A stretch of DNA of 64,000 nt, taken from assembly GCA_018001695.1 (NCBI GenBank), contig JAGNHN010000009.1, positions 18,528 through 82,527 on the forward strand, read 5' to 3'. The DNA is from Lentimicrobiaceae bacterium (lineage in GTDB: Bacteria; Bacteroidota; Bacteroidia; Bacteroidales; JAGNHN01). Below, in pieces: positions 1-64,000 of this stretch. The notes below the pieces were generated by a model. The model did no database searches. It had not been told where the DNA came from and worked only from the letters and a program-made list of their open reading frames with translations. A program made the translations under genes and the position numbers. Position 1 is the stretch's first letter. Each line of letters begins with the position of its first letter.

Positions 1-2037
1 GTTCAGGGTGACCGTATCCATAGTCGCTGAGAGAATAGCGGTATGGCCTGTGCCAATTCCGGTATAGTTGGCCGCATTGGTGGCCGAGGATCCCACTGCC
101 TCATTAAAGACCACGCGTATGGTTTGCGCCGTCAAGGCAGCGGCATTCAATACAACGGGGGGTGTGGTATCTACCACAATAACTGGGAACAGGCTGTTGA
201 ATGCCATGGGTGTGGGCTTCGCAAACTGGAAGATCCCAAATCCGTTCGGGATGCGGGCCCAGGTTGTATCAGTGGCCTGCTGGCCATAGATCACCGAATC
301 CACCACAGCACCTGCCGCATTGTAAAGGTAAACCTCCTCACCGGCTTTATTGGGCAGGAAATTGGCATGAAGGCCGGCATCGAGGGTATCCTGGTCGGCC
401 CAAACGATCAAATAAGCTCCCGGTGCAAGCGTAGTGTCCGGGAAATACCAACGGTTCATGCCGGTATGGTTGTCGGTCATCGACCAATTCAGCAGGGAGA
501 CAGCGTTACTGCCCGGATTATACAGTTCAATCCAGGGATCATAGTTTTGGTCTGAGGGATCCAGGTAAGCTGCGACGTTATCTACCAGGATTTCATTGAT
601 CACGATGGGTGCCAGTCCGGCAGGCGTGCCGCTGATAACCACATTGTCAAGCTCCCAGGTCGCGGCTTCAGCTGCTGTTGATGTATAGCGGAACGCGATA
701 TAACCTACGCCGCTGTATCCTGCAAGTGAGATATTCCCGGATTGTGTCCATGTCCAGTTGCCGGCTGAAAGGGTGGCGGACAGGGGGGACCAGGTGGCGG
801 ATGCCGGGCTGCCGGTTCCGGAATAATTGGTAGAGATGAGCACTTCCAGGTCAGGACCTGTATAGTTCTTGGCCGTGATGAAAGACAAATGGGTATTGAC
901 AAACCCACCGAGGTTAAGCGGGGGACTGATGATCCAGTCGTTGCTGGGCTCATTCCCCTGGAAACCAGTTATTTTGGCAAAGGTATCGCCCTGAAAGAAA
1001 TCAATGTACCAGTTTTTATCGCTGGCCAGGCTGATGGTATCCCAGTTTCCGAAGCTCAGGTTGTTAAAGTCAATCGCTTCAATGACGAAAGCTGTGACGG
1101 CACCCGCCTGGGGTGCTGCCGGACTGGTCTTATAATCAATATACTGTCCTGAGTTAGTATATGGGTAAATGGCAAAATAGTAAGGTGTACTTCCATTCAG
1201 GTCGGTGAAAGTAAAGGTCTGGGCGCCCGGCGTTATATTTTTAGCTCCGCTTCCGTCTTTCAACTTGATGTCATCTATAACCGGAACGCCATCTACCGGC
1301 GGGGCGATGGCTGCATTGGTGCTGGCCAGTATCAGGTAGCCATCGGGCAACTGGGTTCCCACTGCATCAGTCCAGTTTAGCGTGATGGTTACGCCCGTAG
1401 CTGCGGCCGTAAAGCCTGTAGCATGGTTGGTTGGCTCCGGATCCGGAATGAAAGTCCCCAGGGTTTGGTTGTTATTCAGGGAGCCCATGGTGGCCGTGGC
1501 AGGTGGCTGCCAGGTAAACTGGCCATACTGTGTCCCTGCACCACTCAGTTGGAGGGAATGACCGATGGGTGTTGTTCCATCCTCAAAAACACCGATATCT
1601 ACAGACAACAATCCTTGAGCCGGTCCATCAGCCCCTGTCATGGTACCTTCATAAGAGAGCCACTGGCCAGGAATCAGGACATTCTGATATGACAGGGCCA
1701 TCCCGTCAGGTGCGCCATTTTGAAGGCCGTTGGCTGGGTACACATAATAATATATTGTAAAATTCCCCACTGTAGCGCCCACAGTGAATACTGAAAGGCT
1801 TTCGGTGGAGTACATGGCATTGCCACTGCCATTGTACAGGTGAACACGAAACTCCGCCAGGGTATAGGATGAAGGATTCTCAATGATGACTTCGATAAAT
1901 TCACCTACATCCGCGCCCACATTGTCGTAATGAATCTCATTGATCCAGGCATTCTGGGCCAGCAGATTCCCTGCCATCAGGGGCATGCACAACAGGATCA
2001 GGATGCGGATCAGTAAAGTAGTCTTGATTGTCTTCAT
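1..2037 (-). CDS. Secreted lamin-tail-domain (LTD) surface protein, first 679 codons; 3' end lies beyond the window start
   Basis: Absent from the ORF track because the frame is open to the window edge. The minus-strand ATG at 2037-2035 reads MKTIKTTLLIRILILLCMPLMAGNLLAQNAWINEIHYDN: a signal peptide plus the same NAWINE-HYDN module as the next gene. My translation of 541-600 gives INEILVDNVAAYLDPSDQNY, the LTD motif also present in the 6258-10745 product. Other frames hold only short shadow ORFs. Confidence 0.8.
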   Translation of the reverse strand, partial: MKTIKTTLLIRILILLCMPLMAGNLLAQNAWINEIHYDNVGADVGEFIEVIIENPSSYTLAEFRVHLYNGSGNAMYSTESLSVFTVGATVGNFTIYYYVYPANGLQNGAPDGMALSYQNVLIPGQWLSYEGTMTGADGPAQGLLSVDIGVFEDGTTPIGHSLQLSGAGTQYGQFTWQPPATATMGSLNNNQTLGTFIPDPEPTNHATGFTAAATGVTITLNWTDAVGTQLPDGYLILASTNAAIAPPVDGVPVIDDIKLKDGSGAKNITPGAQTFTFTDLNGSTPYYFAIYPYTNSGQYIDYKTSPAAPQAGAVTAFVIEAIDFNNLSFGNWDTISLASDKNWYIDFFQGDTFAKITGFQGNEPSNDWIISPPLNLGGFVNTHLSFITAKNYTGPDLEVLISTNYSGTGSPASATWSPLSATLSAGNWTWTQSGNISLAGYSGVGYIAFRYTSTAAEAATWELDNVVISGTPAGLAPIVINEILVDNVAAYLDPSDQNYDPWIELYNPGSNAVSLLNWSMTDNHTGMNRWYFPDTTLAPGAYLIVWADQDTLDAGLHANFLPNKAGEEVYLYNAAGAVVDSVIYGQQATDTTWARIPNGFGIFQFAKPTPMAFNSLFPVIVVDTTPPVVLNAAALTAQTIRVVFNEAVGSSATNAANYTGIGTGHTAILSATMDTVTLN

Positions 2038-2172
2038 GATATATGCTTATTGATTTATTTCTGATACAAAGGTAAAGATAAGGATAATGCTGTAAGGAAG
2101 TGCCGGTTTGTGGTTCCTATCCATTATCATCCCATTGCATTTCTATCTTCCGGAATAAGAAATTAATGATGG

Positions 2173-2205
2173 AAAAGCCTGCCACTCAATGAGTAACAGG
2201 CTTTT
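2173..2205 (-). terminator. Hairpin terminator downstream of the 2228-5935 gene
   Basis: AAAAGCCTG (2173-2181) pairs with CAGGCTTTT (2197-2205) around a 15-nt loop. It lies 23 nt past the stop codon. The U-tract is short. Confidence 0.55.
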
Positions 2206-2227
2206 CACATCAATGACTAATCATGCA

Positions 2228-5200
2228 CTATCTGGAGATACTGATTTTATGGGTCACAGATTCCAGGCTGCCACGCATCCGGAGGAGGTAACTTCCCTTG
2301 CTGAGGGTCGTCACATCCAATACATGATGATGCAGGCCACTGGTCAGATAACCCATGTCTACGGAAATCACTTTCTCTCCCAGCATATTGAATAACTCAA
2401 TGCTGACATCCTGCGCCTGATTGAGGTTGATATCCAGGTTCAGTGTCTGGCTCACCGGATTCGGATAAGTACTGATACCGGTTTGATTTGCGGCGATGCC
2501 AGGGAAAATCAGGCCGATATGCTTCATTTCTTCACCATACACATCACCCAGACTGCTATTGGGAAGCACTTCAAGGGAAGCATCTGCGGCGCTGGTCTCC
2601 ATTTTCAGGTTAATGAACATAAAAGGATTACTGTTGCCGGTTTCGACACCTTCCAGGCTGAACCAGGCAAGGCGGAGGATGCGGCCGTCCTGCGAGAAGA
2701 TAGCCTGCTGTCCGTCGGCCATCATTACATCGATGACCTGGCTCTTCTCTGGTATGAGCAGTTCAAGCGATACGGCACCCAGTCTAACCACCTGGTCTGT
2801 TGATACCGGAAGTGTGACGATATCACTCTGGGCACTTACCAGACCTTCCTGGCGGTAATTCAGACCGGCTGATTTGATTGGTGGAATATATGATCCATTT
2901 ACATCACCATAACAACGGATGGGCAAATCAACCTGGATTTGGGTATCTGTCAGCTTATTGATTACACGAGGAGGCTGCACCGAGTACCAATCCCCAACGT
3001 CGAAGGAGGAGATCAGACCGGCGAAGCGGCGGGCGATGAGGTGCGCATCGGATGTATTCAATCCCTGTGCTGTCTCAACATTACCAACAATCTGATCATA
3101 TGCACTCAGGGTGATCATGCCCACGAAATGCTTCGCCACGAGCAAGGCATCCAGGCTGTTCACGCCGCCCCATCCCCAGGCATAGAAGGTGGGATCAACG
3201 ACGAATGTATAGGTTCCATTGGGAAGGTCGGAGAATGTTACCTTGCCACTCAAATCAGAAGTGTCCGAACCGATGAGCACATTGTTACGGTAAAGGTGAA
3301 CCGGGATAAATGGCATAGGTGTATTGACATTGTTGTCATAGTACACCCAGGCCTCCATAAAATGGAAGGGGCCGCAATATCCAAATATCGGGGTATTGCT
3401 TTCGCCGGGGGTGGCACAGCTATAGATAAAATCGACATTATTCTGATCTGTATCTTGTCCGTCAGGATAACGGCTGATACCATGACCGGCTGCGCTGCCA
3501 TTGTCAATGAGTCCAACCCCTGATCCTTCGGTATATCCGGCTACACTGCCTTCATAAGACACAGCATCCACAATATTTCCGAAGGGATCGAGCAGTGCCA
3601 CGGCATCGGGAGCGCCATTCTGGATAAGATCAACATTCGGATTCACATCCAGGTCGCAATTCGGCACATTGGCGGCATTGGCGCAGATCACAAAATAATC
3701 ACCTGCAGCAAGGGTGCTTTCGGGTAGGTCAAAGGTACCGTAAATCAGGTTAGTGGCGCCATTGACAAGAACTACACGGTACCCGGCAAGGGCCACAGTT
3801 TCGGTTCCGGTGTTCTTAAGCTCAATAAACTCATGATTGTCGGTTCCCGGCTGGTCATAATCAATCTCATTGATCACCAGGGGAGCAGGAACGAAGCAGG
3901 ACTGCGGAGCCGTCCACAGGTCAACGATCTGCAGTGAGCAGCCAGGCTCCAGCGGATTGAAGAGCAATACAGTCACAGGCAACCCGTTTGCGATCAATCC
4001 ATTCAGTGTAACATAGTAATAAGGTGGTGTCTTACCAGGAATCTGCAATTCCAATATCCTGGTTTCATTTCCGATGGTAACGCCAATTGAATCTCCCGGA
4101 TAATTCTGTACGATAACCCGCAAGTCTACTAGGTACTTGTTCGTAACAGGATTACAATCACTTATATAATCCACAACGGCACTCTGGATGCTGCAACTGC
4201 CACAGGAGGCCGGCGCTGTATAGGCGGCTGTGAAAGTACGGGAACAGAAAGGATCATCCGTGAATTCCAGCGTAACGTCAACCGGCAGGCCATTGGCGGG
4301 CAATGAAGTAAGTTGAATGATCTGGGGACTGCCTGATACCGGATAAGGATTTCCATTGACCGACAAATAACCGGTTGCAGGCTCTTTGCTGTACGATACC
4401 GTGATAAAGGCATCGTAAGTATTGGTGGCCGGCTGGCAATCCCCTACCGAATCCACCACAAGATCGAAGATGGTGCAAACACAATAGCCCGTATCATACA
4501 GGTTTGCCTCCCCGGGCGTGATACAAAGCGGGATAAAATCCACATTATTTACATCTGTATCAACACCATCGGGCCAGCGGGAAATACCCTGTTTTGCCCT
4601 CACGGCGTCATCTATGAGATCGACGCCACTGCCTTCGGTAAACCCGGTTGTATTGCCTTCATAGCTCAGCATATCCAGAATCATATTCGTCGCAGAATAT
4701 AATACAATGGCATCTGGTGCCCCGTTCTGGATCAGATCTGTCGCAACATTCACCACCAGGTCACAATTTGGCACATTGCCGCCATTGCCGCAGATCACGT
4801 AATAGTCCCCCGCTGCCAGCATGACATTGGGCAGGATGATATCACGGTAGGAACCGGGAGGACTTTGCGATCCATTGATCAATACCACTTTCATATTCTC
4901 CAGGTTGACAGCCTCCGTCCCTGTGTTTTTCAATTCGATAAACTCAGCATTATCCCCTGTACCTGGCATATCATAATCCACCTCATTGATCACGATGGCG
5001 GGCAAGCTGACCTGGGCTGTCTCAACAACGATCTTCCATATCCTGGTAGCACTCTCATCCCCAAACCATACCTGCCAGTATACAGTATCTGAGTAATCGA
5101 GGACTGTGATGCCACTCTCCACGAAATTGTAACTGCTATTGGTGGTGTCAAAGGCAAAGGCCTGGTAGCACAGGGTGAAATCAGCCACCAGCGCTGCCAG

Positions 5201-5935
5201 GTTGGTCCCTGCGTAAACTTCGATGGTAACCATGGCATTGATATCGTCAATGACGGCAGGGCCTGTCTGCTGTGGAAAGCTGAACGAAAGGATGTCGCCG
5301 CAAAAAGGTATCTGACCCAGGCTCTGGTTGTTGTTAAGGGTTCCCTTCGTAGCATCATCCGGGGCTTCCCATGTAAAATCAGCATACTCATCACCAGTTC
5401 CCCCAAGTTGCAGAGAATACCCAACAGGAGTGGTGCCAACCTCAGATACACCAATATCAATTGATGCCATTCCTGTTGCGGGCCCCGCCCCGGCTGTGAA
5501 CACCCCTTCATATGAAATCAGTTGTCCGGGAATCAATGCGCCCTGATAAGTGAGGGCAAATCCGTCCCTTGCTCCATTCTGAATACCATCAACAGGATAT
5601 GTAAAATGGTAGAATGTAAAATCCCCTATGGTAACACCAACCGTGAAAGCAGATAACAAGGTAGTATTATATACTACGGCATTACTTGCAGAGTTGCCGT
5701 TATACAAATGCACCGTGAAATCCGCCAGGTTATATAGTCCGGGGTTTTCAATGACAATCTCAATAAACTCATTGACATCGCCACCATCGTTGTCATAATG
5801 AAACTCATTGATCCAGGCATTGGGCTGCGCCTGCAGCTCGGCCTGGCCGCCCGGCATCAGGGGAAGCATCATCAGGCCCACCAGACAGACCAGGGCTGTC
5901 AGGAAATGGGCGTTTCTTGTCCTCGTGTTTCTCAT
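2228..5935 (-). CDS. T9SS-secreted LTD-domain surface protein (2 LTD copies, CarboxypepD_reg-like, dockerin-like, cohesin-like, Por C-terminal sorting domain)
   Basis: 1235-aa ORF with a signal peptide (LVGLMMLPLMPGGQAELQAQ) and an N-terminal NAWINEFHYDNDGGDVNEFIEIV module. It has two ~165-aa LTD copies (VINEVDYDMPGTGDNAEFIELKNTG and VINEIDYDQPGTDNHEFIELKNTG) and a dockerin-like stretch (LDALLVAKHFVG...SDAHLIARRFAG). The C-terminus YPNPVSQTLNLDINL...GSYLLRMR is typical of the T9SS sorting domain. Confidence 0.85.
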   Translation of the reverse strand: MRNTRTRNAHFLTALVCLVGLMMLPLMPGGQAELQAQPNAWINEFHYDNDGGDVNEFIEIVIENPGLYNLADFTVHLYNGNSASNAVVYNTTLLSAFTVGVTIGDFTFYHFTYPVDGIQNGARDGFALTYQGALIPGQLISYEGVFTAGAGPATGMASIDIGVSEVGTTPVGYSLQLGGTGDEYADFTWEAPDDATKGTLNNNQSLGQIPFCGDILSFSFPQQTGPAVIDDINAMVTIEVYAGTNLAALVADFTLCYQAFAFDTTNSSYNFVESGITVLDYSDTVYWQVWFGDESATRIWKIVVETAQVSLPAIVINEVDYDMPGTGDNAEFIELKNTGTEAVNLENMKVVLINGSQSPPGSYRDIILPNVMLAAGDYYVICGNGGNVPNCDLVVNVATDLIQNGAPDAIVLYSATNMILDMLSYEGNTTGFTEGSGVDLIDDAVRAKQGISRWPDGVDTDVNNVDFIPLCITPGEANLYDTGYCVCTIFDLVVDSVGDCQPATNTYDAFITVSYSKEPATGYLSVNGNPYPVSGSPQIIQLTSLPANGLPVDVTLEFTDDPFCSRTFTAAYTAPASCGSCSIQSAVVDYISDCNPVTNKYLVDLRVIVQNYPGDSIGVTIGNETRILELQIPGKTPPYYYVTLNGLIANGLPVTVLLFNPLEPGCSLQIVDLWTAPQSCFVPAPLVINEIDYDQPGTDNHEFIELKNTGTETVALAGYRVVLVNGATNLIYGTFDLPESTLAAGDYFVICANAANVPNCDLDVNPNVDLIQNGAPDAVALLDPFGNIVDAVSYEGSVAGYTEGSGVGLIDNGSAAGHGISRYPDGQDTDQNNVDFIYSCATPGESNTPIFGYCGPFHFMEAWVYYDNNVNTPMPFIPVHLYRNNVLIGSDTSDLSGKVTFSDLPNGTYTFVVDPTFYAWGWGGVNSLDALLVAKHFVGMITLSAYDQIVGNVETAQGLNTSDAHLIARRFAGLISSFDVGDWYSVQPPRVINKLTDTQIQVDLPIRCYGDVNGSYIPPIKSAGLNYRQEGLVSAQSDIVTLPVSTDQVVRLGAVSLELLIPEKSQVIDVMMADGQQAIFSQDGRILRLAWFSLEGVETGNSNPFMFINLKMETSAADASLEVLPNSSLGDVYGEEMKHIGLIFPGIAANQTGISTYPNPVSQTLNLDINLNQAQDVSIELFNMLGEKVISVDMGYLTSGLHHHVLDVTTLSKGSYLLRMRGSLESVTHKISISR

Positions 5936-6138
5936 AGGATTATCATTTTTAATGAATTATGTTTTTCGCTGTAGTTCGGCAGCGTTGAATGGTGCAATGG
6001 TTAACTCCTTCTACCGGATCATCCGGCAACTCCCATTTTCAAATATAGGAGATTTGCCAATAGAATCCTCTAGTTTTTTATCAGAATTAATCATTTCGTA
6101 ACCTCAGCAGGGTGCAGGCTTCAGGAAACACTGCATGC

Positions 6139-6180
6139 AAAAAAAGCGACTGCCCTGCGTCTTAAGTAACAACAGGGCAG
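6139..6180 (-). terminator. Rho-independent terminator of the 6258-10745 gene
   Basis: CTGCCCTG (6150-6157) pairs with CAGGGCAG (6173-6180). On the minus strand the stem is followed by a T7 run (A-run 6139-6145 on the plus strand). Confidence 0.75.
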
Positions 6181-6257
6181 CCGGTGAGTTTGAAAAGATT
6201 TCAGGCCGTATGGCCCAACTTTTCAATCAGGCCAATGACGTCACCTTCGTGATGACA

Positions 6258-9200
6258 CTATCTCATGATCACCAGACGTTCGGCATACCTGACATTGCCG
6301 TTTTGCACTGTCAGTATGTAAGCGGCAGGTTGCAATGACGAGACATCCAGATTCATGCGGCTTCTAATATTCTCATAATCCGTTCTGATCCAAACCCTTC
6401 CTGTCATGTCTGTAATGGTAAGCTCAGCATCACGCAAGCCTTCCGGCAACGCAATCTGCAACTGAGTATGGGCCGGATTTGGGTAAAGCCTCAGGCTGGC
6501 ATCTCCGGATTGCAGAGAGGGGATGCTTAGTTTAACATATGGAAGTACCCTTGCATCCAGGTCACTGATCTCCACAAAGGACACATGATCTGCCAGGTTC
6601 ATGCCGTTATCCGGTATACTCAGGACGCGTGCATGGATATTGAACATGGCCTCTTTTGCGATACGCACCCCTTCCGGATTTACCCATGCCAGACGTAATT
6701 CATTACCCGTTAATGCATACTGCATCAGTCCATCAGGTCCGGAGACAGATACCAACTCCAGGCCTGAAGGCCAGTTCATGGTCAGAGATACTGCGCCAAA
6801 TCTTACGGGTTCAGAGAGTGAAACCGGGATGCTGATTCCTTCACCTTCCCTCACCTGCATACTGTTCAGATCAATGGCCCCTCCTGCCGATTTAACGTTA
6901 CCATAAGAGGCATCAACATCTCCCATACATATACCTAATACGTTTTTCGTGACATCCATGCCATTAACCAGGATAGCAGGATTCTCAAATAGCCAGTCGC
7001 CAGCCTGGAAGGAGGTCGACATGCCGACGAAACGCTTTAGGACAAACATCGCATCCGCCGCATTGACAGTCCCATCGGCATTGACATCGGCGGCGGCGGC
7101 CTGCATGCCATGCAGGATTTGAGCCCCGATAAAATGCTTCAAGACGAGCAGGGCATCGTTGGCGTTGACGCTGCCCCAGGGTAGGCTGGTCGAAGCCGTC
7201 AGGTTATAGCTACCGTCCAGGATACTGCCAAAATGATAATATCCACCAGGATCGGTGGTGGTTGTCTTGGTCAGGCCACCCTGCCCCGACAATACGACCT
7301 GCGCTCCCTGGAAAGCAAATCCGGCGGGCGTAGCATAATGCACATGGCCGTTTACATTATAAACGAAGGTACACCCTGCGCCAGGGGAAGCATACACTGC
7401 AATGGTATCAACATACCCGACCAATTCTGTTGAAGCAGTCCAGTTGATTGCCAGGCTGTTATCAGCACTGCGGTCACAGAGGGTCAGTGAGGGACCGAAG
7501 CCATCCGGGCTGACAGGCCAAGGGGCTGCATCGTCAAAATTCACATAATCCACGACACTTCCATATTTATCTTTCAGCTCAATTTCTTCGCCGGAATTGC
7601 TCAAAGCCCCGGCGGTCCACTGCCTGGCCGGCTTATTGTAGAACGACTGGAAAGCGGATGAGTCGACGGCCAGCAGCAGATATTGTCCGGGCGCCAGAAG
7701 GATGGAAGGGAAGGTGTATGTAATTCCTTTGCTGAAATAATATCCAGCGAGATCGACGGTCAGCACGTCATTGTTATACAGTTCAAGGAACTCCAGCGTA
7801 TCCGTGCCACTTTCCGGGGGGTTGTACATGATCTCGGTGATGACGATGGCGGGGACAGGTGGCGGCAGGACCTGGATATAATTGGGCAAAGTAAGGGTAT
7901 CGCTGCCGGTGGGATTGGTGACGATCAGGCTGACATCATAGAGGCCAGGCCATGCATACACGATCCCGCTGGGATTTTTGTCGGTGCTTCCGGCAGGCGT
8001 ACCGCCCGGGAAAGACCAGGTCCATGAATGGGGGTTGTAGGTGGAAAGGTCGGTGAAATTCACACTGCCGCTAGCAATGATCTGCGTCTGACTCGCCGTG
8101 AATGCCGCGACGGGAAGGATCGGAGGTACACAGGGGTAACCTGGTGTAGCAAACAAACTATCACCGTTTCCGTTGACACCTGCATACCAGGTGGAAGCCG
8201 TCCAGTTGGATCCCAGGCTGTTATCGAGAGCAGGATTACACAAACTCAGTGATGGGCCGTAGCCATCGGGACTGACAGGCCAGGGAGAAACATCATCAAA
8301 ATTTACATAATCAATCACATAACCAAAGGCATCCTTCAATTCGATTTCCTCTCCGCTGTTGCTCAATCCACCCGATGTCCATCCAATCGCTGGCACACCA
8401 AAGAACTGACTGACCGCATTGGGGAAGGCAGCTACAACCAGATAGTCTCCTGGCTGCAAAGTGATAGCCGGGAAGTTAAGATCAACTCCTTTGGAGAATT
8501 TCCATCCCTGCAGGTTTACAGCCTGGTTATCATTGTTATATAATTCGATGAATTCCAGCGTATCCGTTCCGGATTCCGGAGGATTGTACATGATTTCGGT
8601 GATAACGACATCCGGATACCAGGCCGGGTCGACTTTGATATAATTGGTTTTGACCAGGGTATCATGTTCTCCGGCTGTATTTTGAACGATGAGGGTGACA
8701 TCGAACATGCCAGGCGTATTGTAGACGATCCCTTGTGGATGCTGGAGGTTGGATGTAGCCGGGGTGCCACCTGGGAATGACCATAACCATGAAGTGGGAT
8801 TACCGAGTGAAAGGTCGGTGAACACCACGGTATCTCCTGTCAGGATATTCAGCGGCGTTCCCGTGAAATCAGCGGTAAGGGGTATTGGAATGAAGCAACC
8901 TGCACCGGGCGTGGCGAAGAGTGTATCGCCGGCGGCATTTATAGCGGCAAATTCGGTGGAGGCTGTCCAGTTCACGGCAAGGCTATTGTCTGTGGAAGGA
9001 TCACAGAGTGTCAGAGACGGGCCAAAACCATCAGGACTGACCGGCCAGGGTGCCACATCGTCGAAATTGACATAATCCACCACATTGCCAAGGGCATCTT
9101 TGATCTCAATTTCTTCTCCGGAATTGCTCAGTGCGCCAGAGGTCCATTGCAATGCACTGACACCAAAGGTATTCGACATGGCCTGAGCGCTGTACGCCAC

Positions 9201-10745
9201 AACCTTGTATTGCCCCGGAAGAATCTGCATGGAAGGGAAGGTATAGTCTACTCCTTTCGAGAAAGTAAAACCACCCAGCTCTACCGCGTTCTGTCCATTA
9301 TTATAAATTTCAATGAATTCCGTAGTATCTGTTCCGGATTCCGGTGGATTATACATGATTTCAGTGATCACGATGGCATGATTGAGACTGCCAAAACCCA
9401 CCGTGAACTGCTTACTGACAGGCATGATATTACCTGCTGTATCGGCGATTGCTGAGATGGACAGGGTATAAGGAACACCGGTCAGCAGGGGCGACGCCAG
9501 CACGATGTGGACGCTGTCAAGACCTGCACTGCGCGTAACCGAGGCAATGGCAGGCAGTCCGGTGTAATTGCCAGGCACTTCTGCACTCAGGCCCACCGCT
9601 TCCGAAAAAGTGACACGAACATTCAGGGGACTTGTTGCCCAGGCCATCATGGGAACCGGAGGAATGGTATCGATGAGCACGGGTGGATAATCCATGTTCG
9701 CAGCCATGGGAGTGGGTGGAGCAAAACTGAAAGGCCCGCTGCCATTGGGTAGGCGGGAGTATGAAGTGTCCGTCTTCTGCGGTCCGAAAATGATACTGTC
9801 GACGCGGACGCCGGTTGAATGATAAAGAAATATCTCTTCCCCCCCTTTCGACAGTGCAAAGGCTGCATGTAAACCAGGATCAGCAATATCCTGGTCAGCC
9901 CAGACGATCAGGTAACCTCCTGCCGTGATTGTGGTGTCGGGGAAGACCCATTTCAGAGGATTATTTCGGTTGTCGGTTATGGACCAATTTAGGAGATTAA
10001 CCGGCTGAGAAGTAGGATTATACAACTCGATCCAGTCATCATAACTATTGTCGCTGGGATCCTGGTAGGCAGTGACGTTATCCGCCAGAAACTCATTGAT
10101 CACGATGCTGGGAATGGATGTCGACTGGCAGTTGGCAGTATGGTTACCAAGGTAAGTAAATACATCCTGCGGATATACCAGCCATTCGGAGGAAGCCGTA
10201 TCGGTGCCGGCAGACAAGGCCCAGTTAGCATTGGGTGCACAGACACTGGCTTTGCGCACCAGGGTCTTATTTACGGCTGCGCCTGTGATTCCTGCCACAT
10301 TAAAGTTGGTGGAGCTGTTGGGATTACCAAAAATATCGATGGGGATCCATGTTGTTCCGCCATCTGTCGTCTTCTCGATGGCGCGGGCATCGTTGCCATT
10401 GAAGTAGACAAGGTCAGGAAAAGCCAGGATCTGGTTGGCGAGTGAATTATTGAAAAAAGAGCTGTCAATCTGGTCCGTGATCATGACCCATACGGTGTTG
10501 TGAGCCATGACGGTTCCAACCGGGAAATAGTGGTAATACTGCCAGCCATTCCCGTTGCTGGACTGTGCAATCCTGTAGTTGTCAAGGCTAACGGGACCTC
10601 CGGTTCCATTGTATATTTCCAGGGCTTTGCGATTGCTGCCGCCTTCAATATACTCTGAGAAAAAGATGTCGGTAGCCTGGCCCCAGGCCAGCATGGGGAG
10701 GATCAGCATCATCCATCCCAAAACAGTAGTTTTCATCGTATTCAT
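6258..10745 (-). CDS. T9SS-secreted LTD/PKD-repeat surface protein (NucH-type N-terminal LTD, 4 further LTDs, 2 PKD, dockerin-like, cohesin-like, Por C-terminal sorting domain)
   Basis: The ORF runs 6258-10784. The likely start is MNTMKTTVLGWMMLILPMLAWGQA at 10745 (signal peptide). Motifs: FFSEYIEGGSNRKALEIYNGTG (LTD as in ExeM/NucH nucleases); INEFLADNVTAYQDPSDNSYDDWIELYNP; three copies of VITEIMYNPPESGTDT.EFIE.YNN; PKD-like FTDLS.GNPTSW.WSFPGGTP; a canonical dockerin loop DVNADGTVNAADAMFVLKRFVG; and the C-terminus LYPNPAHTQLQIAL...YILTVQNG. Confidence 0.85.
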   Translation of the reverse strand: MNTMKTTVLGWMMLILPMLAWGQATDIFFSEYIEGGSNRKALEIYNGTGGPVSLDNYRIAQSSNGNGWQYYHYFPVGTVMAHNTVWVMITDQIDSSFFNNSLANQILAFPDLVYFNGNDARAIEKTTDGGTTWIPIDIFGNPNSSTNFNVAGITGAAVNKTLVRKASVCAPNANWALSAGTDTASSEWLVYPQDVFTYLGNHTANCQSTSIPSIVINEFLADNVTAYQDPSDNSYDDWIELYNPTSQPVNLLNWSITDNRNNPLKWVFPDTTITAGGYLIVWADQDIADPGLHAAFALSKGGEEIFLYHSTGVRVDSIIFGPQKTDTSYSRLPNGSGPFSFAPPTPMAANMDYPPVLIDTIPPVPMMAWATSPLNVRVTFSEAVGLSAEVPGNYTGLPAIASVTRSAGLDSVHIVLASPLLTGVPYTLSISAIADTAGNIMPVSKQFTVGFGSLNHAIVITEIMYNPPESGTDTTEFIEIYNNGQNAVELGGFTFSKGVDYTFPSMQILPGQYKVVAYSAQAMSNTFGVSALQWTSGALSNSGEEIEIKDALGNVVDYVNFDDVAPWPVSPDGFGPSLTLCDPSTDNSLAVNWTASTEFAAINAAGDTLFATPGAGCFIPIPLTADFTGTPLNILTGDTVVFTDLSLGNPTSWLWSFPGGTPATSNLQHPQGIVYNTPGMFDVTLIVQNTAGEHDTLVKTNYIKVDPAWYPDVVITEIMYNPPESGTDTLEFIELYNNDNQAVNLQGWKFSKGVDLNFPAITLQPGDYLVVAAFPNAVSQFFGVPAIGWTSGGLSNSGEEIELKDAFGYVIDYVNFDDVSPWPVSPDGYGPSLSLCNPALDNSLGSNWTASTWYAGVNGNGDSLFATPGYPCVPPILPVAAFTASQTQIIASGSVNFTDLSTYNPHSWTWSFPGGTPAGSTDKNPSGIVYAWPGLYDVSLIVTNPTGSDTLTLPNYIQVLPPPVPAIVITEIMYNPPESGTDTLEFLELYNNDVLTVDLAGYYFSKGITYTFPSILLAPGQYLLLAVDSSAFQSFYNKPARQWTAGALSNSGEEIELKDKYGSVVDYVNFDDAAPWPVSPDGFGPSLTLCDRSADNSLAINWTASTELVGYVDTIAVYASPGAGCTFVYNVNGHVHYATPAGFAFQGAQVVLSGQGGLTKTTTTDPGGYYHFGSILDGSYNLTASTSLPWGSVNANDALLVLKHFIGAQILHGMQAAAADVNADGTVNAADAMFVLKRFVGMSTSFQAGDWLFENPAILVNGMDVTKNVLGICMGDVDASYGNVKSAGGAIDLNSMQVREGEGISIPVSLSEPVRFGAVSLTMNWPSGLELVSVSGPDGLMQYALTGNELRLAWVNPEGVRIAKEAMFNIHARVLSIPDNGMNLADHVSFVEISDLDARVLPYVKLSIPSLQSGDASLRLYPNPAHTQLQIALPEGLRDAELTITDMTGRVWIRTDYENIRSRMNLDVSSLQPAAYILTVQNGNVRYAERLVIMR
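7375..9377 (-). repeat. Tandem in-frame coding repeat: three copies (period 765 then 762 nt) of an LTD(+PKD) module
   Basis: The anchor string CATGAT(T/C)TC(A/G)GTGAT recurs at 9354, 8589 and 7827. The protein copies are VITEIMYNPPESGTDT.EF.E.YNN...NFDD..PWPVSPDG.GPSL.LC. The third copy lacks the PKD part. Confidence 0.85.
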
Positions 10746-10894
10746 ATCGGCGATCTTAAAGGGGGTTTCTACAAATGTCGGCAAAAAAACACCCTGATCC
10801 TACCATGGGACCTCGCAGTTTTACCGGATTTAACCAAAACTTAGCTTCTGGATGCTGGCAAAAGTCCTGTAATTCTTATCATTAGCCAGTGAAT

Positions 10895-10927
10895 AAAAAA
10901 AAAAGGCCGCCAGATGATCTGACGGCC
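10895..10927 (-). terminator. Rho-independent terminator of dnaK
   Basis: GGCCGCCAGAT (10905-10915) pairs with ATCTGACGGCC (10917-10927), with one mismatch. On the minus strand it is followed by T10 (10895-10904). It lies 35 nt past the dnaK stop. Confidence 0.85.
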
Positions 10928-10961
10928 GATGCTTTTTCCCGTGGGTGATGTGGATCAGGAA

Positions 10962-12857
10962 TTACTTATCATCCTTCACTTCTTCAAAATCAACATCGGT
11001 CACTTCCTGATCTTTATTGGGAGGGCTGTCCTGGGGGCCTGCCTGTTCGCCCTGCTGGGCAGCCTGGTACATTTCGGTGCTGGCCGCCTGCCATGCGCTG
11101 TTCAGTTTGGCCATGGCTGCATCAATGGCAGTGAGGTCTTCCTGTTTGTGTGCGGATCTGAGCTCTTCCATGGCCTGGGTGATCACTTCTTTCTTGTCGG
11201 CCGGGATCTTGTCCCCGAACTCTTTCAGCTGCTTTTCAGTCTGGAAGATCAGGGCATCCGCGCCATTCAGCTTATCGACCTTCTCCTTAGCGGCCCTGTC
11301 GGATTCTGCGTTGGCTGTTGCTTCATCCTTCATCCGTTTGATTTCGGCTTCCGACAATCCGGAGGAGGCTTCAATGCGTATTTGCTGGGATTTGCCGGTA
11401 GCTTTGTCCTTTGCAGAAACATGCAATATCCCGTTGCTGTCGATATCGAAGGTCACCTCGATCTGTGGTATACCGCGCGGTGCCGGTGGGATGCCATCCA
11501 GATGGAAACGTCCGATGCTCTTGTTACCGGCGGCCATGGGACGCTCACCCTGCAGGATATGGATCTCTACAGAGGTCTGGCTGTCTGAAGCCGTGCTGAA
11601 TACTTCGGATTTCTTGGTAGGGATGGTGGTATTGGCTTCAATCAGCCTTGTCATCACACCACCCAGGGTCTCAATACCCAAAGAAAGCGGCGTTACATCG
11701 AGCAGCAGGACGTCCTTAACCTCGCCGGTAAGCACGCCACCCTGGATAGCAGCACCAACAGCAACAACTTCATCCGGATTCACTCCTTTCGAAGGTGTCT
11801 TTCCAAAGAAATCCTCCACCACCTTTTGAATGGCAGGGATACGTGTTGATCCTCCCACGAGGATGACCTCGTTGATGTCAGCAGCTGTCAGGCCGGCATC
11901 TTTCAATGCTTTACGGCATGGTTCAACAGTCGCCTGCACAAGTGGATCTACCAGTTTCTCAAATGCAGCGCGTGTCAACGTCTTCACCAGGTGCCTTGGA
12001 ATCCCGTCGACGGGCATGATGTAAGGAAGGTTAATTTCGGTACTGCTGGAGCTGGACAGCTCGATCTTGGCTTTCTCCGCCCCTTCTTTCAGACGCTGAA
12101 GGGCCATGGGGTCTTTTCTGAGATCGACACCTTCATCTTTCAGGAATTCTCCGGCCAGCCAGTCAATGATCATCTGGTCGAAGTCATCTCCGCCCAGGTG
12201 GGTATCGCCATTGGTGCTTTTGACTTCAAAAACCCCATCTCCCAGTTCTAGGATGGAAATATCAAACGTACCTCCGCCAAGGTCATAGACGGCCACCTTG
12301 ATATCTTCCTTCTTTTTATCCAGGCCGTAAGCAAGGGCAGCCGCCGTTGGTTCATTGATGATGCGTCTCACCTTCAGGCCTGCAATTTCACCGGCTTCCT
12401 TGGTTGCCTGACGCTGTGAATCACTGAAGTAGGCAGGTACGGTAATGACCGCTTCCGTCACTTCATGGCCCAGGTAATCCTCTGCGGTCTTCTTCATTTT
12501 CTGAAGGACCATGGCAGATATTTCCTGCGGCGAAAACAGTCGGTCGTCGATGCGGACGCGTGGGGTGTTGTTATCGCCCTTCTCCACCTTATATGGAACC
12601 CGGTTGATCTCCTTCTGGACGCGGTCATAGGTCTCGCCCATGAATCGCTTGATAGAATATACTGTCTTCACTGGATTGGTGATGGACTGCCGCTTGGCCG
12701 GATCCCCTACCTTGCGCTCTCCGTTGTCTACAAATGCAACGATAGATGGGGTCGTTCTCCTGCCTTCACTGTTGGGGATCACAACCGGTTCACTGCCCTC
12801 CATCACGGCAACACATGAATTGGTGGTCCCGAGGTCAATGCCTATGATTTTTGCCAT
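10962..12857 (-). CDS. dnaK: Molecular chaperone DnaK (Hsp70)
   Basis: 631-aa ORF. Motifs: [44 protein letters not shown]. Acidic C-terminal tail. Unambiguous. Confidence 0.98.
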
Positions 12858-13067
12858 AATCTATGTTGGTTTATGCTGTTATCAATATGTGTTAAACATC
12901 CAGCCAAATGCTTTTCAACAACTGTGCCATGGCAGGTTGGTTGATATTCCATGCAATTATGGCACCTTAATCATCACATTGATTAATATCCTGTCATGGC
13001 AAAAATGACAAAACGGCAGTCAGGCCTGTACCTGGATTTTGTGGGAGAAGGGAAAACCACAGAAGCA

Positions 13068-14057
13068 TCAGAAACTCAGGTTCATCCCAAGTATTGTGCT
13101 GGTGCTCTGCGTATTAAGGAAGTAACTTTGTGTCTTGTGAGAACGGCTGCTGAATATCCCGTAGCCATTCTCGATATTCGTATATTCTGGCCTTTCCTGA
13201 ATAATGGAGCTACCTGGCTCATTCACGTCAATGTATGTACTCAGGTCATCGGCTGCTACACTGAAAACAAAATCAACCTTGCCGATGTAGCGTTTTACGT
13301 CGGCATTGTAAGGAATGCTTTCACGTATCCTCCCAAAGAAAGCCTGTCCATCGTATTTAAGTTCCATCTTCTCACCTCCGGCGAGTGTTCCGGCCTTCTT
13401 AGGTGCGAAGCGCCAGTCCACATGTTTGAAAAGGGTATCCGGTGAATCAGGGCTCTTCTCTTTATAATTGAACCGTATCAGCAACTCATACCTCTTCCCG
13501 TTCACTGCCGAATACCACTCCACGGCATATGGAAGATTACCGTTAAAGCCGACGATGGGGTTATTGGGATTGTACAGGGGTTTATCCACTGAAAAATTGC
13601 CAACAAGTCCGGTTTCAGCCTTTACGACCTTTCCTGTACTGTTGTTGCGTATCATCAGGCGGTAGGTATGGTCTGTCCTGAGTTGGCCATGCGTGTTGGC
13701 GACATAAACAATCTGTCTTGGATAATAAAAGGTACCTGCAGCCTTATCGGTAATGCTGATGGTATCAAAAACGAAGAACTTACCGGTATTCTGGCCGTTA
13801 TAGACTTCCTCCATCCAGACCTCCATAACGTCGAAAGGATAATAAGTAGAATCGGGGATCTGTGCCATTTTCAGCACATCACCTTCCCCGAGGAAAGCCC
13901 GGTTTATCTTGACATAAGTAAAAGTATCCTGTTGATCAAGAAGGCCGTAAACGATTGTGATATCCTTCCACTCTGCGGTGATATCAAAATCGGTTTCGCA
14001 GGATGCAAGGCCCAGGAGCATTGCGACAGATATCCAAAAACTGAATAAGCGTTTCAT
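13068..14057 (-). CDS. Lipoprotein, possibly DUF4249 family
   Basis: The ORF runs 13068-14063. The likely start is MKRLFSFWISVAMLLGLASC (lipobox LASC). The C-terminal NIENGYGIFSS resembles the DUF4249 lipoproteins of Bacteroidota. The family call is from memory only. Confidence 0.6.
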   Translation of the reverse strand: MKRLFSFWISVAMLLGLASCETDFDITAEWKDITIVYGLLDQQDTFTYVKINRAFLGEGDVLKMAQIPDSTYYPFDVMEVWMEEVYNGQNTGKFFVFDTISITDKAAGTFYYPRQIVYVANTHGQLRTDHTYRLMIRNNSTGKVVKAETGLVGNFSVDKPLYNPNNPIVGFNGNLPYAVEWYSAVNGKRYELLIRFNYKEKSPDSPDTLFKHVDWRFAPKKAGTLAGGEKMELKYDGQAFFGRIRESIPYNADVKRYIGKVDFVFSVAADDLSTYIDVNEPGSSIIQERPEYTNIENGYGIFSSRSHKTQSYFLNTQSTSTILGMNLSF

Positions 14058-14253
14058 GGGCACAAAGGTAAGCGATAAGTAGATGTGGCACGAAGGGTGA
14101 TCCGTGCAATTTCTTGCGCGAGTTTATTAACTTTGTTCCGAAAGTGAAGGCAAAAAAAAGATAACGGTAGCCTTCAACCGGGTGTCGGTATTTATTAATC
14201 CGGGATATTGATATTTCACACATGGCCCAAGGGCCCCCAAAAAAGCAGCTATT

Positions 14254-15072
14254 ATGTCAGGCACCATGTTTCCGGTCCCCAAGGTGACCACGCACGTCCT
14301 GCAGGAGATGAAACTCAAGGGAGAGAAAATCGCAATGCTGACAGGCTACGATTACTCCATGGCCCGCATCCTGGATGAAGCAGGCATTGACATCATCCTG
14401 GTCGGTGATTCTGCCTCCAACGTCATGGCCGGTCATCGCACCACCCTGCCCATTACCCTCAATGAGATGATCTATCATGCTTCCTCGGTGATGCGTGCCG
14501 TCAAGCGGGCCCTGGTTGTGGTCGACCTGCCATTTGGAACCTACCAGGGGAATTCCAAGGAAGCCCTGGCCTCTGCCATCCGCATTATGAAAGAGTCGGG
14601 AGCCAATGCCGTCAAACTGGAAGGTGGTAAAGAAATCCTGGAGAGCGTCGAGCGTATCCTTTCAGCAGGTATCCCGGTGATGGGCCACCTTGGGCTAACG
14701 CCTCAATCGATACACAAATTTGGCACCTATGTGGTCAGGGCTACCCAGGACGAAGAAGCCAACAAGCTGCGGGAAGATGCCGTCCTGCTGAGTCAGTCCG
14801 GTTGTTTTGCCATTGTCCTGGAGAAGATCCCGGCCAAGCTGGCCGCCACCGTCACAAGTGAAATACGTGTCCCCACCATCGGTATCGGCGCAGGCAGTGA
14901 AGTCGATGGACAGGTACTGGTGATCCACGATATGCTGGGCATTACACAGGACTTTTCTCCCCGTTTCCTGAGACGGTATCACAACCTGAAAGAGGAGATC
15001 CTTGGCTCTGTGAAATCCTACATCCGGGATGTGAAGACGCTCGACTTCCCCAACCAGCGGGAGCAGTACTGA
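14254..15072 (+). CDS. panB: 3-methyl-2-oxobutanoate hydroxymethyltransferase (ketopantoate hydroxymethyltransferase)
   Basis: 272 aa. Motifs: [71 protein letters not shown]. Classic PanB. Confidence 0.93.
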
Positions 15073-15076
15073 CAAC

Positions 15077-15805
15077 ATGCACGAGATCTCGGACCTGCAA
15101 GGCCTGGCTGCTGATATTCTCTACGAGGATAACCACCTCATAGCTATTAACAAACATCCCGGGGATATCGTACAGGGCGACAAAACCGGGGATATCCCAC
15201 TCTCGGATATTGTCAAAGCTTATATCGGGGAAAAATACGGCAAACCTGGTGATGTCTTCCTGGGCGTGGTGCACCGGCTGGACCGGCCGGTGAGCGGGGT
15301 GGTCCTTTTTGCCCGCACCAGCAAGGCCCTGGCACGCATGAATACCCTGATGCAAAAACGAGATGTACGTAAAATTTACTGGGCTGTCACTGATCAACCC
15401 ACACCCGCTGAAGAAGGACGAGCCCGGCATTTTCTGGCCAAAGACCAGGAGAAAAACAAATCCTTTGTGGTCTCACAGTCCCACCCCCAGGGACGTGAAG
15501 CCATCCTGGATTACCACCTTACAGCCAGGACGGAAAGATATTATCTTATTGAGGTTGAATTACATACGGGAAGACACCATCAAATAAGGGCCCAGCTGGC
15601 TGCGCTTGGCTGCCCCATCAGAGGGGATCTGAAATATGGATTTCCACGCTCCAATCCTGATGGGTCGATCAGCCTGCATTCCCGGTCAATGTCGTTCACA
15701 CATCCAGTGAGGCCGGAAACGGTGACCATTATCGCACCACCACCTGCCGACCCGCTGTGGACAGCCATCGTGCAGGCAGTAGCCGGTAGAGAGGGCACAA
15801 AATGA
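15077..15805 (+). CDS. RluA-family pseudouridine synthase (no S4 domain)
   Basis: 242 aa. Catalytic motif HRLDRPVSGVVLFARTSKA and HTGRHHQIRAQLA. The start lies 5 nt after the panB stop. Confidence 0.88.
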   Translation: MHEISDLQGLAADILYEDNHLIAINKHPGDIVQGDKTGDIPLSDIVKAYIGEKYGKPGDVFLGVVHRLDRPVSGVVLFARTSKALARMNTLMQKRDVRKIYWAVTDQPTPAEEGRARHFLAKDQEKNKSFVVSQSHPQGREAILDYHLTARTERYYLIEVELHTGRHHQIRAQLAALGCPIRGDLKYGFPRSNPDGSISLHSRSMSFTHPVRPETVTIIAPPPADPLWTAIVQAVAGREGTK

Positions 15806-15838
15806 ACTTAATGATCAGGCTAATGTTCCTTTCGCTGT

Positions 15839-18667
15839 ATGAAATGGCACAGGGATCTTAAATATGTGTGGCTGGTTTTGATGATGCTTCTGCCCCATTG
15901 GACGGAAGCTCAGTTCTTTCACAGCGGCCAGGCGCCCGCTTCAGTGCAGTGGAGTCAGATCCGCCACCCCAAAATCCGGTTGATCTTCCCCGTTGGTATG
16001 GAACAGCAGGCCACGGCTTTGATGAGGACCATGGATACCCTGATGCCCGGAATCGCAGCAGGCCTGGCGCATCGAGCCCGACCAATCCCACTTGTTCTCT
16101 ATCCCGGAGGTGTCATTTCCAATGGATTGACAGTATGGGCGCCCAGAAGGATGGAATTCTATACCACGCCTCCTCAGGATAACTACGCCCAGGACTGGCT
16201 GCAGCAACTGGCCATCCATGAATACCGCCATGTCGTTCAGATCGACAAGCTTAACCAGGGCATGACCCGTGTGCTTGGTTGGATATTCGGAGAACAGATC
16301 CTGGCGGGTATCCTGGGGCTTTACGTCCCATCCTGGTTTCTCGAGGGCGATGCCGTCATGGCGGAAACGACCTTATCCCGGGCCGGAAGGGGACGGGAGC
16401 CTTCTTTCACAGCTCCACTGAGAGCCCAACTCAGCCAATTTGGACGGTATTCCTATGAAAAAGCTACTTTCGGATCCTACCGTGACTATGTCCCCAACGC
16501 CTATATCCTTGGCTATCACCTCACGGCCTTTGGTGTAAAACGCTTTGGAGAAAGAGGATGGCAGGAAGCATTAAACCGCACGGCCCGCAGACCCTGGAGC
16601 ATCACGCCGTTCTCAGCCGGACTCAGGTTAGGTAGTGGCTTTAGCAGAGGACAGTGGTATAAAACAGCGCTGCATGAGCTGGATAGCATCTGGAAGCAGG
16701 AGGAAATCAATACAGATAGCCTATTCATACCCTTGCTTATAGAAAATCCTTCTGTTTACACTGATTACCTTCGTCCGCAGGTGACCGGGCAGGGAGACAT
16801 CATCGCCGAACGCTATGCTTTGAATGATGTGGACCGCATTGTTGCCATCCATCCGGATGGAAAAGAGCAAATCCTGGCTACGCCAGGCTTAATGATGAAA
16901 GGCTCCCTGGAAGTTAAGGGGAATCATGCGCTATGGACTGAGTACCAGCCTGATCCCAGATGGGATCAGCGAAGCTTCACCAGACTTATACACTTTGACC
17001 TGGATCGCAATCGCAGGACGGTTTTGTTGTCCGGAACCCGCTACTTCTCCCCTGCCCTCTCACATGACACCAAAAGCCTGGCGCTTGTTGAATCGCCAGT
17101 AGCAGGAAGGGCTCGCCTTATCCTGATGTCTTTTCCTGGATGTGAGCACAAAAAAACATGGCAGGATGACCGTTACGTTCATCTTATGCAACCGGAATGG
17201 CATGCTGACGGGCGCCACATTGTGCTGCTGGCGCAAGACAGCACAGGTGCGCGGCATATGCTGCTGGTCGATCTGCAGGCCCTCACAAGCCGGAGCCTGC
17301 TGGGGCCAACCTTCACCTCTATGCAGCATCCCGTTCCGGATGGCGCCGGGATATGGTGGACGGGCGATGATGCAGGTGAAGAAGCCATCTTCTGGACAGG
17401 AGCCCTGGAACCACAGGCAACACGATTTGCCGTCAGCCGCTTCGGTATTTCACAACCTGCCCCTGATGGTAAAGGCAACCTGATTGCTACAACCTATACC
17501 GCGCATGGACATCACCCTGTCCGCTTACCTACTGCGAAAGCAATACCATACCAAACCATCCGCACCTCCGGAATTCAGGAGCCCCTCCTTCTTCAGAAGC
17601 CTGAACAATCCATTGATAGCCATACGGATACAACATGGCAACTCAACATCCAGCCCTACAGAAGAATCAATAACCTATTTCGTTTCCATAGCTGGGGACC
17701 CGTTTATGTGGATGGCAGCCAGGCATCTGCAGGCCCGGGATTCAGCCTGATGTCGCAGGACCTGCTAAATACCTCCTTCCTGACAGCCGGCTATCAGTAC
17801 GATTATGCTGAGCAATCCGGTTCATGGAAGCTGAACTATCGCTATGAAGGCTGGTACCCCAAACTATCGCTCAGTAGCATCTTTGCACAACGCCAGGCTA
17901 CGGGCTTCCGGAATGATGGTCAGGCTGTCGACTATGCCTGGCGGGAATACCAGCTCGAAAGTGGTGTCGAACTTCCGTTGCAATGGATGCTTGGGCATCA
18001 CTGGACCGGCATTCTTCCCAGGCTGACATCCACCCAGATATGGCTAAAAATGGATGAGGATAGCCCGTTCCGGTTCAAACGGGAGAAGCTTCAAACCCTT
18101 GACTACGGATTTATCGCTTACCACTTGCGCAAACAATCCCGGCGCGACCTGCAACCTGCCTGGGGGCAGATACTGGAGGTCCGTTACCGCCATGATCCCT
18201 TTCTCGTGGAAGCGGGGAATATCCGGGCGGCCATGGCAACCCTGTATTTCCCCGGCCTGGCTCCTCATCATGGATGGCAGCTGTATGCCGGCTACCAGGA
18301 GCGCAAACAGGGCGAATACATCTTTTCAGGCATGGTGAGGTACCCGTCGGGAACCATAGGCCGGGGAGAAGAACAGCTTAAAAGCCTGTCACTGCGCTAT
18401 CGCTTTCCCCTGGGCATGCCGGATGCCAACCTTCCCGGCCTGGTGTATATCAAAAGGATCAAAGGTGCTTTATTCCTGGATATGGCAGAAGCGAGAGCAG
18501 GAGAAACCCTCCGCTATTACCGGTCGACGGGTGCTGAGCTGCGCCTGGATGCCCATTTTTTCAGGTTTATTGCCCCGGTGGATATCGGTGTCAGGGCCAT
18601 CCGAAACCTGGAGGAAAACAAATGGACCGCCGAATTCCTCTTCAGTGTGCTTTTTTCTGATCTTTGA
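15839..18667 (+). CDS. Secreted/outer-membrane protein with an HExxH metallopeptidase-like motif, a TolB-like propeller region and a probable C-terminal beta-barrel
   Basis: 942-aa ORF with a signal peptide (VWLVLMMLLPHWTEAQ). It carries LAIHEYRHVVQ (HExxH). The central region has propeller-like repeats (HPDGKEQILATPG, SHDTKSLALVESP, HADGRHIVLLAQD). The C-terminal third is rich in aromatic/Gly residues and looks like beta strands. Confidence 0.6.
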   Translation: MKWHRDLKYVWLVLMMLLPHWTEAQFFHSGQAPASVQWSQIRHPKIRLIFPVGMEQQATALMRTMDTLMPGIAAGLAHRARPIPLVLYPGGVISNGLTVWAPRRMEFYTTPPQDNYAQDWLQQLAIHEYRHVVQIDKLNQGMTRVLGWIFGEQILAGILGLYVPSWFLEGDAVMAETTLSRAGRGREPSFTAPLRAQLSQFGRYSYEKATFGSYRDYVPNAYILGYHLTAFGVKRFGERGWQEALNRTARRPWSITPFSAGLRLGSGFSRGQWYKTALHELDSIWKQEEINTDSLFIPLLIENPSVYTDYLRPQVTGQGDIIAERYALNDVDRIVAIHPDGKEQILATPGLMMKGSLEVKGNHALWTEYQPDPRWDQRSFTRLIHFDLDRNRRTVLLSGTRYFSPALSHDTKSLALVESPVAGRARLILMSFPGCEHKKTWQDDRYVHLMQPEWHADGRHIVLLAQDSTGARHMLLVDLQALTSRSLLGPTFTSMQHPVPDGAGIWWTGDDAGEEAIFWTGALEPQATRFAVSRFGISQPAPDGKGNLIATTYTAHGHHPVRLPTAKAIPYQTIRTSGIQEPLLLQKPEQSIDSHTDTTWQLNIQPYRRINNLFRFHSWGPVYVDGSQASAGPGFSLMSQDLLNTSFLTAGYQYDYAEQSGSWKLNYRYEGWYPKLSLSSIFAQRQATGFRNDGQAVDYAWREYQLESGVELPLQWMLGHHWTGILPRLTSTQIWLKMDEDSPFRFKREKLQTLDYGFIAYHLRKQSRRDLQPAWGQILEVRYRHDPFLVEAGNIRAAMATLYFPGLAPHHGWQLYAGYQERKQGEYIFSGMVRYPSGTIGRGEEQLKSLSLRYRFPLGMPDANLPGLVYIKRIKGALFLDMAEARAGETLRYYRSTGAELRLDAHFFRFIAPVDIGVRAIRNLEENKWTAEFLFSVLFSDL

Positions 18668-18670
18668 TGT

Positions 18671-19027
18671 ATGAAAAACGCCCTCCAGCTTCTCGTATCC
18701 GCACTGGCCATCCTGCTGGCAGCTTATCTGCTGCCGGGTGTGCACATTGAAGGATTCCTGCATGCCCTGCTGGTTGCCCTTGTGCTGGCCTTGTTCAACC
18801 TCCTTGTAAAACCCCTGCTCATCATCCTCACAATTCCTGTGACCATCCTCACCATGGGGCTGTTCCTGATCGTGATCAATGTGGGTCTGATCCTGCTGGC
18901 TGCTGAGCTGGTCCCCGGATTCGACATCGATGGATTCTGGTGGGCGCTCCTGTTTTCGATGATCATGACATTCATACGCAGCATTCTGACAGCCATCGCA
19001 GAACCCAGACGGCCTTACCAGGGCTGA
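18671..19027 (+). CDS. YvlD/phage-holin-4_2 family small membrane protein
   Basis: 118 aa with 3-4 TM helices. The motif AAYLLPGVHIEGFLHALLVALVLALFNLLVKPLL is typical of this family. Confidence 0.7.
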   Translation: MKNALQLLVSALAILLAAYLLPGVHIEGFLHALLVALVLALFNLLVKPLLIILTIPVTILTMGLFLIVINVGLILLAAELVPGFDIDGFWWALLFSMIMTFIRSILTAIAEPRRPYQG

Positions 19028-19070
19028 TCCTGCTCGTTTCTTTACTTATCTTTACCCGAAAAACGACCTT

Positions 19071-19535
19071 ATGCGTGCCAGAACCGTAACCCTGAAACAG
19101 GCCATGGATGAAATCATCCGCAAATGCCAGTATTGCCATGTTTCCATGGTCGATGGGGAAGGAAAACCCTATGGACTCCCTTTTAATTTTGGGTATGATG
19201 GGGAATACATCTATCTGCATTCCGCTCCGGAAGGGAAAAAGATCAGCATCCTAAGTCAGCATCCCGCCGTTTGTGTGGCCTTCAGCACGGATCATGTGCT
19301 ATATCACCAGAGCGAGAAGGTGGCCTGCAGCTACGGGATGAAGTACAGGAGTGTACTGGCTTACGGGGAGGTGGAGTTCATCGACAATGATGATGATAAG
19401 ATACCGGCACTGAACCATATCATGCGGCAGTATACCGGCAAGGCCGATTACAGTTACAACCTCCCTGCCGTTCGCAATGTGAAGGTATACCGTGTACGCA
19501 TATCCAATATGGAGGCCAGGGTGTTCGGGTATTGA
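19071..19535 (+). CDS. Pyridoxamine 5'-phosphate oxidase family (flavin-binding split-barrel) protein
   Basis: 154 aa. CHVSMVDGEGKPYGLPFNFGYDGEYIYLHSAPEGKK resembles the PNPOx-like/general stress protein 26 family. Confidence 0.7.
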   Translation: MRARTVTLKQAMDEIIRKCQYCHVSMVDGEGKPYGLPFNFGYDGEYIYLHSAPEGKKISILSQHPAVCVAFSTDHVLYHQSEKVACSYGMKYRSVLAYGEVEFIDNDDDKIPALNHIMRQYTGKADYSYNLPAVRNVKVYRVRISNMEARVFGY

Positions 19536-19554
19536 GCCGTTCTAGGGCTCTGTG

Positions 19555-20172
19555 CTAGCCGTTATTACTCCGCTTTTTTTTCTTCCTTTCAAAATACGCC
19601 GCCAGCAGGCGTGCCAGGACATAGATTCCTGAGCCCACACCTGCTCCGAGCAGGCCGCCGGCCAGCACATCCAGCGGATAGTGCACCCCCAGATACACGC
19701 GACTGTAGCTTACCAGCAGGGCCCAGAAGATGAGAACCACGCTGATCCACCTCTTCTGAAACAACAGGGAAAGATATACAGCAACACCAAAGGTATTGGC
19801 TGCATGGCTGGAGACGAAACCATATTGTCCCCCGCATTTCCCTTCCCATATCCGGACCAGTCCACTGAGCGCCGGCTCGTGGCAGGGACGCAGGCGGTCA
19901 AAGACTTCCTTAAAGGCATGCACGGATAACTGGTCCGTCAGGGTTACGCCCAGGGCGGCCAGCAGCAGAAACAGAAATCCCCTCCACCGGAATTGCCTGA
20001 AAAGAAAATACGTAAGCAGTACATAAAAAGGGATCCACTCCAGTTTACCGGTGGCAAACACCATGATCGTATCCATCAGCGGATGATGGTGGCCGTTGAT
20101 CCAGAGAAAAGCCTGCACATCCCATGCAGGCCAGGCCTGGCTGGCAAGCGCTATATGAGGATCACTCAGCAT
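19555..20172 (-). CDS. PAP2-family phosphatase (undecaprenyl-diphosphatase-like membrane protein)
   Basis: 205 aa, multi-TM. PAP2 motifs: [33 protein letters not shown]. The start overlaps the obg stop by 11 nt. Confidence 0.85.
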
Positions 20173-21166
20173 GGGCCCGGTTCAGCAACTTCCATAACTG
20201 GTCCTTCAGCTCCTGTATCCCTGATCCGGTCTGTGAGCTGATAAAGATATATGGGATGTTGGGCGGCACATCTTTCCGCAGGTCCTTGAGCATGGATGCG
20301 TCCATGATGTCTGATTTGGTGATGGCCAGCATGCGGTCCTTGTCCATCAGCTCAGGATTATACGCTTCCAGCTCTGACAGGAGGATATGGTATTCACGGG
20401 AGATGTTCTCACTATCCACCGGGATCATGAAAAGCAGGACAGCATTGCGTTCTATATGCCTCAGGAACCTTAATCCCAGACCCTTTCCTTCATGTGCTCC
20501 TTCGATAATGCCGGGTATATCGGCCATCACGAATGAGCGTCCATCATAATAAGGCACCATGCCGAGGTTAGGACGCAAGGTGGTGAACGGATAATCCGCT
20601 ATTCTTGGTTTGGCGGCCGAGACAACCGACAACAGCGTTGATTTGCCTGCATTGGGAAATCCAACGAGTCCGACATCGGCGAGTATCTTGAGTTCAAGGA
20701 TACGCCAGCCTTCTCTGGCCGGTTCACCGGGTTGTGAATATCTGGGGGCGCGATTGGTCGGGGATTTGAAGTGGTCGTTACCCAAACCACCGCGTCCGCC
20801 TTCCATGAGTATGGCCTCCTCCCCATCCTGTGTGATCTCAAAAAGCATCTCACCGCTATCTCCATCTCTGGCGACGGTACCCAGGGGCACTTCCAGGATG
20901 ACATCCTGTCCACCGGCACCGGTTCGAAGCTGTGCGCCACCACTTTCGCCGTGGCCGGCCTTGATGTGTTTTGTGTATTTCAGATGCAGTAAGGTCCAGA
21001 GCTGGGCATTCCCGCGCAGAATGACATGCCCGCCACGGCCTCCATCACCCCCATCCGGGCCTCCCCTGGGATTGGTGCGGGTACGCAGGAAATGCGAGGA
21101 TCCCGGGCCACCTCGTCCACTGGTGCAGTGGATCTTAACATAATCAACAAAGTTATCTCCTGCCAT
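20162..21166 (-). CDS. obgE: GTPase Obg/CgtA
   Basis: 334 aa. [23 protein letters not shown] (Obg fold), and GTPase motifs [24 protein letters not shown]. Confidence 0.95.
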
Positions 21167-21212
21167 GGAGTCATGGGTTGCGTGAACCGCAAAGATAGTA
21201 TGTTGCAGCCAA

Positions 21213-21788
21213 TCAGGCCTTCAAACGGTCAATCTCCCGGCATATATCCCTGAAAACGTTATCAATAGGCCTTACCCCGTCGATATTTACAAAATTTCCC
21301 CGCTGAACATAATAATCGATTAAAGGGAGGGTCGCTGCCTGATAGATATCAAAACGCTGGAGAATGATCTCCTCCTTGTCATCGCTGCGGCCATCCTCTT
21401 CACCCCTGTTCAGCAGCCGCCGCAGCAGCTCTTCCCGCTGCACCCCAAGCGCGATGACCAGATCCACCTTTTCACCACATTCTTCCAGCAGGCGGTCAAA
21501 AGCTTCCGCCTGAACAATGGTCCTGGGAAATCCATCCCAGACAAAACCAGGCACGCCCTTGTTGCGGGCCATCACCCCATGCAGGATATCGATCAGCACC
21601 TCGTCGGGAACGAGTTGCCCCTGATCGATGAAGGCCTTTACAGTTTTGCCCAGCGCTGTTCCCTCCTGGATCTCACTCCTGAGGATATTCCCCGTGCTGA
21701 TATGCCGGAATCCGTAATGAACGGCTATGTTCTTCGACTGGGTACCCTTACCGGCACCCGGAGGTCCAAATAGTATGAGGTTAAACAC
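21213..21788 (-). CDS. adk: Adenylate kinase (short type, no zinc lid)
   Basis: 191 aa. [30 protein letters not shown]. Confidence 0.94.
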
Positions 21789-21806
21789 AGGCTGGTTGTT
21801 TTAATA

Positions 21807-22340
21807 TTAAACAATACGATAAATATCAGGCAGATTACGGCCGTAACCATCATAGTCGAGACCATAACCCACGATAAAGGCCGTCGGGATCTTCAATCCG
21901 ATATAATCCAGGGTGTAATCATGGACGAAGGCTTCCGGCTTGAAAAGCAGGGTGGCGATGCGGACAGATGCAGGATTCTTTTCTCTCAATACATCCAGCA
22001 TATGAGACAGCGTATGTCCCGTATCGATGATATCTTCCAGGACAACGATATGCTGTCCGGCGAGGCCTTCATTCAGTCCAATGAGTTGATTCACCTGCTC
22101 CGTCGACTGTGTCCCGCTATACGAGGCCAACTTGACGAAGGAGATGCGGCAGGGAAAGCCCAGCTTGCGCATGAGCGATGCAGCGAACATAAACGAACCA
22201 TTGAGGACGGCCAGGAACAGGGGATCTTTGTCCGACAGATCTCTCTGGATTTCCTGTGCCATATGAATGATGGCTTCCTCCAACTGACTTTCCGGCAGGT
22301 ACAACTCAAACTGCCGGTCTTTTACCTGAATCTGCTGCAT
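21807..22340 (-). CDS. hpt: Hypoxanthine(-guanine) phosphoribosyltransferase
   Basis: The ORF runs 21807-22391. The likely start is MQQIQVKDRQFELY at 22340. PRPP motif HIVVLEDIIDTGHTL; C-terminus FIVGYGLDYDGYGRNLPDIY. Confidence 0.9.
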   Translation of the reverse strand: MQQIQVKDRQFELYLPESQLEEAIIHMAQEIQRDLSDKDPLFLAVLNGSFMFAASLMRKLGFPCRISFVKLASYSGTQSTEQVNQLIGLNEGLAGQHIVVLEDIIDTGHTLSHMLDVLREKNPASVRIATLLFKPEAFVHDYTLDYIGLKIPTAFIVGYGLDYDGYGRNLPDIYRIV

Positions 22341-22556
22341 AGGCTGAGATTGAAGCACCGGGTGATGAACAAATATAAACAAATGTATCATTGCATCAAT
22401 TAGAAATACCCTTTATACCGGTTTCTGTCAACCCGAATCGGAAAACCACTGCGACACAACAGCATCGGGTGTTGTCATTTCAGTAAAGAAATAAAGTGAG
22501 GCATCTTTTCCTAATTCAGTGATTGATATATCTTTGCGCGAAACACGACAAGACTT

Positions 22557-23066
22557 ATGAAACCACTGGTCAGCATTATTATGGGAAGCACGTCCGACAT
22601 GCCTGTGATGGAACAAGCCTGCAAAATACTGGACGAGATGGAGATACCTTTTGAGCTGAATGCCCTTTCAGCCCACCGTACACCTGAACTCGTGGGCACC
22701 TTTGCGAAGGAAGCCAGGGACAGGGGCATCAAGGTGATTATTGCAGGAGCCGGTGGTGCTGCCCATCTGCCGGGCGTTGTCGCTGCTGCCACCCCCCTGC
22801 CTGTGATTGGTGTACCGGTGAGGTCGACCATTTCCATCGATGGCTGGGACTCCATTCTGAGTATTCTTCAGATGCCTCCGGGCATTCCGGTGGCCACCGT
22901 TGGCCTGGATGCAGCCCAGAATGCCGCCTTACTGGCCGTTCAGATCATCGGCACCGGCGATCCTGCCATCATGGAAAAGATGGCACAATACAAGGCCGGA
23001 CTGGGAAAAAAGATCATCAAGGCCAATGAAGACCTGGCCAGGCTAAGCTTCCGGTACAGGGTGTAA
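22557..23066 (+). CDS. purE: 5-(carboxyamino)imidazole ribonucleotide mutase
   Basis: 169 aa. VSIIMGSTSDMPVM, SAHRTPE, IIAGAGGAAHLPGVVAA, PVIGVPV. Confidence 0.95.
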   Translation: MKPLVSIIMGSTSDMPVMEQACKILDEMEIPFELNALSAHRTPELVGTFAKEARDRGIKVIIAGAGGAAHLPGVVAAATPLPVIGVPVRSTISIDGWDSILSILQMPPGIPVATVGLDAAQNAALLAVQIIGTGDPAIMEKMAQYKAGLGKKIIKANEDLARLSFRYRV

Positions 23067-23098
23067 TCCCGGATGCGGAGCAACATAAGGGGGATCTA

Positions 23099-23800
23099 TT
23101 AACCTTTTTGACTGACCCGGATCAATCCATCACGGTCGAGCAGTTGAATGCTGCGGCGGGTCTGTTCCAGCAGTCCTGACTTATGAAATTCCCTGAGGAC
23201 CTTCGTGGCCGTCTCACGGGATAAGCCTGTCAGTTCGGCAATGTCCTGCCTGGAAATGACATCCGGAATCAGGTCCGAACCGAATATCTCATCTGAGAGG
23301 TACAGCAATCCATCCGCCATGCGGCCATGCATCTGCTTCTGGTTAAGTGTGGCCAGGCGGTTATAGATGATCAGGACATTGGCACTGTAATCCTTCATAT
23401 AAGCTTCGTTGAATCGCTGGTTCATTTTCAACAATTCGAGAAAGACGCCGGCATCGATCATACAGACGATCGCATCTGTCAATGCAAGGATGCTGTAATG
23501 ATGGAGCCTGTCGAAATGTACCCCTGGGCCACCGATAAACTGGGGCGCCTGCACGATCCTGATGATGGTATTGCGTTGGCTGGGCCCCTCCAGGTATACC
23601 TTCACGAGGCCTGCATTCACTGAAAGCACATGGGACATGGCTGTACCCTGCTTCCTCAGTATCTCTCCCTTATGATACCTGACGATCTGCCTGTTACGCC
23701 CCAGATAATCCTGCTCTTCATCGGTGAGCAGGTTAAATATAGGTGACAGTATGTGACAACCACAACGATCCTGGGGACAATGATTCTTCTCAAATACCAT
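23099..23800 (-). CDS. Crp/Fnr-family transcriptional regulator with an FNR-like Cys set
   Basis: The ORF runs 23099-23827. The likely start is MVFEKNH at 23800. It has a cNMP-like beta-roll and a C-terminal HTH (RQDIAELTGLSRETATKVLREF). Cys residues lie at 8, 13 and 15 plus Cys113 (numbered from MVFEK), analogous to the 3+1 Cys of E. coli FNR. Confidence 0.8.
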   Translation of the reverse strand: MVFEKNHCPQDRCGCHILSPIFNLLTDEEQDYLGRNRQIVRYHKGEILRKQGTAMSHVLSVNAGLVKVYLEGPSQRNTIIRIVQAPQFIGGPGVHFDRLHHYSILALTDAIVCMIDAGVFLELLKMNQRFNEAYMKDYSANVLIIYNRLATLNQKQMHGRMADGLLYLSDEIFGSDLIPDVISRQDIAELTGLSRETATKVLREFHKSGLLEQTRRSIQLLDRDGLIRVSQKG

Positions 23801-23850
23801 ACGCAAATTCGGATAAGCCGGCAGCAACCAAATATAGTGTTTTTTCGATA

Positions 23851-23919
23851 CGGAAATAATTCCGGAAATTGACGGAAATAATCCCTCCTATAACCGGAAG
23901 CAATTCTCCATTATTCCGG
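23851..23919. promoter_or_regulatory. Array of CGGAA(A)TAAT-type repeats in the divergent Fnr-like / beta-helix intergenic region
   Basis: CGGAAATAAT (23851-60), CCGGAAATT (23862-70), CGGAAATAAT (23873-82), CCGGAAGCAAT (23894-904), and an inverted copy ATTATTCCGG (23910-19). A GGAAATAATTCC palindrome lies at 23852-63. Confidence 0.45.
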
Positions 23920-24022
23920 CATCACATGCTGATTCTAAACAGATGTATTGCCCACCGGCCACCTATTTTTGTGCCCCTACGTCGATCTTATTAATTCCCT
24001 AAACAACCAAACAACGAGCCAT

Positions 24023-25087
24023 ATGAAAAAAGTACTACTCGCCCTCGTCCTGTCAGGGTTTCTGGTTCCTGCCACAGCAGCCATTTTAACAGTTTCCAAC
24101 AGTCCCCTGGGTGGCGCACAGTTCAGCAACCTGGACGCTGCCATCAATGCCGCAACAGCAGGCGATACCTTACTAATTGAAGGAACCAATATTGGATACG
24201 CTATCAGTGCCTTATCTGTTTTCAATAAACCCCTTGTGTTCATTGGTTCGGGCCTTAACACGGCAAAGGCGCAGCACAAGCAGACCATCCTTACAACAGT
24301 TGGTCCATGGTATTTCGAAATTCCCTCGAGCGCAGCAGGCTCCAGGTTCTATGGAATCGTGTTTAATGGCTATACCCAGCTTGTTGGACCCTCTACCAAC
24401 AACCTGCATTTTGAGAATTGCATGTTTAACAGTACTTTTAACTTTAATGGCCAGACCACACATGGAACGACATTCATCAATTGCATTTTTAATGTAGACG
24501 CAGGTGCCAACATTCAGTTGTATTCCTCCACAAGTCAGATAACAGGAACCCTCTTCAGCAATTGCATATTTGATGGACATATTGATGGAGGCAACAATCC
24601 ATTTTCGTCCATTTTCATCGACCATTGCATCTTCCTGTCACCGAATTCCGGTTTCTCTAATTTGTATTATGCCAATATTTCCAACAGTATTTTTGTTAAC
24701 GCTTTCCCATCTGGCACTTTCAGCTCCAGTTTCAACAACAATATTTGCCAAGTAGCCGGAACACTGCCCCCGGCCAGTGGTGGAAATACTGGCACCAACA
24801 ATCTGAGCGCGACAGATCCTCTGTTTGTCTCTTACACTCCGCCAGTATACTGGAGCCCCTACCACAGCTTTGCCTATGACTACCGCCTGCAGGCTTCATC
24901 ACCTGGCAAAGGTGCGGGCACCGACGGTACAGACATTGGCGTGTTCGGAGGGACAACAGCCTTCAGCATAACCGGAGAAGCCCCCAATGCCCCGGTGGTA
25001 AGATCCATGAACATCAATAACACCATCATCCCGACCAATGGAACGCTGAATGTCAGTGTCCAGGCATCCAAACCCAGGAACAACTAG
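24023..25087 (+). CDS. Secreted right-handed beta-helix (pectin-lyase-fold-like) protein
   Basis: The ORF runs 23948-25087. The likely start is MKKVLLALVLSGFLVPATAA at 24023. It has periodic N/F/I-rich rungs (FENCMFNSTFNF, FINCIFNVDAG, FSNCIFDGHIDG, IDHCIFLSPNSG, ISNSIFVNAF). Confidence 0.65.
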   Translation: MKKVLLALVLSGFLVPATAAILTVSNSPLGGAQFSNLDAAINAATAGDTLLIEGTNIGYAISALSVFNKPLVFIGSGLNTAKAQHKQTILTTVGPWYFEIPSSAAGSRFYGIVFNGYTQLVGPSTNNLHFENCMFNSTFNFNGQTTHGTTFINCIFNVDAGANIQLYSSTSQITGTLFSNCIFDGHIDGGNNPFSSIFIDHCIFLSPNSGFSNLYYANISNSIFVNAFPSGTFSSSFNNNICQVAGTLPPASGGNTGTNNLSATDPLFVSYTPPVYWSPYHSFAYDYRLQASSPGKGAGTDGTDIGVFGGTTAFSITGEAPNAPVVRSMNINNTIIPTNGTLNVSVQASKPRNN

Positions 25088-25132
25088 GTTCCTTTGCCTT
25101 ACTGACTTTTTTTCACGTACTATTTTAACCGG

Positions 25133-28100
25133 ATGATTATGAATCAGCGTATTCTATGGGCCTGGATCGCCATATGGTGTTCCCTGTTCGCCCTTCATCA
25201 GCCAGCTAATGCGCAGTCGATCACACACGTTCAGTATTACTATAATACCGACCCGGGTGTGGGTGTGACAGGCAATGGCGGCATCATCAGCATCAGCCCC
25301 GGGGATTCGATATTTCACACCTTCTCGGTCCCCCTCAGCAGCAGTCTGACAAACGGCATCCATCAATTATATGTGCGCGTCCGGAATCAGGCCGGGCAAT
25401 GGTCGATACCGGAGCGCAAATCCTTCATGATCCTGAAGCCTGATACGGCTGTTGCACGTCAAATCATCGCCTATCAGTACTTCTTTGACACTGACCCCGG
25501 ATTCGATAATCCGGGAAATGGCGCCATCGTGCCGGTAACTCCGGGCGATGACTGGTCCTCCCAATTGGCTGTTCCTGTTCCGGCCGGACTAGATGATGGC
25601 ATACACCAGTTATTCCTGAGGGTGAAAGACAGCCGCGGTAGCTGGTCCATCGCTGAGTCCCGCCTGTTTATGATATTTACACCAGACACAAGCATTAACC
25701 GCATTGTACAATATCAGTATTACTTCAACCAGGATCCGGGATTGGGCATTGCAGGCAATGGTGCTGTCGTGCAAGTGAATCCGATAGATACCGTTCAGTT
25801 GACGCTCAGCATAACACTTCCGGCCGGCCTCCCATCCGGTGCGCATCACCTGTATTTCAGAACCATGGATATCAATGGCAACTGGTCAGTTGCTGAAAGA
25901 CGTCTGCTATATGTGAAGGATATCGAATCTAAGCAGATCACGGCCATGGAGTATTATATCGATAATGATCCGGGTCCGGGTAATGCCAATCCTTATCCCA
26001 TCACAACTGCTGATTCGTTCCAGCTCACCGCAGCCATATCAGTTCCATGTCTTTCAGAAGGCGTCCATTATCTTTACTGGCGCGCCCGCAATGCAGAAGG
26101 GGTATGGAGCATCATCGCCAGGGATACTTTTGAGGTCGATTCCGGAGTGGCCGCACCCATTATTACACCCGGTGGACCTGTTTCGTTATGTGCAGGCGAC
26201 TCCATTGTTCTGCATATCAATCCAGTAGATGGCGCCAGCTACCAATGGCTCGTAGACGGCGCAGACATACAAGGTGCGACATCGACACAGCTAAGCGTTC
26301 ACGCAGCCGGGAATTACGCCGTTAAAATCATTTGTGGAAACAGTTTCTCCACGTCTGCCATCGTCACAGTCAATATAGCCCAGGTGCTGACATGGTATGC
26401 GGATGCAGATGGAGATGGATTTGGCAATCCTCAGATATTCGTCCAAAACTGTGCGCAGCCTGCAGGATATGTCTCCAACAGCATGGATTGTAATGATGCC
26501 GATCCGGCTATCTATCCCGGGGCACAGGAGGTCTGCAATGGCGTGGATGATGATTGCAATGGCCTGATTGATGATGGCGTCTTCTCTGTTTTTTATGCTG
26601 ATGCAGATGCAGATGGATTTGGCAACCCATCACGAGACACCCTCGCCTGCGCCCAGCCGGCAGGTTTTGTCAGCAACAACCAGGATTGTGATGACGCCAA
26701 CCCTGATGTCAATCCGAATGCAACAGAAATTTGCAATGGCATCGATGACAATTGCAATCAGCAGGTTGATGAAGGGGTGAGTCAGATCTTCTATGCTGAT
26801 GCCGATGGAGACGGTTATGGTAACCCCAACAGCAGTGTCTCCGCCTGTTCAATGCCTTCAGGATATGTCACCAATAACCTCGATTGCAACGATGGCAATG
26901 CCCTGGAATTTCCAGGTCAGCTATGGTATATTGACCGGGATTCAGATGGTTACAGCAATGGAGATACCATCCGCCAATGCACCCGACCCTTATTTGGTTT
27001 CGCCACTCAGGAACTTTCATCCCTGAGCTTTGATTGCAATGACACCAATGGAATGATCCATCCGGGCAGGCCGGAGGTTTGCAATGGCCTTGATGATGAT
27101 TGCGACGGACTGATCGATGATGCTGATCCGGGATTAACAAACCCTTCAACCTGGTATGCGGACCTTGATGGGGACGGTTATGGGGATCCTGCTACATCCA
27201 TCACATCATGCACGCAACCGGCGCAGTACGTTTCCAATAACCAGGATTGCAATGACAGCAATCCGCTAGAATTCCCCGGCCAGGTATGGTACCGTGATGC
27301 AGACCAGGATGGATATGGTACAGGCGTTTTCCTGATCCAGTGCAACCGTCCATCTCAATACTTCCTGCTTACTGAACTCACCTCTACCCAGGGAGATTGC
27401 GATGACAACAACCCAAACATCAACCCCGGGGCCCAGTATTTCTCCTATGCAGGTACGGTCAATTTCGAGGATGCCATCACTCATCCATTGCATGGTTCTC
27501 CCATCAGCAGTTTCAGCTTCATGGTTGATTACTTCGATGCGACGAACGCATTGCCTCCGGTGACCTATCCCCGCCTGATCCTTGACTATGAAGGGAATGG
27601 CATCTATACCGATCTGAACGACCGTTCCGTGATCATGATACCCCTCGATGCAGGCGATCTGAATACTGCCGATGGGAAACGTTATGTGGCCAACGTCAGC
27701 TCATTGCCCTCAGGTGCCAACTGGAAAGTCAGTGTTCAGGGTTCACCTTCATCATGTCAAACCCAGTTCGGCCCCTTTGATTATCCGGATGTGATGATAC
27801 AACCAGATCTGCAGATTTATGCCGACGACATCTGGTTCTCCGCCAACAATCCTCCGGTAAATTCTGCACTAACCGTCTATGCACGCATTACGAATGTATC
27901 TGATTATCATGCTGATACATTCCGGGTCGCAATGGTTAACCAGTATGATTTCAACATCGTTTATGATACCCTGGTGGTAACGAATCTGAGTCCAAAGTCC
28001 TCAACCATCGTTCAATGGAATATCACCACACCGCTCGACTCGGCCTGGTGTCCCATGCAGGTATGGATTGACGTCGATAACCGCATCGCCGAGTCTAACG

Positions 28101-31100
28101 AGATCAATAACAGTGCTGTCAGACCTTTCATCAACGGCAATTTTGATCTCTCAGGAGGCATTCAGGTAAGTGCGCTGCAGTCTAACCCAGCCGTATCCTA
28201 TGCTGCTTATGGTGCCAAAGTGTGGTTATCCGGTAAGGCCATTTATTTTGGCACACCCCTGCCCCTGGCAGACCCTAGTGTGGCAGGCGCCAGCGTAACA
28301 TTCGTGATACCGGCAACGGGAGCTGTCTATGCTGCAACCACGAATGCGCAAGGCTACTTCAACGCGGCCATCAATGCACCCATGAGTCCAGGGACCTATC
28401 AGGTTCAGGGCACCATCACGGATTTCACCTTTAGCGAGACCTTTGAGATGGCCTTTACCATCCTGCCTCCGCAGGCATGTCTTCCTGATCTGGTCGCAGC
28501 GGCCTATACGCCTACATCTACCGTCGTTGCTGGGAACAGTATGACCATGAATATATACGTCAGCAATGTCGGGTGTTCCGCTTCAGGTGCGAGTGTTGCA
28601 AGCACCAGCTCATCGGCAGGTGCTTCATTCACAAATAGCTTCAATATTCCTGCACTTGCCACGGGGCAATCGCATACGATCAACCGGACCCTCACCTTCA
28701 ACACACCAGGGTTGTATTCTTACTGTGCCACGGCGGATGCAACAGATGTGGTCACGGAATCCAGCGAGTACAACAATACCTCCTGCATCACCATAACCGT
28801 TCTGCCGGCATTGCCTGACCTTGTTCCGGCATTGGGACCTGCCGGCCAGGCTTTCCTTTGCGAATCCGGTGGTGACCTGGGTTTCCACATCAGGAACCAG
28901 GGCGGTGCTGCATCCGGTTCGTTCACGGCTGAAGTCGTGTGCCGTTTGAATGGAAATGTTTACAACACTATTCAGCAGACGATCACTAATATCCCGTCGC
29001 TCGGGCAGACCGCCATCTACCTTCCGGGACTTATCTCAGCTCCCGGTATCTATACCTTTGAACTCCGCTGTGATGTCCCTGTCGCTACGGGAGGTGATGT
29101 TACAGAGTATATAGAGTCGAACAACGTCACCACCTATACATTGGAGGTTCTCGAATGCAAGCCCAATCTGGTTTTCAAGAGCTGCGAAGCCCTTGATGTG
29201 GATCCCAGTGATCCTGCACATCCGGGCGGTACCATGAACTTCATCGCCAAATTGTCGAATGACGGCAAGGCCGCCGCCGTTTCACCGGTGGTCAGGTTTA
29301 TGCTTTCCGACAGCTTCTATTACGATGTACAGTACAATGGGACCGTGGGCGTCATGCAGACTGTCAATGTGGTTTCTCCCGCTATCCCCAGTGTTGCTCC
29401 GGCTACCATGATGCTCACCGCCATTGCAGATCCTGCCGGCCTGATCGATGAGCTGGACGAACAGGACAACATCATTCAGGATAGTCTCTGCATCGATCTG
29501 ATGATCGTAAAATTACCTGCTACCTGTGGTGGTGTTTCTACGATCCAGAATTTCATCGTCAACAAACCTGTTGAGATATCTGCAGGCCTGACAGCCGGAG
29601 GCCTCTACAACGCCTCCAGTGTGACGGTGAGGTTCGAGGTCAGCGGTCCCTCCTACACAGGGAAAGTCCACCTGGCTGATATTGCAGTGGATGATGTAAG
29701 ACAAAGTTGCGGCTGCCCGCGTAAAGTGAGCCTGCCGTTTACCTTCATCTTCCCGCAGGTGGGCACGTATACCTTTACCATCACCGCAGATCCGGGCCAG
29801 CAATTCACTGAATGCAATGAGAGCAACAATGTGTACGAAATGGTCGTCAACGTCACAACCCTGCCCGACATGCGTGTTTTCAGCCAGTACATCAATCCCT
29901 CCCGCCTGAATCCCTCGCCGGGAGAGCAGGTGACCATGGCCATCACATACGATAACGCCGGTTTATCCAATCCTCAGGACCAGATGAAACTCAAAGTCCT
30001 TGTCAATGAAGTCGCGCATGATTCCGTCTATCCTGTTTACGGACAAGCCTATGGAGATGACACTACCGTGAGCATCCCCACCGCCTGGATTGCTCCGGTC
30101 ATACCCGGTACCTATATCATCCGTGCTATCATTGACAGCGACAAACAGGTAACCGAATCCGATGAGCTGAATAATGAAGCAACCAGGGCCATCATCGTCG
30201 GGGATGCTGCCAATTTGTATTTCCAGCTCTTTGAACCCAGCAACCCGGTTCCTGCTGCCAACAGCAACATCCAGCTGCATGCGCGCATCGGCAACAGTGG
30301 GGCGCTGTCCAGTCAGGCAGACGTCAGGTTCTATTACACTGATAACAACCAGGTTCTGCAATCCATCGGCGTGGTTCCGGTTCTTGTCGGCGGACATGAT
30401 TCCGTCAGCATTACCTTGCCCTGGTTGGTGAATGATCCGATCACGACACTCGTCGCCCGTATCGAAAATTCCAATCCGGAAGAATACAACTACGAGGATA
30501 ATGAAGCGCGGTATGAGCTCGGAATGATGCAACTGCAACTCGTGACCACGCCAGCCTGCCGTCAGGACAGTAGTGGTAGCATCACAACCAACATCACCGG
30601 CGGGAACCCTCCTTATTACTACCAATGGAGCAACCTCGCGCAGACCTCTTCGATCAATGGCGCACCAGGTATCTACAGTGTGACTGTGACAGATCTGGAT
30701 GGCCGCATCGCTGTTGCCACCGCCGAAATCGCCAATGATACCGGCATGATCTGGTATCGGGATGCCGACGAAGATGGCTATGGAGATCCCCTGCAGTACG
30801 TCATAACCTGTACCCAACCCCAGGGCTATGTTGATGATCCTTATGATTGCGATGACACCAATCCGTCCATCTATCCCGGATCAACAGAAATATGCGGCAA
30901 TGGCCTGGATGATGATTGCGACGGCCTCATTGATGAAACGGGGTGCACCGGATGCTTCAATGGACTGTACTATACAGCATCGATCACCGGAGATTCCATT
31001 CTTTGCGAAGGTGAGACAGTGGTATTGCAGGCAGCGGTGTCACCCGCCGGGAGCTATACCTACCTTTGGTTGCCCAATGCGACGACCGACACCACACTCG

Positions 31101-32167
31101 TCCTGACCCCGACAGCCGGTATCCATACTGTGACGCTGATCGTGTCGAGTCAGGATGGTTGCCACGACACTGTGCAGATGCAAGTTACCGTGCATCCGAA
31201 GCCTGTTTTGAGCATCCTGGGCAACAATAGCCTCATATTGGGAGAAACAGGCCAGTTGACAGCTACAAGTTCTGGTACAGGTCCCTTCAGTTACTTATGG
31301 TCGCCAGGAAATGGAACAGACAGTGTATTGAGCATCAGTCCTACCCAGGCGACCACCTTTACGGTATCAGTCACTGATCAGTCAACCGGTTGCACTCAGG
31401 CTGACTCTATTCATGTCACTGTGCTTAAACCTGCTGATCTCAGATTAAAGGTCTTCCTGCAGGGTGCCTTGCAAGGGCAGCAGACGATGAGCCGGACACT
31501 TAATACTGCCGGGCTTTTACCACAGTCACAGCCCTACAACACAGCACCCTGGCACCATAACGGCACAGAATTCCTGAGTAGTATACCTCAGGAAATGACC
31601 GACTGGGTGCTGGTTGAGCTCAGATCTGACCCCACAAGTGTCGTGGCCCGCCGTGCAGCTGTACTCCGGTCAGACGGTACCCTGGCGGATACTAGCGGCA
31701 ACGCCAACATCCGTTTCTATGTTCCCGGGGACCAATATCATGTAGTGATACATCACAGGAATCACCTTCCTGTCATGACGGCGCAGGCTGTCAGTGTCAA
31801 TGATACCCTGGTTTATGATTTCAGTGACACGCTGCAGTACCCTGTTTATGGACGTTCTGTTATCCTAACATCCCACAATACCCCTGCCATGATCGCCGGA
31901 GACATCAATCATGATGATTTCCTCCGCTACAGCGGAGCGGGGAATGACCGCAGTCTGATCCTCCAGCGTATCACCGGGACCAGTGGGTCTTCTTCCATCA
32001 ATACCACTGTTCAGGGTTACTACAGGGAAGACCTCAATATGAACGGCGTCGTCAGGTACAGTGGGCAGGGCAATGATGCCTCGCTGATCATCCTCAATAT
32101 TACCAATCTGACAGGGAATACCACCATCAACAGTGTATTCAAAGGCCCTGTCACCACGGCACCGTAG
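25133..32167 (+). CDS. Giant (2344 aa) repeat-rich surface adhesin: 4 N-terminal ~80-aa modules, Ig-like, 7 MopE-type metal-binding motifs, CARDB array, SprB-like repeat, C-terminal DxNxD loops
   Basis: Single uninterrupted ORF with a signal peptide (WAWIAIWCSLFALHQPANAQ). Motifs: WYADADGDGFGNP...DCNDADPAIYPGAQEVCNGVDDDCNGLIDDG repeats; CARDB-type PDL...ESNE.NN repeats; CRQDSSGSITTNITGGNPPYYYQWSN. I recognise no T9SS sorting domain at the C-terminus. Confidence 0.85.
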   Translation: MIMNQRILWAWIAIWCSLFALHQPANAQSITHVQYYYNTDPGVGVTGNGGIISISPGDSIFHTFSVPLSSSLTNGIHQLYVRVRNQAGQWSIPERKSFMILKPDTAVARQIIAYQYFFDTDPGFDNPGNGAIVPVTPGDDWSSQLAVPVPAGLDDGIHQLFLRVKDSRGSWSIAESRLFMIFTPDTSINRIVQYQYYFNQDPGLGIAGNGAVVQVNPIDTVQLTLSITLPAGLPSGAHHLYFRTMDINGNWSVAERRLLYVKDIESKQITAMEYYIDNDPGPGNANPYPITTADSFQLTAAISVPCLSEGVHYLYWRARNAEGVWSIIARDTFEVDSGVAAPIITPGGPVSLCAGDSIVLHINPVDGASYQWLVDGADIQGATSTQLSVHAAGNYAVKIICGNSFSTSAIVTVNIAQVLTWYADADGDGFGNPQIFVQNCAQPAGYVSNSMDCNDADPAIYPGAQEVCNGVDDDCNGLIDDGVFSVFYADADADGFGNPSRDTLACAQPAGFVSNNQDCDDANPDVNPNATEICNGIDDNCNQQVDEGVSQIFYADADGDGYGNPNSSVSACSMPSGYVTNNLDCNDGNALEFPGQLWYIDRDSDGYSNGDTIRQCTRPLFGFATQELSSLSFDCNDTNGMIHPGRPEVCNGLDDDCDGLIDDADPGLTNPSTWYADLDGDGYGDPATSITSCTQPAQYVSNNQDCNDSNPLEFPGQVWYRDADQDGYGTGVFLIQCNRPSQYFLLTELTSTQGDCDDNNPNINPGAQYFSYAGTVNFEDAITHPLHGSPISSFSFMVDYFDATNALPPVTYPRLILDYEGNGIYTDLNDRSVIMIPLDAGDLNTADGKRYVANVSSLPSGANWKVSVQGSPSSCQTQFGPFDYPDVMIQPDLQIYADDIWFSANNPPVNSALTVYARITNVSDYHADTFRVAMVNQYDFNIVYDTLVVTNLSPKSSTIVQWNITTPLDSAWCPMQVWIDVDNRIAESNEINNSAVRPFINGNFDLSGGIQVSALQSNPAVSYAAYGAKVWLSGKAIYFGTPLPLADPSVAGASVTFVIPATGAVYAATTNAQGYFNAAINAPMSPGTYQVQGTITDFTFSETFEMAFTILPPQACLPDLVAAAYTPTSTVVAGNSMTMNIYVSNVGCSASGASVASTSSSAGASFTNSFNIPALATGQSHTINRTLTFNTPGLYSYCATADATDVVTESSEYNNTSCITITVLPALPDLVPALGPAGQAFLCESGGDLGFHIRNQGGAASGSFTAEVVCRLNGNVYNTIQQTITNIPSLGQTAIYLPGLISAPGIYTFELRCDVPVATGGDVTEYIESNNVTTYTLEVLECKPNLVFKSCEALDVDPSDPAHPGGTMNFIAKLSNDGKAAAVSPVVRFMLSDSFYYDVQYNGTVGVMQTVNVVSPAIPSVAPATMMLTAIADPAGLIDELDEQDNIIQDSLCIDLMIVKLPATCGGVSTIQNFIVNKPVEISAGLTAGGLYNASSVTVRFEVSGPSYTGKVHLADIAVDDVRQSCGCPRKVSLPFTFIFPQVGTYTFTITADPGQQFTECNESNNVYEMVVNVTTLPDMRVFSQYINPSRLNPSPGEQVTMAITYDNAGLSNPQDQMKLKVLVNEVAHDSVYPVYGQAYGDDTTVSIPTAWIAPVIPGTYIIRAIIDSDKQVTESDELNNEATRAIIVGDAANLYFQLFEPSNPVPAANSNIQLHARIGNSGALSSQADVRFYYTDNNQVLQSIGVVPVLVGGHDSVSITLPWLVNDPITTLVARIENSNPEEYNYEDNEARYELGMMQLQLVTTPACRQDSSGSITTNITGGNPPYYYQWSNLAQTSSINGAPGIYSVTVTDLDGRIAVATAEIANDTGMIWYRDADEDGYGDPLQYVITCTQPQGYVDDPYDCDDTNPSIYPGSTEICGNGLDDDCDGLIDETGCTGCFNGLYYTASITGDSILCEGETVVLQAAVSPAGSYTYLWLPNATTDTTLVLTPTAGIHTVTLIVSSQDGCHDTVQMQVTVHPKPVLSILGNNSLILGETGQLTATSSGTGPFSYLWSPGNGTDSVLSISPTQATTFTVSVTDQSTGCTQADSIHVTVLKPADLRLKVFLQGALQGQQTMSRTLNTAGLLPQSQPYNTAPWHHNGTEFLSSIPQEMTDWVLVELRSDPTSVVARRAAVLRSDGTLADTSGNANIRFYVPGDQYHVVIHHRNHLPVMTAQAVSVNDTLVYDFSDTLQYPVYGRSVILTSHNTPAMIAGDINHDDFLRYSGAGNDRSLILQRITGTSGSSSINTTVQGYYREDLNMNGVVRYSGQGNDASLIILNITNLTGNTTINSVFKGPVTTAP
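25220..26150 (+). repeat. Four tandem ~80-aa coding modules at the N-terminus of the giant adhesin
   Basis: Module starts at 25220, 25463, 25703 and 25937 (spacings 243, 240, 234 nt). Consensus: Y.Y(Y/F).(T/Q/N)DPG.G..GNG..V...P.D......L..P..L..G.H.LY.R......G.WS..E. Confidence 0.8.
26393..27435 (+). repeat. Six tandem MopE-like putative metal-binding motifs (DxDxDG(F/Y)G ... DC(N/D)D.NP ... CNG.DD(D/N)C)
   Basis: Copies begin WYADADGDGFGNP, FYADADADGFGNP, FYADADGDGYGNP, WYIDRDSDGYSNG, WYADLDGDGYGDP and WYRDADQDGYGTG. A seventh isolated copy (WYRDADEDGYGDP) lies at about 30750-30940. Confidence 0.8.
27800..30520 (+). repeat. Array of about 8-9 CARDB-like domains
   Basis: Recurrent P-D-L/M ... 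N.G ... and terminal E-x-(N/D)-E-x-N-N motifs: ESNEINNSAV, ESSEYNNTSC, ESNNVTTYT, EQDNIIQDS, ECNESNNVYE, ESDELNNEAT, YEDNEARYE. Confidence 0.7.
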
Positions 32168-32216
32168 CAATGAAGAACACGGCTGCCTAAGCCGATTAAG
32201 AATACAGTATCAGGAA

Positions 32217-32253
32217 ATAGCGTTATGATGCCTTTTCATAACGCTATTTTTTT
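32217..32253. terminator. Bidirectional hairpin terminator between the giant adhesin gene and the convergent O-methyltransferase gene
   Basis: A 12-bp perfect stem, ATAGCGTTATGA (32217-32228) with TCATAACGCTAT (32236-32247), a 7-nt loop, then a T-run to 32253. The right arm contains the methyltransferase stop codon (32244-32246). Confidence 0.8.
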
Positions 32254-32870
32254 CTTATCAGCATCAGCCCGTCACGAAGCGGGAGCACCAGGCGTTCCAG
32301 CCCCTGCTCCTGCTCCACATGTTGCAGAAAATCGAGTATTCCCCGTGCATCGCTATCTGTAGTCCCTTCCCTAACCTTGCCATCCCACCATACGTTATCC
32401 GCCATCAGCATCCCACCCGGCCTCAGATGAGGGTAGATCAGCTCAAAATGTTGCAGGTACTGCGTCTTATCTCCATCCAGGTAAACAAGGTCGAAGGGCG
32501 TGGGAAGTTTACCAATGATGTCTTCAGCTTCCCCCTGATGCAGTATGATGCGACTACCCAAACCATGGCCTTCCAGGTTTTGCCTGATGAGATACTCCAG
32601 TTCCGGATTGCGCTCGATGGTGTGCACGCAACCTCCTTCGGCAAGCCCCAGGGAAAAACAAAAAGCAGAATAACCTGTGAATGTGCCGATCTCAACTACT
32701 ACATGGGCTTGGATCAGCCTGCTTATCCATTGCAGGAACAATCCCTGCAAATGGCCTGTCAACATTTGAGGATATACGGTATTCAAATAGGTACGCCTTG
32801 CAATGTTAGTAAGTACAGGATGTTCATCACTACAATGCATCTCGGCAAAATCAAATATGGAGGATTTCAT
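32244..32870 (-). CDS. Class I SAM-dependent O-methyltransferase (caffeoyl-CoA OMT / YrrM-like family 3)
   Basis: 208 aa. VVEIGTFTGYSAFCFSLGL (SAM motif I), FDLVYLDGDK, GGMLMADNVWWDGKV. Confidence 0.85.
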   Translation of the reverse strand: MKSSIFDFAEMHCSDEHPVLTNIARRTYLNTVYPQMLTGHLQGLFLQWISRLIQAHVVVEIGTFTGYSAFCFSLGLAEGGCVHTIERNPELEYLIRQNLEGHGLGSRIILHQGEAEDIIGKLPTPFDLVYLDGDKTQYLQHFELIYPHLRPGGMLMADNVWWDGKVREGTTDSDARGILDFLQHVEQEQGLERLVLPLRDGLMLIRKK

Positions 32871-32907
32871 ATCAGCATGGTGTCGAAAAACTATCTCATA
32901 ATCCTGA

Positions 32908-33693
32908 TTATCTGCTTAATTCACACTGCTCCAAATACTTTGTAAAAAGAATGATCCTTTTATCATCCTGTGGGTCGAACAAGAATGGCCTTACGTCCGC
33001 CGCCATTTCTTCCATATTAAGGTTCTGACATTTCTGCAGTACATGTGACTTCAGATCCTTATGATTGGTGATTCCGGCCTTTGCCTTCAAATAATCATAA
33101 TTGGGAACAAATCGCTGACCGAGCAGAAAGACAATATCATAGAAATCCCTGCCCTTGTTCCGTTTCCTATTAATCACCGCATAAAACTTCTGAGCAAGCA
33201 GTATATCAACCGGGGTAACATTGATCTGGGTAAAAACATCAAACCTGTTCAGCACAGGCTGATCCGGTTTGTAGTCAAAGTCATGTGATTCAGTGTCCAG
33301 TTGGATCAGTATTTTTTCTTCTTTCTGATCACTCAATCCCGATGCATAGAGCAAACCTGGAAAACGAATATAACAATGATAAGCCCCTTTCTGCACATTT
33401 CGCATCTCGACATCATAACCGATTCGCAGGAGTTCGCGCTCCACGATATCGGTAATCGCAGTGAAATCATCCGATGTTAACTGAAAACTGTCAAAGTACA
33501 GATCTTCTGAAAACCTTTTGTTATTATGAACAATCCTCAGGCAGGTGCCTCCTAAAAAGGACAATTTGCTTGCATAAGGCGTCTCAAAGATGATTTCGAG
33601 TATTTTATATTGAAGATACTCCCGGAAGAGGAATCGTTCAAAGCGCTGCAAAGACTGCGGGTAAAATCGCTTTATTTCCTGTAAACTAAGCAT
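32908..33693 (-). CDS. abiEii: AbiEii/AbiGii-family nucleotidyltransferase toxin (type IV TA / abortive infection)
   Basis: 261 aa. LSFLGGTCLRIVHNNKRFSEDLYFD matches the family's GGTALR...R.SEDLDF motif. It overlaps the upstream antitoxin gene by 8 nt. Confidence 0.85.
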   Translation of the reverse strand: MLSLQEIKRFYPQSLQRFERFLFREYLQYKILEIIFETPYASKLSFLGGTCLRIVHNNKRFSEDLYFDSFQLTSDDFTAITDIVERELLRIGYDVEMRNVQKGAYHCYIRFPGLLYASGLSDQKEEKILIQLDTESHDFDYKPDQPVLNRFDVFTQINVTPVDILLAQKFYAVINRKRNKGRDFYDIVFLLGQRFVPNYDYLKAKAGITNHKDLKSHVLQKCQNLNMEEMAADVRPFLFDPQDDKRIILFTKYLEQCELSR

Positions 33694-34297
33694 GTAAGAT
33701 TTCCATTAATAGCCTAACTCTTCTATTGAGGGCTTTAGAATCAAAGATACTCTGGTAACTTCCTAATTTACGAAAGTCCACCAATTCCTTAAACCGACCT
33801 TCGTTTAATCTAAGCGCTTCTATGTCATGATCAGAATTCAACTTCTTTAGGTAAAAGTAATCCAGGATCACCTTTTCCGGATCAGCCACTTTGATAGCCA
33901 CATCCTGATCTATTATTAGCCTATAACCAAAATTTAGCTGTGGTTTTATTTGTTGATACGAAAAATCCCCCACAGGAGTATGGTATCTGGCAGTATTTCT
34001 GGCGGATACAGATGTGATCAGGAATACCCCTTCCGGAATGAGATTGTAATAAGCCAATGCACTCTCCATGGAGACATAGGAAGGCGAATAAATCTTATTC
34101 GCAGCGAAATACAGAAATTTCTCGTCTTGCTTTCGCTCCCGGAAACAATAGTATTCCCTTCGGATTTTCTGGATGTAGTTTTTCTGCTGCCATTCTACCA
34201 GGCGGCGACTGTCGAAACCGGGATATCGCTTTTTGATGTCCTGAATCGAAAAAACAGGAAACTCTTTCAGTGATTTTTCAAACTCAAGATAGGTCAT
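33686..34297 (-). CDS. abiEi: AbiEi-family antitoxin / transcriptional regulator (type IV TA)
   Basis: 203 aa. The N-terminal wHTH-like FSIQDIKKRYPGFDSRRLVEWQQKNYIQKIRREYYCF is typical of AbiEi_4. It lies immediately upstream of abiEii and is translationally coupled to it. Confidence 0.85.
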   Translation of the reverse strand: MTYLEFEKSLKEFPVFSIQDIKKRYPGFDSRRLVEWQQKNYIQKIRREYYCFRERKQDEKFLYFAANKIYSPSYVSMESALAYYNLIPEGVFLITSVSARNTARYHTPVGDFSYQQIKPQLNFGYRLIIDQDVAIKVADPEKVILDYFYLKKLNSDHDIEALRLNEGRFKELVDFRKLGSYQSIFDSKALNRRVRLLMEILHA

Positions 34298-34309
34298 ATG
34301 ATCTTAGAT

Positions 34310-34329
34310 AATTGTCAAATATAACAATT
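34310..34329. promoter_or_regulatory. Inverted repeat AATTGT-N8-ACAATT just upstream of the abiEi start (candidate autoregulatory operator)
   Basis: AATTGT (34310-15) and ACAATT (34324-29), 13-32 nt upstream of the ATG at 34297 on the minus strand. A direct repeat CAGAAACGCT/CAGAACGCT follows at about 34340-34360. Confidence 0.4.
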
Positions 34330-34487
34330 TTCTGAGACAGAAACGCTTCAGAACGCTCAAATTCTATGAGAAGTCACATTCCAGGCTAACAGAATCACAG
34401 CCCATACACAACAGCCCAAAGTTTCTATTTAGGTGTTCTCAATGTTTTTAACTACTTCATCTGTCAGGTGGTAAAGCAGCTATCTGC

Positions 34488-35723
34488 TCACTTACAACGA
34501 AAGACCAGCGTCGACAACTGCGAGGGCTCAAAGATTTCGTTGCTCACTTCGAGTATGTGGTCTGCCTGGATGGCATCAATGCGGGCATAGACATCTTCAA
34601 TAGTATCTATGCGTGACTTTAGCAACAGGCTTTTGCCTAACGAAAGCATGAGGTTTAGATTGGACTCTTCCAGAATCGCGATTTGGCCTTTGAGTTGTTG
34701 TTTTGCCCTGCTGAGCTGTAAGGCACCAAGCCGCTGGGTCCGTAGCTTATCCATTTCTTTCTGTGCCAATTCCATGGCACGCCCGAGGCTTTCGTCCTCC
34801 GAGCCCAGGTAGACCTCAAAAACACCCGTATCAGAATAAGGTTGATAAGCTGACTCAATGTGGTAACTCAAGCCATGTCGCTCACGTACGGCCATATTCA
34901 GCCTGGAATTCATCCCTGGCCCGCCCAGAATATTGTTGGTCAATGCCAAGACCAAACTTTTTTCATCATTGGCGGGATAGGCTCTGTTGCCTATCATCCC
35001 ATGTGCCTGATAACCATTGCGATTAAAAGCAAGGGATGAAGGGGAATATCCGTTTACAGCCATTCGCGTGTGCTCACCAGTGGGCCAGGGACAGTCGCTG
35101 AAATACTTCTCTATCAGCTTTACCAATCTCCTGAAGGACATCGACCCCACGTAGCAAATATAGATTTCCTCAGCCCGGTAGTTTTTCCGGATGAAGGCAA
35201 GGATGTCATTCCGGTCAAAACGCTTGAGGTTCTCCTTCGTCCCCAAAATATTACGACCCAAAGCATGTCCATTAAAAAGTTGATCTTCAAAATCATCAAA
35301 GATCTGCTCAGAGGGAGTATCCAAATAACTGTTTATTTCATCCAGTATGACTTCCTTCTCTTTTCTTAACTCTCGCTCGGGAAATACCGGAGAAAAGATA
35401 ATATCTGAAAACAGTGCAAAAGTCCTGCGGGTGTGTTCGACTAAAAACGAAGCATAGATGCAAGTGTCTTCTTTTGAGGTAAATGCGTTTAAATCACCAC
35501 CCACATTCTCCAGATGACTTAATATCTGAAAGGATTTGCGCCTCTTCGTCCCTTTGAATATCATGTGCTCAATGAAGTGCGCCATGCCGTTCTCAGGCTC
35601 CGTCTCATCCCTTGATCCGGCCTGCAGAAAGACGCCTGCATGCGCTACCTTCGACATCACCGGCCAATGCAGAAGCCGGATGCCATTGGGCAGACGATGC
35701 TCTTTCCATTCCTGTCCTGCCAT
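34488..35723 (-). CDS. M16-family (pitrilysin/insulinase) zinc peptidase
   Basis: 411 aa. Inverted zinc motif HFIEH in GMAHFIEHMIFKGT, downstream ENVGGDLNAFTSKE. Confidence 0.88.
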   Translation of the reverse strand: MAGQEWKEHRLPNGIRLLHWPVMSKVAHAGVFLQAGSRDETEPENGMAHFIEHMIFKGTKRRKSFQILSHLENVGGDLNAFTSKEDTCIYASFLVEHTRRTFALFSDIIFSPVFPERELRKEKEVILDEINSYLDTPSEQIFDDFEDQLFNGHALGRNILGTKENLKRFDRNDILAFIRKNYRAEEIYICYVGSMSFRRLVKLIEKYFSDCPWPTGEHTRMAVNGYSPSSLAFNRNGYQAHGMIGNRAYPANDEKSLVLALTNNILGGPGMNSRLNMAVRERHGLSYHIESAYQPYSDTGVFEVYLGSEDESLGRAMELAQKEMDKLRTQRLGALQLSRAKQQLKGQIAILEESNLNLMLSLGKSLLLKSRIDTIEDVYARIDAIQADHILEVSNEIFEPSQLSTLVFRCK

Positions 35724-35736
35724 CTCAATCTCCCGA

Positions 35737-36303
35737 TTAGGGATTACTTACCTGGAACGCTGATGGGTAGGCTTTATCATAGTATACCCAAAACATGGGC
35801 ATATAACCCCTGAGGCTACCATCCGGCGCATAACTTTCCAGAAGGGGGCATACGCCGATGACCTCCTTAGTGATCCGCAGGGAGGAAGGATCCATGTACC
35901 AGGCTTCCAGGAACCGGATACGGGTGATCTCATGGATATTCAGTTCCTGCTTCACAATGGTATCAAAGAGATCATAGGGTGGGTCAGGCCGCTGGAATGT
36001 CAGCGTATCAATGCGGTTGCCAATGGCTTTCACCGCTTCCGGATCCATTTTATTGTGAAAAGCATCCCAGGCTTCCACTTTACCGCTGTAGGCAGCACTC
36101 AGGATATCCCTGACAAATGCCTCACGGCTGGATCCCTCCAGGTTCTGGACCCACCAATCGTAGGATGGGTCGGGACTCTTGATGGAGACATCATACTGTA
36201 TGCGTTTGGCCAGAATGGGATCCCGCTGCGACTCTTTCCGGCAGGAGGAAAAGCCGATGAGGGCACCTAGTATAACTGCTAAGATCAATACCTTGCCTTT
36301 CAT
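35737..36303 (-). CDS. Hypothetical lipoprotein
   Basis: 188 aa. MKGKVLILAVILGALIGFSSC lipobox. It starts 13 nt upstream of the M16 peptidase gene on the same strand. No family recognised. Confidence 0.6.
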   Translation of the reverse strand: MKGKVLILAVILGALIGFSSCRKESQRDPILAKRIQYDVSIKSPDPSYDWWVQNLEGSSREAFVRDILSAAYSGKVEAWDAFHNKMDPEAVKAIGNRIDTLTFQRPDPPYDLFDTIVKQELNIHEITRIRFLEAWYMDPSSLRITKEVIGVCPLLESYAPDGSLRGYMPMFWVYYDKAYPSAFQVSNP

Positions 36304-36515
36304 AACATCCCTGTTAAAATGATAAGACTGTTTGCTTCAAGGGCATTCAGGCATGCAAAGTTAAAGGAATATACCATCTTTCGCTGCAGAGAAGGTCAGG
36401 CAGGATAATCCTGACAGTTTACCAGGGCGTATACATCCTGAACCGGTCAGCTCCTCCCTCCATTCGGGTAATTTTGCCGTACTTTGCTGCCTGAAACAGC
36501 CTAAATTTTTGAGCT

Positions 36516-38384
36516 ATGGATAGGGAGAAATTGCGCTTGTTCATCCAACAGATTGAGCTATTCAAGGGATTGACAGAAGAGGAACTGCAGCAGGTAGCGG
36601 ATCATGCACAAGAGCATGTGATGGAGGCAGGAACCAGTCTTTTCAGGGAAAATCATACCCGTGAAAAGATCTTTATGATTTATGAAGGTGAAGTAGAGCT
36701 GTACAAAACCACGGCTTACGGACAGGAGAAACGACTGTGTATTTTCAATCGCATGGATTTCCTCGGCGAAGGATCGCTCATGGACGACGCACCCCATGCC
36801 ACCTCGGCCAGGGCCATCAGCAAGGTGATCGTTGTGACCATCGACAAAGCCCTGCTCACCAGTAACGGAGCCATAGCCCTGAAGGTGTTCTCCAACATCT
36901 CCAAGGTTATATCCAGAAGGATGCGGCAACTCAACGTGCGATCCATGAACTCCTCAGCCCAGTATGAATCCGGCCGCACAAGGCGGGAACATGACCTGCT
37001 TGGTGAACGGGATGTGCATTTCGAAGCATATTACGGGATTCAGACCCTCAGGGGTATCGAAAATTTCAACATCAGCGGGGTTACGCTCAGTTTCTACCCT
37101 TTGCTGGTAGATGGACTGGCCATGGTGAAAATGGCGGCGGCCAAAGCCAACCACGAGCTGGGCCTGCTTCCGAAGTCTACCACCGATGCCATCGTCAGGG
37201 CCTGTAACGAGATACTGAATGGCAGGTATATCAATTATTTTCAGGTTGATATGATACAGGGAGGGGCAGGTACTTCCACCAATATGAATGCCAATGAGGT
37301 GATTGCCAACAGGGCTTTGGAGATACTGGGATTCGAGAAAGGGCAATACGAACATTGCCATCCCAATAACCATGTGAACCTGAGCCAGTCGACCAACGAT
37401 GCTTATCCGACAGCGGTGAAAATCGCGCTGATCAACAGTAACAAACGGTTGATCGCAGTATTGCAGCAATTGATCGAGGTCTTCCGCAGGAAAGCGACCG
37501 AATTCTATGGGGTCATCAAGATGGGGAGAACCCAGCTTCAGGATGCCGTTCCCATGACCCTGGGTCAATCTTTTGAAGCCTATGCCGTAACCCTGGAAGA
37601 AGAAGTGAAACGCCTGAACCAGAATGTTGCGCTATTCCTTGAGGTGAACATGGGAGGGACGGCCATCGGTACCGGAATCAATGCTGATCCGGAATATCCT
37701 GCCCTGGTTATCAAGCACTTGCGCGCCATCACCGGACTCGATGTCTCCCTGGCTGCCAACCTGGTGGAGGCTACACAGGATACCGGCGCTTTCGTGATGT
37801 ATTCCAGTGCCATCAAGCGGTTGGCACTGAAGCTTTCTAAGATATGCAACGACCTCCGCCTGCTGTCCTCCGGGCCACGTGCAGGACTGAATGAGATCAA
37901 TCTGCCACCCATGCAGCCAGGTTCTTCTATCATGCCAGGGAAAGTAAACCCAGTCATACCCGAGGTCGTTAACCAGATCGCCTTCAAAGTCATTGGAAAC
38001 GACCTGACGGTAAGTCTGGCAGCCGAAGCCGGCCAGCTGGAGCTGAACGTTATGGAGCCGGTTATTGTGCAAAGTCTTATGGAATCGATAGAGATGCTCA
38101 GAAATGGCATGGACACACTCAACCACCGCTGTGTGAGCGGTATCACGGCCAATGCCCGTCGCTGCCGTGAAATGGTCGAAAACAGCATCGGACTGGTGAC
38201 CGCCCTGAATCCCGTCCTGGGCTACGAAAAATGCACCATCCTGGCCAAAGAAGCGCTTGAGAACGACCGAAGTGTATATGACCTGGTGCTGGAAAAAGCT
38301 TACCTCTCCAAAGAAGCCCTCGACGACCTGCTAAAGCCTGAGAACATGATTGGATTTCAACCCATGAAGGTAAAGCCGTCATAA
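36516..38384 (+). CDS. aspA: Aspartate ammonia-lyase fused to an N-terminal cyclic-nucleotide-binding domain
   Basis: 622 aa. Residues ~1-130 form a cNMP-binding fold (FKGLTEEELQQV...FLGEGSLMDD.PHATSARA). The remainder is aspartase: RREHDLLGERDV, TQLQDAVPMTLGQSFEAY, and the signature GSSIMPGKVNPVIPE (the aspartase-type NPVIPE, not the fumarase NPTQCE). Confidence 0.88.
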   Translation: MDREKLRLFIQQIELFKGLTEEELQQVADHAQEHVMEAGTSLFRENHTREKIFMIYEGEVELYKTTAYGQEKRLCIFNRMDFLGEGSLMDDAPHATSARAISKVIVVTIDKALLTSNGAIALKVFSNISKVISRRMRQLNVRSMNSSAQYESGRTRREHDLLGERDVHFEAYYGIQTLRGIENFNISGVTLSFYPLLVDGLAMVKMAAAKANHELGLLPKSTTDAIVRACNEILNGRYINYFQVDMIQGGAGTSTNMNANEVIANRALEILGFEKGQYEHCHPNNHVNLSQSTNDAYPTAVKIALINSNKRLIAVLQQLIEVFRRKATEFYGVIKMGRTQLQDAVPMTLGQSFEAYAVTLEEEVKRLNQNVALFLEVNMGGTAIGTGINADPEYPALVIKHLRAITGLDVSLAANLVEATQDTGAFVMYSSAIKRLALKLSKICNDLRLLSSGPRAGLNEINLPPMQPGSSIMPGKVNPVIPEVVNQIAFKVIGNDLTVSLAAEAGQLELNVMEPVIVQSLMESIEMLRNGMDTLNHRCVSGITANARRCREMVENSIGLVTALNPVLGYEKCTILAKEALENDRSVYDLVLEKAYLSKEALDDLLKPENMIGFQPMKVKPS

Positions 38385-38504
38385 CCGGCATATGACCGTT
38401 AACTGACACAAGCTTACCGACATCTTGAAGCAACTTGACGTAAGAAAGCCATCCTGCCTACCTTTGGGTGTTGTATAATAGCTCATTACGCATTTTTCTT
38501 AACA

Positions 38505-38885
38505 ATGATGTTGAAATTCAATCATATCAAATCACTTAGGAACCTGTTCCTGATCCTCTTTACTGCCTGTTTACCCTGGTTAGCTTCTGCATACAAAGGA
38601 CCCATTGATAAGCCACAGGCAAGATCCGCATCCCATATCCACATTCAGGCTGTAAAAAATGCCGTCATTGTTCATTTTAGGATGGACGCACCCGGTGTGG
38701 CAGGGATCACACTTAAGGATGCCAGGGGGCGCTGTCTTTACTTCTATGCAGGCTATTATGCCGAACCGGGTCTTTATACCCATGTGTGGGAAAGCGGCCC
38801 GCTCAGTGCCGGCACATTGCTATTTGAAGTCACCCATGACGGTAGCCGGCGCGAAACAGGTCAGGTCGTGATCACCCCTCCCTGA
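38505..38885 (+). CDS. Hypothetical small secreted protein
   Basis: 126-aa ORF with a signal-like N-terminus (LFLILFTACLPWLASA) and a beta-rich remainder. Its 3' end overlaps the convergent gene by 25 nt. No family recognised. Confidence 0.4.
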   Translation: MMLKFNHIKSLRNLFLILFTACLPWLASAYKGPIDKPQARSASHIHIQAVKNAVIVHFRMDAPGVAGITLKDARGRCLYFYAGYYAEPGLYTHVWESGPLSAGTLLFEVTHDGSRRETGQVVITPP

Positions 38886-41878
38886 GGTTGCCCTGTTGCG
38901 GGTTCCCGGCCTTCTTTGTAGATAACACCCAGGTTACGTTTACCATCGATCTTGACAACCAGCGGCTGTGAAAAACGCACATGGCGCAGGAATTCATCTT
39001 CGTAAACTGCAGGCTGAGCCTTCAGATAATCCACATCATAATGCCCGTCACGTATATATGGGTTGATGGTAAAATATCCTACCCTGAAAGACGTGAGGTT
39101 TTGAAAGAAATGCGTTCCCTGGCTGGGGTCAATGCGGTAATTCTCCAGGCTGGATTCGATGATTACCCGAGCTCCGGAAATATGTGGCCACTTGACCGGG
39201 ATCCCAAGCCATGGGTCGGAAGATCCCCAGCGGCCAGGCCCGATGATGATATACGGCCGCTTTTCCTTTAAGAACCGGTCGTTGAGTTCAAATACCCTGT
39301 CGGCGATCCTTGGACTTTGTGCGGGGTCAAATGCATCAGGCTTAACATACAGGATATCATAGATTTCGCGGTTAATACCATTGCCCAGCGCCGACTTGCA
39401 ATACACCACGGTTTCATCTATCCGGACCTGCTCCAGGTTTTCATCTATGGTTTCCTTATTATCAACCACAGGCCTTATTTGCAACAGATTAAAGATCCGG
39501 GGTTCTCCTTCCTTGCGGTTCAGCTCCATGGCAAACTCGATCTCGATGGGTTTGTTCATCTCCCTCTGACCTATCTCAAGACAGGTTTGCAGTATCTCCG
39601 CCAATGGGAAAACGTTATGGCTCAGGATATGCGAGAAGGTGATGAGCTTCTTTCCTTCATACTGGACACCATCCCGGATCATATGGTTGGCAAAGTCAAA
39701 GGTAGAGGCCACATGCTTCAGGGACCCATCGCCTTCTGCTTCTGCGATGCGCAGTTGCATCAGGTTGATACCATCATCGATGCATGGATAAAAGGCGCCG
39801 GCATCCAGGTTGAGCGCGAAAAAAGTCTTCTGCGTCTCCCGAAGCGCCATTTCCGGATTGGAAAGCTGCAGCACCTTACGCGGATATTTTGGAGAAAAAC
39901 GCAGCGTCTGCCCGCCATCCACGATGTATTTACCAAGACCGAATGCAATATTGACGATGCCATCCTCGGGGCGTTCCGGGTGAATGGGGTAGAAATTGAT
40001 GGACCTTGCAACCCCGCTGATCGTTGGATAAAAACGGTTACCGTACTGCCATCCAATGACTTCCTGCAGGACGATGGCCATCTTTTCCTCATCGATCACA
40101 TTTGAAGTCGCCGACATATATGCTTTGGACGCTTTGAAGAAGGCTGAAGCATAGACACTTTTGATGGCATTGCTCAGCATCTCGATCATCAGGCGCTCCT
40201 CATTGCGGATATTAGGAATCATATACGTCGAATATATCCCTGCAAACGGCTGATAGTGACTATCTTCCAGGAGACTCGACGAACGGATTGCAATAGGATT
40301 GCTCACCACCGTGATAAACGTATACAGGTCTTCATGAATCCTGAAAGGCAGGCGGGCCTGGATGAAATGCTGCAGTATTTCCTCATCCGGTGTATCCCCC
40401 AGCGCTACCTTGTACAGGTTGTTCTCCTCCATGAATTCATCGAAGATATCTGTACACAGCACCACTGTCTTGGGAGTGGAGATAAGCGTGCCTTCGAAGC
40501 GGCTGAAGAGCTGATTCCGTTTAATGAGAGAATCCAGGAAGGCGAGTCCGCGCGCCTTACCACCAATACTGCCATCACCGATGCGGGTAAAGCTGAGGTA
40601 TTCATCGAAGCGCTCACGGTTGAACTCTGCAATCACACCCCTCGCCTTGTTGAACCTGAAGTTCGCGATCGCATCAAAAAGGTAACGCCTCACCTCATCC
40701 AGGTCCCTGAAGTCTTCGGGCCTTAATTCCTTGAACAGGCGGGCAAGGGGAAAGACAGCACGGGCATTGAGCCAGCGTGAGAAGTGATTTCGTGAGATGT
40801 GGTAAAAAAGTACGTCATCCGGGATATCGAAAATGGTTTCCTGCAGGGATTTCAGATCGGATGCCCTGGCCACCTCGCGGTTCGAAACCGGATCCACAAA
40901 CACGAAATCCCCGAAGGCAAAATGTTCACGGATATAATTCCTCAGTTCAATGGATAATGTCTTGCTGTTTTTATTGATAAATCCAACCCCCATTTCCCTG
41001 GCCCTTCCTGCCATTTCATCCTCCGAAGACTGCAGGAGGAATGGTATAAAAGCGTCATCAGCTTTGACCTTCCGGCATAAGCGAAGCCCGGCCTCCTTGT
41101 CTTCATAACCGTTGCGTTTGTAAGACACATCGGAGATAATCCCGAGCAGGTTTTTCTTATACTTCTCATATAGTGCGATGGCTTCCTCATACTGAGTTGC
41201 GAGGACGATCTTGGGACGTCCCCGCATCCGAAGCATCTTCTGGTGCTCGTTCAGCCCCTCCGCCATGAATACCTTGCTCTGCTTGAAGATGATCTTGTAG
41301 AGATGGGGCAGATAGCTTGAATAAAAACGTATAGAATCTTCCACCAGCAACAGGATCTGTACCCCTTCCTCCTTGGCATCATGCTCCACATTCATCTTAT
41401 CCTCAATCAGCTTGATGATGGCCAGCAACAAATCTGTATTCCCAAGCCAGGAAAACACATAATCGATGGCCTGCATATCATCCTGGGCTGCCTTGATCTT
41501 GACTTCCCTGGAGAAAGGGGTCAGCACAACGATAGGTATGCGGGGGTATTTGTTCTTCATTCGCTTTGCCAGGGCGAAGGAATCTGAGTCCTCCGGACTT
41601 AGCATCGTAATGATGAGGTCTATCTTTTCCTCTTCCAGCACCTCAAAAGCTTCCATTTCGGTGTGCACCTGGATAAACTGTGGCGGGTACCGCAGGTTGA
41701 GGGCCACGTATTCGTTGAATATCTGCTCGTCGATGCGCCCGTCATCTTCCAGCATAAAGGCGTCATAAGCACTGGAAATCAGAAGCACATGATAGATCCG
41801 CTTCTTCATCAGGTTATGAAAGGCGGTGTCGGTGAAATAGACCTTATAAGGAGCAATAGGGTTGATCTTCGAAGCCAT
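38861..41878 (-). CDS. PEP/pyruvate-binding (PPDK_N) domain protein with an N-terminal pseudo-receiver + receiver domains; no phosphohistidine swivel domain seen
   Basis: The ORF runs 38861-41947. The likely start is MASKINPIAPYK at 41878. REC-like 1 is HVLLISS...IDLIITM...IPIVVLT (acceptor Asp missing). REC-like 2 is ILLLVED...LLGIISDVS...IPFLLQSS. PPDK_N motifs: GDGSIGGKARGLAFL, IAIRSSSLLEDS, QPFAGIYST. No GG.TSHAA motif found. Confidence 0.8.
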   Translation of the reverse strand: MASKINPIAPYKVYFTDTAFHNLMKKRIYHVLLISSAYDAFMLEDDGRIDEQIFNEYVALNLRYPPQFIQVHTEMEAFEVLEEEKIDLIITMLSPEDSDSFALAKRMKNKYPRIPIVVLTPFSREVKIKAAQDDMQAIDYVFSWLGNTDLLLAIIKLIEDKMNVEHDAKEEGVQILLLVEDSIRFYSSYLPHLYKIIFKQSKVFMAEGLNEHQKMLRMRGRPKIVLATQYEEAIALYEKYKKNLLGIISDVSYKRNGYEDKEAGLRLCRKVKADDAFIPFLLQSSEDEMAGRAREMGVGFINKNSKTLSIELRNYIREHFAFGDFVFVDPVSNREVARASDLKSLQETIFDIPDDVLFYHISRNHFSRWLNARAVFPLARLFKELRPEDFRDLDEVRRYLFDAIANFRFNKARGVIAEFNRERFDEYLSFTRIGDGSIGGKARGLAFLDSLIKRNQLFSRFEGTLISTPKTVVLCTDIFDEFMEENNLYKVALGDTPDEEILQHFIQARLPFRIHEDLYTFITVVSNPIAIRSSSLLEDSHYQPFAGIYSTYMIPNIRNEERLMIEMLSNAIKSVYASAFFKASKAYMSATSNVIDEEKMAIVLQEVIGWQYGNRFYPTISGVARSINFYPIHPERPEDGIVNIAFGLGKYIVDGGQTLRFSPKYPRKVLQLSNPEMALRETQKTFFALNLDAGAFYPCIDDGINLMQLRIAEAEGDGSLKHVASTFDFANHMIRDGVQYEGKKLITFSHILSHNVFPLAEILQTCLEIGQREMNKPIEIEFAMELNRKEGEPRIFNLLQIRPVVDNKETIDENLEQVRIDETVVYCKSALGNGINREIYDILYVKPDAFDPAQSPRIADRVFELNDRFLKEKRPYIIIGPGRWGSSDPWLGIPVKWPHISGARVIIESSLENYRIDPSQGTHFFQNLTSFRVGYFTINPYIRDGHYDVDYLKAQPAVYEDEFLRHVRFSQPLVVKIDGKRNLGVIYKEGREPATGQPQGGVITT

Positions 41879-42039
41879 AGGTAGTAATACTGTCTGAAGT
41901 TGAATACCGGATACCAATGTTACGTTAAAAATGCTTTGGTTCCGCATGTTCTGCAGAACAGCATGATACCAATCTTAACACCCTTTAACTTGCTCATTCC
42001 TTCTGAAAAAAGTACATTTGGGTGTTCATTCGAACCGGC

Positions 42040-42459
42040 ATGCTGAGAAACATTTTGATTTTTGTACTTCTCTGGACGACTGCCTGTCTTGCCGCACAAC
42101 AGCGCAATAACGAGCTTCTTACCTATGCCGTTGCGCAGGTGAACGAAGGACAGTTTGTAGTTGCCGAGCAGGCCCTAAACAAACTCCTGACCCTGGAGCC
42201 CACGCATAAGGATGCGCTCTTTCTCAGGGGTTACTGCCGCTATAAGACGGGGAAGTATGAATCGGCCATGGCCGATATGAACAGGTTGATCAGCCTGGAT
42301 GAGTCTGTTGCCAATGCTTACCTCATCAGGGCAAGGCTGCACCGTATCAGGGGCAACTACTGGTCCTCGCTGTCGGATTACAACCGCGCTCGAAAGCTCG
42401 ATCCTTACCAGACGTTTTTCAGTATTACCAGGGGTCTCGTCAGCGAAACACAGGAATAA
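42040..42459 (+). CDS. TPR-repeat protein (secreted)
   Basis: The track ORF starts at GTG 42022. ATG 42040 gives MLRNILIFVLLWTTACLAAQ. TPR-like helices: ALFLRGYCRYKTGKYESAMADMNRLISLD, AYLIRARLHRIRGNYWSSLSDYNRARKLDP. Confidence 0.65.
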   Translation: MLRNILIFVLLWTTACLAAQQRNNELLTYAVAQVNEGQFVVAEQALNKLLTLEPTHKDALFLRGYCRYKTGKYESAMADMNRLISLDESVANAYLIRARLHRIRGNYWSSLSDYNRARKLDPYQTFFSITRGLVSETQE

Positions 42460-42569
42460 TTCCCCATCATCAAGGCTTAGGGAACAGTCGCACAAATACA
42501 GGCTAAGTATTTGATTTTTATATATTTTTTGCTAACTTACGTACCCTCACCAATACCGGGGTAATCATC

Positions 42570-43691
42570 ATGAAAAAGAACATCTTTTTGATTCTGCTGG
42601 GATGCTTTTGCATTCCGCTGATGCTTTCTGCGCAGGCCTGGACCGCCGAGAAGCTACCGGACCTGCCTGGAAAATGGGAACTTCGCGGGGTACATTTCCC
42701 TGCGCCTCAGCTCGGATGGGCTGCCGGATTCAACTATGAAGGGGTCGGGTTCACCAAGGACATGACCCAGGGCCTTTTGCTCAGGTGTGATCAGGGAGTA
42801 TGGGCCAGGGTTGACCTTCCCGCTCCAGGGACTAACTGGAACCTCCAGGGTGTGTGGTTTCTGAATGAAAGTATGGGATGGGCCTTTGGCCACAACCGGG
42901 AAGCGAAAACAGGACTTCTTTACAAATACGCGCAGGGTAAATGGGAGATCGTATCATTGCCGGCTGTCGACATGAAAGACTGGGTGCTTTATGAAGTGTA
43001 CTTTGCCAATGAGAACCTGGGCTGGGCAATGGGAGGTGGAGGAAAAAATGGCAAGCCTGTCCTGATTGAATACAACCGTGGTACCTGGAGCCTCGTTTCC
43101 TCCCCTGAATTTAAGGAGCAAACCATCCTGGCCATGCATGGCATTGGGGAAAACCCGGTTTTCGCAGGTGGTTTCAAAGATGGCGACATGAGCAGTGTCA
43201 CGAATTCCTATGCCAGTGGTTCCTTTATCATCCAGAAGAACGGCCCTAATTGGGAACCGGTCAAACTGCCGCTGCTTTCCAAAAACATCATCTGCAGAGA
43301 CATTCAGTGTATCGATGCAAAGACTGTTTTCGCTGTCGGCTGGATGCCCGCCTTCCAGGCAGCTCCAGAAACAGGTAAAATCCTAACCTTTGATGGTAAG
43401 AAATGGTCAGAGATGAAGGTTGATGCAGGGGCTAAGGAATGGAACCTCTTCGGAGTTGCTTTGGAGAATGCTGACATGGGCTGGGCTGTTGGTAATCTCC
43501 CTAACCGCAAGCGCGGCCTTATCATGGAATTCAAGAAAGGTGAGTGGGCACCATTGGGGAAAAAGGCAGAACCTCAGTTAGGTGAGGATTGGCGTTTGTA
43601 TGGAATATCAAGGGATACCAAAGGGGCCTACTATGCTGTGGGAGCTGACTATAAGACCAATAAAGGCATTGTCCTGAAGTACACAAAATGA
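42570..43691 (+). CDS. Secreted beta-propeller protein with Ycf48/BNR-like repeats
   Basis: 373 aa with a signal peptide. A recurring blade motif appears 6 times: LRGVHFPAPQLGWAAG, LQGVWFLNESMGWAFG, LYEVYFANENLGWAMG, CRDIQCIDAKTVFAVG, LFGVALENADMGWAVG, LYGISRDTKGAYYAVG. Confidence 0.6.
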   Translation: MKKNIFLILLGCFCIPLMLSAQAWTAEKLPDLPGKWELRGVHFPAPQLGWAAGFNYEGVGFTKDMTQGLLLRCDQGVWARVDLPAPGTNWNLQGVWFLNESMGWAFGHNREAKTGLLYKYAQGKWEIVSLPAVDMKDWVLYEVYFANENLGWAMGGGGKNGKPVLIEYNRGTWSLVSSPEFKEQTILAMHGIGENPVFAGGFKDGDMSSVTNSYASGSFIIQKNGPNWEPVKLPLLSKNIICRDIQCIDAKTVFAVGWMPAFQAAPETGKILTFDGKKWSEMKVDAGAKEWNLFGVALENADMGWAVGNLPNRKRGLIMEFKKGEWAPLGKKAEPQLGEDWRLYGISRDTKGAYYAVGADYKTNKGIVLKYTK

Positions 43692-43757
43692 TGACACGGG
43701 GCTTCCTTGCGGAGCCCGTCAAGCCTGAAAGCAGATAAGCCTGCGCCTTGGTCTTCT

Positions 43758-44198
43758 CTATTCTTTGCAGATATCCAGAGATGGCTGCAAATCATCGCAA
43801 ACGACAGGGCATGTACTCAGCAAAGGCCCCTTGGACAGGTAATAGGCATCTCCGAGCTCGATACCCTCGCGCTGGAGTGGCCGGATAACAGCGATCATGC
43901 CATCCGTGCCTTCCGCGCGCATCCAACCAATGTACAAACGGAAACCATGCACTTCTTCTCCCATGGTTTCGGCGATGTGTTTCATGGTCGCATACTGACC
44001 TATATCCAGATCCACGACCCTGGGGGCACAAGGATCCAGCTTCATCTGACAATAGTCATGTAGGTATACCTGGGCTTCCTCCCTGGATATACTGACATCG
44101 CTTTCCAATTTAGGGATTTGTAAGTAGAGCACCGTCAGGACTACTCCCAACGTAATTCCGGCAATCAGCCAGATAAATGGAAGGACAAACTTTTTCAT
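43758..44198 (-). CDS. Hypothetical N-terminally membrane-anchored protein
   Basis: 146 aa. MKKFVLPFIWLIAGITLGVVLTVLYL is a TM anchor. Several Cys lie near the C-terminus. No family recognised. Confidence 0.5.
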   Translation of the reverse strand: MKKFVLPFIWLIAGITLGVVLTVLYLQIPKLESDVSISREEAQVYLHDYCQMKLDPCAPRVVDLDIGQYATMKHIAETMGEEVHGFRLYIGWMRAEGTDGMIAVIRPLQREGIELGDAYYLSKGPLLSTCPVVCDDLQPSLDICKE

Positions 44199-44304
44199 GG
44201 TGAGGGGGGATAGGTGCGTTAAGATGGCGTGAAGTTACGATATGAAAAGCCGAATGTCAAGATACCCTTCTCAATATCAATACAATAAATAGACAATGGA
44301 CTAT

Positions 44305-45153
44305 TTACATGGAGACATTTCGAACAAGCCAGTCCAGGGCATGGTCATCATTGCAGGGAATGACAGTAAACTGACTTTGCAGCTCAATGGCTGCATTGCC
44401 GGTAACATAAGCCCGTCGGGCCACTTCGAGCATATCCAGGTCGTTGTAGTCATTGCCCATTGCCACCAACTCATGCGCTCCAACGCCAAGACGTCGCATC
44501 AGAAAGTGAAGGGCGTCGCCCTTGGACACACCATGAGGAAAGACCTCCATCCAGAAACTCCTGTGGTCAATCGGAGAGGTAGTGCGGATGACTTTAAAGG
44601 CCTTCAGGCCGGCTGCCAATCCATTAAAAGCAGACACGGAAGGCGCCAGGATGGTCAGGAACTGGGCAGCTCCGGCCATGTCTGTCTTTTCTTCGTCCCA
44701 CCATTCCCAGAAACCCTTGTAAATCTCCATCCTCCTCAGGAAATCAGGATGAAGGGCCGTATCCGCCCTGTAAACATGAAAGCGGTGGTTTTCGGGTACC
44801 GGATGATGCACCATAAAAGAGATGTCCCGATCCATGAAATAAGCCGCTATCCGGCCTGCATCAACTTGATCCAGTCCTTTGCTCCAGATCAGGTCACCCG
44901 ACTCCACCTCAAGAATACCCGCCCCGGTAGAGAACACAATATAATCAACTGGCAGGAGGCCAGACAATGCCCGTTTCAATGAGAATATGGATCTACCGGT
45001 AGCCAGCACCCTGCAAATGCCCCTGCGGCCCAGCTCATGTAAAGCTTCGAGGTTTTCTTCACTCAAACGGCCCCGGCTGTCCAGTATCGTTCCGTCAAGA
45101 TCCGTAGCCAGCACCTTAAACCCAGGTCCACCTATGCCTTCACTTGTTTTCAT
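44305..45153 (-). CDS. Cof-type HAD-IIB family hydrolase
   Basis: The ORF runs 44305-45234. The likely start is MKTSEGIGGPGFKVLATDLDGT at 45153. HAD motifs: DLDGTIL, ATGRS, AMGNDYNDLDML. Confidence 0.82.
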   Translation of the reverse strand: MKTSEGIGGPGFKVLATDLDGTILDSRGRLSEENLEALHELGRRGICRVLATGRSIFSLKRALSGLLPVDYIVFSTGAGILEVESGDLIWSKGLDQVDAGRIAAYFMDRDISFMVHHPVPENHRFHVYRADTALHPDFLRRMEIYKGFWEWWDEEKTDMAGAAQFLTILAPSVSAFNGLAAGLKAFKVIRTTSPIDHRSFWMEVFPHGVSKGDALHFLMRRLGVGAHELVAMGNDYNDLDMLEVARRAYVTGNAAIELQSQFTVIPCNDDHALDWLVRNVSM

Positions 45154-45248
45154 TAATACGAAGTTAGCGAGAATAGTTACCTTCAAGATAATTTGTAAAG
45201 GACGTGTTGAAGGTGTGTTTGAATAATTTTTCAAATTTTTAAATGAAT

Positions 45249-45288
45249 TGAACTATTGTTCATTATATTTGCATTGAACAAATGCTCA
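45249..45288. promoter_or_regulatory. Two TGAAC-N4-GTTCA-type inverted repeats upstream of the DUF134 gene
   Basis: A perfect copy, TGAAC tatt GTTCA (45249-45262), and an imperfect second copy, TGAAC aaat GCTCA (45275-45288). They end 8 nt before the ATG at 45296. The centres are 26 nt apart. Confidence 0.45.
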
Positions 45289-45295
45289 TTTAAGC

Positions 45296-45874
45296 ATGTC
45301 ACCTAACTTGAAGCGCCCGAGAAAGATACTCAATCCACCGCTTGTAAAGGGATTCAAGCCTTACGGTCCTGTACTCTCCCAGGGCAGGGATGCGATCATG
45401 ATGCATTTTGAAGAATACGAAGCGCTTCGTTTGTGTGATTATGACATGCTGAATCATCACGATGCATCACAGGAAATGGGTGTATCACGGCCTACCTTCA
45501 CCCGCATCTATGCATCGGCAAGAAAAAAAATCGCCCGGGCCTTTGTAGAAGGTAAACAGATCACCCTGGAAGGTGGCAAAGTGTACTTTGACAGTGACTG
45601 GTATCACTGTCTGGATTGTGGATGTTATTTCAATCATCCGGAGATGCACCTGCCAGTTTCTCATTGTCCGTTATGCGGCCATCAGGGGTTGACCAGGGCC
45701 ATACCTGATTCCCTTGTCGAGACTACAGAAGATTCTGCCGTAGATTACTGCATATGTCCAAGCTGCGGGAAAGAAATTGAACATATACCTGGTATACCTT
45801 GCAACGCTGAATACTGTCCTGTCTGCCATACGAGAATGAGAAGAAAAGGAAAACCATCATGCCAGGAGCTTTGA
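45296..45874 (+). CDS. DUF134 (UPF0251) putative DNA-binding protein with a C-terminal double zinc-ribbon extension
   Basis: 192 aa. RPRKILNPPLVKGFKPYG...EEYEALRLCDYDMLNHHDASQEMGVSRPTFTRIYASARKKIA is the DUF134 core (sigma-70 region-4-like HTH). The C-terminus carries CLDCGC..18..CPLC and CPSC..15..CPVC. Confidence 0.8.
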   Translation: MSPNLKRPRKILNPPLVKGFKPYGPVLSQGRDAIMMHFEEYEALRLCDYDMLNHHDASQEMGVSRPTFTRIYASARKKIARAFVEGKQITLEGGKVYFDSDWYHCLDCGCYFNHPEMHLPVSHCPLCGHQGLTRAIPDSLVETTEDSAVDYCICPSCGKEIEHIPGIPCNAEYCPVCHTRMRRKGKPSCQEL

Positions 45875-45884
45875 ACTTGTAAAA

Positions 45885-46211
45885 ATGAAGATAGCCATCA
45901 CATCCCGTGGAAACACACCGGACGCGCTGCTGGATCAGCGGTTTGGCCGCTGCAATTACTTCGTTGTGCATGACTCCCAGACAGGAAGCATCGAATACAT
46001 CCCCAACCCCGGCAAGGTCCTGGAGGAAGGTGCCGGCCCTGCCGCTGTTGAACTTCTCTCCTCACGTAAAGTGATGATGATCATATCAGGAGAATTTGGG
46101 ATTAAAATCAAGCCCATACTGGACAGCCTGAAAGTTCAGCTGATTATCATCAAAGACCAGGAAAGAACGGTCGGAGAAATCATACAGATGTTAAACCATA
46201 AAAAGCATTGA
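45885..46211 (+). CDS. NifB-C/NifX-type (Nitro_FeMo-Co, COG1433) cluster-binding protein, copy 1
   Basis: 108 aa. MKIAITSRGNTPDALLDQRFGRCNYFVVHD...GAGPAAVELLSSRKVMMIISGEFG is the typical fold signature. Confidence 0.8.
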   Translation: MKIAITSRGNTPDALLDQRFGRCNYFVVHDSQTGSIEYIPNPGKVLEEGAGPAAVELLSSRKVMMIISGEFGIKIKPILDSLKVQLIIIKDQERTVGEIIQMLNHKKH

Positions 46212-46402
46212 TCATGCCTAAACTGGACGGAACGGGGCCGGAAGGCCATGGAAGAAAAACCGGAAGAGGCCTGGGACGGTGTACAAACCAGGACCATATA
46301 TCTAACAGCAAGGAACTCGGACAAGGTATGGGAACGCGAAGGAGATCAGGTGGAGGACAAGGCAAGGGAAAGCGCCTGAGAAGTGGTGAAACCCATGAAT
46401 AA
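46208..46402 (+). CDS. DUF5320 family small protein
   Basis: 64 aa. MPKLDGTGPEGHGRKTGRGLGRC matches the M-P-x-x-D-G-T-G-P...G-R-G-x-G-x-C head of DUF5320. There is an ATGA start/stop overlap with the preceding gene. ATG 46214 is an alternative start. Confidence 0.7.
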   Translation: MIMPKLDGTGPEGHGRKTGRGLGRCTNQDHISNSKELGQGMGTRRRSGGGQGKGKRLRSGETHE

Positions 46403-46480
46403 CCAGGTAGAACAGTACATTGGCAGGATATGATCAGAGAAGTCAGAAATGATCGCACGCGACATTCAGCGACAACACGT

Positions 46481-46500
46481 TTGTAATCAATCGTTTACAA
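46481..46500. promoter_or_regulatory. Inverted repeat TTGTAA-N8-TTACAA upstream of the peroxiredoxin gene
   Basis: TTGTAA (46481-86) and TTACAA (46495-500), about 55 nt upstream of ATG 46553. This is only a 6-bp arm in AT-rich DNA, so it is weak. Confidence 0.25.
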
Positions 46501-46552
46501 TCATTTAAATCAGACATTTTTATTCCATTCATTAACCTAACACTTAACAACC

Positions 46553-47266
46553 ATGGAACAACAAAATCAGGAATTCTATGCCATGCCACGCATTGGCGAG
46601 AAAGCGCCTTCATTCAAAGCTGTCACCACCCAGGGTGAGATCAATTTTCCTGCGGATTTCAGTGGCAATTGGGTGATTCTGTTCAGCCATCCGGCCGACT
46701 TCACACCCGTCTGTACATCCGAGTTCATGACTTTCGCACATATGGAAGACAAGTTCACCGAAGCCAACTGTAAACTCGTTGGACTCTCGGTGGATGGCTT
46801 GTACAGTCATATTGCCTGGCTCAGGACCATCAAGGAAAAGATTGAATTTAAAGGGATGAAGGACATCGAGGTGAAGTTCCCTTTAATTGAGGACATCACG
46901 ATGGAAGTAGCCAAAAAGTACGGCATGATGATGCCGGGAGAAAGCAACACAAAAGCTGTCAGGGCTGTATTCTTTGTCGATCCTAAAGGGATTATCCGCG
47001 CCATCATTTATTACCCTCTGAGCCTGGGCCGCAACTTTGACGAATTATACCGTGCCCTTATCGCGATGCAGGCAGCCGATGCCTTCTCCATAGCGACACC
47101 CGCCGACTGGCGGCCGGGGGATGAAGTCATCGTACCCACAGCCGGATCATGTGGTGTTGCCAAGGAAAGAATGGAAAATCAGAAGGATATCAAATGCTAC
47201 GACTGGTTCTTCTGCACCAAACCATTAAGTAAAGAAGCTGTTGAGAAAACCATTCTGAAGAAATAA
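46553..47266 (+). CDS. Peroxiredoxin, Prx6/1-Cys-like subfamily with extra C-terminal Cys pair
   Basis: 237 aa. NWVILFSHPADFTPVCTSEF (peroxidatic Cys), HIAWLRTI, C-terminal CGVAKERMENQKDIKCYDWFFC. Followed by a strong hairpin terminator. Confidence 0.9.
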   Translation: MEQQNQEFYAMPRIGEKAPSFKAVTTQGEINFPADFSGNWVILFSHPADFTPVCTSEFMTFAHMEDKFTEANCKLVGLSVDGLYSHIAWLRTIKEKIEFKGMKDIEVKFPLIEDITMEVAKKYGMMMPGESNTKAVRAVFFVDPKGIIRAIIYYPLSLGRNFDELYRALIAMQAADAFSIATPADWRPGDEVIVPTAGSCGVAKERMENQKDIKCYDWFFCTKPLSKEAVEKTILKK

Positions 47267-47274
47267 AGCCGGAG

Positions 47275-47323
47275 CCCGCATGCCCTGTCATCCTGAAGAA
47301 GGGGCAGGCATGCGGGGGCTTTT
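47275..47323 (+). terminator. Rho-independent terminator after the peroxiredoxin gene
   Basis: CCCGCATGCCCTG (47275-47287) pairs with CAGGCATGCGGG (47305-47316) with one bulge, then GGCTTTT. It lies 8 nt past the prx stop. Confidence 0.8.
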
Positions 47324-47337
47324 AACTCCTTTTCCCG

Positions 47338-47709
47338 ATGAAAAAACGTATCGCCATTCCCATGGACGGTTCCGTATTGTCCGCTCATTTCGGTCATTGC
47401 CAGGCATTTGCTTATGTTGATGTCGTTGACCATAAAATTTCTGAAATATCCCTGATGCGACCGCCTGAACATCAGCCCGGATCTTTCCCCAGATGGGTCG
47501 CCGCCCAGGGAGCCACCGACGTCATCGCAGGAGGTATGGGGCCTATGGCCATCAGCCTGTTCAACGAGGCCGGAATCAATGTCTTTGTTGGTGCACCCGT
47601 AGATACACCCTCCAGCCTGGTTGAGCGATTCCTTGCCGGAACACTCGACCTAAATGCAAACTATTGTGACCATGACCATCATAGTGGTCATGGAGCGTGT
47701 AAGCACTGA
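47338..47709 (+). CDS. NifB-C/NifX-type (COG1433) cluster-binding protein, copy 2, with a His/Cys-rich tail
   Basis: 123 aa. RIAIPMDGSVLSAHFGHCQAFAYVDV...ATDVIAGGMGPMAISLFNEAGINVF. Tail CDHDHHSGHGACKH. Confidence 0.8.
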   Translation: MKKRIAIPMDGSVLSAHFGHCQAFAYVDVVDHKISEISLMRPPEHQPGSFPRWVAAQGATDVIAGGMGPMAISLFNEAGINVFVGAPVDTPSSLVERFLAGTLDLNANYCDHDHHSGHGACKH

Positions 47710-48601
47710 TGCAGTGAAAATTGCCATCGCCAGCGGGAAAGGCGGGACAGGGAAAACTACCCTGGCAACCAACCTGGCAGCACTTATTGCTGAAAAACAG
47801 GAAATAGCGCTTGTTGACCTTGACGTGGAGGAGCCCAATTCCGGCTTATTCCTTAAGGCTGAGCAAGTGCACGAGGAAAGTCTGATGAAACAGGTCCCAC
47901 AATGGGATACTGATAAATGCTCGCTATGCGGGAACTGCACCAAAATCTGCCAATTCCATGCCGTCATCCAATTAGGCCCATCTATCCTCATTTTCCCGGA
48001 ATTATGCCATAGCTGCTATGCCTGCAGTGAGTTATGTCCTGAAGGCGCCCTTCCAATGACTGGCCGGAAAATTGGGAAACTCAGGGAATCCCAGGCAGGC
48101 AAGCTACATTTTCTTGAGAGCCGGTTGGACATCGGGGAGGAACAGGCTGTACCGGTTATCGCATACACAAGGAAATATGCCAGCAAGTATGATCACCTGC
48201 CCATCATCTTCTATGACGCCCCGCCCGGCACATCCTGTCCGCTTATTGAAACCATCCGGGATACCGACTATGTCATCCTGGTGACCGAGCCAACACCTTT
48301 CGGACTGCATGACCTGAGTCTGGCCGTGGAAACGGTCCGCATGTTCCGTATCCCCTTTGGCGTTGTATTGAACCGGTTTGGTATTGGAAATGAGGATGTC
48401 CATGAGTACTGCCGGCACGAAGACATTCCTATACTGGCCTGTATTCCCAATGACCGCCGTATTGCACAACTGTATTCCAGGGGAGAACTGGTCTATCGTT
48501 ATGTTCCGGAATTTCGCGCAGCCCTGGAGCCCCTCTGTGATTTCTTTCTTGATCACAATAAAAAAGTACAAGATGAAAGAGATCGTGATGATATCAGGTA
48601 A
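47690..48601 (+). CDS. MinD/ParA-type P-loop ATPase with inserted 2x[4Fe-4S] ferredoxin domain (COG1149), copy 1
   Basis: The track ORF starts at 47654. In-frame ATG 47690 or GTG 47714 (VKIAIASGKGGTGKTT) is more plausible. Deviant Walker A GKGGTGKT. Ferredoxin motifs CSLCGNCTKICQFHAV and CHSCYACSELCPEGAL. Confidence 0.82.
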   Translation: MERVSTDAVKIAIASGKGGTGKTTLATNLAALIAEKQEIALVDLDVEEPNSGLFLKAEQVHEESLMKQVPQWDTDKCSLCGNCTKICQFHAVIQLGPSILIFPELCHSCYACSELCPEGALPMTGRKIGKLRESQAGKLHFLESRLDIGEEQAVPVIAYTRKYASKYDHLPIIFYDAPPGTSCPLIETIRDTDYVILVTEPTPFGLHDLSLAVETVRMFRIPFGVVLNRFGIGNEDVHEYCRHEDIPILACIPNDRRIAQLYSRGELVYRYVPEFRAALEPLCDFFLDHNKKVQDERDRDDIR

Positions 48602-49448
48602 AGGTGGGACAGGAAAAACATCCCTTACGGCGGCTTTCGCCATCCTGGGTGGCAAGGATGTTGTAGTGGCCGATTGCGATGTGGATGCTGCCGACATGCA
48701 CCTGCTGATGAAGCCTGATTATGCTTATTCTGAAGATTTCTTCAGTGGATCGCTGGCGGTGATCGATCCTTTTCAATGCACCGGATGCGGGGATTGCATG
48801 CAGATCTGCCGGTTTAGCGCCGTTGAGGTCAGGAATCGTATTTACAAGGTGGACCCCTTGCGATGCGAAGGCTGCGGCTATTGCGCACGGATCTGTCCTG
48901 CCAACGCCATCAAAAACAAGGAAAAACGGGCAGGTCAATGGTACATCTCAGGTATACGGACAGGCAGCAGCATGGTGCATGCCAGGTTGGCCATCGGTGC
49001 CGATCATTCCGGTAAGCTGGTAGCCAAGGTAAAAAATGAAGCCAAAGACCTGGCTTTCGAAGAAAGATGCACCTATGTCCTCGTGGATGGCTCCCCAGGC
49101 ATAGGATGCCCGGTCATCTCATCCCTATCCGGGGCAAACCTGGCAGTTTTGGTAACAGAGCCCACAATCTCGGGTTTGCATGATCTGAAAAGGGTTTATG
49201 CTGTGGTTAAAAAGTTTGGCATCCAGGCAGGATGCATTATCAACAAAGCGGATATCAACGCGGAAATGCAGCGCCAGATACGTCAGTTTCTTCTTGACGA
49301 AAATATTGTTCACCTGGGTGATCTTCCGTATGATGAAGCATTTACCAAATCACTCGTAGCCGGGAACACCATCCTGGAATCCAACAACGAAACAATAATC
49401 CAACTCATTACAAGGATATGGGATAGAATCAAATCCCTTACCTCATAA
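48573..49448 (+). CDS. MinD/ParA-type P-loop ATPase with inserted 2x[4Fe-4S] ferredoxin domain (COG1149), copy 2
   Basis: The track ORF starts at 48378. ATG 48573 gives MKEIVMISGKGGTGKTS and overlaps copy 1 by 29 nt. Ferredoxin motifs CTGCGDCMQICRFSAV and CEGCGYCARICPANAI. DGSPGIGCPV. Confidence 0.82.
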   Translation: MKEIVMISGKGGTGKTSLTAAFAILGGKDVVVADCDVDAADMHLLMKPDYAYSEDFFSGSLAVIDPFQCTGCGDCMQICRFSAVEVRNRIYKVDPLRCEGCGYCARICPANAIKNKEKRAGQWYISGIRTGSSMVHARLAIGADHSGKLVAKVKNEAKDLAFEERCTYVLVDGSPGIGCPVISSLSGANLAVLVTEPTISGLHDLKRVYAVVKKFGIQAGCIINKADINAEMQRQIRQFLLDENIVHLGDLPYDEAFTKSLVAGNTILESNNETIIQLITRIWDRIKSLTS

Positions 49449-49459
49449 AACACCATTTT

Positions 49460-49798
49460 ATGAAAATTGCATTCACATCACAAGGCACCCACTGGGATGC
49501 CCCCATGGACCCCCGCTTCGGGCGAACCGCCTACATTGCGCTGTTCGATGAGGGAAAGAACGAAATTAAATTTGTCAATAACCAGGAATTGCAGGAAGGA
49601 TCGCATGGCGCAGGCACGGCAACAGCCCAAAAGATCTTCGAACTCCAGCCGGATATCCTTATCACCGGCAATGGCCCTGGGGACAAAGCTGCCATAGCCC
49701 TCCAGCAAACGCAGATTAAAATATTCATTCATGCCAATGACATGAGCCTACGCGAGGCTTATTTGCATTATAAAGAAGGTAAACTCACCGCATTGTAA
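49460..49798 (+). CDS. NifB-C/NifX-type (COG1433) cluster-binding protein, copy 3
   Basis: 112 aa. MKIAFTSQGTHWDAPMDPRFGRTAYIALFD...GAGTATAQKIFELQPDILITGNGPG. Confidence 0.8.
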   Translation: MKIAFTSQGTHWDAPMDPRFGRTAYIALFDEGKNEIKFVNNQELQEGSHGAGTATAQKIFELQPDILITGNGPGDKAAIALQQTQIKIFIHANDMSLREAYLHYKEGKLTAL

Positions 49799-49871
49799 AT
49801 CATTCTAACATTATTTCATTCAACGGAACCTGAAGTTAAACCCACCAGTGTTCCTTCAAAAGAAAAACACC

Positions 49872-51053
49872 ATGAACACAAACGACAAGGGATTCAACAC
49901 CAAGCTGATACATGCTGGTATTTTTGAAGATGAATTTGGAAGTGCCACCGTTCCGATCTACCAGACATCCACCTTCAAATTCAGAAGCGCCCAGCATGGC
50001 GCTGACTGCTTTTCGGGTGCCAGTGACGGATACATCTATACCCGCATTGGAAACCCAACCATTCGTGCTTTTGAGCGCAACATTGCCGAGCTAGAAGGAG
50101 GCTATGATGGTATAGCAACCAGCAGCGGCATGGGCGCAATCACCAGTGTTTATATGGCGCTGCTGAACGGTGGTGACCATATCATCAGTTCAGGTGCTGT
50201 GTATGGCCCGGCGCGGGGTGTCCTGGAACAGGATTTTTCCCGTTTCCATGTCGAGGCCAGCTTTGTTAACACAGCAAATCTGGATGAAATTATCAGTGCT
50301 ATCCGGCTAAATACCAGGGTGTTATATATTGAAACTCCGGCCAATCCGACGATGGAGATCACCGACATCGCTGCCTGCGCAGACCTGGCCAAAAAGCACG
50401 GCCTCACCCTGGTCGTCGATAACACATTCTGTTCTCCCTTTCTCCAAAACCCGCTGGACCTGGGTGCTGATGTGGTGCTGCACTCCATCACCAAATTCAT
50501 CAATGGCCATGCGGATATCGTCGGGGGTGTAATTGTGACAAGGGAAGAAGCGCTTTACAGGAAGATCCGTCATTCTATGGTCTATATGGGATGCAATATG
50601 GATCCGACCCAGGCTTTCATGGTTTTACGCGGTGTCAAAACACTGGCATTGCGCATGGAGCGCGCTCAGGCCAATGCCATGAAAGTTGCCGGCTTCCTGG
50701 AATCCCATCCCAAAGTAGCATGGATCAAGTACCCGGGACTTACTTCCCATCCCCAATATGATCTGGCTTGTCGCCAGATGCGTGGATTTGGCGCTATGAT
50801 GAGCTTCGGACTTAAGGGCGGATACGATGCAGGTAAGAAGCTCATGGACAACGTGCATCTTGCTCTGCTGGCGGTATCCCTGGGTGGCGTTGAAACCCTC
50901 ATCCAGCATCCGGCTTCGATGACCCATGCCGGTATCAGCAAGGAGCACAAGTTGGCGGCAGGTATCACGGATGATCTGGTGCGTTTCTCCGTCGGGATTG
51001 AAGACGTAGAAGATATTATTAAAGACTTAAATCACGGATTATCAATGGTATAA
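49872..51053 (+). CDS. PLP-dependent Cys/Met-metabolism enzyme, most like methionine gamma-lyase
   Basis: The track ORF starts at GTG 49848. ATG 49872 gives MNTNDKGFNTKLIHAG. Motifs: PIYQTSTF, GADCFSG...YIYTRIGNPT, PLP-lysine motif HSITKFINGHAD. MGL versus cystathionine gamma-synthase or OAH sulfhydrylase cannot be settled by eye. Confidence 0.75.
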   Translation: MNTNDKGFNTKLIHAGIFEDEFGSATVPIYQTSTFKFRSAQHGADCFSGASDGYIYTRIGNPTIRAFERNIAELEGGYDGIATSSGMGAITSVYMALLNGGDHIISSGAVYGPARGVLEQDFSRFHVEASFVNTANLDEIISAIRLNTRVLYIETPANPTMEITDIAACADLAKKHGLTLVVDNTFCSPFLQNPLDLGADVVLHSITKFINGHADIVGGVIVTREEALYRKIRHSMVYMGCNMDPTQAFMVLRGVKTLALRMERAQANAMKVAGFLESHPKVAWIKYPGLTSHPQYDLACRQMRGFGAMMSFGLKGGYDAGKKLMDNVHLALLAVSLGGVETLIQHPASMTHAGISKEHKLAAGITDDLVRFSVGIEDVEDIIKDLNHGLSMV

Positions 51054-51064
51054 TAATAAAAAAA

Positions 51065-52426
51065 ATGAAAACCACAGATGTTTTAATTATTGGCGGCAGT
51101 GCTGCCGGGATGGTGGCTGCCGTGACCGGCAAATCATCATGGTCAGACAAAAGGTTCACACTCGTTAAAATGCATAAAGAGGTGATGGTGCCCTGTGGAA
51201 TCCCCTACATTTTCGGTACGCTCGACTCCAGTATGCTCAACATTATGCCTGTCGATACTATACTGGCCAAAGCCGGTGTGGAATCCATCGTAGATGAGGT
51301 CACTGACATTGACAAAGAGGCCAAGACAGTTAAGTTGAACAGTGGAGAAGAGATTCACTATGAGAAACTGGTCATTGCTACTGGTTCTATCCCTGTGCTC
51401 CCGAAATGGCTAAAAGGGACCGACCTGGATCATGTTTTTATAATCCCTAAAGACAAAACTTACCTGGATGATATGAAGGATAAGCTGCACGGGCTTAAGA
51501 AAGTCATTGTGGTAGGCGCCGGATTTATCGGGGTGGAATTCTCAGATGAGTTAAACAAGTCGGGGCATGAAGTGATTCTGGTAGAGAAGGAAGACAGCAT
51601 CCTCTTCTCAGCCTTTGACGATGAGGTAGCCGAAAGAATTGGTGAAATCCTGAAAAACAGGGGAGTCAAAATCATCACCGGGAAAGGTATCGCTGAAATC
51701 CAGGGCAAAACCAAAGTAGAATCGGTATTACTGGAAAATGGAGAACCCCTCCAGGCAGATGCTGTGATTCTGTCCATGGGATACAAGCCCAATACAGAAC
51801 TGGCCATCAAATCAGGGATTATGATGGATGAAAGCGGATTTATCGCTGTAGATGAATACATGCGCACGCATCACAAGGATATTTTCGCCATTGGAGACTG
51901 TGCCCAAAAGCGTGATTTTGTGACACGTAAAAGGGTGCCCACAATGTTAGCTTCAACAGCCTGTGCCGAAGCCAGGGTTGCAGGCATGAATCTTTTCAAT
52001 ATCCATGTTGTAAAAACCTTCAGCGGTACCATCAGCATCTATTCAACTGCGATAGGGGATCATGGATTTGGCACGGCCGGTTTGATTGAACGTCGCGCAC
52101 TCGAGGAGGACATTGCAGTAATAACAGGCACTTTCGAAGGGGTAGACCGTCATCCGGGCAACTTACCGGATACACATAAACAGATGGTGAAATTGATCGT
52201 TGCCAAATACTCGGGTGTCATTATCGGAGGAGAGGTAATCGGAGGATTAAGTGCAGGTGAATTAACCAATGTGATCGGCCTGGCTATCGAAAACAGGATG
52301 TCCGTGAACTCCTTGCTCATTTCCCAGATTGGCACACATCCCTGTCTGACCGCATCTCCGGCTGCCTATCCCCTGATCAAAGCTGCAGAGATCATTTCCG
52401 CTAAGCTACGAAACAACCACTCATAA
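51065..52426 (+). CDS. FAD-dependent pyridine nucleotide-disulfide oxidoreductase (NADH oxidase / CoA-disulfide reductase-like, single redox Cys)
   Basis: 453 aa. DVLIIGGSAAGMVAA (FAD), VPCGIPYIF (the family's conserved redox Cys context), KKVIVVGAGFIGVEFS (NAD), FAIGDCA. Confidence 0.8.
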   Translation: MKTTDVLIIGGSAAGMVAAVTGKSSWSDKRFTLVKMHKEVMVPCGIPYIFGTLDSSMLNIMPVDTILAKAGVESIVDEVTDIDKEAKTVKLNSGEEIHYEKLVIATGSIPVLPKWLKGTDLDHVFIIPKDKTYLDDMKDKLHGLKKVIVVGAGFIGVEFSDELNKSGHEVILVEKEDSILFSAFDDEVAERIGEILKNRGVKIITGKGIAEIQGKTKVESVLLENGEPLQADAVILSMGYKPNTELAIKSGIMMDESGFIAVDEYMRTHHKDIFAIGDCAQKRDFVTRKRVPTMLASTACAEARVAGMNLFNIHVVKTFSGTISIYSTAIGDHGFGTAGLIERRALEEDIAVITGTFEGVDRHPGNLPDTHKQMVKLIVAKYSGVIIGGEVIGGLSAGELTNVIGLAIENRMSVNSLLISQIGTHPCLTASPAAYPLIKAAEIISAKLRNNHS

Positions 52427-52443
52427 CAACTTGACCTTGAGCT

Positions 52444-52508
52444 AAAAAAGAAGGAGGACACAGCTTGATTAAAACCAATCAGGATGAAATGTTTTCCTTC
52501 TTCTTTTT
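52444..52508. terminator. Possible bidirectional terminator between convergent Nox/CoADR-like and abgT genes
   Basis: AAGAAGGA (52448-52455) pairs with TCCTTCTT (52495-52502), flanked by an A-run and a T-run. The loop is long (39 nt) and holds a weaker inner stem (CTTGATT/AATCAGG), so this is a weak call. Confidence 0.3.
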
Positions 52509-52536
52509 CTCATTTTCAATAAGTTAAATAATAATG

Positions 52537-54057
52537 TTACGACCCCGGATAATGAATTCCGGCACCCGGTCCCAGCGGAATGCCCGCAAGTGCCCAGCCG
52601 ATCAACAACAGCGACCACAGCACAAAGAAGACCAGTGAATATGGTAACATGGTGGATATCAGAGTCCCTATGCCCGCCTTTTTGTCATATTTCTCGAAAT
52701 AGACAATAATAAGGGCAAAGAAACTCATCATGGGTGAGATGATATTGGTAACGCTGTCACCAACCCTGAAGACAGCCTGGCTCAGCTCGGGTGAATATCC
52801 TAACAACATGAACATCGGGATAAAGACCGGCCCGAGGATGGCCCATTTCGCTGAAGCACTGCCCATAAAGAGGTTAATGAAACCTGAAAGCATGACAAAC
52901 ATCAGCAATAGTGGCACCAGACCTATGTCTGCTGACTGAAGAAAATCGGCTCCTTTGATGGCAATGATCAGTCCCAGGTTGCTCCATTTAAAATACGCCA
53001 CGAACTGGGCTGCAAAGAAGACGAGCACCAGGAATGAGGCCAATGCCTTGAAACTCTCTACCATGCCCTTCACCACATCACTGTCATTCCTGAACTTCCC
53101 GGTGATGGCACCATAGATGATCCCCATGATGGCCGCTGTGACAAAGAGGAAGGCAATAAATCCCTTCAGCAAAGGTGACTTGAGCAAGGACTGCTCAGGA
53201 CCCCTCAAAAAGCCATCCTGCGGAATCAGCCCCAGCAGGATAATGCCGATGAGCAGGATAGAAGCAATGACCACCCACCGCAAACCCTTACGCTCCTGTG
53301 TATTCAGGTTTTCCATTGTCTCAGGCTGAACATCACCCTTATAGGTTCCCAGCCTTGGTTCAATAAACCGATTCGTGACCCATGTGCCCGCGGCCGCTAT
53401 CACAAACGTACTCACAGCCATGAAATAGTAATTGGCAGTGGGAAGCACATAATAATCCGGATCCAGGATACGGGCTGCTTCTGTGCTCAAGCCGGCCAAC
53501 AACGGATCAATGGTTCCGATAAACACATTGGCGCTGAACCCACCTGAAACGCCGGCGAAAGCGGCAGCAAGTCCTGCCACCGGATGCCGTCCGACCGCAT
53601 GAAAAATGATACCGCCCATGGGGATAATCAAAACATAGCCCAGATCGGAAGCTGTGTTGGAGATGATACCGGCAAATACGATGACAAAGGTGATCAGCTT
53701 CTTAGGTGACTTCAGCACCAGCAACCGTATGGCTGCACTGATCAGTCCGCTGCTCTCCGCTATACCGATACCCAGCAGCGCCACCATGACAATTCCAAGG
53801 GGCGCAAAACCGGTGTAATTGTCCACCATCTCCAGAATGATACGATGTATCCCGTCTCTTGATAGAAGGTTCTCCGTATGTATCCATTCGCCGGTGGCAG
53901 GATGGATCGCACGCCAGTCGAGCCAGTGGCCCAGGGCAGAGAATGCCAGTGCAAGCAAGGCCAGGATGGCAAACAAACTGGCCGGATGGGGCAAGGCATT
54001 GCCTCCCCTTTCGACCATGTTCAGAAAAGAGGATGTAAGGCTTCTTTTTACTTTCAT
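52537..54057 (-). CDS. AbgT-family transporter (p-aminobenzoyl-glutamate/antimetabolite efflux family)
   Basis: 506 aa, polytopic. N-terminal FLNMVERGGNALPHPASLFAILALLA is typical of AbgT. Confidence 0.85.
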   Translation of the reverse strand: MKVKRSLTSSFLNMVERGGNALPHPASLFAILALLALAFSALGHWLDWRAIHPATGEWIHTENLLSRDGIHRIILEMVDNYTGFAPLGIVMVALLGIGIAESSGLISAAIRLLVLKSPKKLITFVIVFAGIISNTASDLGYVLIIPMGGIIFHAVGRHPVAGLAAAFAGVSGGFSANVFIGTIDPLLAGLSTEAARILDPDYYVLPTANYYFMAVSTFVIAAAGTWVTNRFIEPRLGTYKGDVQPETMENLNTQERKGLRWVVIASILLIGIILLGLIPQDGFLRGPEQSLLKSPLLKGFIAFLFVTAAIMGIIYGAITGKFRNDSDVVKGMVESFKALASFLVLVFFAAQFVAYFKWSNLGLIIAIKGADFLQSADIGLVPLLLMFVMLSGFINLFMGSASAKWAILGPVFIPMFMLLGYSPELSQAVFRVGDSVTNIISPMMSFFALIIVYFEKYDKKAGIGTLISTMLPYSLVFFVLWSLLLIGWALAGIPLGPGAGIHYPGS

Positions 54058-54167
54058 GCTTTTGTGGGTTGATCACAGTGAACTATGCACATGCAAGCTT
54101 TATTCATATGAACACCCATGTACATCCTTTTGTTTAACGGGGTGTACAGAAAGACAAAAGCATAATT

Positions 54168-57100
54168 TCAGGACCTGGTCAGCGCAGCCTGGAATTCCAT
54201 CTCAAACCGCTGACTCAGATGATTGCAGCCATGGGCAAACAATGGACCCGGCGTATCTTCCGAAGTCAGGAACAAAGGCATGAGCGTAGCGTGATATTCA
54301 GGTAAGAGCGACATCACTTCCGATCTCACTGTCAGCACATCACCTTCTGCTTTCAAGCCCAATGCTGCCATGATCCCCATGATCTGTGCAGGCCCATCCA
54401 CGCTTACCTGAGTCGGCAATACCGCATCGAACTCCTGGATAATCCGCTGTCCATTCGTGAAGGATCCCCCCATTTCAGCAGGATAAACCGCCGGCAGGAT
54501 GAGATCCGCAAATTCTGCAGTAGGTGTTATAAAATGATCCTGCACCACCACAAATTCAGCCTGCTTCATCCATTTCTTCACCCGCTCAGGGTCCAGGGCC
54601 GTCCCAACGGGATCTTCCCCAAAAATGAACAGCTGCCTGAACAACCCGCCATCCAGGCCTTGCAGGAGATCGTTGACAGGACCTGGCAAGGCAGGGATAT
54701 TCCAGGTGGCCTTCATCCTGGCTTCATTGCCGTTAACCGGCATTCCACCAACATGGAGATATGGATCCACACCCATGTCGAAAAGCCCGTGACTGTTGTT
54801 GTTTTCCTTGAGACCTATCAGACCGTTGGCTGTCTTACCCAGACGGCCTGTGATCAATGCCAGGTTGTACAACTCTATTACGGCCGCCGCACTCATGCCC
54901 TTTTCTGAGAAGAGTATGATGGCCCGTTGTTCCTGGCTGTATTCCCTTGCGAATGTCAGTAAATGGTCTGTACAGCAGGCGCCGGACTTTTCAAAGAGTA
55001 CATCGAAATCCTCCGCCAGCAGGGACTCTCTATATGTCTCGAATCCTTCTGTATTTCCATCAAGGAAAAGCTTGTTCTCCAGCCCATTCGCCAGGATGTA
55101 GTGGTTTACGGCACGCAGGAACCAGTAATAATGGGTAGCGCGGATCACCTGGTCCACCTTATGCCCCATGCGACTGCCTTCTTCCAGATTACTGATCATC
55201 CCCACCTTTACATGATGGCGCTGCCGGGCCATATTGACCATAAAACCCGCTACACCGTGGTCCTCATGCAATTCCGTGCCCATGATCCAAACATGATTGC
55301 AGTGCCTGAGATCCGACAGGAAAGCATTGCGACGACTCGTAAGACCGTAGCCTTCCCCTCTGCCCAGGTAATGAAAACTGCCGACATTGTTGGTCCCTGA
55401 CCCGGCCCTGGCCAGTTTCTGCACCAGGTACTGCTCCTCATTGGTGAGGCGCGCCCCGGCAAAGAAAGCAGACTCATCGGGTGCTACGGCACGTATCTTT
55501 TTCGCGATGAGATCAAAAGCCTCATTGAAGCTGATCTCTTTCCATGCTTCATTTTCTTTGAGCAGGGGTTTCTTCAGCCGGACAGGATCATTATAGTGGC
55601 GGTATCCAAACTTGCCCATGCGGCAGAGGTTGCCTTGCTGATTCACCTGCCCATTTGCACCATGTACCTTCATCACGAAATGTCTTTTGTGCTGCAGTTC
55701 AAGGGTACAGCCTACTGAGCAGTAAGTACAGATCGTCACGCCCTTGTCCAGTTTGACAGGGCCTGGTTTAAAGGGGACATTCTCAGAGATGGCAGCGGTT
55801 GGACAGGCTGAAATGCACAAACCGCAGGATTCGCAACTTGTTTCAAGCAGGGAATTTCCCATGGAAGGTGCCACGAAGGTATCAAACCCACGGTTTATCA
55901 ATCCCAGCGCCTGAGCACCCACGACCTCCTGGCATACACGGATGCAGCGGTTACAGAGTATACATTTGTTATTGTCTATCTCCACATAGGGATGCCGGAA
56001 ATCGACAGAATAATCCCTGTAGCTGCCCTCATAATGCTTTTGCTCTGCACCGTATTCTTCCGATAATCGCTTGAAATCACAATCATAGTAGGCTGTGCAC
56101 CCACATTCCAGACAGCGTGTCGTTTCTTTCAATGCGACCAAAGGACTTTCATAGCCCAGCTCAACCTCTTTGAAATTATTTCTCCTTGCAGGATCCAGGG
56201 TTGGCATTTCCTCTCTTTCCTGGGGGAGATAATGGCCGGCATATTCTGTCGGATGCTGTTCCCTGAAATTATCCTTGCGACTGATGAACTCCTTCTTTGG
56301 GGGTGTGATGGCCTGACCACTCAGAAACTGGTGGCAGGAATGAGCGGCCAGCCGGGCTTGTCCGATGGCCTGAATGAGGGTGGCCGGTCCGGTCACCCCA
56401 TCGCCTGCAGCAAACATACTGTCGATACCTGTTTGCAGCGTCTCAGGATTGGCATCGATATCCCCCCAGCGATTGACTTTCAGCTCACCCTGCCGGGTGT
56501 GGCCATTGATATCGTTGAGGAAATTCACATCCGTCTTCTGACCGATGGCTGCCAGGATGATATCGACTTCCACATCAAACTCCGAACCCTTGACAGGGAC
56601 GGGGCGGCGACGGCCGGAAGCATCCGGTTCGCCCAGTTCCATCCGCAGACAGGTCACTGATTTCACCTCACCGGCCTTGCCCTTGTTCACCATCACCGGG
56701 TTGGTAAGGAACATATATTCCACGCCCTCCAGTTTGGACTCGTGGATCTCGATAGGGTTTGCAGGCATCTCCGCCTCGGTGCGGCGGTAGATGACGTATA
56801 CTTTCTCAGCCCCACAGCGCAGGCTGGTCCGGCAACAGTCCATAGCCGTATTACCACCGCCCACCACGGCAACTTTTTTGCCACGAAAGTCCATCTTTAC
56901 ACCCGTCACCTCCATCTCTTTCAGGAAATCAATACCGGAGTAGACGCCTTTCGCATCTTCGCCCTCGGCTCCCAGAAGGGTACCGGTCTGGGATCCGATG
57001 GCCAGGACCACAGCATCGTACTTTTCCTGCAGATCAGCGTAGTGCAGGTTGTCGCCCAGCCTTTGGTTGTAATGGATCTGCACACCCAGTGCGCTGATTT

Positions 57101-57863
57101 GATCCACTTCCTTCTGGAGCACATCATTCGGCAAGCGGTATTCAGGGATACCATAACGCAGCCATCCACCGGCAGCCGGGGCAGCTTCAAAGACATCTAT
57201 GGCATGCCCCTCTTTGCGAAGGAAAAAGGCTGCTGACAATCCGCCTGGACCTGCACCAATAATGGCCACGCGCTTGCCTGTGTCAGGCTTAACGACAGGG
57301 CGGTATGGGTGACCCGAGAAAAGGTCCTGGTCTGCTGCAAATCTCTTGAGATAATCGATTCCGACCGGGTGTCCTTCCTGCAGAAGGTTGCGGCGGCATG
57401 CTACCTCGCAAGGCCTGACACAGACACGTCCGCATACGGCAGGGAAAGGATTGGTTTCCTTGATCACCTCCACAGCTTCATGGTACATCCCTTTCTCGAT
57501 GTAGGAGATGTAACCCTGCACATCGACACCGGCAGGGCATGTAAGCCGGCAGGGAGCAGCACAGTCTGCATAATGGTTGCTGGCCATCAGATCCAGGGCC
57601 GCCTTACGGGCAACCCTCACCTTCTCGTTTTCTGTCCAGATCTTCATGCCCTCCCCGATGCGGGTAGAGCAGGAAGGCTGCATGCCTCTCATGCCTTCCA
57701 CTTCCACGACACAGACAAAGCAAGAGGAAAAAGGCTCTAAACGCGGATCATGACACAAGGTGGGTATTTGAATGCCATTTCGCCTGGCCAGCTCGAGAAT
57801 GGTCTCCCCTTTCTGGCCGGTTACTGCCTTACCGTTGAGTATGACATTGAGATTATCCGACAT
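54168..57863 (-). CDS. Large FeS-flavoprotein subunit: [2Fe-2S] ferredoxin + GltD-like NAD(P)H/FAD module + NuoG-type FeS clusters + degenerate molybdopterin-oxidoreductase (MopB) domain
   Basis: 1231-aa uninterrupted ORF. The N-terminus is ILNGKAVTGQKGETILELARRNGIQIPTLCH...CFVCVVEV. GltD motifs: CRLTCPAGVDVQGYI, NPFPAVCGRVCVRPCEVAC, VAIIGAGPGGLSAA, VVGGGNTAMDC, MFAAGDG. FeS motifs: CILCNRCIRVCQEV, CESCGLCISACPT, CTYCSVGCTL. The MopB-like remainder has GTNNVGSFHYLGRG and no Cys/Sec-His dyad. Confidence 0.85.
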   Translation of the reverse strand: MSDNLNVILNGKAVTGQKGETILELARRNGIQIPTLCHDPRLEPFSSCFVCVVEVEGMRGMQPSCSTRIGEGMKIWTENEKVRVARKAALDLMASNHYADCAAPCRLTCPAGVDVQGYISYIEKGMYHEAVEVIKETNPFPAVCGRVCVRPCEVACRRNLLQEGHPVGIDYLKRFAADQDLFSGHPYRPVVKPDTGKRVAIIGAGPGGLSAAFFLRKEGHAIDVFEAAPAAGGWLRYGIPEYRLPNDVLQKEVDQISALGVQIHYNQRLGDNLHYADLQEKYDAVVLAIGSQTGTLLGAEGEDAKGVYSGIDFLKEMEVTGVKMDFRGKKVAVVGGGNTAMDCCRTSLRCGAEKVYVIYRRTEAEMPANPIEIHESKLEGVEYMFLTNPVMVNKGKAGEVKSVTCLRMELGEPDASGRRRPVPVKGSEFDVEVDIILAAIGQKTDVNFLNDINGHTRQGELKVNRWGDIDANPETLQTGIDSMFAAGDGVTGPATLIQAIGQARLAAHSCHQFLSGQAITPPKKEFISRKDNFREQHPTEYAGHYLPQEREEMPTLDPARRNNFKEVELGYESPLVALKETTRCLECGCTAYYDCDFKRLSEEYGAEQKHYEGSYRDYSVDFRHPYVEIDNNKCILCNRCIRVCQEVVGAQALGLINRGFDTFVAPSMGNSLLETSCESCGLCISACPTAAISENVPFKPGPVKLDKGVTICTYCSVGCTLELQHKRHFVMKVHGANGQVNQQGNLCRMGKFGYRHYNDPVRLKKPLLKENEAWKEISFNEAFDLIAKKIRAVAPDESAFFAGARLTNEEQYLVQKLARAGSGTNNVGSFHYLGRGEGYGLTSRRNAFLSDLRHCNHVWIMGTELHEDHGVAGFMVNMARQRHHVKVGMISNLEEGSRMGHKVDQVIRATHYYWFLRAVNHYILANGLENKLFLDGNTEGFETYRESLLAEDFDVLFEKSGACCTDHLLTFAREYSQEQRAIILFSEKGMSAAAVIELYNLALITGRLGKTANGLIGLKENNNSHGLFDMGVDPYLHVGGMPVNGNEARMKATWNIPALPGPVNDLLQGLDGGLFRQLFIFGEDPVGTALDPERVKKWMKQAEFVVVQDHFITPTAEFADLILPAVYPAEMGGSFTNGQRIIQEFDAVLPTQVSVDGPAQIMGIMAALGLKAEGDVLTVRSEVMSLLPEYHATLMPLFLTSEDTPGPLFAHGCNHLSQRFEMEFQAALTRS

Positions 57864-57893
57864 GGTTGTATATCGTTGTATTATAAATATTCA

Positions 57894-59672
57894 TTAATTG
57901 ACATTGATGGCTTCGAAACGGCAGCGGTTATAACAGTCACCGCAACGAATACAAAGCTCCTGGTCGATGAGATGGGGCTGCTTGCGCTCACCGCTGATGG
58001 CGTTCACCGGACACTTCACTGCGCAAACCCTGCAGCCGGTGCATTTGTCTGCCACTATCTCATAGGTAAGCAGCGTCTTGCAAACCTTGGCAGGGCATTT
58101 CTTGTCCCGTATATGTGCTTCGTACTCATCCCTGAAGTAGCGCAGGGTGGTCAGTACCGGATTGGGAGCCGTCTGTCCCAGTCCGCACAACGAATTATCC
58201 TTAATAAGATATGCCAGCTCCTCCAGCATGTCAATATCGCCCTCCCTGCCGTTACCGGCTGTGATGCGATCCAGGATCTCCAGCATGCGCTTGGTGCCGA
58301 TACGGCAAAAGGTGCACTTTCCGCAGCTTTCCTTCTGGGTAAAATCCAGGAAGAACCTTGCCACATCTACCATGCAGGTGGTTTCATCCATGACCACCAT
58401 CCCTCCGGAACCCATGATGGCACCGGTGGCATTTACACTGTCATAGTCGACAATGGTATCTGCCAGATACTCCGGGATACAGCCCCCGGATGGGCCACCC
58501 ATCTGCACGGCTTTGAACCGCTTATCCCCTTGGATTCCACCGCCCAGCTTAAAGATCACATCCCTCAGCGTGATTCCCATGGGCACCTCCACCAGTCCTG
58601 ATCGCTTGATCTTTCCGGCCAGGGCGAACACCTTGGTTCCTCTTGATTTTTCAGTCCCATAGCGGGCATAGGCTTCAGGACCATGATAAATGATCCAGGG
58701 TATGTTGGCCCATGTTTCGACATTGTTGATATTGGTCGGTTTGTTCCACAAACCTGCCTCAGCCGGGAATGGGGGTCTCTTTCTGGGCATCCCACGCTGC
58801 CCTTCCACCGAGGCGATAAGGGCAGTTTCTTCCCCGCATACGAAGGCCCCCGCACCTTCCTTGATGTGGATATCAAAATGAAAATTCTCTATTCCCAGTA
58901 TGTCATTCCCCAGGTAGCCACGCTTTCTTGCCTGACCCAGGGCGATATCTAAACGCTTGATAGCCAACGGATACTCAGCCCGGCAATAGATAACGCCACC
59001 GGTAGCACCAATGGCGTAGGCACCGATGATCATTCCTTCCAGTACTGCATGCGGATCACCTTCCAGCAACGAGCGGTCCATGAACGCGCCAGGGTCACCT
59101 TCGTCCGCATTGCAGATGACATATTTTTCATCACTGGCATATCCTGCAGCAAAGCGCCACTTCAGACCGGTTGGAAAGCCTCCCCCTCCCCTGCCTCGCA
59201 ATCCGGCATCAATGACCATCTGGATGACCTTGTCACGGGGGATGCCATCTTCGGCGATCTTGCGCAGAGCGGCATACCCCTGCCGCTGTTCATACTCCTC
59301 CAGCGACTCAGGATCAATATACCCGCAATTGCGCAAGGCGATCTTCACCTGCGCACCCAGAAACGCCTGATCTTCAGTCTCGAAGAGGTCCGACTTCACC
59401 ACGAGGTCCCGGACAGGCTCATGATGCACCACATGGCGGTCCAGTATCTGGATCACTTTCTCCTCATCGACATTACCGTATAGAAAGGCACCATTCTCAT
59501 CAATCACTTCCACCAGGGGTTCACGGTAGCACATCCCGATACAACTCGTTTTGTGCAGTTCAAAATCCAGGTGCTCCGATTGGCGAATGGCTTTGATCTT
59601 TTCAAATGTCTTACCGGCGCCGGCAGCAATACCGCAACTGCCCAGACCGACCACTACTTTCGTCTTTTGCAT
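57894..59672 (-). CDS. NuoF/HydB-type NADH-binding FMN-FeS subunit with N-terminal thioredoxin-like [2Fe-2S] and C-terminal 2x[4Fe-4S] domains
   Basis: The ORF runs 57894-59717. The likely start is MQKTKVVVGLGSCG at 59672, 13 nt after the nuoE-like stop. Motifs: GRGGGGFPTGLKW (FMN/NADH), ESCGKCTFCRIG (N3), CTGCRVCAVKCPVNAI, CIRCGDCYNRCRFEAI. Confidence 0.9.
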   Translation of the reverse strand: MQKTKVVVGLGSCGIAAGAGKTFEKIKAIRQSEHLDFELHKTSCIGMCYREPLVEVIDENGAFLYGNVDEEKVIQILDRHVVHHEPVRDLVVKSDLFETEDQAFLGAQVKIALRNCGYIDPESLEEYEQRQGYAALRKIAEDGIPRDKVIQMVIDAGLRGRGGGGFPTGLKWRFAAGYASDEKYVICNADEGDPGAFMDRSLLEGDPHAVLEGMIIGAYAIGATGGVIYCRAEYPLAIKRLDIALGQARKRGYLGNDILGIENFHFDIHIKEGAGAFVCGEETALIASVEGQRGMPRKRPPFPAEAGLWNKPTNINNVETWANIPWIIYHGPEAYARYGTEKSRGTKVFALAGKIKRSGLVEVPMGITLRDVIFKLGGGIQGDKRFKAVQMGGPSGGCIPEYLADTIVDYDSVNATGAIMGSGGMVVMDETTCMVDVARFFLDFTQKESCGKCTFCRIGTKRMLEILDRITAGNGREGDIDMLEELAYLIKDNSLCGLGQTAPNPVLTTLRYFRDEYEAHIRDKKCPAKVCKTLLTYEIVADKCTGCRVCAVKCPVNAISGERKQPHLIDQELCIRCGDCYNRCRFEAINVN

Positions 59673-59685
59673 AGCTATGCCTGTT

Positions 59686-60222
59686 TCATTCCATGGTTCC
59701 GTTTTCCGCCATTTCACGTATGCGGATGTCCTTGACGATGCGAACAGCCTCCTTGCCGGTCAGCTTGCCATAGGTCTCATCGCCAATCATCATCACCGGT
59801 GCCAGGGAACAGCATCCCAGGCAGGCCACCGATTCAATGGTGAAGAGCTTGTCATCCGTTGTACCCCCATCGGGAATGCCGAGTGCTTCGGTCAGGGCTT
59901 CGCTGATGGCATTGGCATTCTGCACATGACAGGCAGTTCCATGACAAACCTTGATGATGTGTTTACCCACCGGATGCAGCCTGAACTGGGCATAAAAGGT
60001 TGCTACACCATACATCTCACTAAGGTTGAGACCCGTATGCCTCGAGAGATATATAAATACGTCACGTGGAATATAGCCGTAAATATCCTGGGCGCCCTGC
60101 AGCAGTGGAATAAGGTTTCCCTTTTTATTCCTGTATTTCTGAATCAGCGGATCCAGTAGATGAAGGTCGATCCCGGGTTCCGCCTGAGGACGCTCTCGGG
60201 AATCTATCCTGACAACACGCAT
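59686..60222 (-). CDS. NuoE/HydC-type [2Fe-2S] thioredoxin-like subunit
   Basis: 178 aa. LIPLLQGAQDIYGYIP, VCHGTACHV, ESVACLGCCSLAPVMMI. Confidence 0.9.
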   Translation of the reverse strand: MRVVRIDSRERPQAEPGIDLHLLDPLIQKYRNKKGNLIPLLQGAQDIYGYIPRDVFIYLSRHTGLNLSEMYGVATFYAQFRLHPVGKHIIKVCHGTACHVQNANAISEALTEALGIPDGGTTDDKLFTIESVACLGCCSLAPVMMIGDETYGKLTGKEAVRIVKDIRIREMAENGTME

Positions 60223-60444
60223 ATAAGTGAGATTAAGTGTGAAGTTATTTTCTGAAGGGGGATAAAAGTATGGAAAATGCTTGCAGCCATCAGCAACAGA
60301 TACGTATTTATACTTAGTCCAAATTATCAGAAACGAGACTTAGCAGGCGGGCCAGGGATCCAAAGCGGGCATGTAATTATTCCCGGATCGGGAAGGAGGT
60401 TTATAGAAATCAACTACATTTGTTCCTCTCAAAAACATAGAGAT

Positions 60445-61572
60445 ATGACGATAGGTATCCTAAAGGAACCGGTAGGAGAAAACCGCGTGTCCTTGCTTCC
60501 CGAAGGTGCAGCCAATGTTATCAAGCTGGGCACCGATGTGTTACTGGAGACAGGTGCCGGCGTTCATGCCCGGGCGCATGACAAGGTCTATGAACAGGCT
60601 GGGGTGCGCATCGTTTCCCGCAAAGAAGTGATCCAGGGTTCTGACATCCTGTTGTCGGTACAGCCTCCCGACCAGGCCAGCCTTGAGCTGATGCGCGAGG
60701 GCCAGGTGCTGATGGGTGTCTATAACCCCCTGGTTGAATTTGACCTGGTGAAACGTATGGCATCTGCCGGACTGACCGTATTCAGCCTCGACACCATTCC
60801 CCGCATCACCCGTGCCCAGTCGATGGATGTGTTATCCTCCATGTCGACCGTATCAGGTTATAAAGCTGTGATAGATGCTGCCCATAACCTGCCCTATTTC
60901 TTCCCTATGCTCATGACGGCGGCCGGGACCATCAAACCGGCCAGGGTCCTTGTCCTGGGTGCCGGCGTGGCAGGACTGCAGGCCATCGCAACATCCCGTA
61001 AACTGGGTGCCATCGTGCATGCCTTCGACGTGCGCTCAGCGGTCAAGGAACAGGTAGAAAGCCTGGGCGCCAAGTTCGTACAAGTCGAAGGGGCCACCGA
61101 AGATGCCGCTGCCGGAGGTTATGCCGTGGAACAAACAGATGAATTCAGGCAGAAACAGGCTGAAGCCATTCACAACAGGGCTGTTGAATCCGACGTCATC
61201 ATCGCGACTGCCCAGATCCCTGGCAAACGGGCACCCATCCTGATCCGCAAAGAAACCGTGGAAGCCATGGGGCCGGCTTCGGTGATCATCGACCTGGCTG
61301 CCAGCACGGGCGGCAATTGCGAGCTTACCCGAGACAATGAAGTAGTGGTGCATAACCAGGTCCGCATCATCGGCAAATCCAATTACGCCAGTGATATGCC
61401 CTCCGACGCCAGTAAAATGTATGGTAACAATGTTATCAACTTCCTCAAACTGATCGTCGACAAAGAAGGCAAGCTGTTCCTGAACTTCGAAGATGAGATC
61501 GTTCAGGGCACCTGCACCACCCATGCCCGGGAAGTCGTTAACCCCAGGGTCAAAACATTGATGAGCCTGTGA
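60445..61572 (+). CDS. pntAA: NAD(P) transhydrogenase alpha subunit, soluble dI part
   Basis: The track ORF starts at 60277. ATG 60445 gives MTIGILKEPVGENRVSLLPEG. Alanine-dehydrogenase-like fold, VLVLGAGVAGLQAIATSRKLGA, IIATAQIPGKRAP. Confidence 0.9.
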   Translation: MTIGILKEPVGENRVSLLPEGAANVIKLGTDVLLETGAGVHARAHDKVYEQAGVRIVSRKEVIQGSDILLSVQPPDQASLELMREGQVLMGVYNPLVEFDLVKRMASAGLTVFSLDTIPRITRAQSMDVLSSMSTVSGYKAVIDAAHNLPYFFPMLMTAAGTIKPARVLVLGAGVAGLQAIATSRKLGAIVHAFDVRSAVKEQVESLGAKFVQVEGATEDAAAGGYAVEQTDEFRQKQAEAIHNRAVESDVIIATAQIPGKRAPILIRKETVEAMGPASVIIDLAASTGGNCELTRDNEVVVHNQVRIIGKSNYASDMPSDASKMYGNNVINFLKLIVDKEGKLFLNFEDEIVQGTCTTHAREVVNPRVKTLMSL

Positions 61573-61609
61573 TCAACCACTATTATGAACCTTTCAAAAC
61601 ATATGCCAT

Positions 61610-61918
61610 ATGGAAAGTGTACTTGAGTTCTTTTACCTCCACCGCGAGGCCATTTTCATCGTGATCCTGTCCATCTTCCTCGGGGTGGAAGTCATCTCCC
61701 ACGTCCCGGCCATCCTCCACACCCCCCTGATGTCGGGTGCCAACGCCATCCATGGCGTCGTCATTATCGGTGCCATCATCGTGATGGGGCATGCCAAGGA
61801 CAGCCTTTCCATGATCCTGGGCTTTCTGGCCGTTGTGCTGGGCACCCTGAATGTGGTGGGAGGATTTGTCGTCACCGACCGCATGCTTGAGATGTTCCGG
61901 AAGAAAAACAAGAAATAA
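61610..61918 (+). CDS. pntAB: NAD(P) transhydrogenase alpha subunit, membrane part
   Basis: 102 aa, 3 TM. TPLMSGANAIHGVVIIGAI, LNVVGGFVVTDRMLEMF. Confidence 0.88.
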   Translation: MESVLEFFYLHREAIFIVILSIFLGVEVISHVPAILHTPLMSGANAIHGVVIIGAIIVMGHAKDSLSMILGFLAVVLGTLNVVGGFVVTDRMLEMFRKKNKK

Positions 61919-61927
61919 GGAGAAGCC

Positions 61928-63379
61928 ATGAACGAGATTCTTACTTTCACCAAAAACATACAGTTCTCCCTGGGCGACGCCACCCTGGAGATTTCCTATG
62001 TTATCGCCAGTATCCTGTTTATCTTCGGACTGAAGATGTTAAGCCATCCTGACACAGCCCGCAAAGGCAACATCTGGGCTGCCATCGGCATGGGACTGGC
62101 TATCCTGGCTACCCTGCTGTTTCACCGCATGGATGGAGAACCCATTGGCAACCTGGGATTCATCATCACGGCCATCGTATTGGGAACCATCATTGGCTGG
62201 GTCGTCGCTATGAAGGTGAAGATGACGGCCATGCCACAGCTGGTGTCCTTGTTCAATGGGATGGGTGGTGGCGCCGCAGCCCTTATTTCCATCATTGAAT
62301 TCCAGCACCTGGCCCGCCTGGGCGAGGCTGTTTCGATGGGCAGCGGACTGATGCTGGCCATTTTGCTGGGACTGATGATCGGCAGCGTCTCCTTTGCAGG
62401 ATCCATGATTGCCTTCGGCAAGCTGGACGACCGCATCGGCGACATCCGTAACCCTATTATGCGCTACATCAATATCGGCTTCCTCGTCGTTCTGATCGGA
62501 TTCATCGTCTATATCATGACACGGGGAACCATCATGCCCGAGAGCATGCTGCCGGTGCTGTACATTATGTTTATCATCGCCCTCATCTACGGGGTGAGCT
62601 TTGTCATGCCCATTGGCGGGGCCGATATGCCTGTGGTCATCTCCCTGCTGAACTCATTCACCGGAGTTGCTGCAGCCATGGGTGGGTTTTTGTATAACAA
62701 CCAGGCCATGCTCACCGGCGGTATCCTGGTCGGATCAGCCGGGACCATCCTGACCATCCTGATGTGCAACGCCATGAACCGCTCCCTCTTCAATGTCATT
62801 GTGGGTGCCTTTGGTGGTAGTGCTGGGGGCGTGGACAAGGAAAAAGGAGCTGTCAAAGAGATCAGCATTTCCGATACCGCTGTTCTGATGGCTTACAGCC
62901 GGAAGGTTGTAATCATACCGGGTTACGGACTGGCTGTTGCACAGGCCCAGCACCTCTGTCATGAGCTGGAGCGTATTCTGGAGGAAAAAGGTGTTGAGGT
63001 AAGCTATGCCATCCATCCCGTGGCCGGCCGTATGCCTGGGCATATGAATGTTTTGCTGGCCGAGGCGGATGTTGCTTATGAAAAACTGGTGGAGATGGAT
63101 GATGCGAATCCCGATATGCCCAATACCGATGTGGTGGTGGTGATCGGGGCCAACGATGTTGTCAATCCTGCCGCCGAAGACGATCCTTCCAGCCCCATCT
63201 ACGGCATGCCCATCATCAAGGCTTACCAAGCCAGGAATACCATTGTGATGAAGCGCGGCATGGGTATGGGTTATGCGGCCATCGAGAATTACCTCTTCTT
63301 CAGTGACAAGACACGTATGTTGTTTGGCAATGCCAAAGACAGTCTGCAAAAACTCGTCACCGAGTTAAAAAGCCTCTGA
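61928..63379 (+). CDS. pntB: NAD(P) transhydrogenase beta subunit
   Basis: 483 aa. A polytopic N-terminal part, then dIII: VVIIPGYGLAVAQAQH, AIHPVAGRMPGHMNVLLAEA, VVVIGANDVVNPAA. Confidence 0.93.
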   Translation: MNEILTFTKNIQFSLGDATLEISYVIASILFIFGLKMLSHPDTARKGNIWAAIGMGLAILATLLFHRMDGEPIGNLGFIITAIVLGTIIGWVVAMKVKMTAMPQLVSLFNGMGGGAAALISIIEFQHLARLGEAVSMGSGLMLAILLGLMIGSVSFAGSMIAFGKLDDRIGDIRNPIMRYINIGFLVVLIGFIVYIMTRGTIMPESMLPVLYIMFIIALIYGVSFVMPIGGADMPVVISLLNSFTGVAAAMGGFLYNNQAMLTGGILVGSAGTILTILMCNAMNRSLFNVIVGAFGGSAGGVDKEKGAVKEISISDTAVLMAYSRKVVIIPGYGLAVAQAQHLCHELERILEEKGVEVSYAIHPVAGRMPGHMNVLLAEADVAYEKLVEMDDANPDMPNTDVVVVIGANDVVNPAAEDDPSSPIYGMPIIKAYQARNTIVMKRGMGMGYAAIENYLFFSDKTRMLFGNAKDSLQKLVTELKSL

Positions 63380-63416
63380 TCGGGCAACAGACTTCCGGTA
63401 ACGAACCTTTTATACG

Positions 63417-63456
63417 AAGAACGCGGGGCCTTATGCTGACGCGTTCTTTTTTTTTC
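63417..63456 (+). terminator. Rho-independent terminator of the pnt operon
   Basis: AAGAACGCG (63417-63425) pairs with CGCGTTCTT (63440-63448) around a 14-nt loop, running into a T-run through 63455. It lies 38 nt past the pntB stop. Confidence 0.85.
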
Positions 63457-63684
63457 TCTGCGACCTCTGCGTCTTCTTTGCGCTCTCCGCGTGAAACAAA
63501 CGTCAAACCATTGGTTAACAGCTTCGTAGTTGTGCTCAGTCCTGGCCGCTTTTTAACCACAGCGTTTCACAGAAAAAAACATGGAGTTTCACGGAGTTCT
63601 TGGTCAAGAAAACGAAGGGGATCCGTATTTGTATATGAAGACCAACTCAGTGATACTCCTTATAACTCCGTGTGACTCTGTGGT
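63456..63684. repeat. Short dispersed-repeat-like (REP/MITE-like) elements with inverted ends
   Basis: CTCTGCGACCTCTGCGTCTTCTTTGCGCTCTCCGCGTGAAA (63456-96). ACCACAGCGTTTCACAG...GAGTTTCACGGAGTT (63555-98). An inverted partner AACTCCGTGTGACTCTGTGGT (63664-84), whose reverse complement is ACCACAGAGTCACACGGAGTT. Such CACAGAG/CACGGAG strings recall a repeat family that is common, from memory, in Bacteroidota intergenic DNA. Confidence 0.5.
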
Positions 63685-63810
63685 AAAATATCAACCCCGG
63701 CAATACGAGCGCCAATAGCCCGGGAGGTGATTATCTGTAAGTGCACGTGAACGTTAGACGTGATCACGGGAATGTGTACACGAGCAAACATGCACATGAA
63801 ATAGAATTCT

Positions 63811-63843
63811 TGCGAAAAGTATTGAAAAGTGCTACCTTTCGCA
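63811..63843. promoter_or_regulatory. Inverted repeat TGCGAAA-N19-TTTCGCA directly upstream of the AbiEi-like ORF
   Basis: TGCGAAA (63811-17) and TTTCGCA (63837-43), ending 13 nt before ATG 63857. Confidence 0.35.
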
Positions 63844-63856
63844 AAAATTCACGTTT

Positions 63857-64000
63857 ATGAGGAAAGATTTAAGCTATAATTATGTCGCTTCCTGGTCAGA
63901 GAAATTACTGGGTCTGGGTAGGTTTAGCTTTGGACTGCATGAACTAAAAACAGCGAATGAAGCACTGAGTGATACCGCCATAAAGTTTGCACTTAAGCGA
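63857..64000 (+). CDS. Start (48 codons) of an AbiEi-like / wHTH antitoxin-type protein; continues beyond the window
   Basis: Not in the ORF track (open to the window end). ATG 63857 gives MRKDLSYNYVASWSEKLLGLGRFSFGLHELKTANEALSDTAIKFALKR. The pattern G-[RK]-[FY]-[ST]-F-x-x-x-E-L...A-L-K-x-A-L-x-R resembles N-termini of Bacteroidota AbiEi-type antitoxins. Assignment is tentative. Confidence 0.45.
   Translation, partial: MRKDLSYNYVASWSEKLLGLGRFSFGLHELKTANEALSDTAIKFALKR

Follow-up and report, generated by a model that had tools for sequence, protein, structure and literature searches.

The closest described relative of the locus analyzed here is the 'orange protein' (ORP) operon of sulfate reducers. 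The Desulfovibrio ORP complex was first proposed to act in cell division or spatial positioning. Orp3, Orp4, and Orp8 co-purify and receive Fe-S from MrpORP, whose Di-Nase domain binds a 3Fe-4S cluster (PMC6345978). The metal of ORP-type proteins is disputed: the cluster found in isolated D. gigas ORP was of the Mo-Cu-S and not of the Fe-S kind (PMC6345978). Expression is tied to redox conditions through OrpR, which turns the Desulfovibrio orp operons off when the redox potential rises (PMC8359166). We analyzed a 64-kb stretch of DNA (the window) carrying a Bacteroidales copy of this gene set, and with moderate confidence we read the region as a Bacteroidales member of the ORP operon type, with the regulation and Fe-S handling mechanism proposed below. 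A preliminary description had recognized an Orp-like set (COG1433 and COG1149) with DUF134 and DUF5320 as partners of unassigned function, and the comparison bears this out: relatives sharing 68-75% identity with the D. gigas ORP lie in clusters ordered DUF134/Gly-Arg-rich ORF/ORP/ATPase/ATPase/NifX/Cys-ribbon, a layout that includes DUF134. The same description called the locus an undescribed system, which overstates the case, as its core is the published, anaerobe-wide ORP operon.

The eight same-strand genes reported earlier were recovered as open reading frames on the + strand, all above the Pfam thresholds, and the families that the preliminary description wanted verified with profile HMMs (DUF134, Nitro_FeMo-Co, and DUF5320) all exceeded their gathering cut-offs. 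The core consists of a pair of MinD/Mrp-like ATPases, g6 (47654-48601; CbiA/ParA and two Fer4 domains) and g7 (48573-49448; CbiA and two Fer4 domains), flanked by three NifX-like subtypes: type A (g2, 45885-46211), type B (g5, 47338-47709), and the orange-protein-like type C (g8, 49460-49798). Against Pfam PF02579 (Nitro_FeMo-Co, cut-off 26.3 bits) these three scored 41.9, 58.7, and 39.4 bits, respectively. Ahead of the core lie the putative DNA-binding regulator DUF134 (g1, 45296-45874; 192 aa, 80.4 bits against a cut-off of 27) and the cationic, Gly/Arg-rich DUF5320 protein (g3, 46214-46402; PF17253, 42.8 bits against a cut-off of 27). Small gaps or overlaps do connect g1-g3 and g5-g8, and g6 and g7 overlap by 29 nt (48573 to 48601) as described. 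The ATGA overlap claimed for g2 and g3 was wrong: the TGA of g2 occupies 46209-46211 and the ATG of g3 begins at 46214, leaving a 2-nt spacer, and an overlap is possible only via an alternative TTG start of g3 at 46208. The window ORFs of 200 aa or more included no nifHDK/nifEN, in agreement with the earlier statement that the set is not one for nitrogen fixation, and no sigma-54 activator. The Bacteroidota background was narrowed to Bacteroidales by Type IX secretion C-terminal domains and by the sources of homologs. The window cluster contains no Mrp/NBP35 gene, and it lacks the ARMT1-like and CGGC genes that most sister Bacteroidales clusters have.

Both g2, which has an RFGRC motif with one conserved Cys, and g8, which has DPRFGR and GAG motifs and no Cys, found the D. 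gigas orange protein (2WFB) as best PDB match (E 8e-9, followed by TM and MTH1175 relatives, for g2; E 1e-11 over 107 residues for g8). The type B protein g5 carries an HFGHC motif and a His/Cys-rich C-terminus; its conserved residues H16, H19, C21, H45, and C110 are candidate ligands. Its best PDB matches were TM1290 (1T3V/1O13) and PH0822, and it scored 106.7 bits against the C-terminal cluster-binding domain of MrpORP/Orp9 (model positions 264-365). The 62-aa g3 protein (pI 10.9, 26% Gly, one Cys), whose PF17253 alignment spans profile positions 1-53 of 99, resembles the tail of IssA, which has a pI of 10.7, is Gly-rich, and has one Cys (PMC5524996). This comparison is one of architecture and composition, and g3 differs in lacking the aromatic residues of the IssA tail. 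Gly/Arg-rich tails were present on 14/123 NifX-like ORFs; in L035 DUF5320 and NifX type A form one in-frame fused ORF, and in 13 further loci comparable Gly/Arg tails are joined to NifX-like ORFs. The genes that sulfur induces most strongly in Palaeococcus include IssA/SipA and two 'CobQ with Fe-S domain' genes (PMC6981617).

The two ATPases have the architecture of Desulfovibrio Orp3/Orp4 (PMC6345978). In g6 a deviant Walker A motif is combined with an inserted 2x CxxCxxCxxxC ferredoxin domain of the Orp3/4 kind; its start is likely at 47672 or 47690 rather than at 47654, and the counterpart in the close relative L091 was called at 309 aa. The g7 protein also contains the ferredoxin insert, together with an invariant Cys in a PPGxxCP motif after Walker B. 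Foldseek searches with its AF2 model (pLDDT 77.9) matched MinD, FlhG, ParA, BchL/NifH, Cfd1, and ApbC, all at TM scores of about 0.5-0.6, and did not tell g7 apart from MinD, ParA, NifH, or Cfd1.

Co-conservation had been named beforehand as an observation on which the proposed system could fail, and the system withstood it in a survey of 80 species-level GTDB genomes from >20 anaerobic phyla, archaea included. Both ATPase paralogs occurred together in 77/80 genomes, 68 of which had them side by side in the same order; a NifX-like gene lay beside the ATPases on the same strand in 71/80 genomes and directly flanked the pair in 47 of the 68 loci. DUF134 was present in 41 of the 80, Mrp/ParA in 28, and DUF5320 in 14. 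Recurrence of this family set in 80 independent genomes at the species level puts the clustering far beyond what chance would give. Sister loci also had ferritin, Fur, ZIP, and OsmC genes as neighbors.

Homologs of g1 number >1000, and those with a named source all came from Bacteroidales/Bacteroidota MAGs. The core of its AF2 model (aa 34-91) aligns structurally with the HTH domains of sigma-70 region 4 (rmsd 0.6-0.9 A), at weak E-values of 0.08-0.3. The C-terminal part forms two Cys4 ribbons, with a Zn_ribbon_8 match at aa 103-136 that falls under the Pfam cut-off, and 11 Cys beyond residue 100 were invariant in the 36 homologs compared. Directly upstream of g1 lie two operator-like palindromes, unstranded, of a 14-bp box TG(A/C)ACATATGT(T/G)CA: O1 (TGAACTATTGTTCA, 45249-45262), the sole exact match to TGAAC-N4-GTTCA within the window, and O2 (TGAACAAATGCTCA, 45275-45288), with one mismatch. 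TAnnTTTG is the consensus of the Bacteroidetes-type -7 promoter box. The sole intergenic instance of it in 45100-52500 is TATATTTG (45264-45271, + strand), assigned solely by its match to the consensus and flanked by O1 and O2. The palindrome, which we call the DUF134 box, shares the core GAAC-N4-GTTC with the Gram-positive LexA box. In 10/10 Bacteroidales loci it lay no more than 60 nt ahead of the DUF134 gene, and it was likewise present in many other phyla; at least one box accompanied 20 of 29 DUF134 genes across phyla. Exact boxes were located at DUF134 promoters in 19 of 24 cases, and two more at the first gene of a single further cluster. The window and eight other loci have two boxes spaced 26 bp apart, and in sigma-70-type phyla the box occupies the spacer that separates the -35 from the -10 element as well as the position immediately downstream of the -10. 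The ~109-fold enrichment of the box upstream of DUF134 genes across phyla suggests an autoregulated operator of the DUF134 cluster. That the DUF134 protein itself binds the box is inferred from their co-occurrence alone, and its role there is putative.

Between g3 and g5 lies a peroxiredoxin gene (g4, 46553-47266, + strand; AhpC-TSA 108.9 bits and 1-cysPrx_C). The preliminary description had it as a 1-Cys peroxiredoxin; the family stands, and the '1-Cys' label, taken from the Pfam domain name only, does not. The protein is an archaeal-type Prx6 (NCBIfam PRK13189, 327.6 bits against a cut-off of 211; best solved relative 5OVQ, E 1e-66), and since it keeps the C-terminal CxDWxxC motif of the 5OVQ chain it is not clearly 1-Cys. 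In a related enzyme of Aeropyrum pernix, the resolving cysteine comes from the CxDWxxC motif. The strong terminator reported behind this gene was confirmed as a hairpin of -34.7 kcal/mol (z = -2.8) followed by a U-run (47265-47334, + strand), an internal terminator or attenuator, and hairpins of other sequences occur at the same position in L006 and L009. Further downstream on the + strand are a Cys/Met-metabolism PLP enzyme resembling methionine gamma-lyase (49869-51053; Cys_Met_Meta_PP, 499 bits) and a single-Cys flavoprotein of the CoADR/Nox class with a PCGIPY motif (51065-52426; Pyr_redox_2, 202 bits). For both, the earlier assignment holds at the family level and fails at the specific one, as the lyase (486-490 bits against the MGL models) and the flavoprotein (228 bits against the CoADR model, cut-off 458) stayed under the NCBIfam equivalog cut-offs.

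These additional genes raise the question of whether the locus is several units, with the peroxiredoxin, lyase, and CoADR-like genes as passengers of local synteny and g1-g3 and g5-g8 expressed separately. The peroxiredoxin, often together with ferritin, is a lineage-specific insert and no defining part: only some four lineages, all Bacteroidales, have it within the cluster (L001/L091-93, L006/7, L009, and L019), and otherwise it is elsewhere or absent. Both downstream genes are restricted to Bacteroidales in this position. The lyase gene, found there in L004, L006, L009, L019, L035, and L091, is possibly a lineage-specific accessory; the CoADR-like gene, present in L006, L009, L019, and L035 and missing from the 96%-identical relative L091, is possibly an accessory as well. 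With the strong hairpin, g1-g4 and g5-g8 could be separate transcripts if there were an unrecognised promoter. However, the hairpin ends 4 nt before the start of g5, which leaves no room for a separate g5 promoter, and this gap holds no promoter-like box or operator. Peroxiredoxin and ferritin are also kept inside the cluster in lineages whose g1 is only 57-66% identical, in L004 a peroxiredoxin gene on the opposite strand, accompanied by ferritin and Fur, adjoins the cluster on its upstream side, and g1-g3 and g5-g8 are each tightly joined. We consider a division into several units unlikely.

In a role in thiomolybdate or tungstate-copper handling, the NifX-like proteins would be carriers of Mo(W)-Cu-S clusters like the D. 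gigas orange protein, in a system that stores, detoxifies, or delivers Mo/W, for example to molybdo- or tungsto-enzymes, or sequesters Cu in sulfidic habitats. The similarity of g8 and g2 to the D. gigas ORP with its non-covalent [S2MoS2CuS2MoS2] cluster (PMC6345978) favors this, as does a formate-dehydrogenase-like fusion protein with a molybdopterin domain 4.4 kb downstream (54168-57863). Yet modABC, moa/moe, and other Mo/W uptake or cofactor genes are absent from the window and not recurrent in the 80 loci, the recurrent neighbors are related to iron and Fe-S (ferritin, Fur, Mrp/ParA, and radical SAM), and Fe-S was shown in the MrpORP Di-Nase domain and the Orp3-4-8 complex (PMC6345978), which together make such a role quite improbable. 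We judge it very unlikely that the ATPases position the septum or another structure with the metal clusters as redox sensors, even though the nearest solved folds are MinD proteins (1HYQ, E 2e-11), loss of orp expression causes morphological defects in D. vulgaris, and MrpORP is located at the poles (PMC8359166, PMC6345978). The MinD equivalog models reached only 33-67 bits against cut-offs of 201-213, NifH/BchL, Cfd1, and ApbC match nearly as well as MinD, the cluster contains no minC- or minE-like partner, and the invariant partners are NifX-like cluster-binding proteins and not division proteins.

We regard the handling of metal-sulfide clusters, probably Fe-S ones, with the use of ATP and electrons as the most likely function. 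All cluster genes would be transcribed from the single promoter at 45264-45271, and the conserved palindromes that bracket it would serve the DUF134 protein as operator. This protein would be of the sigma-region-4-like HTH kind, and metal or redox state may be sensed through its Cys-rich C-terminal ribbons; we propose that the operon, with this operator at its own promoter, is autoregulated. Read-through into g5-g8 would be reduced by the hairpin behind the inserted peroxiredoxin gene. The g6 and g7 proteins may form an ATP-dependent heterodimer like Orp3-Orp4 of Desulfovibrio. Drawing on ATP and on electrons from its own [4Fe-4S] domains, this heterodimer would load, unload, or repair anionic metal-sulfide clusters that are most likely Fe-S species and sit on the NifX-like carriers. 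Among these carriers, g2 may act with g3 as an IssA-like storage module split over two genes; g5, like the MrpORP Di-Nase domain, may bind clusters through Cys/His ligands, and g8 may be the ORP-like protein that works with the ATPases. The cluster chemistry would be protected or supplied by the peroxiredoxin, joined by ferritin in sister loci, and perhaps also by the downstream C-S lyase and CoADR-like reductase. A link to oxygen is plausible, given the OrpR redox switch (PMC8359166) and the ferritin, Fur, and peroxiredoxin genes that adjoin related loci. The cluster appears to be regulated by the DUF134 protein that it encodes, acting at a conserved site in the DNA, and through the cluster strictly anaerobic microbes probably store or pass on metal-sulfur clusters.

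The eight genes of the cluster (window positions 45296-49798) were all found on the + strand, as the preliminary description had claimed, and each product exceeded the Pfam gathering score. In order, they encode a DUF134 protein (g1, 45296-45874; 80.4 bits), the Nitro_FeMo-Co (PF02579) protein NifX-like A (g2, 45885-46211; 41.9 bits), a DUF5320 protein (g3, 46214-46402; 42.8 bits), a peroxiredoxin with AhpC-TSA and 1-cysPrx_C domains (g4, 46553-47266), NifX-like B (g5, 47338-47709; Nitro_FeMo-Co, 58.7 bits), two ATPases that each combine a CbiA/ParA domain with two Fer4 domains (g6, 47654-48601; g7, 48573-49448), and NifX-like C (g8, 49460-49798; Nitro_FeMo-Co, 39.4 bits). The reported 29-nt overlap of g6 and g7 was correct. 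The ATGA overlap placed between g2 and g3 was an error: the stop codon of g2 lies at 46209-46211 and the ATG of g3 at 46214, leaving a 2-nt spacer. Domain annotation covered all window ORFs of 200 aa or more, and among these we found neither nifHDK/EN, in agreement with the earlier claim, nor a Sigma54_activat domain. A scan of the whole window with Rfam at gathering thresholds returned no structured RNA. The Bacteroidales background was supported by type IX secretion C-terminal domains in the window and by the sources of the homologs.

In Desulfovibrio vulgaris the orange protein (ORP) complex includes the ATPases Orp3 and Orp4, with two [4Fe-4S] motifs each, Orp5, which is homologous to a small [2Fe-2S] protein, the orange protein Orp8, and Orp9 (MrpORP), an Mrp/NBP35 domain fused to a 3Fe-4S-binding 'Di-Nase' domain. 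MrpORP passes Fe-S to the co-purifying Orp3-Orp4-Orp8. The sigma-54 activator OrpR, which carries an Fe-S PAS domain, shuts the orp operons down as the redox potential rises, and a role in cell division has been proposed for the complex (PMC6345978, PMC8359166). The window cluster resembles this system in several respects. Set against the published description (PMC6345978), the adjacent paralogs g6 and g7 have the architecture of Orp3 and Orp4. Like Orp8, g8 and g2 are single-domain PF02579 proteins homologous to the orange protein, and the best solved relative of both is the D. gigas ORP structure 2WFB (E 1e-11, 48 bits and 107 aligned residues for g8; E 8e-9 for g2). With g6, g7 and g8 contiguous, an ORP-type gene adjoins the ATPase pair and is co-conserved with it in anaerobes. 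The further PF02579 module, g5, matched the MrpORP model NF041136 over its Di-Nase part only (106.7 bits, positions 264-365), and also TM1290/PH0822. Both systems are confined to anaerobes, each with a local regulator of its own, in the window a putative one. There are also differences. Desulfovibrio has two divergent operons under sigma-54/OrpR control, whereas the window genes form a single co-directional cluster with a DUF134 gene and a palindromic, operator-like box instead. The window cluster contains no Mrp/NBP35 gene or fusion, and none of its proteins reached the NF041136 cut-off of 450 bits; it has three separate NifX-like genes, a DUF5320 gene and an embedded peroxiredoxin gene.

A search with an ORP sequence rebuilt from a printed alignment identified the relatives P0122 (75% identity) and P0189 (68%), whose clusters consist of ORP, ATPase, ATPase, NifX and an 82-84-aa Zn-ribbon protein. 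A DUF134 gene and a Gly/Gln/Arg-rich ORF precede ORP in L088/L089 only, and L090 has an unannotated 217-aa ORF in that place. The divergent D. vulgaris layout was not seen in the retrieved Desulfovibrionaceae loci L079 and L080, so counterparts of Orp5 and Orp7 were not identified. Given the matches to 2WFB, the Di-Nase domain and Orp3/4, together with the clusters of close ORP relatives, the window very probably holds the same operon type, as its description as Orp-like had implied. The core is of a known kind, and the suggestion of an undescribed system goes too far. This Bacteroidales member has variant features: the DUF134-Cys ribbon fusion, the split IssA-like pair, the embedded peroxiredoxin and the lack of Mrp, ARMT1-like and CGGC genes. 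Outside the well-studied Desulfovibrio strains, the common partner of ORP clusters is DUF134, not OrpR.

To place the cluster in a wider context, one genome per GTDB species was scanned with the ATPase alignment, yielding 80 loci from more than 20 anaerobic phyla, Altiarchaeota and Methanocellaceae among them. The loci were annotated with HMMs built from Bacteroidales proteins. Because these derive from few sequences, the counts are lower bounds: both ATPase paralogs in 77/80 loci, which bears out the co-conservation expected of the cluster, adjacent and in the order paralog 1 then 2 in 68, a same-strand NifX-like gene in 71 (directly flanking the ATPase pair in 47/68), DUF134 in 41, an Mrp/ParA-type ATPase in 28, DUF5320 in 14, an ARMT1-like gene in 13, CGGC in 10, and the peroxiredoxin and the methionine gamma-lyase-like gene in 4 each. 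In Tenuifilaceae strain CYCD (genome AP027304), in a 6.4-Mb JGI genome and in further contigs, the neighbourhoods followed a shared Bacteroidales order of DUF134, NifX, DUF5320, optional ferritin and peroxiredoxin, NifX, ARMT1-like, optional ZIP, CGGC, ATPase, ATPase, optional NifX, optional CobA-like, C-S lyase and flavoprotein. The window has this order in reduced form, lacking the ARMT1-like, CGGC and CobA-like genes, and L008, L010 and L035 are reduced likewise. In most sister Bacteroidales clusters the ARMT1-like (DUF89) and CGGC-domain genes lie between the second NifX-like gene (47338-47709 in the window) and the ATPases, for example at L003:9967-11291, L004:10096-12184 (plus a ZIP transporter) and L006:11078-12391; they are cleanly missing from the window and the three reduced loci. 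The CoADR/Nox-like gene (51065-52426) is absent from L091, whose DUF134 protein is 96% identical and where the lyase gene is directly followed by an AbgT transporter gene.

Several other loci of the window deserve mention. Three very large secreted or surface proteins are encoded at 2228-10784 (-) and 25133-32167 (+); two (1235 and 1508 aa) carry lamin-tail and type IX secretion sorting domains, and the third (2344 aa) carries CARDB, MopE-type metal-binding and SprB repeats. A low-GC patch at 32244-34297 (0.436 vs about 0.50 elsewhere) contains a gene for an AbiEii-type nucleotidyltransferase toxin (32908-33693) that overlaps a 203-aa ORF without Pfam match (33686-34297). Together the two are probably a type IV toxin-antitoxin pair carried by a small acquired segment. 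At 36516-38384 (+) a 622-aa protein joins a cyclic-nucleotide-binding domain to a class II fumarase/aspartase-type lyase, an unusual combination. In the 1028-aa product of 38861-41947 (-), a PPDK_N domain (PEP-utilising, ATP-binding) comes after a response-regulator receiver domain that scores at the Pfam cut-off. A 1231-aa fusion of 2Fe-2S, GltD-like flavoprotein, Nqo3-like ferredoxin and molybdopterin-oxidoreductase domains (54168-57863, -) adjoins a NuoF-like protein of 607 aa (57894-59717, -), and the two look like an NAD(P)H-linked, formate-dehydrogenase-like Mo/W enzyme.

The putative regulator gene g1 belongs to DUF134 (PF02001, UPF0251; gathering score 27 bits) and encodes an HTH-like core. 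It has more than 1000 homologs, from Bacteroidales/Bacteroidota MAGs where the sources name them. In the AF2 model (pLDDT 81-93 over aa 34-91) the predicted core aligns structurally with the HTH domains of sigma-70 region 4 and DeoR (0.6-0.9 A, weak E-values). Eleven Cys in its C-terminal ribbons are invariant across 36 homologs, and the ribbons are candidate metal or redox sensors; in Pfam these Cys-rich modules gave only sub-threshold zinc-ribbon matches. The ribbons (aa 101-192, window 45596-45874), fused to DUF134 in Bacteroidales, occur free-standing elsewhere in ORP-type clusters, one as an 82-84-aa Zn_ribbon_8 protein with a CCG-rich tail and the other as a 60-78-aa CxCPxCG...H..G.PC....CPxC protein without a Pfam family (L088:10669-10917, L090:10651-10905 and roughly 20 small ORFs in L008-L087). 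One of these may be the 'small iron-sulfur protein of the ORP operon' (Orp5).

Upstream of g1, two palindromes, O1 (45249-45262, TGAACTATTGTTCA) and O2 (45275-45288, TGAACAAATGCTCA), bracket a Bacteroidetes-type -7 box (45264-45271, TATATTTG). O1 is the sole exact TGAAC-N4-GTTCA of the 64-kb window, and the -7 box is the sole intergenic TAnnTTTG between 45100 and 52500. The consensus of the box is a 14-bp palindrome, TG(A/C)ACATATGT(T/G)CA; the loci carry one copy or two, overlapping with promoter elements. It was found at most 60 nt upstream of the DUF134 gene in 10/10 Bacteroidales loci, and also upstream of DUF134 in Neomarinimicrobiota, Calditrichota, Cloacimonadota, Desulfobacterota and Campylobacterota, while Ignavibacteria and Dehalococcoidia have close variants of it. 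Among these phyla outside Bacteroidota the box lies between -35 and -10 and/or just after -10. Over the 80 loci, 20/29 DUF134 genes had at least one box between -130 and +10, and the 4,060 nt preceding these genes held 29 boxes against 66 in 1.0 Mb elsewhere, a 109-fold enrichment. DUF134 promoters held 19/24 exact boxes, and two further exact boxes stand ahead of the L053 cluster's first gene, DUF134 being the last gene there. A box preceding either DUF134 or the first gene in the cluster was present in L003, L004, L006, L008-L014, L016, L019, L021, L023-L027, L029, L030, L035, L052, L053 and L058. This distribution suggests that the box is probably the DUF134 operator, and that DUF134 would be an operator-binding autoregulator with a repressor-like layout. 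The core GAAC-N4-GTTC is common to the Gram-positive LexA box, and a LexA (Cheo) box is an unlikely identity because the box tracks DUF134 clusters in phyla that have a different LexA motif or, to our knowledge, no LexA. A Rex operator was rejected on spacing, TGAA-N6-TTCA here versus TGAA-N4-TTCA for Rex. Palindromes upstream of the peroxiredoxin gene (TTGTAA-N7-TTACAA) were also set aside, being neither conserved nor a match to the box. In the searchable literature we found nothing on DUF134 function and UPF0251 only in a mutation listing, and as far as that literature shows the conserved box is a new observation.

The two ATPases share the deviant Walker A motif GKGGTGKT and eight invariant Cys in two CxxCxxCxxxC motifs. 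Seven residues beyond the Walker B Asp, within PPG-x-x-C-P, lies a further Cys that is invariant in both paralogs and all aligned homologs (DGSPGIGCP, residues 172-180, in g7; DAPPGTSCP in g6) and is a candidate cluster or metal ligand of the dimer interface. The predicted fold matched MinD, FlhG, ParA, BchL/NifH, Cfd1 and ApbC about equally, and the search with g7 did not separate MinD, NifH and Nbp35 as nearest relative. With Mrp/NBP35/ApbC and Cfd1-Nbp35, g6 and g7 share the Walker A deviation, the encoding as a paralog pair and a similar predicted fold (6G2G and 8ZKC, TM about 0.55-0.59), and PPGT-x-C in their Walker B region resembles PPGTGD of Mrp. Unlike Mrp/NBP35/ApbC, they have a single invariant Cys in place of the CxxC bridging motif and an entire 2x[4Fe-4S] ferredoxin domain inserted after the P-loop, and they score far under the NCBIfam cut-offs for ApbC and MrpORP. 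The Cys spacing equals that of Asp125 and Cys132 in NifH, and the modelled fold matches 7UT9 and 8VQJ of the NifH/BchL group; unlike NifH, g6 and g7 lack a second NifH-type cluster ligand. The combination of this ATPase class with this carrier domain family also recalls NifH/BchL with the carriers NifX, NafY and NifB, from which the window differs in lacking nifHDK/EN/B genes. A nitrogen-fixation identity for g2, g5 and g8 was rejected, with no nif structural or scaffold genes in the window and no match to NCBIfam NifX, NafY or NifB, the NifX and NafY equivalog models included.

By residue conservation, the NifX-like proteins form three subtypes. Type B (g5) conserves HFGHC, His45 and Cys110, candidate ligands consistent with a cluster-binding Di-Nase domain; type A (g2) has a single conserved Cys, within RFGRC; and type C (g8) has none, like non-covalent cluster binders. 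The product of g3 is cationic (pI 10.9, 26% Gly, one Cys). The globular domain of IssA is present in g2 (PF02579, 41.9 bits) if PF02579 corresponds, as we assume, to IPR003731. IssA (PF2025), the thioferrate storage protein of Pyrococcus furiosus, joins an IPR003731 domain to a Gly-rich, cationic, single-Cys tail; the paper describing it noted an uncharacterised mesophilic 'IssX' clade and described no MinD-ferredoxin partners for IssA (PMC5524996). The ten genes with the strongest induction by sulfur in Palaeococcus include IssA/SipA and two 'CobQ with Fe-S domain' genes (PMC6981617). One PDB match of g2, MTH1175 (E 1.9e-5), is IssA-type according to PMC5524996. In architecture and composition, g2 and g3 together resemble IssA as a NifX-like domain combined with a cationic, Gly-rich, disordered single-Cys segment; they differ in that IssA is one polypeptide whereas the window encodes the tail-like segment as a separate ORF, and in that g3 lacks aromatic residues. 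In L035 the type A NifX-like domain and DUF5320 form one ORF (L035:5810-6331), and Gly/Arg-rich C-terminal tails occur on 14/123 NifX-like ORFs of the retrieved loci (L035 and 13 others, including L036:6428-7018, L058, L060, L066, L075, L049, L071, L054, L037 and L065). The L036 ORF additionally carries the terminal, second Cys ribbon of g1. The fusions of NifX to Gly/Arg tails reproduce the IssA architecture, which in the window is divided between g2 and g3. Literature searches on DUF5320 returned essentially nothing, and as far as the searchable literature shows the NifX-DUF5320 fusions are a new observation.

The peroxiredoxin g4 belongs to the Prx6 subfamily by its family model (NCBIfam PRK13189, 327.6 bits against a cut-off of 211), a peroxidatic Cys in FTPVCTSEF (PVCT motif) and the 1-cysPrx_C domain. 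Its best solved relative is 5OVQ (E 1e-66), with whose CxDWxxC the C-terminal CYDWFFC aligns. In the Aeropyrum pernix enzyme this motif reportedly supplies a resolving cysteine. The earlier label of 1-Cys peroxiredoxin therefore holds for the domain and not as an established mechanism, since CxDWxxC is retained. The terminator claimed after this gene was recovered as a hairpin (-34.7 kcal/mol, z = -2.8) followed by a U-run and ending 4 nt before the g5 start. The peroxiredoxin, the lyase (49869-51053) and the CoADR-like flavoprotein gene could be passengers with separate transcription, which we consider unlikely; the last two are possible suppliers of sulfide or persulfide, in Bacteroidales only.

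From the observed family memberships, synteny, conserved box and gene fusions we infer all of the biochemistry proposed here. The products of g6 and g7 would form an ATP-dependent heterodimer coupling nucleotide hydrolysis to electron transfer, and would serve to load, release or repair clusters carried by the NifX-like proteins; these clusters would be anionic metal sulfides, probably Fe-S. The proteins g2 and g3 would act as an IssA-like storage module, DUF134 would set expression according to metal or redox state, and the peroxiredoxin (plus ferritin in sister loci) would be a protective add-on. We hold this ATP- and electron-driven handling of metal-sulfide clusters, as a whole, only tentatively and at slightly less than even confidence. 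Handling of Mo/W-Cu thiometallates is improbable in our judgement. A MinD-like positioning role is more improbable still: the MinD septum-site models TIGR01968/TIGR01969 gave 33-67 bits vs cut-offs of 201-213, no neighbouring gene resembles minC or minE, the predicted fold is equally NifH- and Cfd1-like, and peroxiredoxin, ferritin and Fur genes repeatedly neighbour the cluster in Bacteroidales, which speaks for a place in iron and oxidative-stress physiology and not in cell division. Cluster handling might go further and constitute a distinct ATP-driven iron-sulfide storage and mobilisation system of anaerobes, with IssA/IssX-like NifX stores, loading and reductive release by the MinD-ferredoxin heterodimer, and DUF134 as the founding member of a new family of metal- or redox-sensing repressors on TG(A/C)ACATATGT(T/G)CA operators from Bacteroidota to Campylobacterota and Desulfobacterota. 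We regard this extension as doubtful; if true, it would be a route of Fe-S supply or repair alongside ISC, SUF and NIF.

Among the 'conserved hypothetical' gene sets of strict anaerobes, ORP clusters are some of the most widely distributed. Ever since the isolation of the orange protein their role has been debated, with cell division, Fe-S biogenesis and Mo/Cu handling as the proposals. DUF134 and its box are a candidate regulator-operator pair conserved across phyla, which could give a handle on the inducing signal and the regulon in any genome. The natural fusions link DUF5320 to the NifX-like domain, and thus to the iron-sulfur storage architecture of IssA. Together, the box and the fusions make the old ORP question more tractable, and Fe-S storage and mobilisation by this cluster, if true, would bear on the view of Fe-S supply in anaerobic gut and sediment bacteria.

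Follow-up and report, generated by a model that had tools for sequence, protein, structure and literature searches.

The three-gene operon analyzed here, which belongs to an uncultured Bacteroidales bacterium and lies within the window (the entire 64,000-nucleotide stretch of DNA under study), very probably encodes an NfnABC/Stn-type bifurcating transhydrogenase, an ordinary member of a known and structurally solved family. For all three subunits the best solved relatives are the three characterized NfnABC/Stn enzymes: StnABC of Sporomusa ovata (PDB 8oh5/8oh9; Kremp 2020, PMC7483475; Kumar 2023, PMC10482914), NfnABC (Nfn-Bfu) of Caldicellulosiruptor saccharolyticus (PDB 9bov/9bp5; PMC11829005) and Nfn-BfuABC of Thermococcus sibiricus (PDB 9n5u/9n5v; PMC12018979, PMC9304861). 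The Bfu-type, NfnABC/Stn-like assignment of the original prediction is supported by these relatives as well as by traits of the B and C subunits that are specific to Bfu enzymes (Table 1) and by a dead formate dehydrogenase (FDH) site. Its further statement, that no characterized example was known to it in which a GltD module precedes a NuoG/MopB remnant within a single polypeptide, has to be withdrawn. The 1172-aa StnC combines a NuoG domain, into which GltD is fused, with a catalytically inactive FdhF-like C-terminal domain (PMC10482914), the 1178-aa C. saccharolyticus NfnA (PDB 9bov) has the same fused build (PMC11829005), and both complexes have been purified, assayed and solved by cryo-EM. 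The fusion architecture is therefore not new, and the combination of an NADPH module with a dead FDH-like domain is the normal large subunit of the NfnABC/Stn family. Nfn-Bfu enzymes have previously been recorded in Bacteroidetes (PMC9304861), and the features that set this lineage apart are small: a Val replacing StnC Cys114, an invariant Cys144, a less decayed FDH-like remnant, and pntAB alongside.

Table 1. Operon features and the adjoining intergenic region (window coordinates).
Feature	Position	Strand	Basis
nfnC/stnA-like gene (BfuC, NuoE-type, 178 aa)	59686..60222	-	Pfam, solved relatives, Cys mapping
nfnB/stnB-like gene (BfuB, NuoF-type, 592 aa)	57894..59672	-	Pfam, phmmer, residue mapping
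nfnA/stnC-like gene (BfuA, NADP(H)-binding large subunit, 1231 aa)	54168..57863	-	phmmer, Pfam
N-terminal plant-type [2Fe-2S] domain (aa 4-79)	57627..57854	-	Pfam Fer2_4 (2.6e-18)
GltD/NfnL-like module (aa 97-517)	56313..57575	-	Pfam Fer4_20 and Pyr_redox_2, PDB matches
CxxCxCx5C motif and ferredoxin-like 2x[4Fe-4S] domain	55785..56114	-	Pfam Fer4_Nqo3, alignments
FDH-like remnant, MopB domains I-III (aa 707-1231)	54171..55745	-	Pfam, FDH and StnC/NfnA alignments, AF2, Foldseek
Divergent intergenic region, operon to pntAA	60223..60444	.	regex scan and sequence

The three co-directional minus-strand ORFs foreseen in the original prediction are present, and all motifs quoted there (NPFPAVCGRVCVRPCEVAC, VAIIGAGPGG, VVGGGNTAMD, CTYCSVGC and GTNNVGSFHYLGRG) occur in the large-subunit translation. 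For the middle ORF, mechanically called from a GTG at 59717 (57894-59717, 607 aa), the most likely start codon is the ATG at 59672, 13 nt past the upstream stop, because solved homologs align to it from residue 20 onward only. Of 48 Bacteroidales loci, 40 keep the C-B-A gene order; for the remaining eight, no gene was found for one or both small subunits. The window does not encode a classical NfnAB/NfnSL pair, whereas 11-15 of 33 related loci carry one directly upstream of the operon. On its upstream side the operon is adjoined by pntAB, with pntAA divergently oriented. A regex scan of the region between them revealed a Bacteroidetes-type -7 box (TACATTTG at 60415, plus strand) upstream of pntAA, whereas the operon is preceded by no more than a relaxed match (TACTTTTA at 60270, minus strand); both are pattern matches only and would be candidate promoter elements. 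The downstream side bears on an alternative by which the complex is built as described, and its physiological role goes beyond the NADP+/NADPH pool as third substrate: electrons derived from NAD(P)H might be passed to a rubrerythrin-like peroxidase, or to sulfur or oxygen as first proposed for the archaeal homolog Nso. Such a reading, which we regard as improbable, would accommodate the finding that 23 of 40 related Bacteroidales loci carry a rubrerythrin-like gene within 300 nt after the large-subunit gene (same strand), the rubrerythrin-type Bfu enzymes proposed by Schut et al., and the T. litoralis homolog Nso, first described as an NADPH-dependent sulfur/oxygen oxidoreductase. However, the window contains no rubrerythrin-like gene (an AbgT transporter gene comes next instead), all purified homologs, among them the S. 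ovata, C. saccharolyticus and T. sibiricus enzymes, are transhydrogenases with tight coupling, and Nso itself may act as Nfn, as suggested by Kremp et al. (PMC7483475).

Both small subunits point to the bifurcating transhydrogenases. The NuoE-like protein has, as anticipated, a [2Fe-2S] domain, which is C-terminal and thioredoxin-like (Pfam 2Fe-2S_thioredx, 2.4e-48), with ligands Cys93, Cys98, Cys134 and Cys138 corresponding to C74/C79/C115/C119 of T. sibiricus NfnC; its best solved relatives are 9bov_C (8e-54), 8oh5_A (7e-49) and 9n5u_C (2e-48). The NuoF-like protein (Pfam Complex1_51K, 7.6e-47; NADH_4Fe-4S, 2.4e-36; two Fer4 stretches) has a thioredoxin-like domain at its N-terminus and a 2x[4Fe-4S] ferredoxin domain at its C-terminus, together with the FMN/NAD(H) site, ligands for the B1 [4Fe-4S] cluster (C450/C453/C456/C496) and a Zn site at the hinge. 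The hinge is the His/Cys3 site of Bfu enzymes (C433/H520/C526/C531), whose His is reported to be conserved in virtually all Bfu-family B subunits. By phmmer, this subunit matches 9bov_B (1.7e-265), 9n5u_B (3.7e-265) and 8oh5_B (1.7e-263), and NfnABC/Stn B subunits score 879-885 bits vs. at most 759 bits for hydrogenase HydB. [quoted passage not shown] The metal of the latter (B5) site could be either a [2Fe-2S] cluster or Zn, the same Cys pattern holding [2Fe-2S] in S. ovata StnB and Zn in C. saccharolyticus and T. sibiricus (PMC11829005).

In the large subunit, an N-terminal [2Fe-2S] domain is followed by a GltD/NfnL-like FAD/NADPH module, a ferredoxin-like dicluster and a MopB-like domain, so that Pfam and motifs bear out the predicted make-up, including the NuoG-type clusters and CTYCSVGC. 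The proposed domain searches matched Fer2_4, Pyr_redox_2 and Molybdopterin, but not NADH-G_4Fe-4S_3; neither the large nor the B subunit reaches the cut-off of any NCBIfam equivalog model. Alignments by phmmer extend over residues 5-1190 against 4-1108 of 8oh5_C (4e-225) and residues 7-1054 against 6-1017 of 9bov_A (5e-224), with a further match to 9n5u_A (1e-173) and 41-45% identity in the printed parts of alignments to solved relatives. All cluster-binding Cys of StnC residues 4-867 are conserved, and the cluster Cys, Lys173 and Arg243 are invariant across 121 Bacteroidales homologs, as are the plant-type [2Fe-2S] ligands Cys37, Cys48, Cys51 and Cys65. The GltD-like part (Fer4_20, aa 100-180, 1.1e-18; Pyr_redox_2, aa 198-503, 1.4e-30) matches NfnB/NfnL structures (4ylf_B, 1e-96; 5jca_L, 1e-83) and contains the FAD motif GAGPGG, the NADP(H) motif GGGNTA (GxGxxA; PMC7483475) and YRR; Lys173 and Arg243 are the counterparts of StnC K170 and R239, whose functional roles, together with that of C114, have been described (PMC10482914). 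Its cluster motifs are HxxxCxxxCxxxCP and CxxxCxxxC. The downstream CxxCxCx5C motif (Cys584/587/589/595) and dicluster (Cys634/637/640/644 and Cys677/680/683/687; Fer4_Nqo3, aa 625-691, 2.7e-08) align Cys-for-Cys with StnC and NfnA and are invariant within the family of 121 homologs. A local difference is seen near the FAD-proximal cluster: the equivalent of StnC Cys114 is Val115 (a C114A variant of Stn lost ~50% of activity, and other homologs have Val or Ile at that position; PMC10482914), and an additional, lineage-specific Cys144, invariant in the Bacteroidales family and absent from StnC and from both the C. saccharolyticus and T. sibiricus NfnA, immediately precedes the second GltD cluster motif. 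This cluster may thus be ligated differently than in the solved enzymes.

This difference, along with the two options for the B5 metal and the fact that sequence alone cannot reveal bifurcation, is what could be said for a non-bifurcating NADPH:NAD+ or NADPH:ferredoxin oxidoreductase merely resembling Bfu enzymes. We consider it quite unlikely, since the minimal "flavobicluster" (FMN site, B1 cluster and C1 cluster) is complete, the hinge His and the C-terminal ferredoxin-binding dicluster domain are also present, and the B subunit is ~65% identical to two proven bifurcating enzymes.

The MopB-like domain of the large subunit (Molybdop_Fe4S4, aa 710-758, 7.4e-10; Molybdopterin, aa 762-1152, 3.7e-26) is confirmed at about 525 aa, slightly below the ~530 aa originally given, and retains a [4Fe-4S] site (Cys712/715/719/747) as well as the GTNNV and C-terminal FGEDP...VVQD...ADLILP blocks. 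Residue-level alignment to FDHs corroborated the predicted degeneration of the Mo/W site: depending on the alignment, the Cys/Sec-His position is occupied by Gly834-Arg835 or falls inside a deletion, Lys1019 stands in place of the catalytic Arg and Met749 in place of the Fe-S-proximal Lys, and domain IV (Molydop_binding, PF01568) has no Pfam match in the large subunit. Across the 121 homologs the Cys/Sec position is N, G, D or S, never Cys, and the large-subunit ORF has no in-frame TGA. The remnant is nonetheless closer to true FDHs (182.6 bits) than to those of StnC (142.3) and NfnA (100.8), in fold as well as in sequence, its best matches being 7qv7_S (1e-52) and FdhH (8e-46) by sequence and 8rqz_C and 1fdi (both TMq 0.81) by fold; the AF2 model (pLDDT 87.8) reaches TMq 0.81 to FdhH, yet covers just 61-63% of it. 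Mean family identity is 49% for the MopB part vs. 73% for the GltD part, with 27/471 vs. 141/465 invariant positions, and the MopB part evolves under relaxed constraint. That the complex is a genuine Mo/W formate dehydrogenase (Fdh-Bfu type) extended by an NADPH module, as these top matches, the retained blocks and the database label of homologs ("formate dehydrogenase major subunit") might suggest, is extremely improbable in view of the replaced catalytic residues, with no Cys or Sec around the ligand position, the truncated fold, the relaxed constraint, and the lack of formate:methyl viologen activity in homologous StnC, which likewise carried a formate dehydrogenase annotation (PMC7483475). 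In StnC the FdhF-like domain is catalytically inactive, and its deletion gave no functionally active complex (PMC10482914); by analogy, the C-terminal domain in the window, lacking a Mo/W site, most likely still holds a [4Fe-4S] cluster and acts off-pathway, in scaffolding and oligomerization.

For the bifurcating transhydrogenase, we infer cofactor occupancy, bifurcation, direction and oligomeric state from the characterized enzymes. On this model, NADP(H) would bind at the FAD of the GltD/NfnL-like module, and the Fe-S chain of the large subunit would relay single electrons to B1 and the FMN in the NuoF-like subunit. There, FMN, B1 and the NuoE-like [2Fe-2S] cluster would split or merge electron pairs between NAD(H), sitting at the FMN, and ferredoxin, docking at the C-terminal 2x[4Fe-4S] domain. 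The complex would probably serve biosynthesis in a fermentative Bacteroidales cell, converting NADH and reduced ferredoxin to 2 NADPH.

Classical NfnAB/NfnSL (PDB 4ylf, 5jca) catalyzes the same overall reaction, and the GltD-like module is a homolog of its large subunit; however, it has two subunits without NuoE/F or MopB parts, and its bifurcation, at the FAD of NfnB/L, is unrelated to that at the FMN and clusters of BfuBC. NAD-dependent/Bfu-type FDHs and FdhH/FdhF (PDB 6tg9, 7qv7, 1aa6) match MopB domains I-III in both fold and sequence and also agree in their NuoE/F-type partners; the window protein differs by the inserted GltD module and by lacking Cys/Sec-His, the catalytic Arg, the Fe-S Lys and domain IV. 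Among the closest enzymes, that of T. sibiricus is equally close in B and C (3.7e-265, 2.2e-48), its hinge H524/C437/C529/C534 maps onto H520/C433/C526/C531, and it shares Val at the StnC-114 position, whereas its 963-aa NfnA has a partial C-terminal domain and one cluster fewer than the full-length bacterial form in the window. The enzyme of C. saccharolyticus, a thermophilic Firmicute with Zn in the B5 site, gives the highest bit scores among solved relatives (B, 885; C, 185), is the top one for large-subunit aa 1-720 (5e-193), and shares the domain order and N-terminal B-subunit Cys pattern, but has a much more diverged MopB remnant, and its residues at StnC position 114 and window position 144 are Cys and Ile, respectively. 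StnABC has three subunits and the same gene order, and StnC is collinear with the window protein almost end to end, including the truncated, catalytically dead FdhF-like domain. Yet identity to this enzyme of a Firmicutes acetogen is only ~41% for the large subunit (~65% for B), the window protein is 59 aa longer, and its remnant, with GTNNV kept, is more FDH-like; the FDH Arg333 position, still Arg in StnC, is Lys in the window protein.

The likeness of all three subunits to solved proteins, and the conservation of their ligands, support placing the operon in an established family with solved structures, the Nfn-Bfu/Stn transhydrogenases, as a new and uncharacterised member from Bacteroidales. 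The three minus-strand ORFs of the original prediction have all been located, and every motif quoted for them was found in the translations (see the table below). Since alignments with the solved homologues begin only at residue 20 of the B-subunit (NuoF-like) ORF, the most likely start, as judged from the sequence, is the ATG at 59672, 13 nt past the upstream stop, giving a protein of 592 aa. The intergenic gaps within the operon (13 and 30 nt) are consistent with a single transcriptional unit, and a search of the window with Rfam (at the gathering threshold) and ARAGORN found no RNA.

Coordinates of the operon, its neighbours and the ligand positions (nucleotide positions refer to the window unless a related locus is named; residues are those of the large subunit)
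Feature	Location	Strand	Detail
Small-subunit ORF (NuoE-like)	59686-60222	minus	178 aa
B-subunit ORF (NuoF-like)	57894-59717	minus	607 aa counted from a GTG
Large-subunit ORF	54168-57863	minus	1231 aa
pntAA, pntAB, pntB (proton-translocating NAD(P) transhydrogenase)	60445-63379	plus	Pfam; divergent from operon
Rubrerythrin/ferritin-like gene, ~150 aa	e.g., L007 11699-12244		PF02915, 8e-15
NfnS-like (PyrK-type) gene	e.g., L013 2836-3660		
NfnL-like gene	e.g., L009 490-2334		
Fer2_4	aa 4-79		Pfam 2.6e-18
Fer4_20	aa 100-180		Pfam 1.1e-18
Pyr_redox_2	aa 198-503		Pfam 1.4e-30
Fer4_Nqo3	aa 625-691		Pfam 2.7e-08
Molybdop_Fe4S4	aa 710-758		Pfam 7.4e-10
Molybdopterin	aa 762-1152		Pfam 3.7e-26
[2Fe-2S] ligands	Cys37/48/51/65		
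HxxxCxxxCxxxCP	His97-x3-Cys101-x3-Cys105-x3-Cys109-Pro		
CxxxCxxxC	Cys148/152/156		
CxxCxCx5C	Cys584/587/589/595		
Two CxxCxxCxxxC motifs	Cys634-644 and Cys677-687		
MopB [4Fe-4S] cluster	Cys712/715/719/747		
Val115/Cys144 swap	57519-57521 (aa 115); 57380-57432 (aa 144-161)		large subunit
FdhF Cys139-His140 dyad	Gly834-Arg835		alignment to T. kivui FdhF (7qv7_S)
FdhF Arg333	Lys1019		alignment to T. kivui FdhF (7qv7_S)
FdhF Lys50 (after fourth cluster Cys)	Met749		alignment to T. kivui FdhF (7qv7_S)

The functional reading of the operon as Bfu-type and Nfn/Stn-like agrees with the comparison to known structures, in which NfnABC and Stn provide the best solved relatives of all three subunits, with ligands conserved (family features were judged against Schut 2022, and the identity values refer to target sequences copied from HMMER printouts). 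The small subunit (Pfam 2Fe-2S_thioredx, 2.4e-48) is closest to 9bov_C, 8oh5_A and 9n5u_C, from Caldicellulosiruptor saccharolyticus (Csac), Sporomusa ovata and Thermococcus sibiricus (Tsi), respectively; its Cys93/98/134/138 pair in alignment with C74/79/115/119 of the Tsi protein. The B subunit combines Complex1_51K (7.6e-47), NADH_4Fe-4S (2.4e-36) and two Fer4 stretches, and matches 9bov_B, 9n5u_B and 8oh5_B at 879-885 bits (phmmer against PDB; ~65% identity) vs. at most 759 bits for HydB of NiFe- and FeFe-hydrogenases. It carries the glycine-rich loop of the FMN/NAD(H) site (GLRGRGGGGFPTG), all four ligands of the B1 [4Fe-4S] cluster (Cys450/453/456/496), and the His/Cys3 site of the hinge (B2, Zn), where H520, C433, C526 and C531 correspond to H524, C437, C529 and C534 of Tsi NfnB. 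The predicted C-terminal 2x[4Fe-4S] domain (B3 and B4, ferredoxin-like, the ferredoxin site) is indeed present, with the two Fer4 stretches and eight cysteines at 544-584 that align with the three solved enzymes. [quoted passage not shown] Among NCBIfam models, no equivalog reached its cut-off for the large or B subunit, and a single NuoE model narrowly passed for the small subunit (144.3 bits vs. a cut-off of 141).

The large subunit matches StnC (8oh5_C, 1172 aa; phmmer E 4e-225, query 5-1190 on target 4-1108), Csac NfnA (9bov_A, 1178 aa; E 5e-224, near full length) and the archaeal NfnA (9n5u_A; E 1e-173), with 41-45% identity over the printed parts of the alignments. Each cluster-binding cysteine within StnC residues 4-867 is matched by a cysteine of the window protein, Lys173 corresponds to StnC Lys170 (strictly conserved among StnC proteins, where it is an unusual ligand for the FAD-proximal cluster; PMC10482914) and Arg243 to StnC Arg239, and all of these positions are invariant across the window protein and 120 homologues. 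A GltD/NfnL-like FAD and NADP(H) module, with its GAGPGG (FAD) and GGGNTA (NADP(H)) motifs, the latter followed by YRR, sits between the HxxxCxxxCxxxCP and CxxCxCx5C motifs described for the StnC-type subunit (PMC7483475), both of which are invariant in all 121 sequences. The NADH-G_4Fe-4S_3 model, which the original prediction had suggested, gave no Pfam hit in the large subunit, presumably as the GltD insertion splits that domain. No characterised example had been known to the original prediction of a GltD module placed ahead of a NuoG/MopB remnant; this has to be corrected, as StnC, in which a GltD NADPH-binding domain is described as fused to a NuoG domain (PMC10482914), and Csac NfnA are such proteins, and this polypeptide is the defining large subunit of a family of which three enzymes have been purified, assayed and structurally solved.

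Some differences from the solved enzymes are observed around the FAD-proximal [4Fe-4S] cluster. StnC Cys114 is replaced by Val115 in the window and by Val or Ile in all 121 homologues, which does not disqualify the protein from StnC-type membership, since this cysteine (near cluster C7) is not strictly conserved and is Val or Ile in some of the homologues reported earlier; a C114A variant of Stn had half the activity (PMC10482914). Conversely, the clade has an invariant extra cysteine (Cys144), which precedes the CxxxCxxxC motif by four residues; StnC and Csac NfnA have Ile there, and Tsi NfnA has Leu. As read from the alignment, this clade-wide swap may change how the cluster is ligated.

The C-terminal MopB part is formate dehydrogenase (FDH)-like and keeps the four cysteines of its [4Fe-4S] cluster, without the Cys/Sec-His, Arg and Lys residues of FdhF. 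The residues SeCys140, His141, Arg333 and Lys44 are established as catalytic in E. coli FdhH, and it is on this basis that the FDH positions are called catalytic here. Aligned with a Sec-containing F420-dependent enzyme (9t1s_L) instead of T. kivui FdhF, the window protein has a deletion at the Cys/Sec-His dyad, and neither alignment puts Cys or Sec at its metal-ligand position. In none of the 121 family members is this position a Cys (it is N, G, D or S); at the Arg position 115 have K and 6 have R, and the Lys position is Y, F or M. Domain IV, the pterin cap (Molydop_binding, PF01568), has no Pfam match in the large subunit, whose C-terminus comes ~75 residues after the counterpart of FdhF residue 477. 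AlphaFold2 gave a confident model for aa 700-1231 (pLDDT 87.8, pTM 0.88), with the fold expected of domains I-III without the cap: in Foldseek it reaches FDHs at TM 0.81 when normalised by the query and 0.61-0.63 when normalised by FdhH, covering only ~61-63% of the FdhH fold.

This domain is also under weaker constraint than the GltD module, with a mean identity in the Bacteroidales family of 49% vs. 73% and 27/471 vs. 141/465 invariant positions, which fits a non-catalytic role. Its counterpart in StnC has been described as "catalytically inactive", with clusters that are an off-pathway evolutionary remnant, yet no functionally active complex was obtained once it had been deleted, and tetramers no longer formed when the cysteines of either cluster were replaced (PMC10482914). 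StnC was annotated as a formate dehydrogenase but showed no formate:methyl viologen activity (Kremp et al., PMC7483475).

The MopB part of the window protein is nevertheless nearer to real FDHs than to the StnC and NfnA remnants, both in sequence (182.6 bits to 7qv7_S vs. 142.3 to the StnC remnant and 100.8 to the NfnA remnant) and in fold (FDHs were ranked first by Foldseek, ahead of 9bov_A at TM 0.78 and 8oh5_C at 0.75), and it retains the FDH blocks GTNNV, FGEDP and VVQD...ADLILP, the first of which is lost in StnC. The simplest reading of these sequences would be an unequal decay of a common remnant. The same proximity and retained blocks could alternatively suggest that the Bacteroidales domain is more than a scaffold, i.e., that it binds a nucleotide- or pterin-like ligand, has a regulatory or partner-docking role, or is a less-decayed intermediate between Fdh-Bfu and Nfn-Bfu, which we consider very improbable; a candidate docking partner would then be the rubrerythrin-like protein whose gene lies downstream in most relatives, and the invariant Val115/Cys144 swap would retune the FAD-proximal cluster. 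A Mo/W active site had been called unlikely, and so it appears from the sequence (residues replaced, domain IV gone, no intact Cys/Sec-His-Arg site in the alignments), a Mo/W-bisPGD formate dehydrogenase being made very improbable by Gly834/Arg835 (or the deletion), Lys1019, the never-Cys ligand position, the missing PF01568 match and the partial FdhH fold.

A mechanism may be proposed by homology with Stn and NfnABC. Hydride would pass between NADP(H) and FAD, the non-bifurcating flavin of the GltD-like module, and the cluster chain of the large subunit would carry single electrons on to the B subunit, with its B1 cluster and FMN. The small subunit, through its mobile [2Fe-2S] domain, would act there with FMN and B1 in coupling NAD+/NADH (at FMN) to ferredoxin (at the C-terminal dicluster domain). 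The reaction in a fermentative anaerobe would probably run as NADH + reduced ferredoxin + 2 NADP+ -> 2 NADPH. Tight coupling of this reaction and a D2 tetramer of heterotrimers, both features of the Nfn-Bfu/Stn family, would be predicted for this complex as well.

Two systems that supply NADPH, the operon and the pntAA-pntAB-pntB genes, diverge here from one intergenic region. A Bacteroidetes-type -7 box (TACATTTG) is found at 60415, with a full match to the regular expression only ahead of pntAA; a sigma-70 promoter scan, the model of which is not applicable to Bacteroidetes promoters, gave near-background counts. Among 48 related loci (MAGs labelled Bacteroidales or other Bacteroidota, 48-71% identity), the pntAB adjacency recurs in one, L045, which has the highest full-length large-subunit identity (68%), and L012 has a pntB fragment. 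We have therefore rejected pntAB as a conserved functional link and take it as lineage-specific context.

Other neighbours recur more often in the related loci. In 23 of 40 loci the large-subunit gene is followed within 300 nt, on the same strand, by a rubrerythrin-like gene, which may be a fourth operon member there. Genes for a classical NfnS/NfnL-type pair immediately precede the Bfu-type operon and share its strand (NfnL-like in 15/33 loci, NfnS-like in 11/33), which is notable given that Stn and Nfn are almost mutually exclusive in acetogens (Kremp 2020, PMC7483475). The upstream NfnL-like protein has Fer4_20 and Pyr_redox_2 domains and an N-terminal extension rich in CxxC, with no significant zinc-ribbon match in Pfam; a related upstream protein of 291 aa gives a weak double-zinc-ribbon match. 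The window itself has no rubrerythrin-like or NfnS-like gene by tblastn, and its sole NfnL-like match is the GltD module, with no separate NfnL-like gene.

Several further genes of the window were recorded. The stretches at 49848-52426 (plus) and 52537-54057 (minus) encode a Cys/Met-metabolism PLP enzyme, then a pyridine-nucleotide-disulfide oxidoreductase with a dimerisation domain, and an AbgT-family transporter, the gene of which is directly downstream of the large-subunit gene. A 1028-aa protein (38861-41947, minus) combines a response-regulator receiver (Pfam 30.2 bits, equal to the gathering score) with PPDK_N (PEP-utilising kinase-like), and in 12 related loci (stricter tblastn recount) its homologues (37% identity) are encoded on the strand of the operon and downstream of it. 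A 622-aa protein (36516-38384, plus) has an N-terminal cyclic-nucleotide-binding domain fused to a class II fumarase/aspartase (Lyase_1 and FumaraseC_C). The window also carries T9SS-tailed proteins: two giant, probably secreted ones (2228-5935 and 6258-10784, both minus) have T9SS C-terminal sorting domains and LTD repeats, the latter additionally PKD and dockerin domains. In a third giant and probably secreted protein (25133-32167, plus; 2344 aa), CARDB, MopE-type putative metal-binding motifs and an SprB repeat were matched, but no sorting domain.

Overall, the outcome is chiefly a correction: the cluster belongs with the Nfn-Bfu/Stn transhydrogenases, and its architecture is not new. Nfn-type BfuB had already been noted in Bacteroidetes (Schut et al., PMC9304861), and this one-line mention was all that a literature search for a characterised Bacteroidales NfnABC returned. 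Public names of large-subunit homologues ("formate dehydrogenase major subunit", "molybdopterin-dependent oxidoreductase", "FAD-dependent oxidoreductase") include no Nfn or Stn subunit; such annotation conceals how widespread this ferredoxin-linked enzyme, a source of NADPH, is among anaerobic Bacteroidales. More than 7,900 homologues were found at E <= 1e-50 among the matches listed, a threshold that also admits partial-length relatives. Compared with the Stn and NfnA enzymes, the window operon differs in its Bacteroidales host and in a more FDH-like MopB part; these and the other peculiarities of the clade (the Cys114-to-Val/Cys144 swap, the pntAB neighbours in the window, and the NfnSL or rubrerythrin-like neighbours in related loci) are modest, and might serve redox-balancing specialists studying how anaerobes combine several transhydrogenases.
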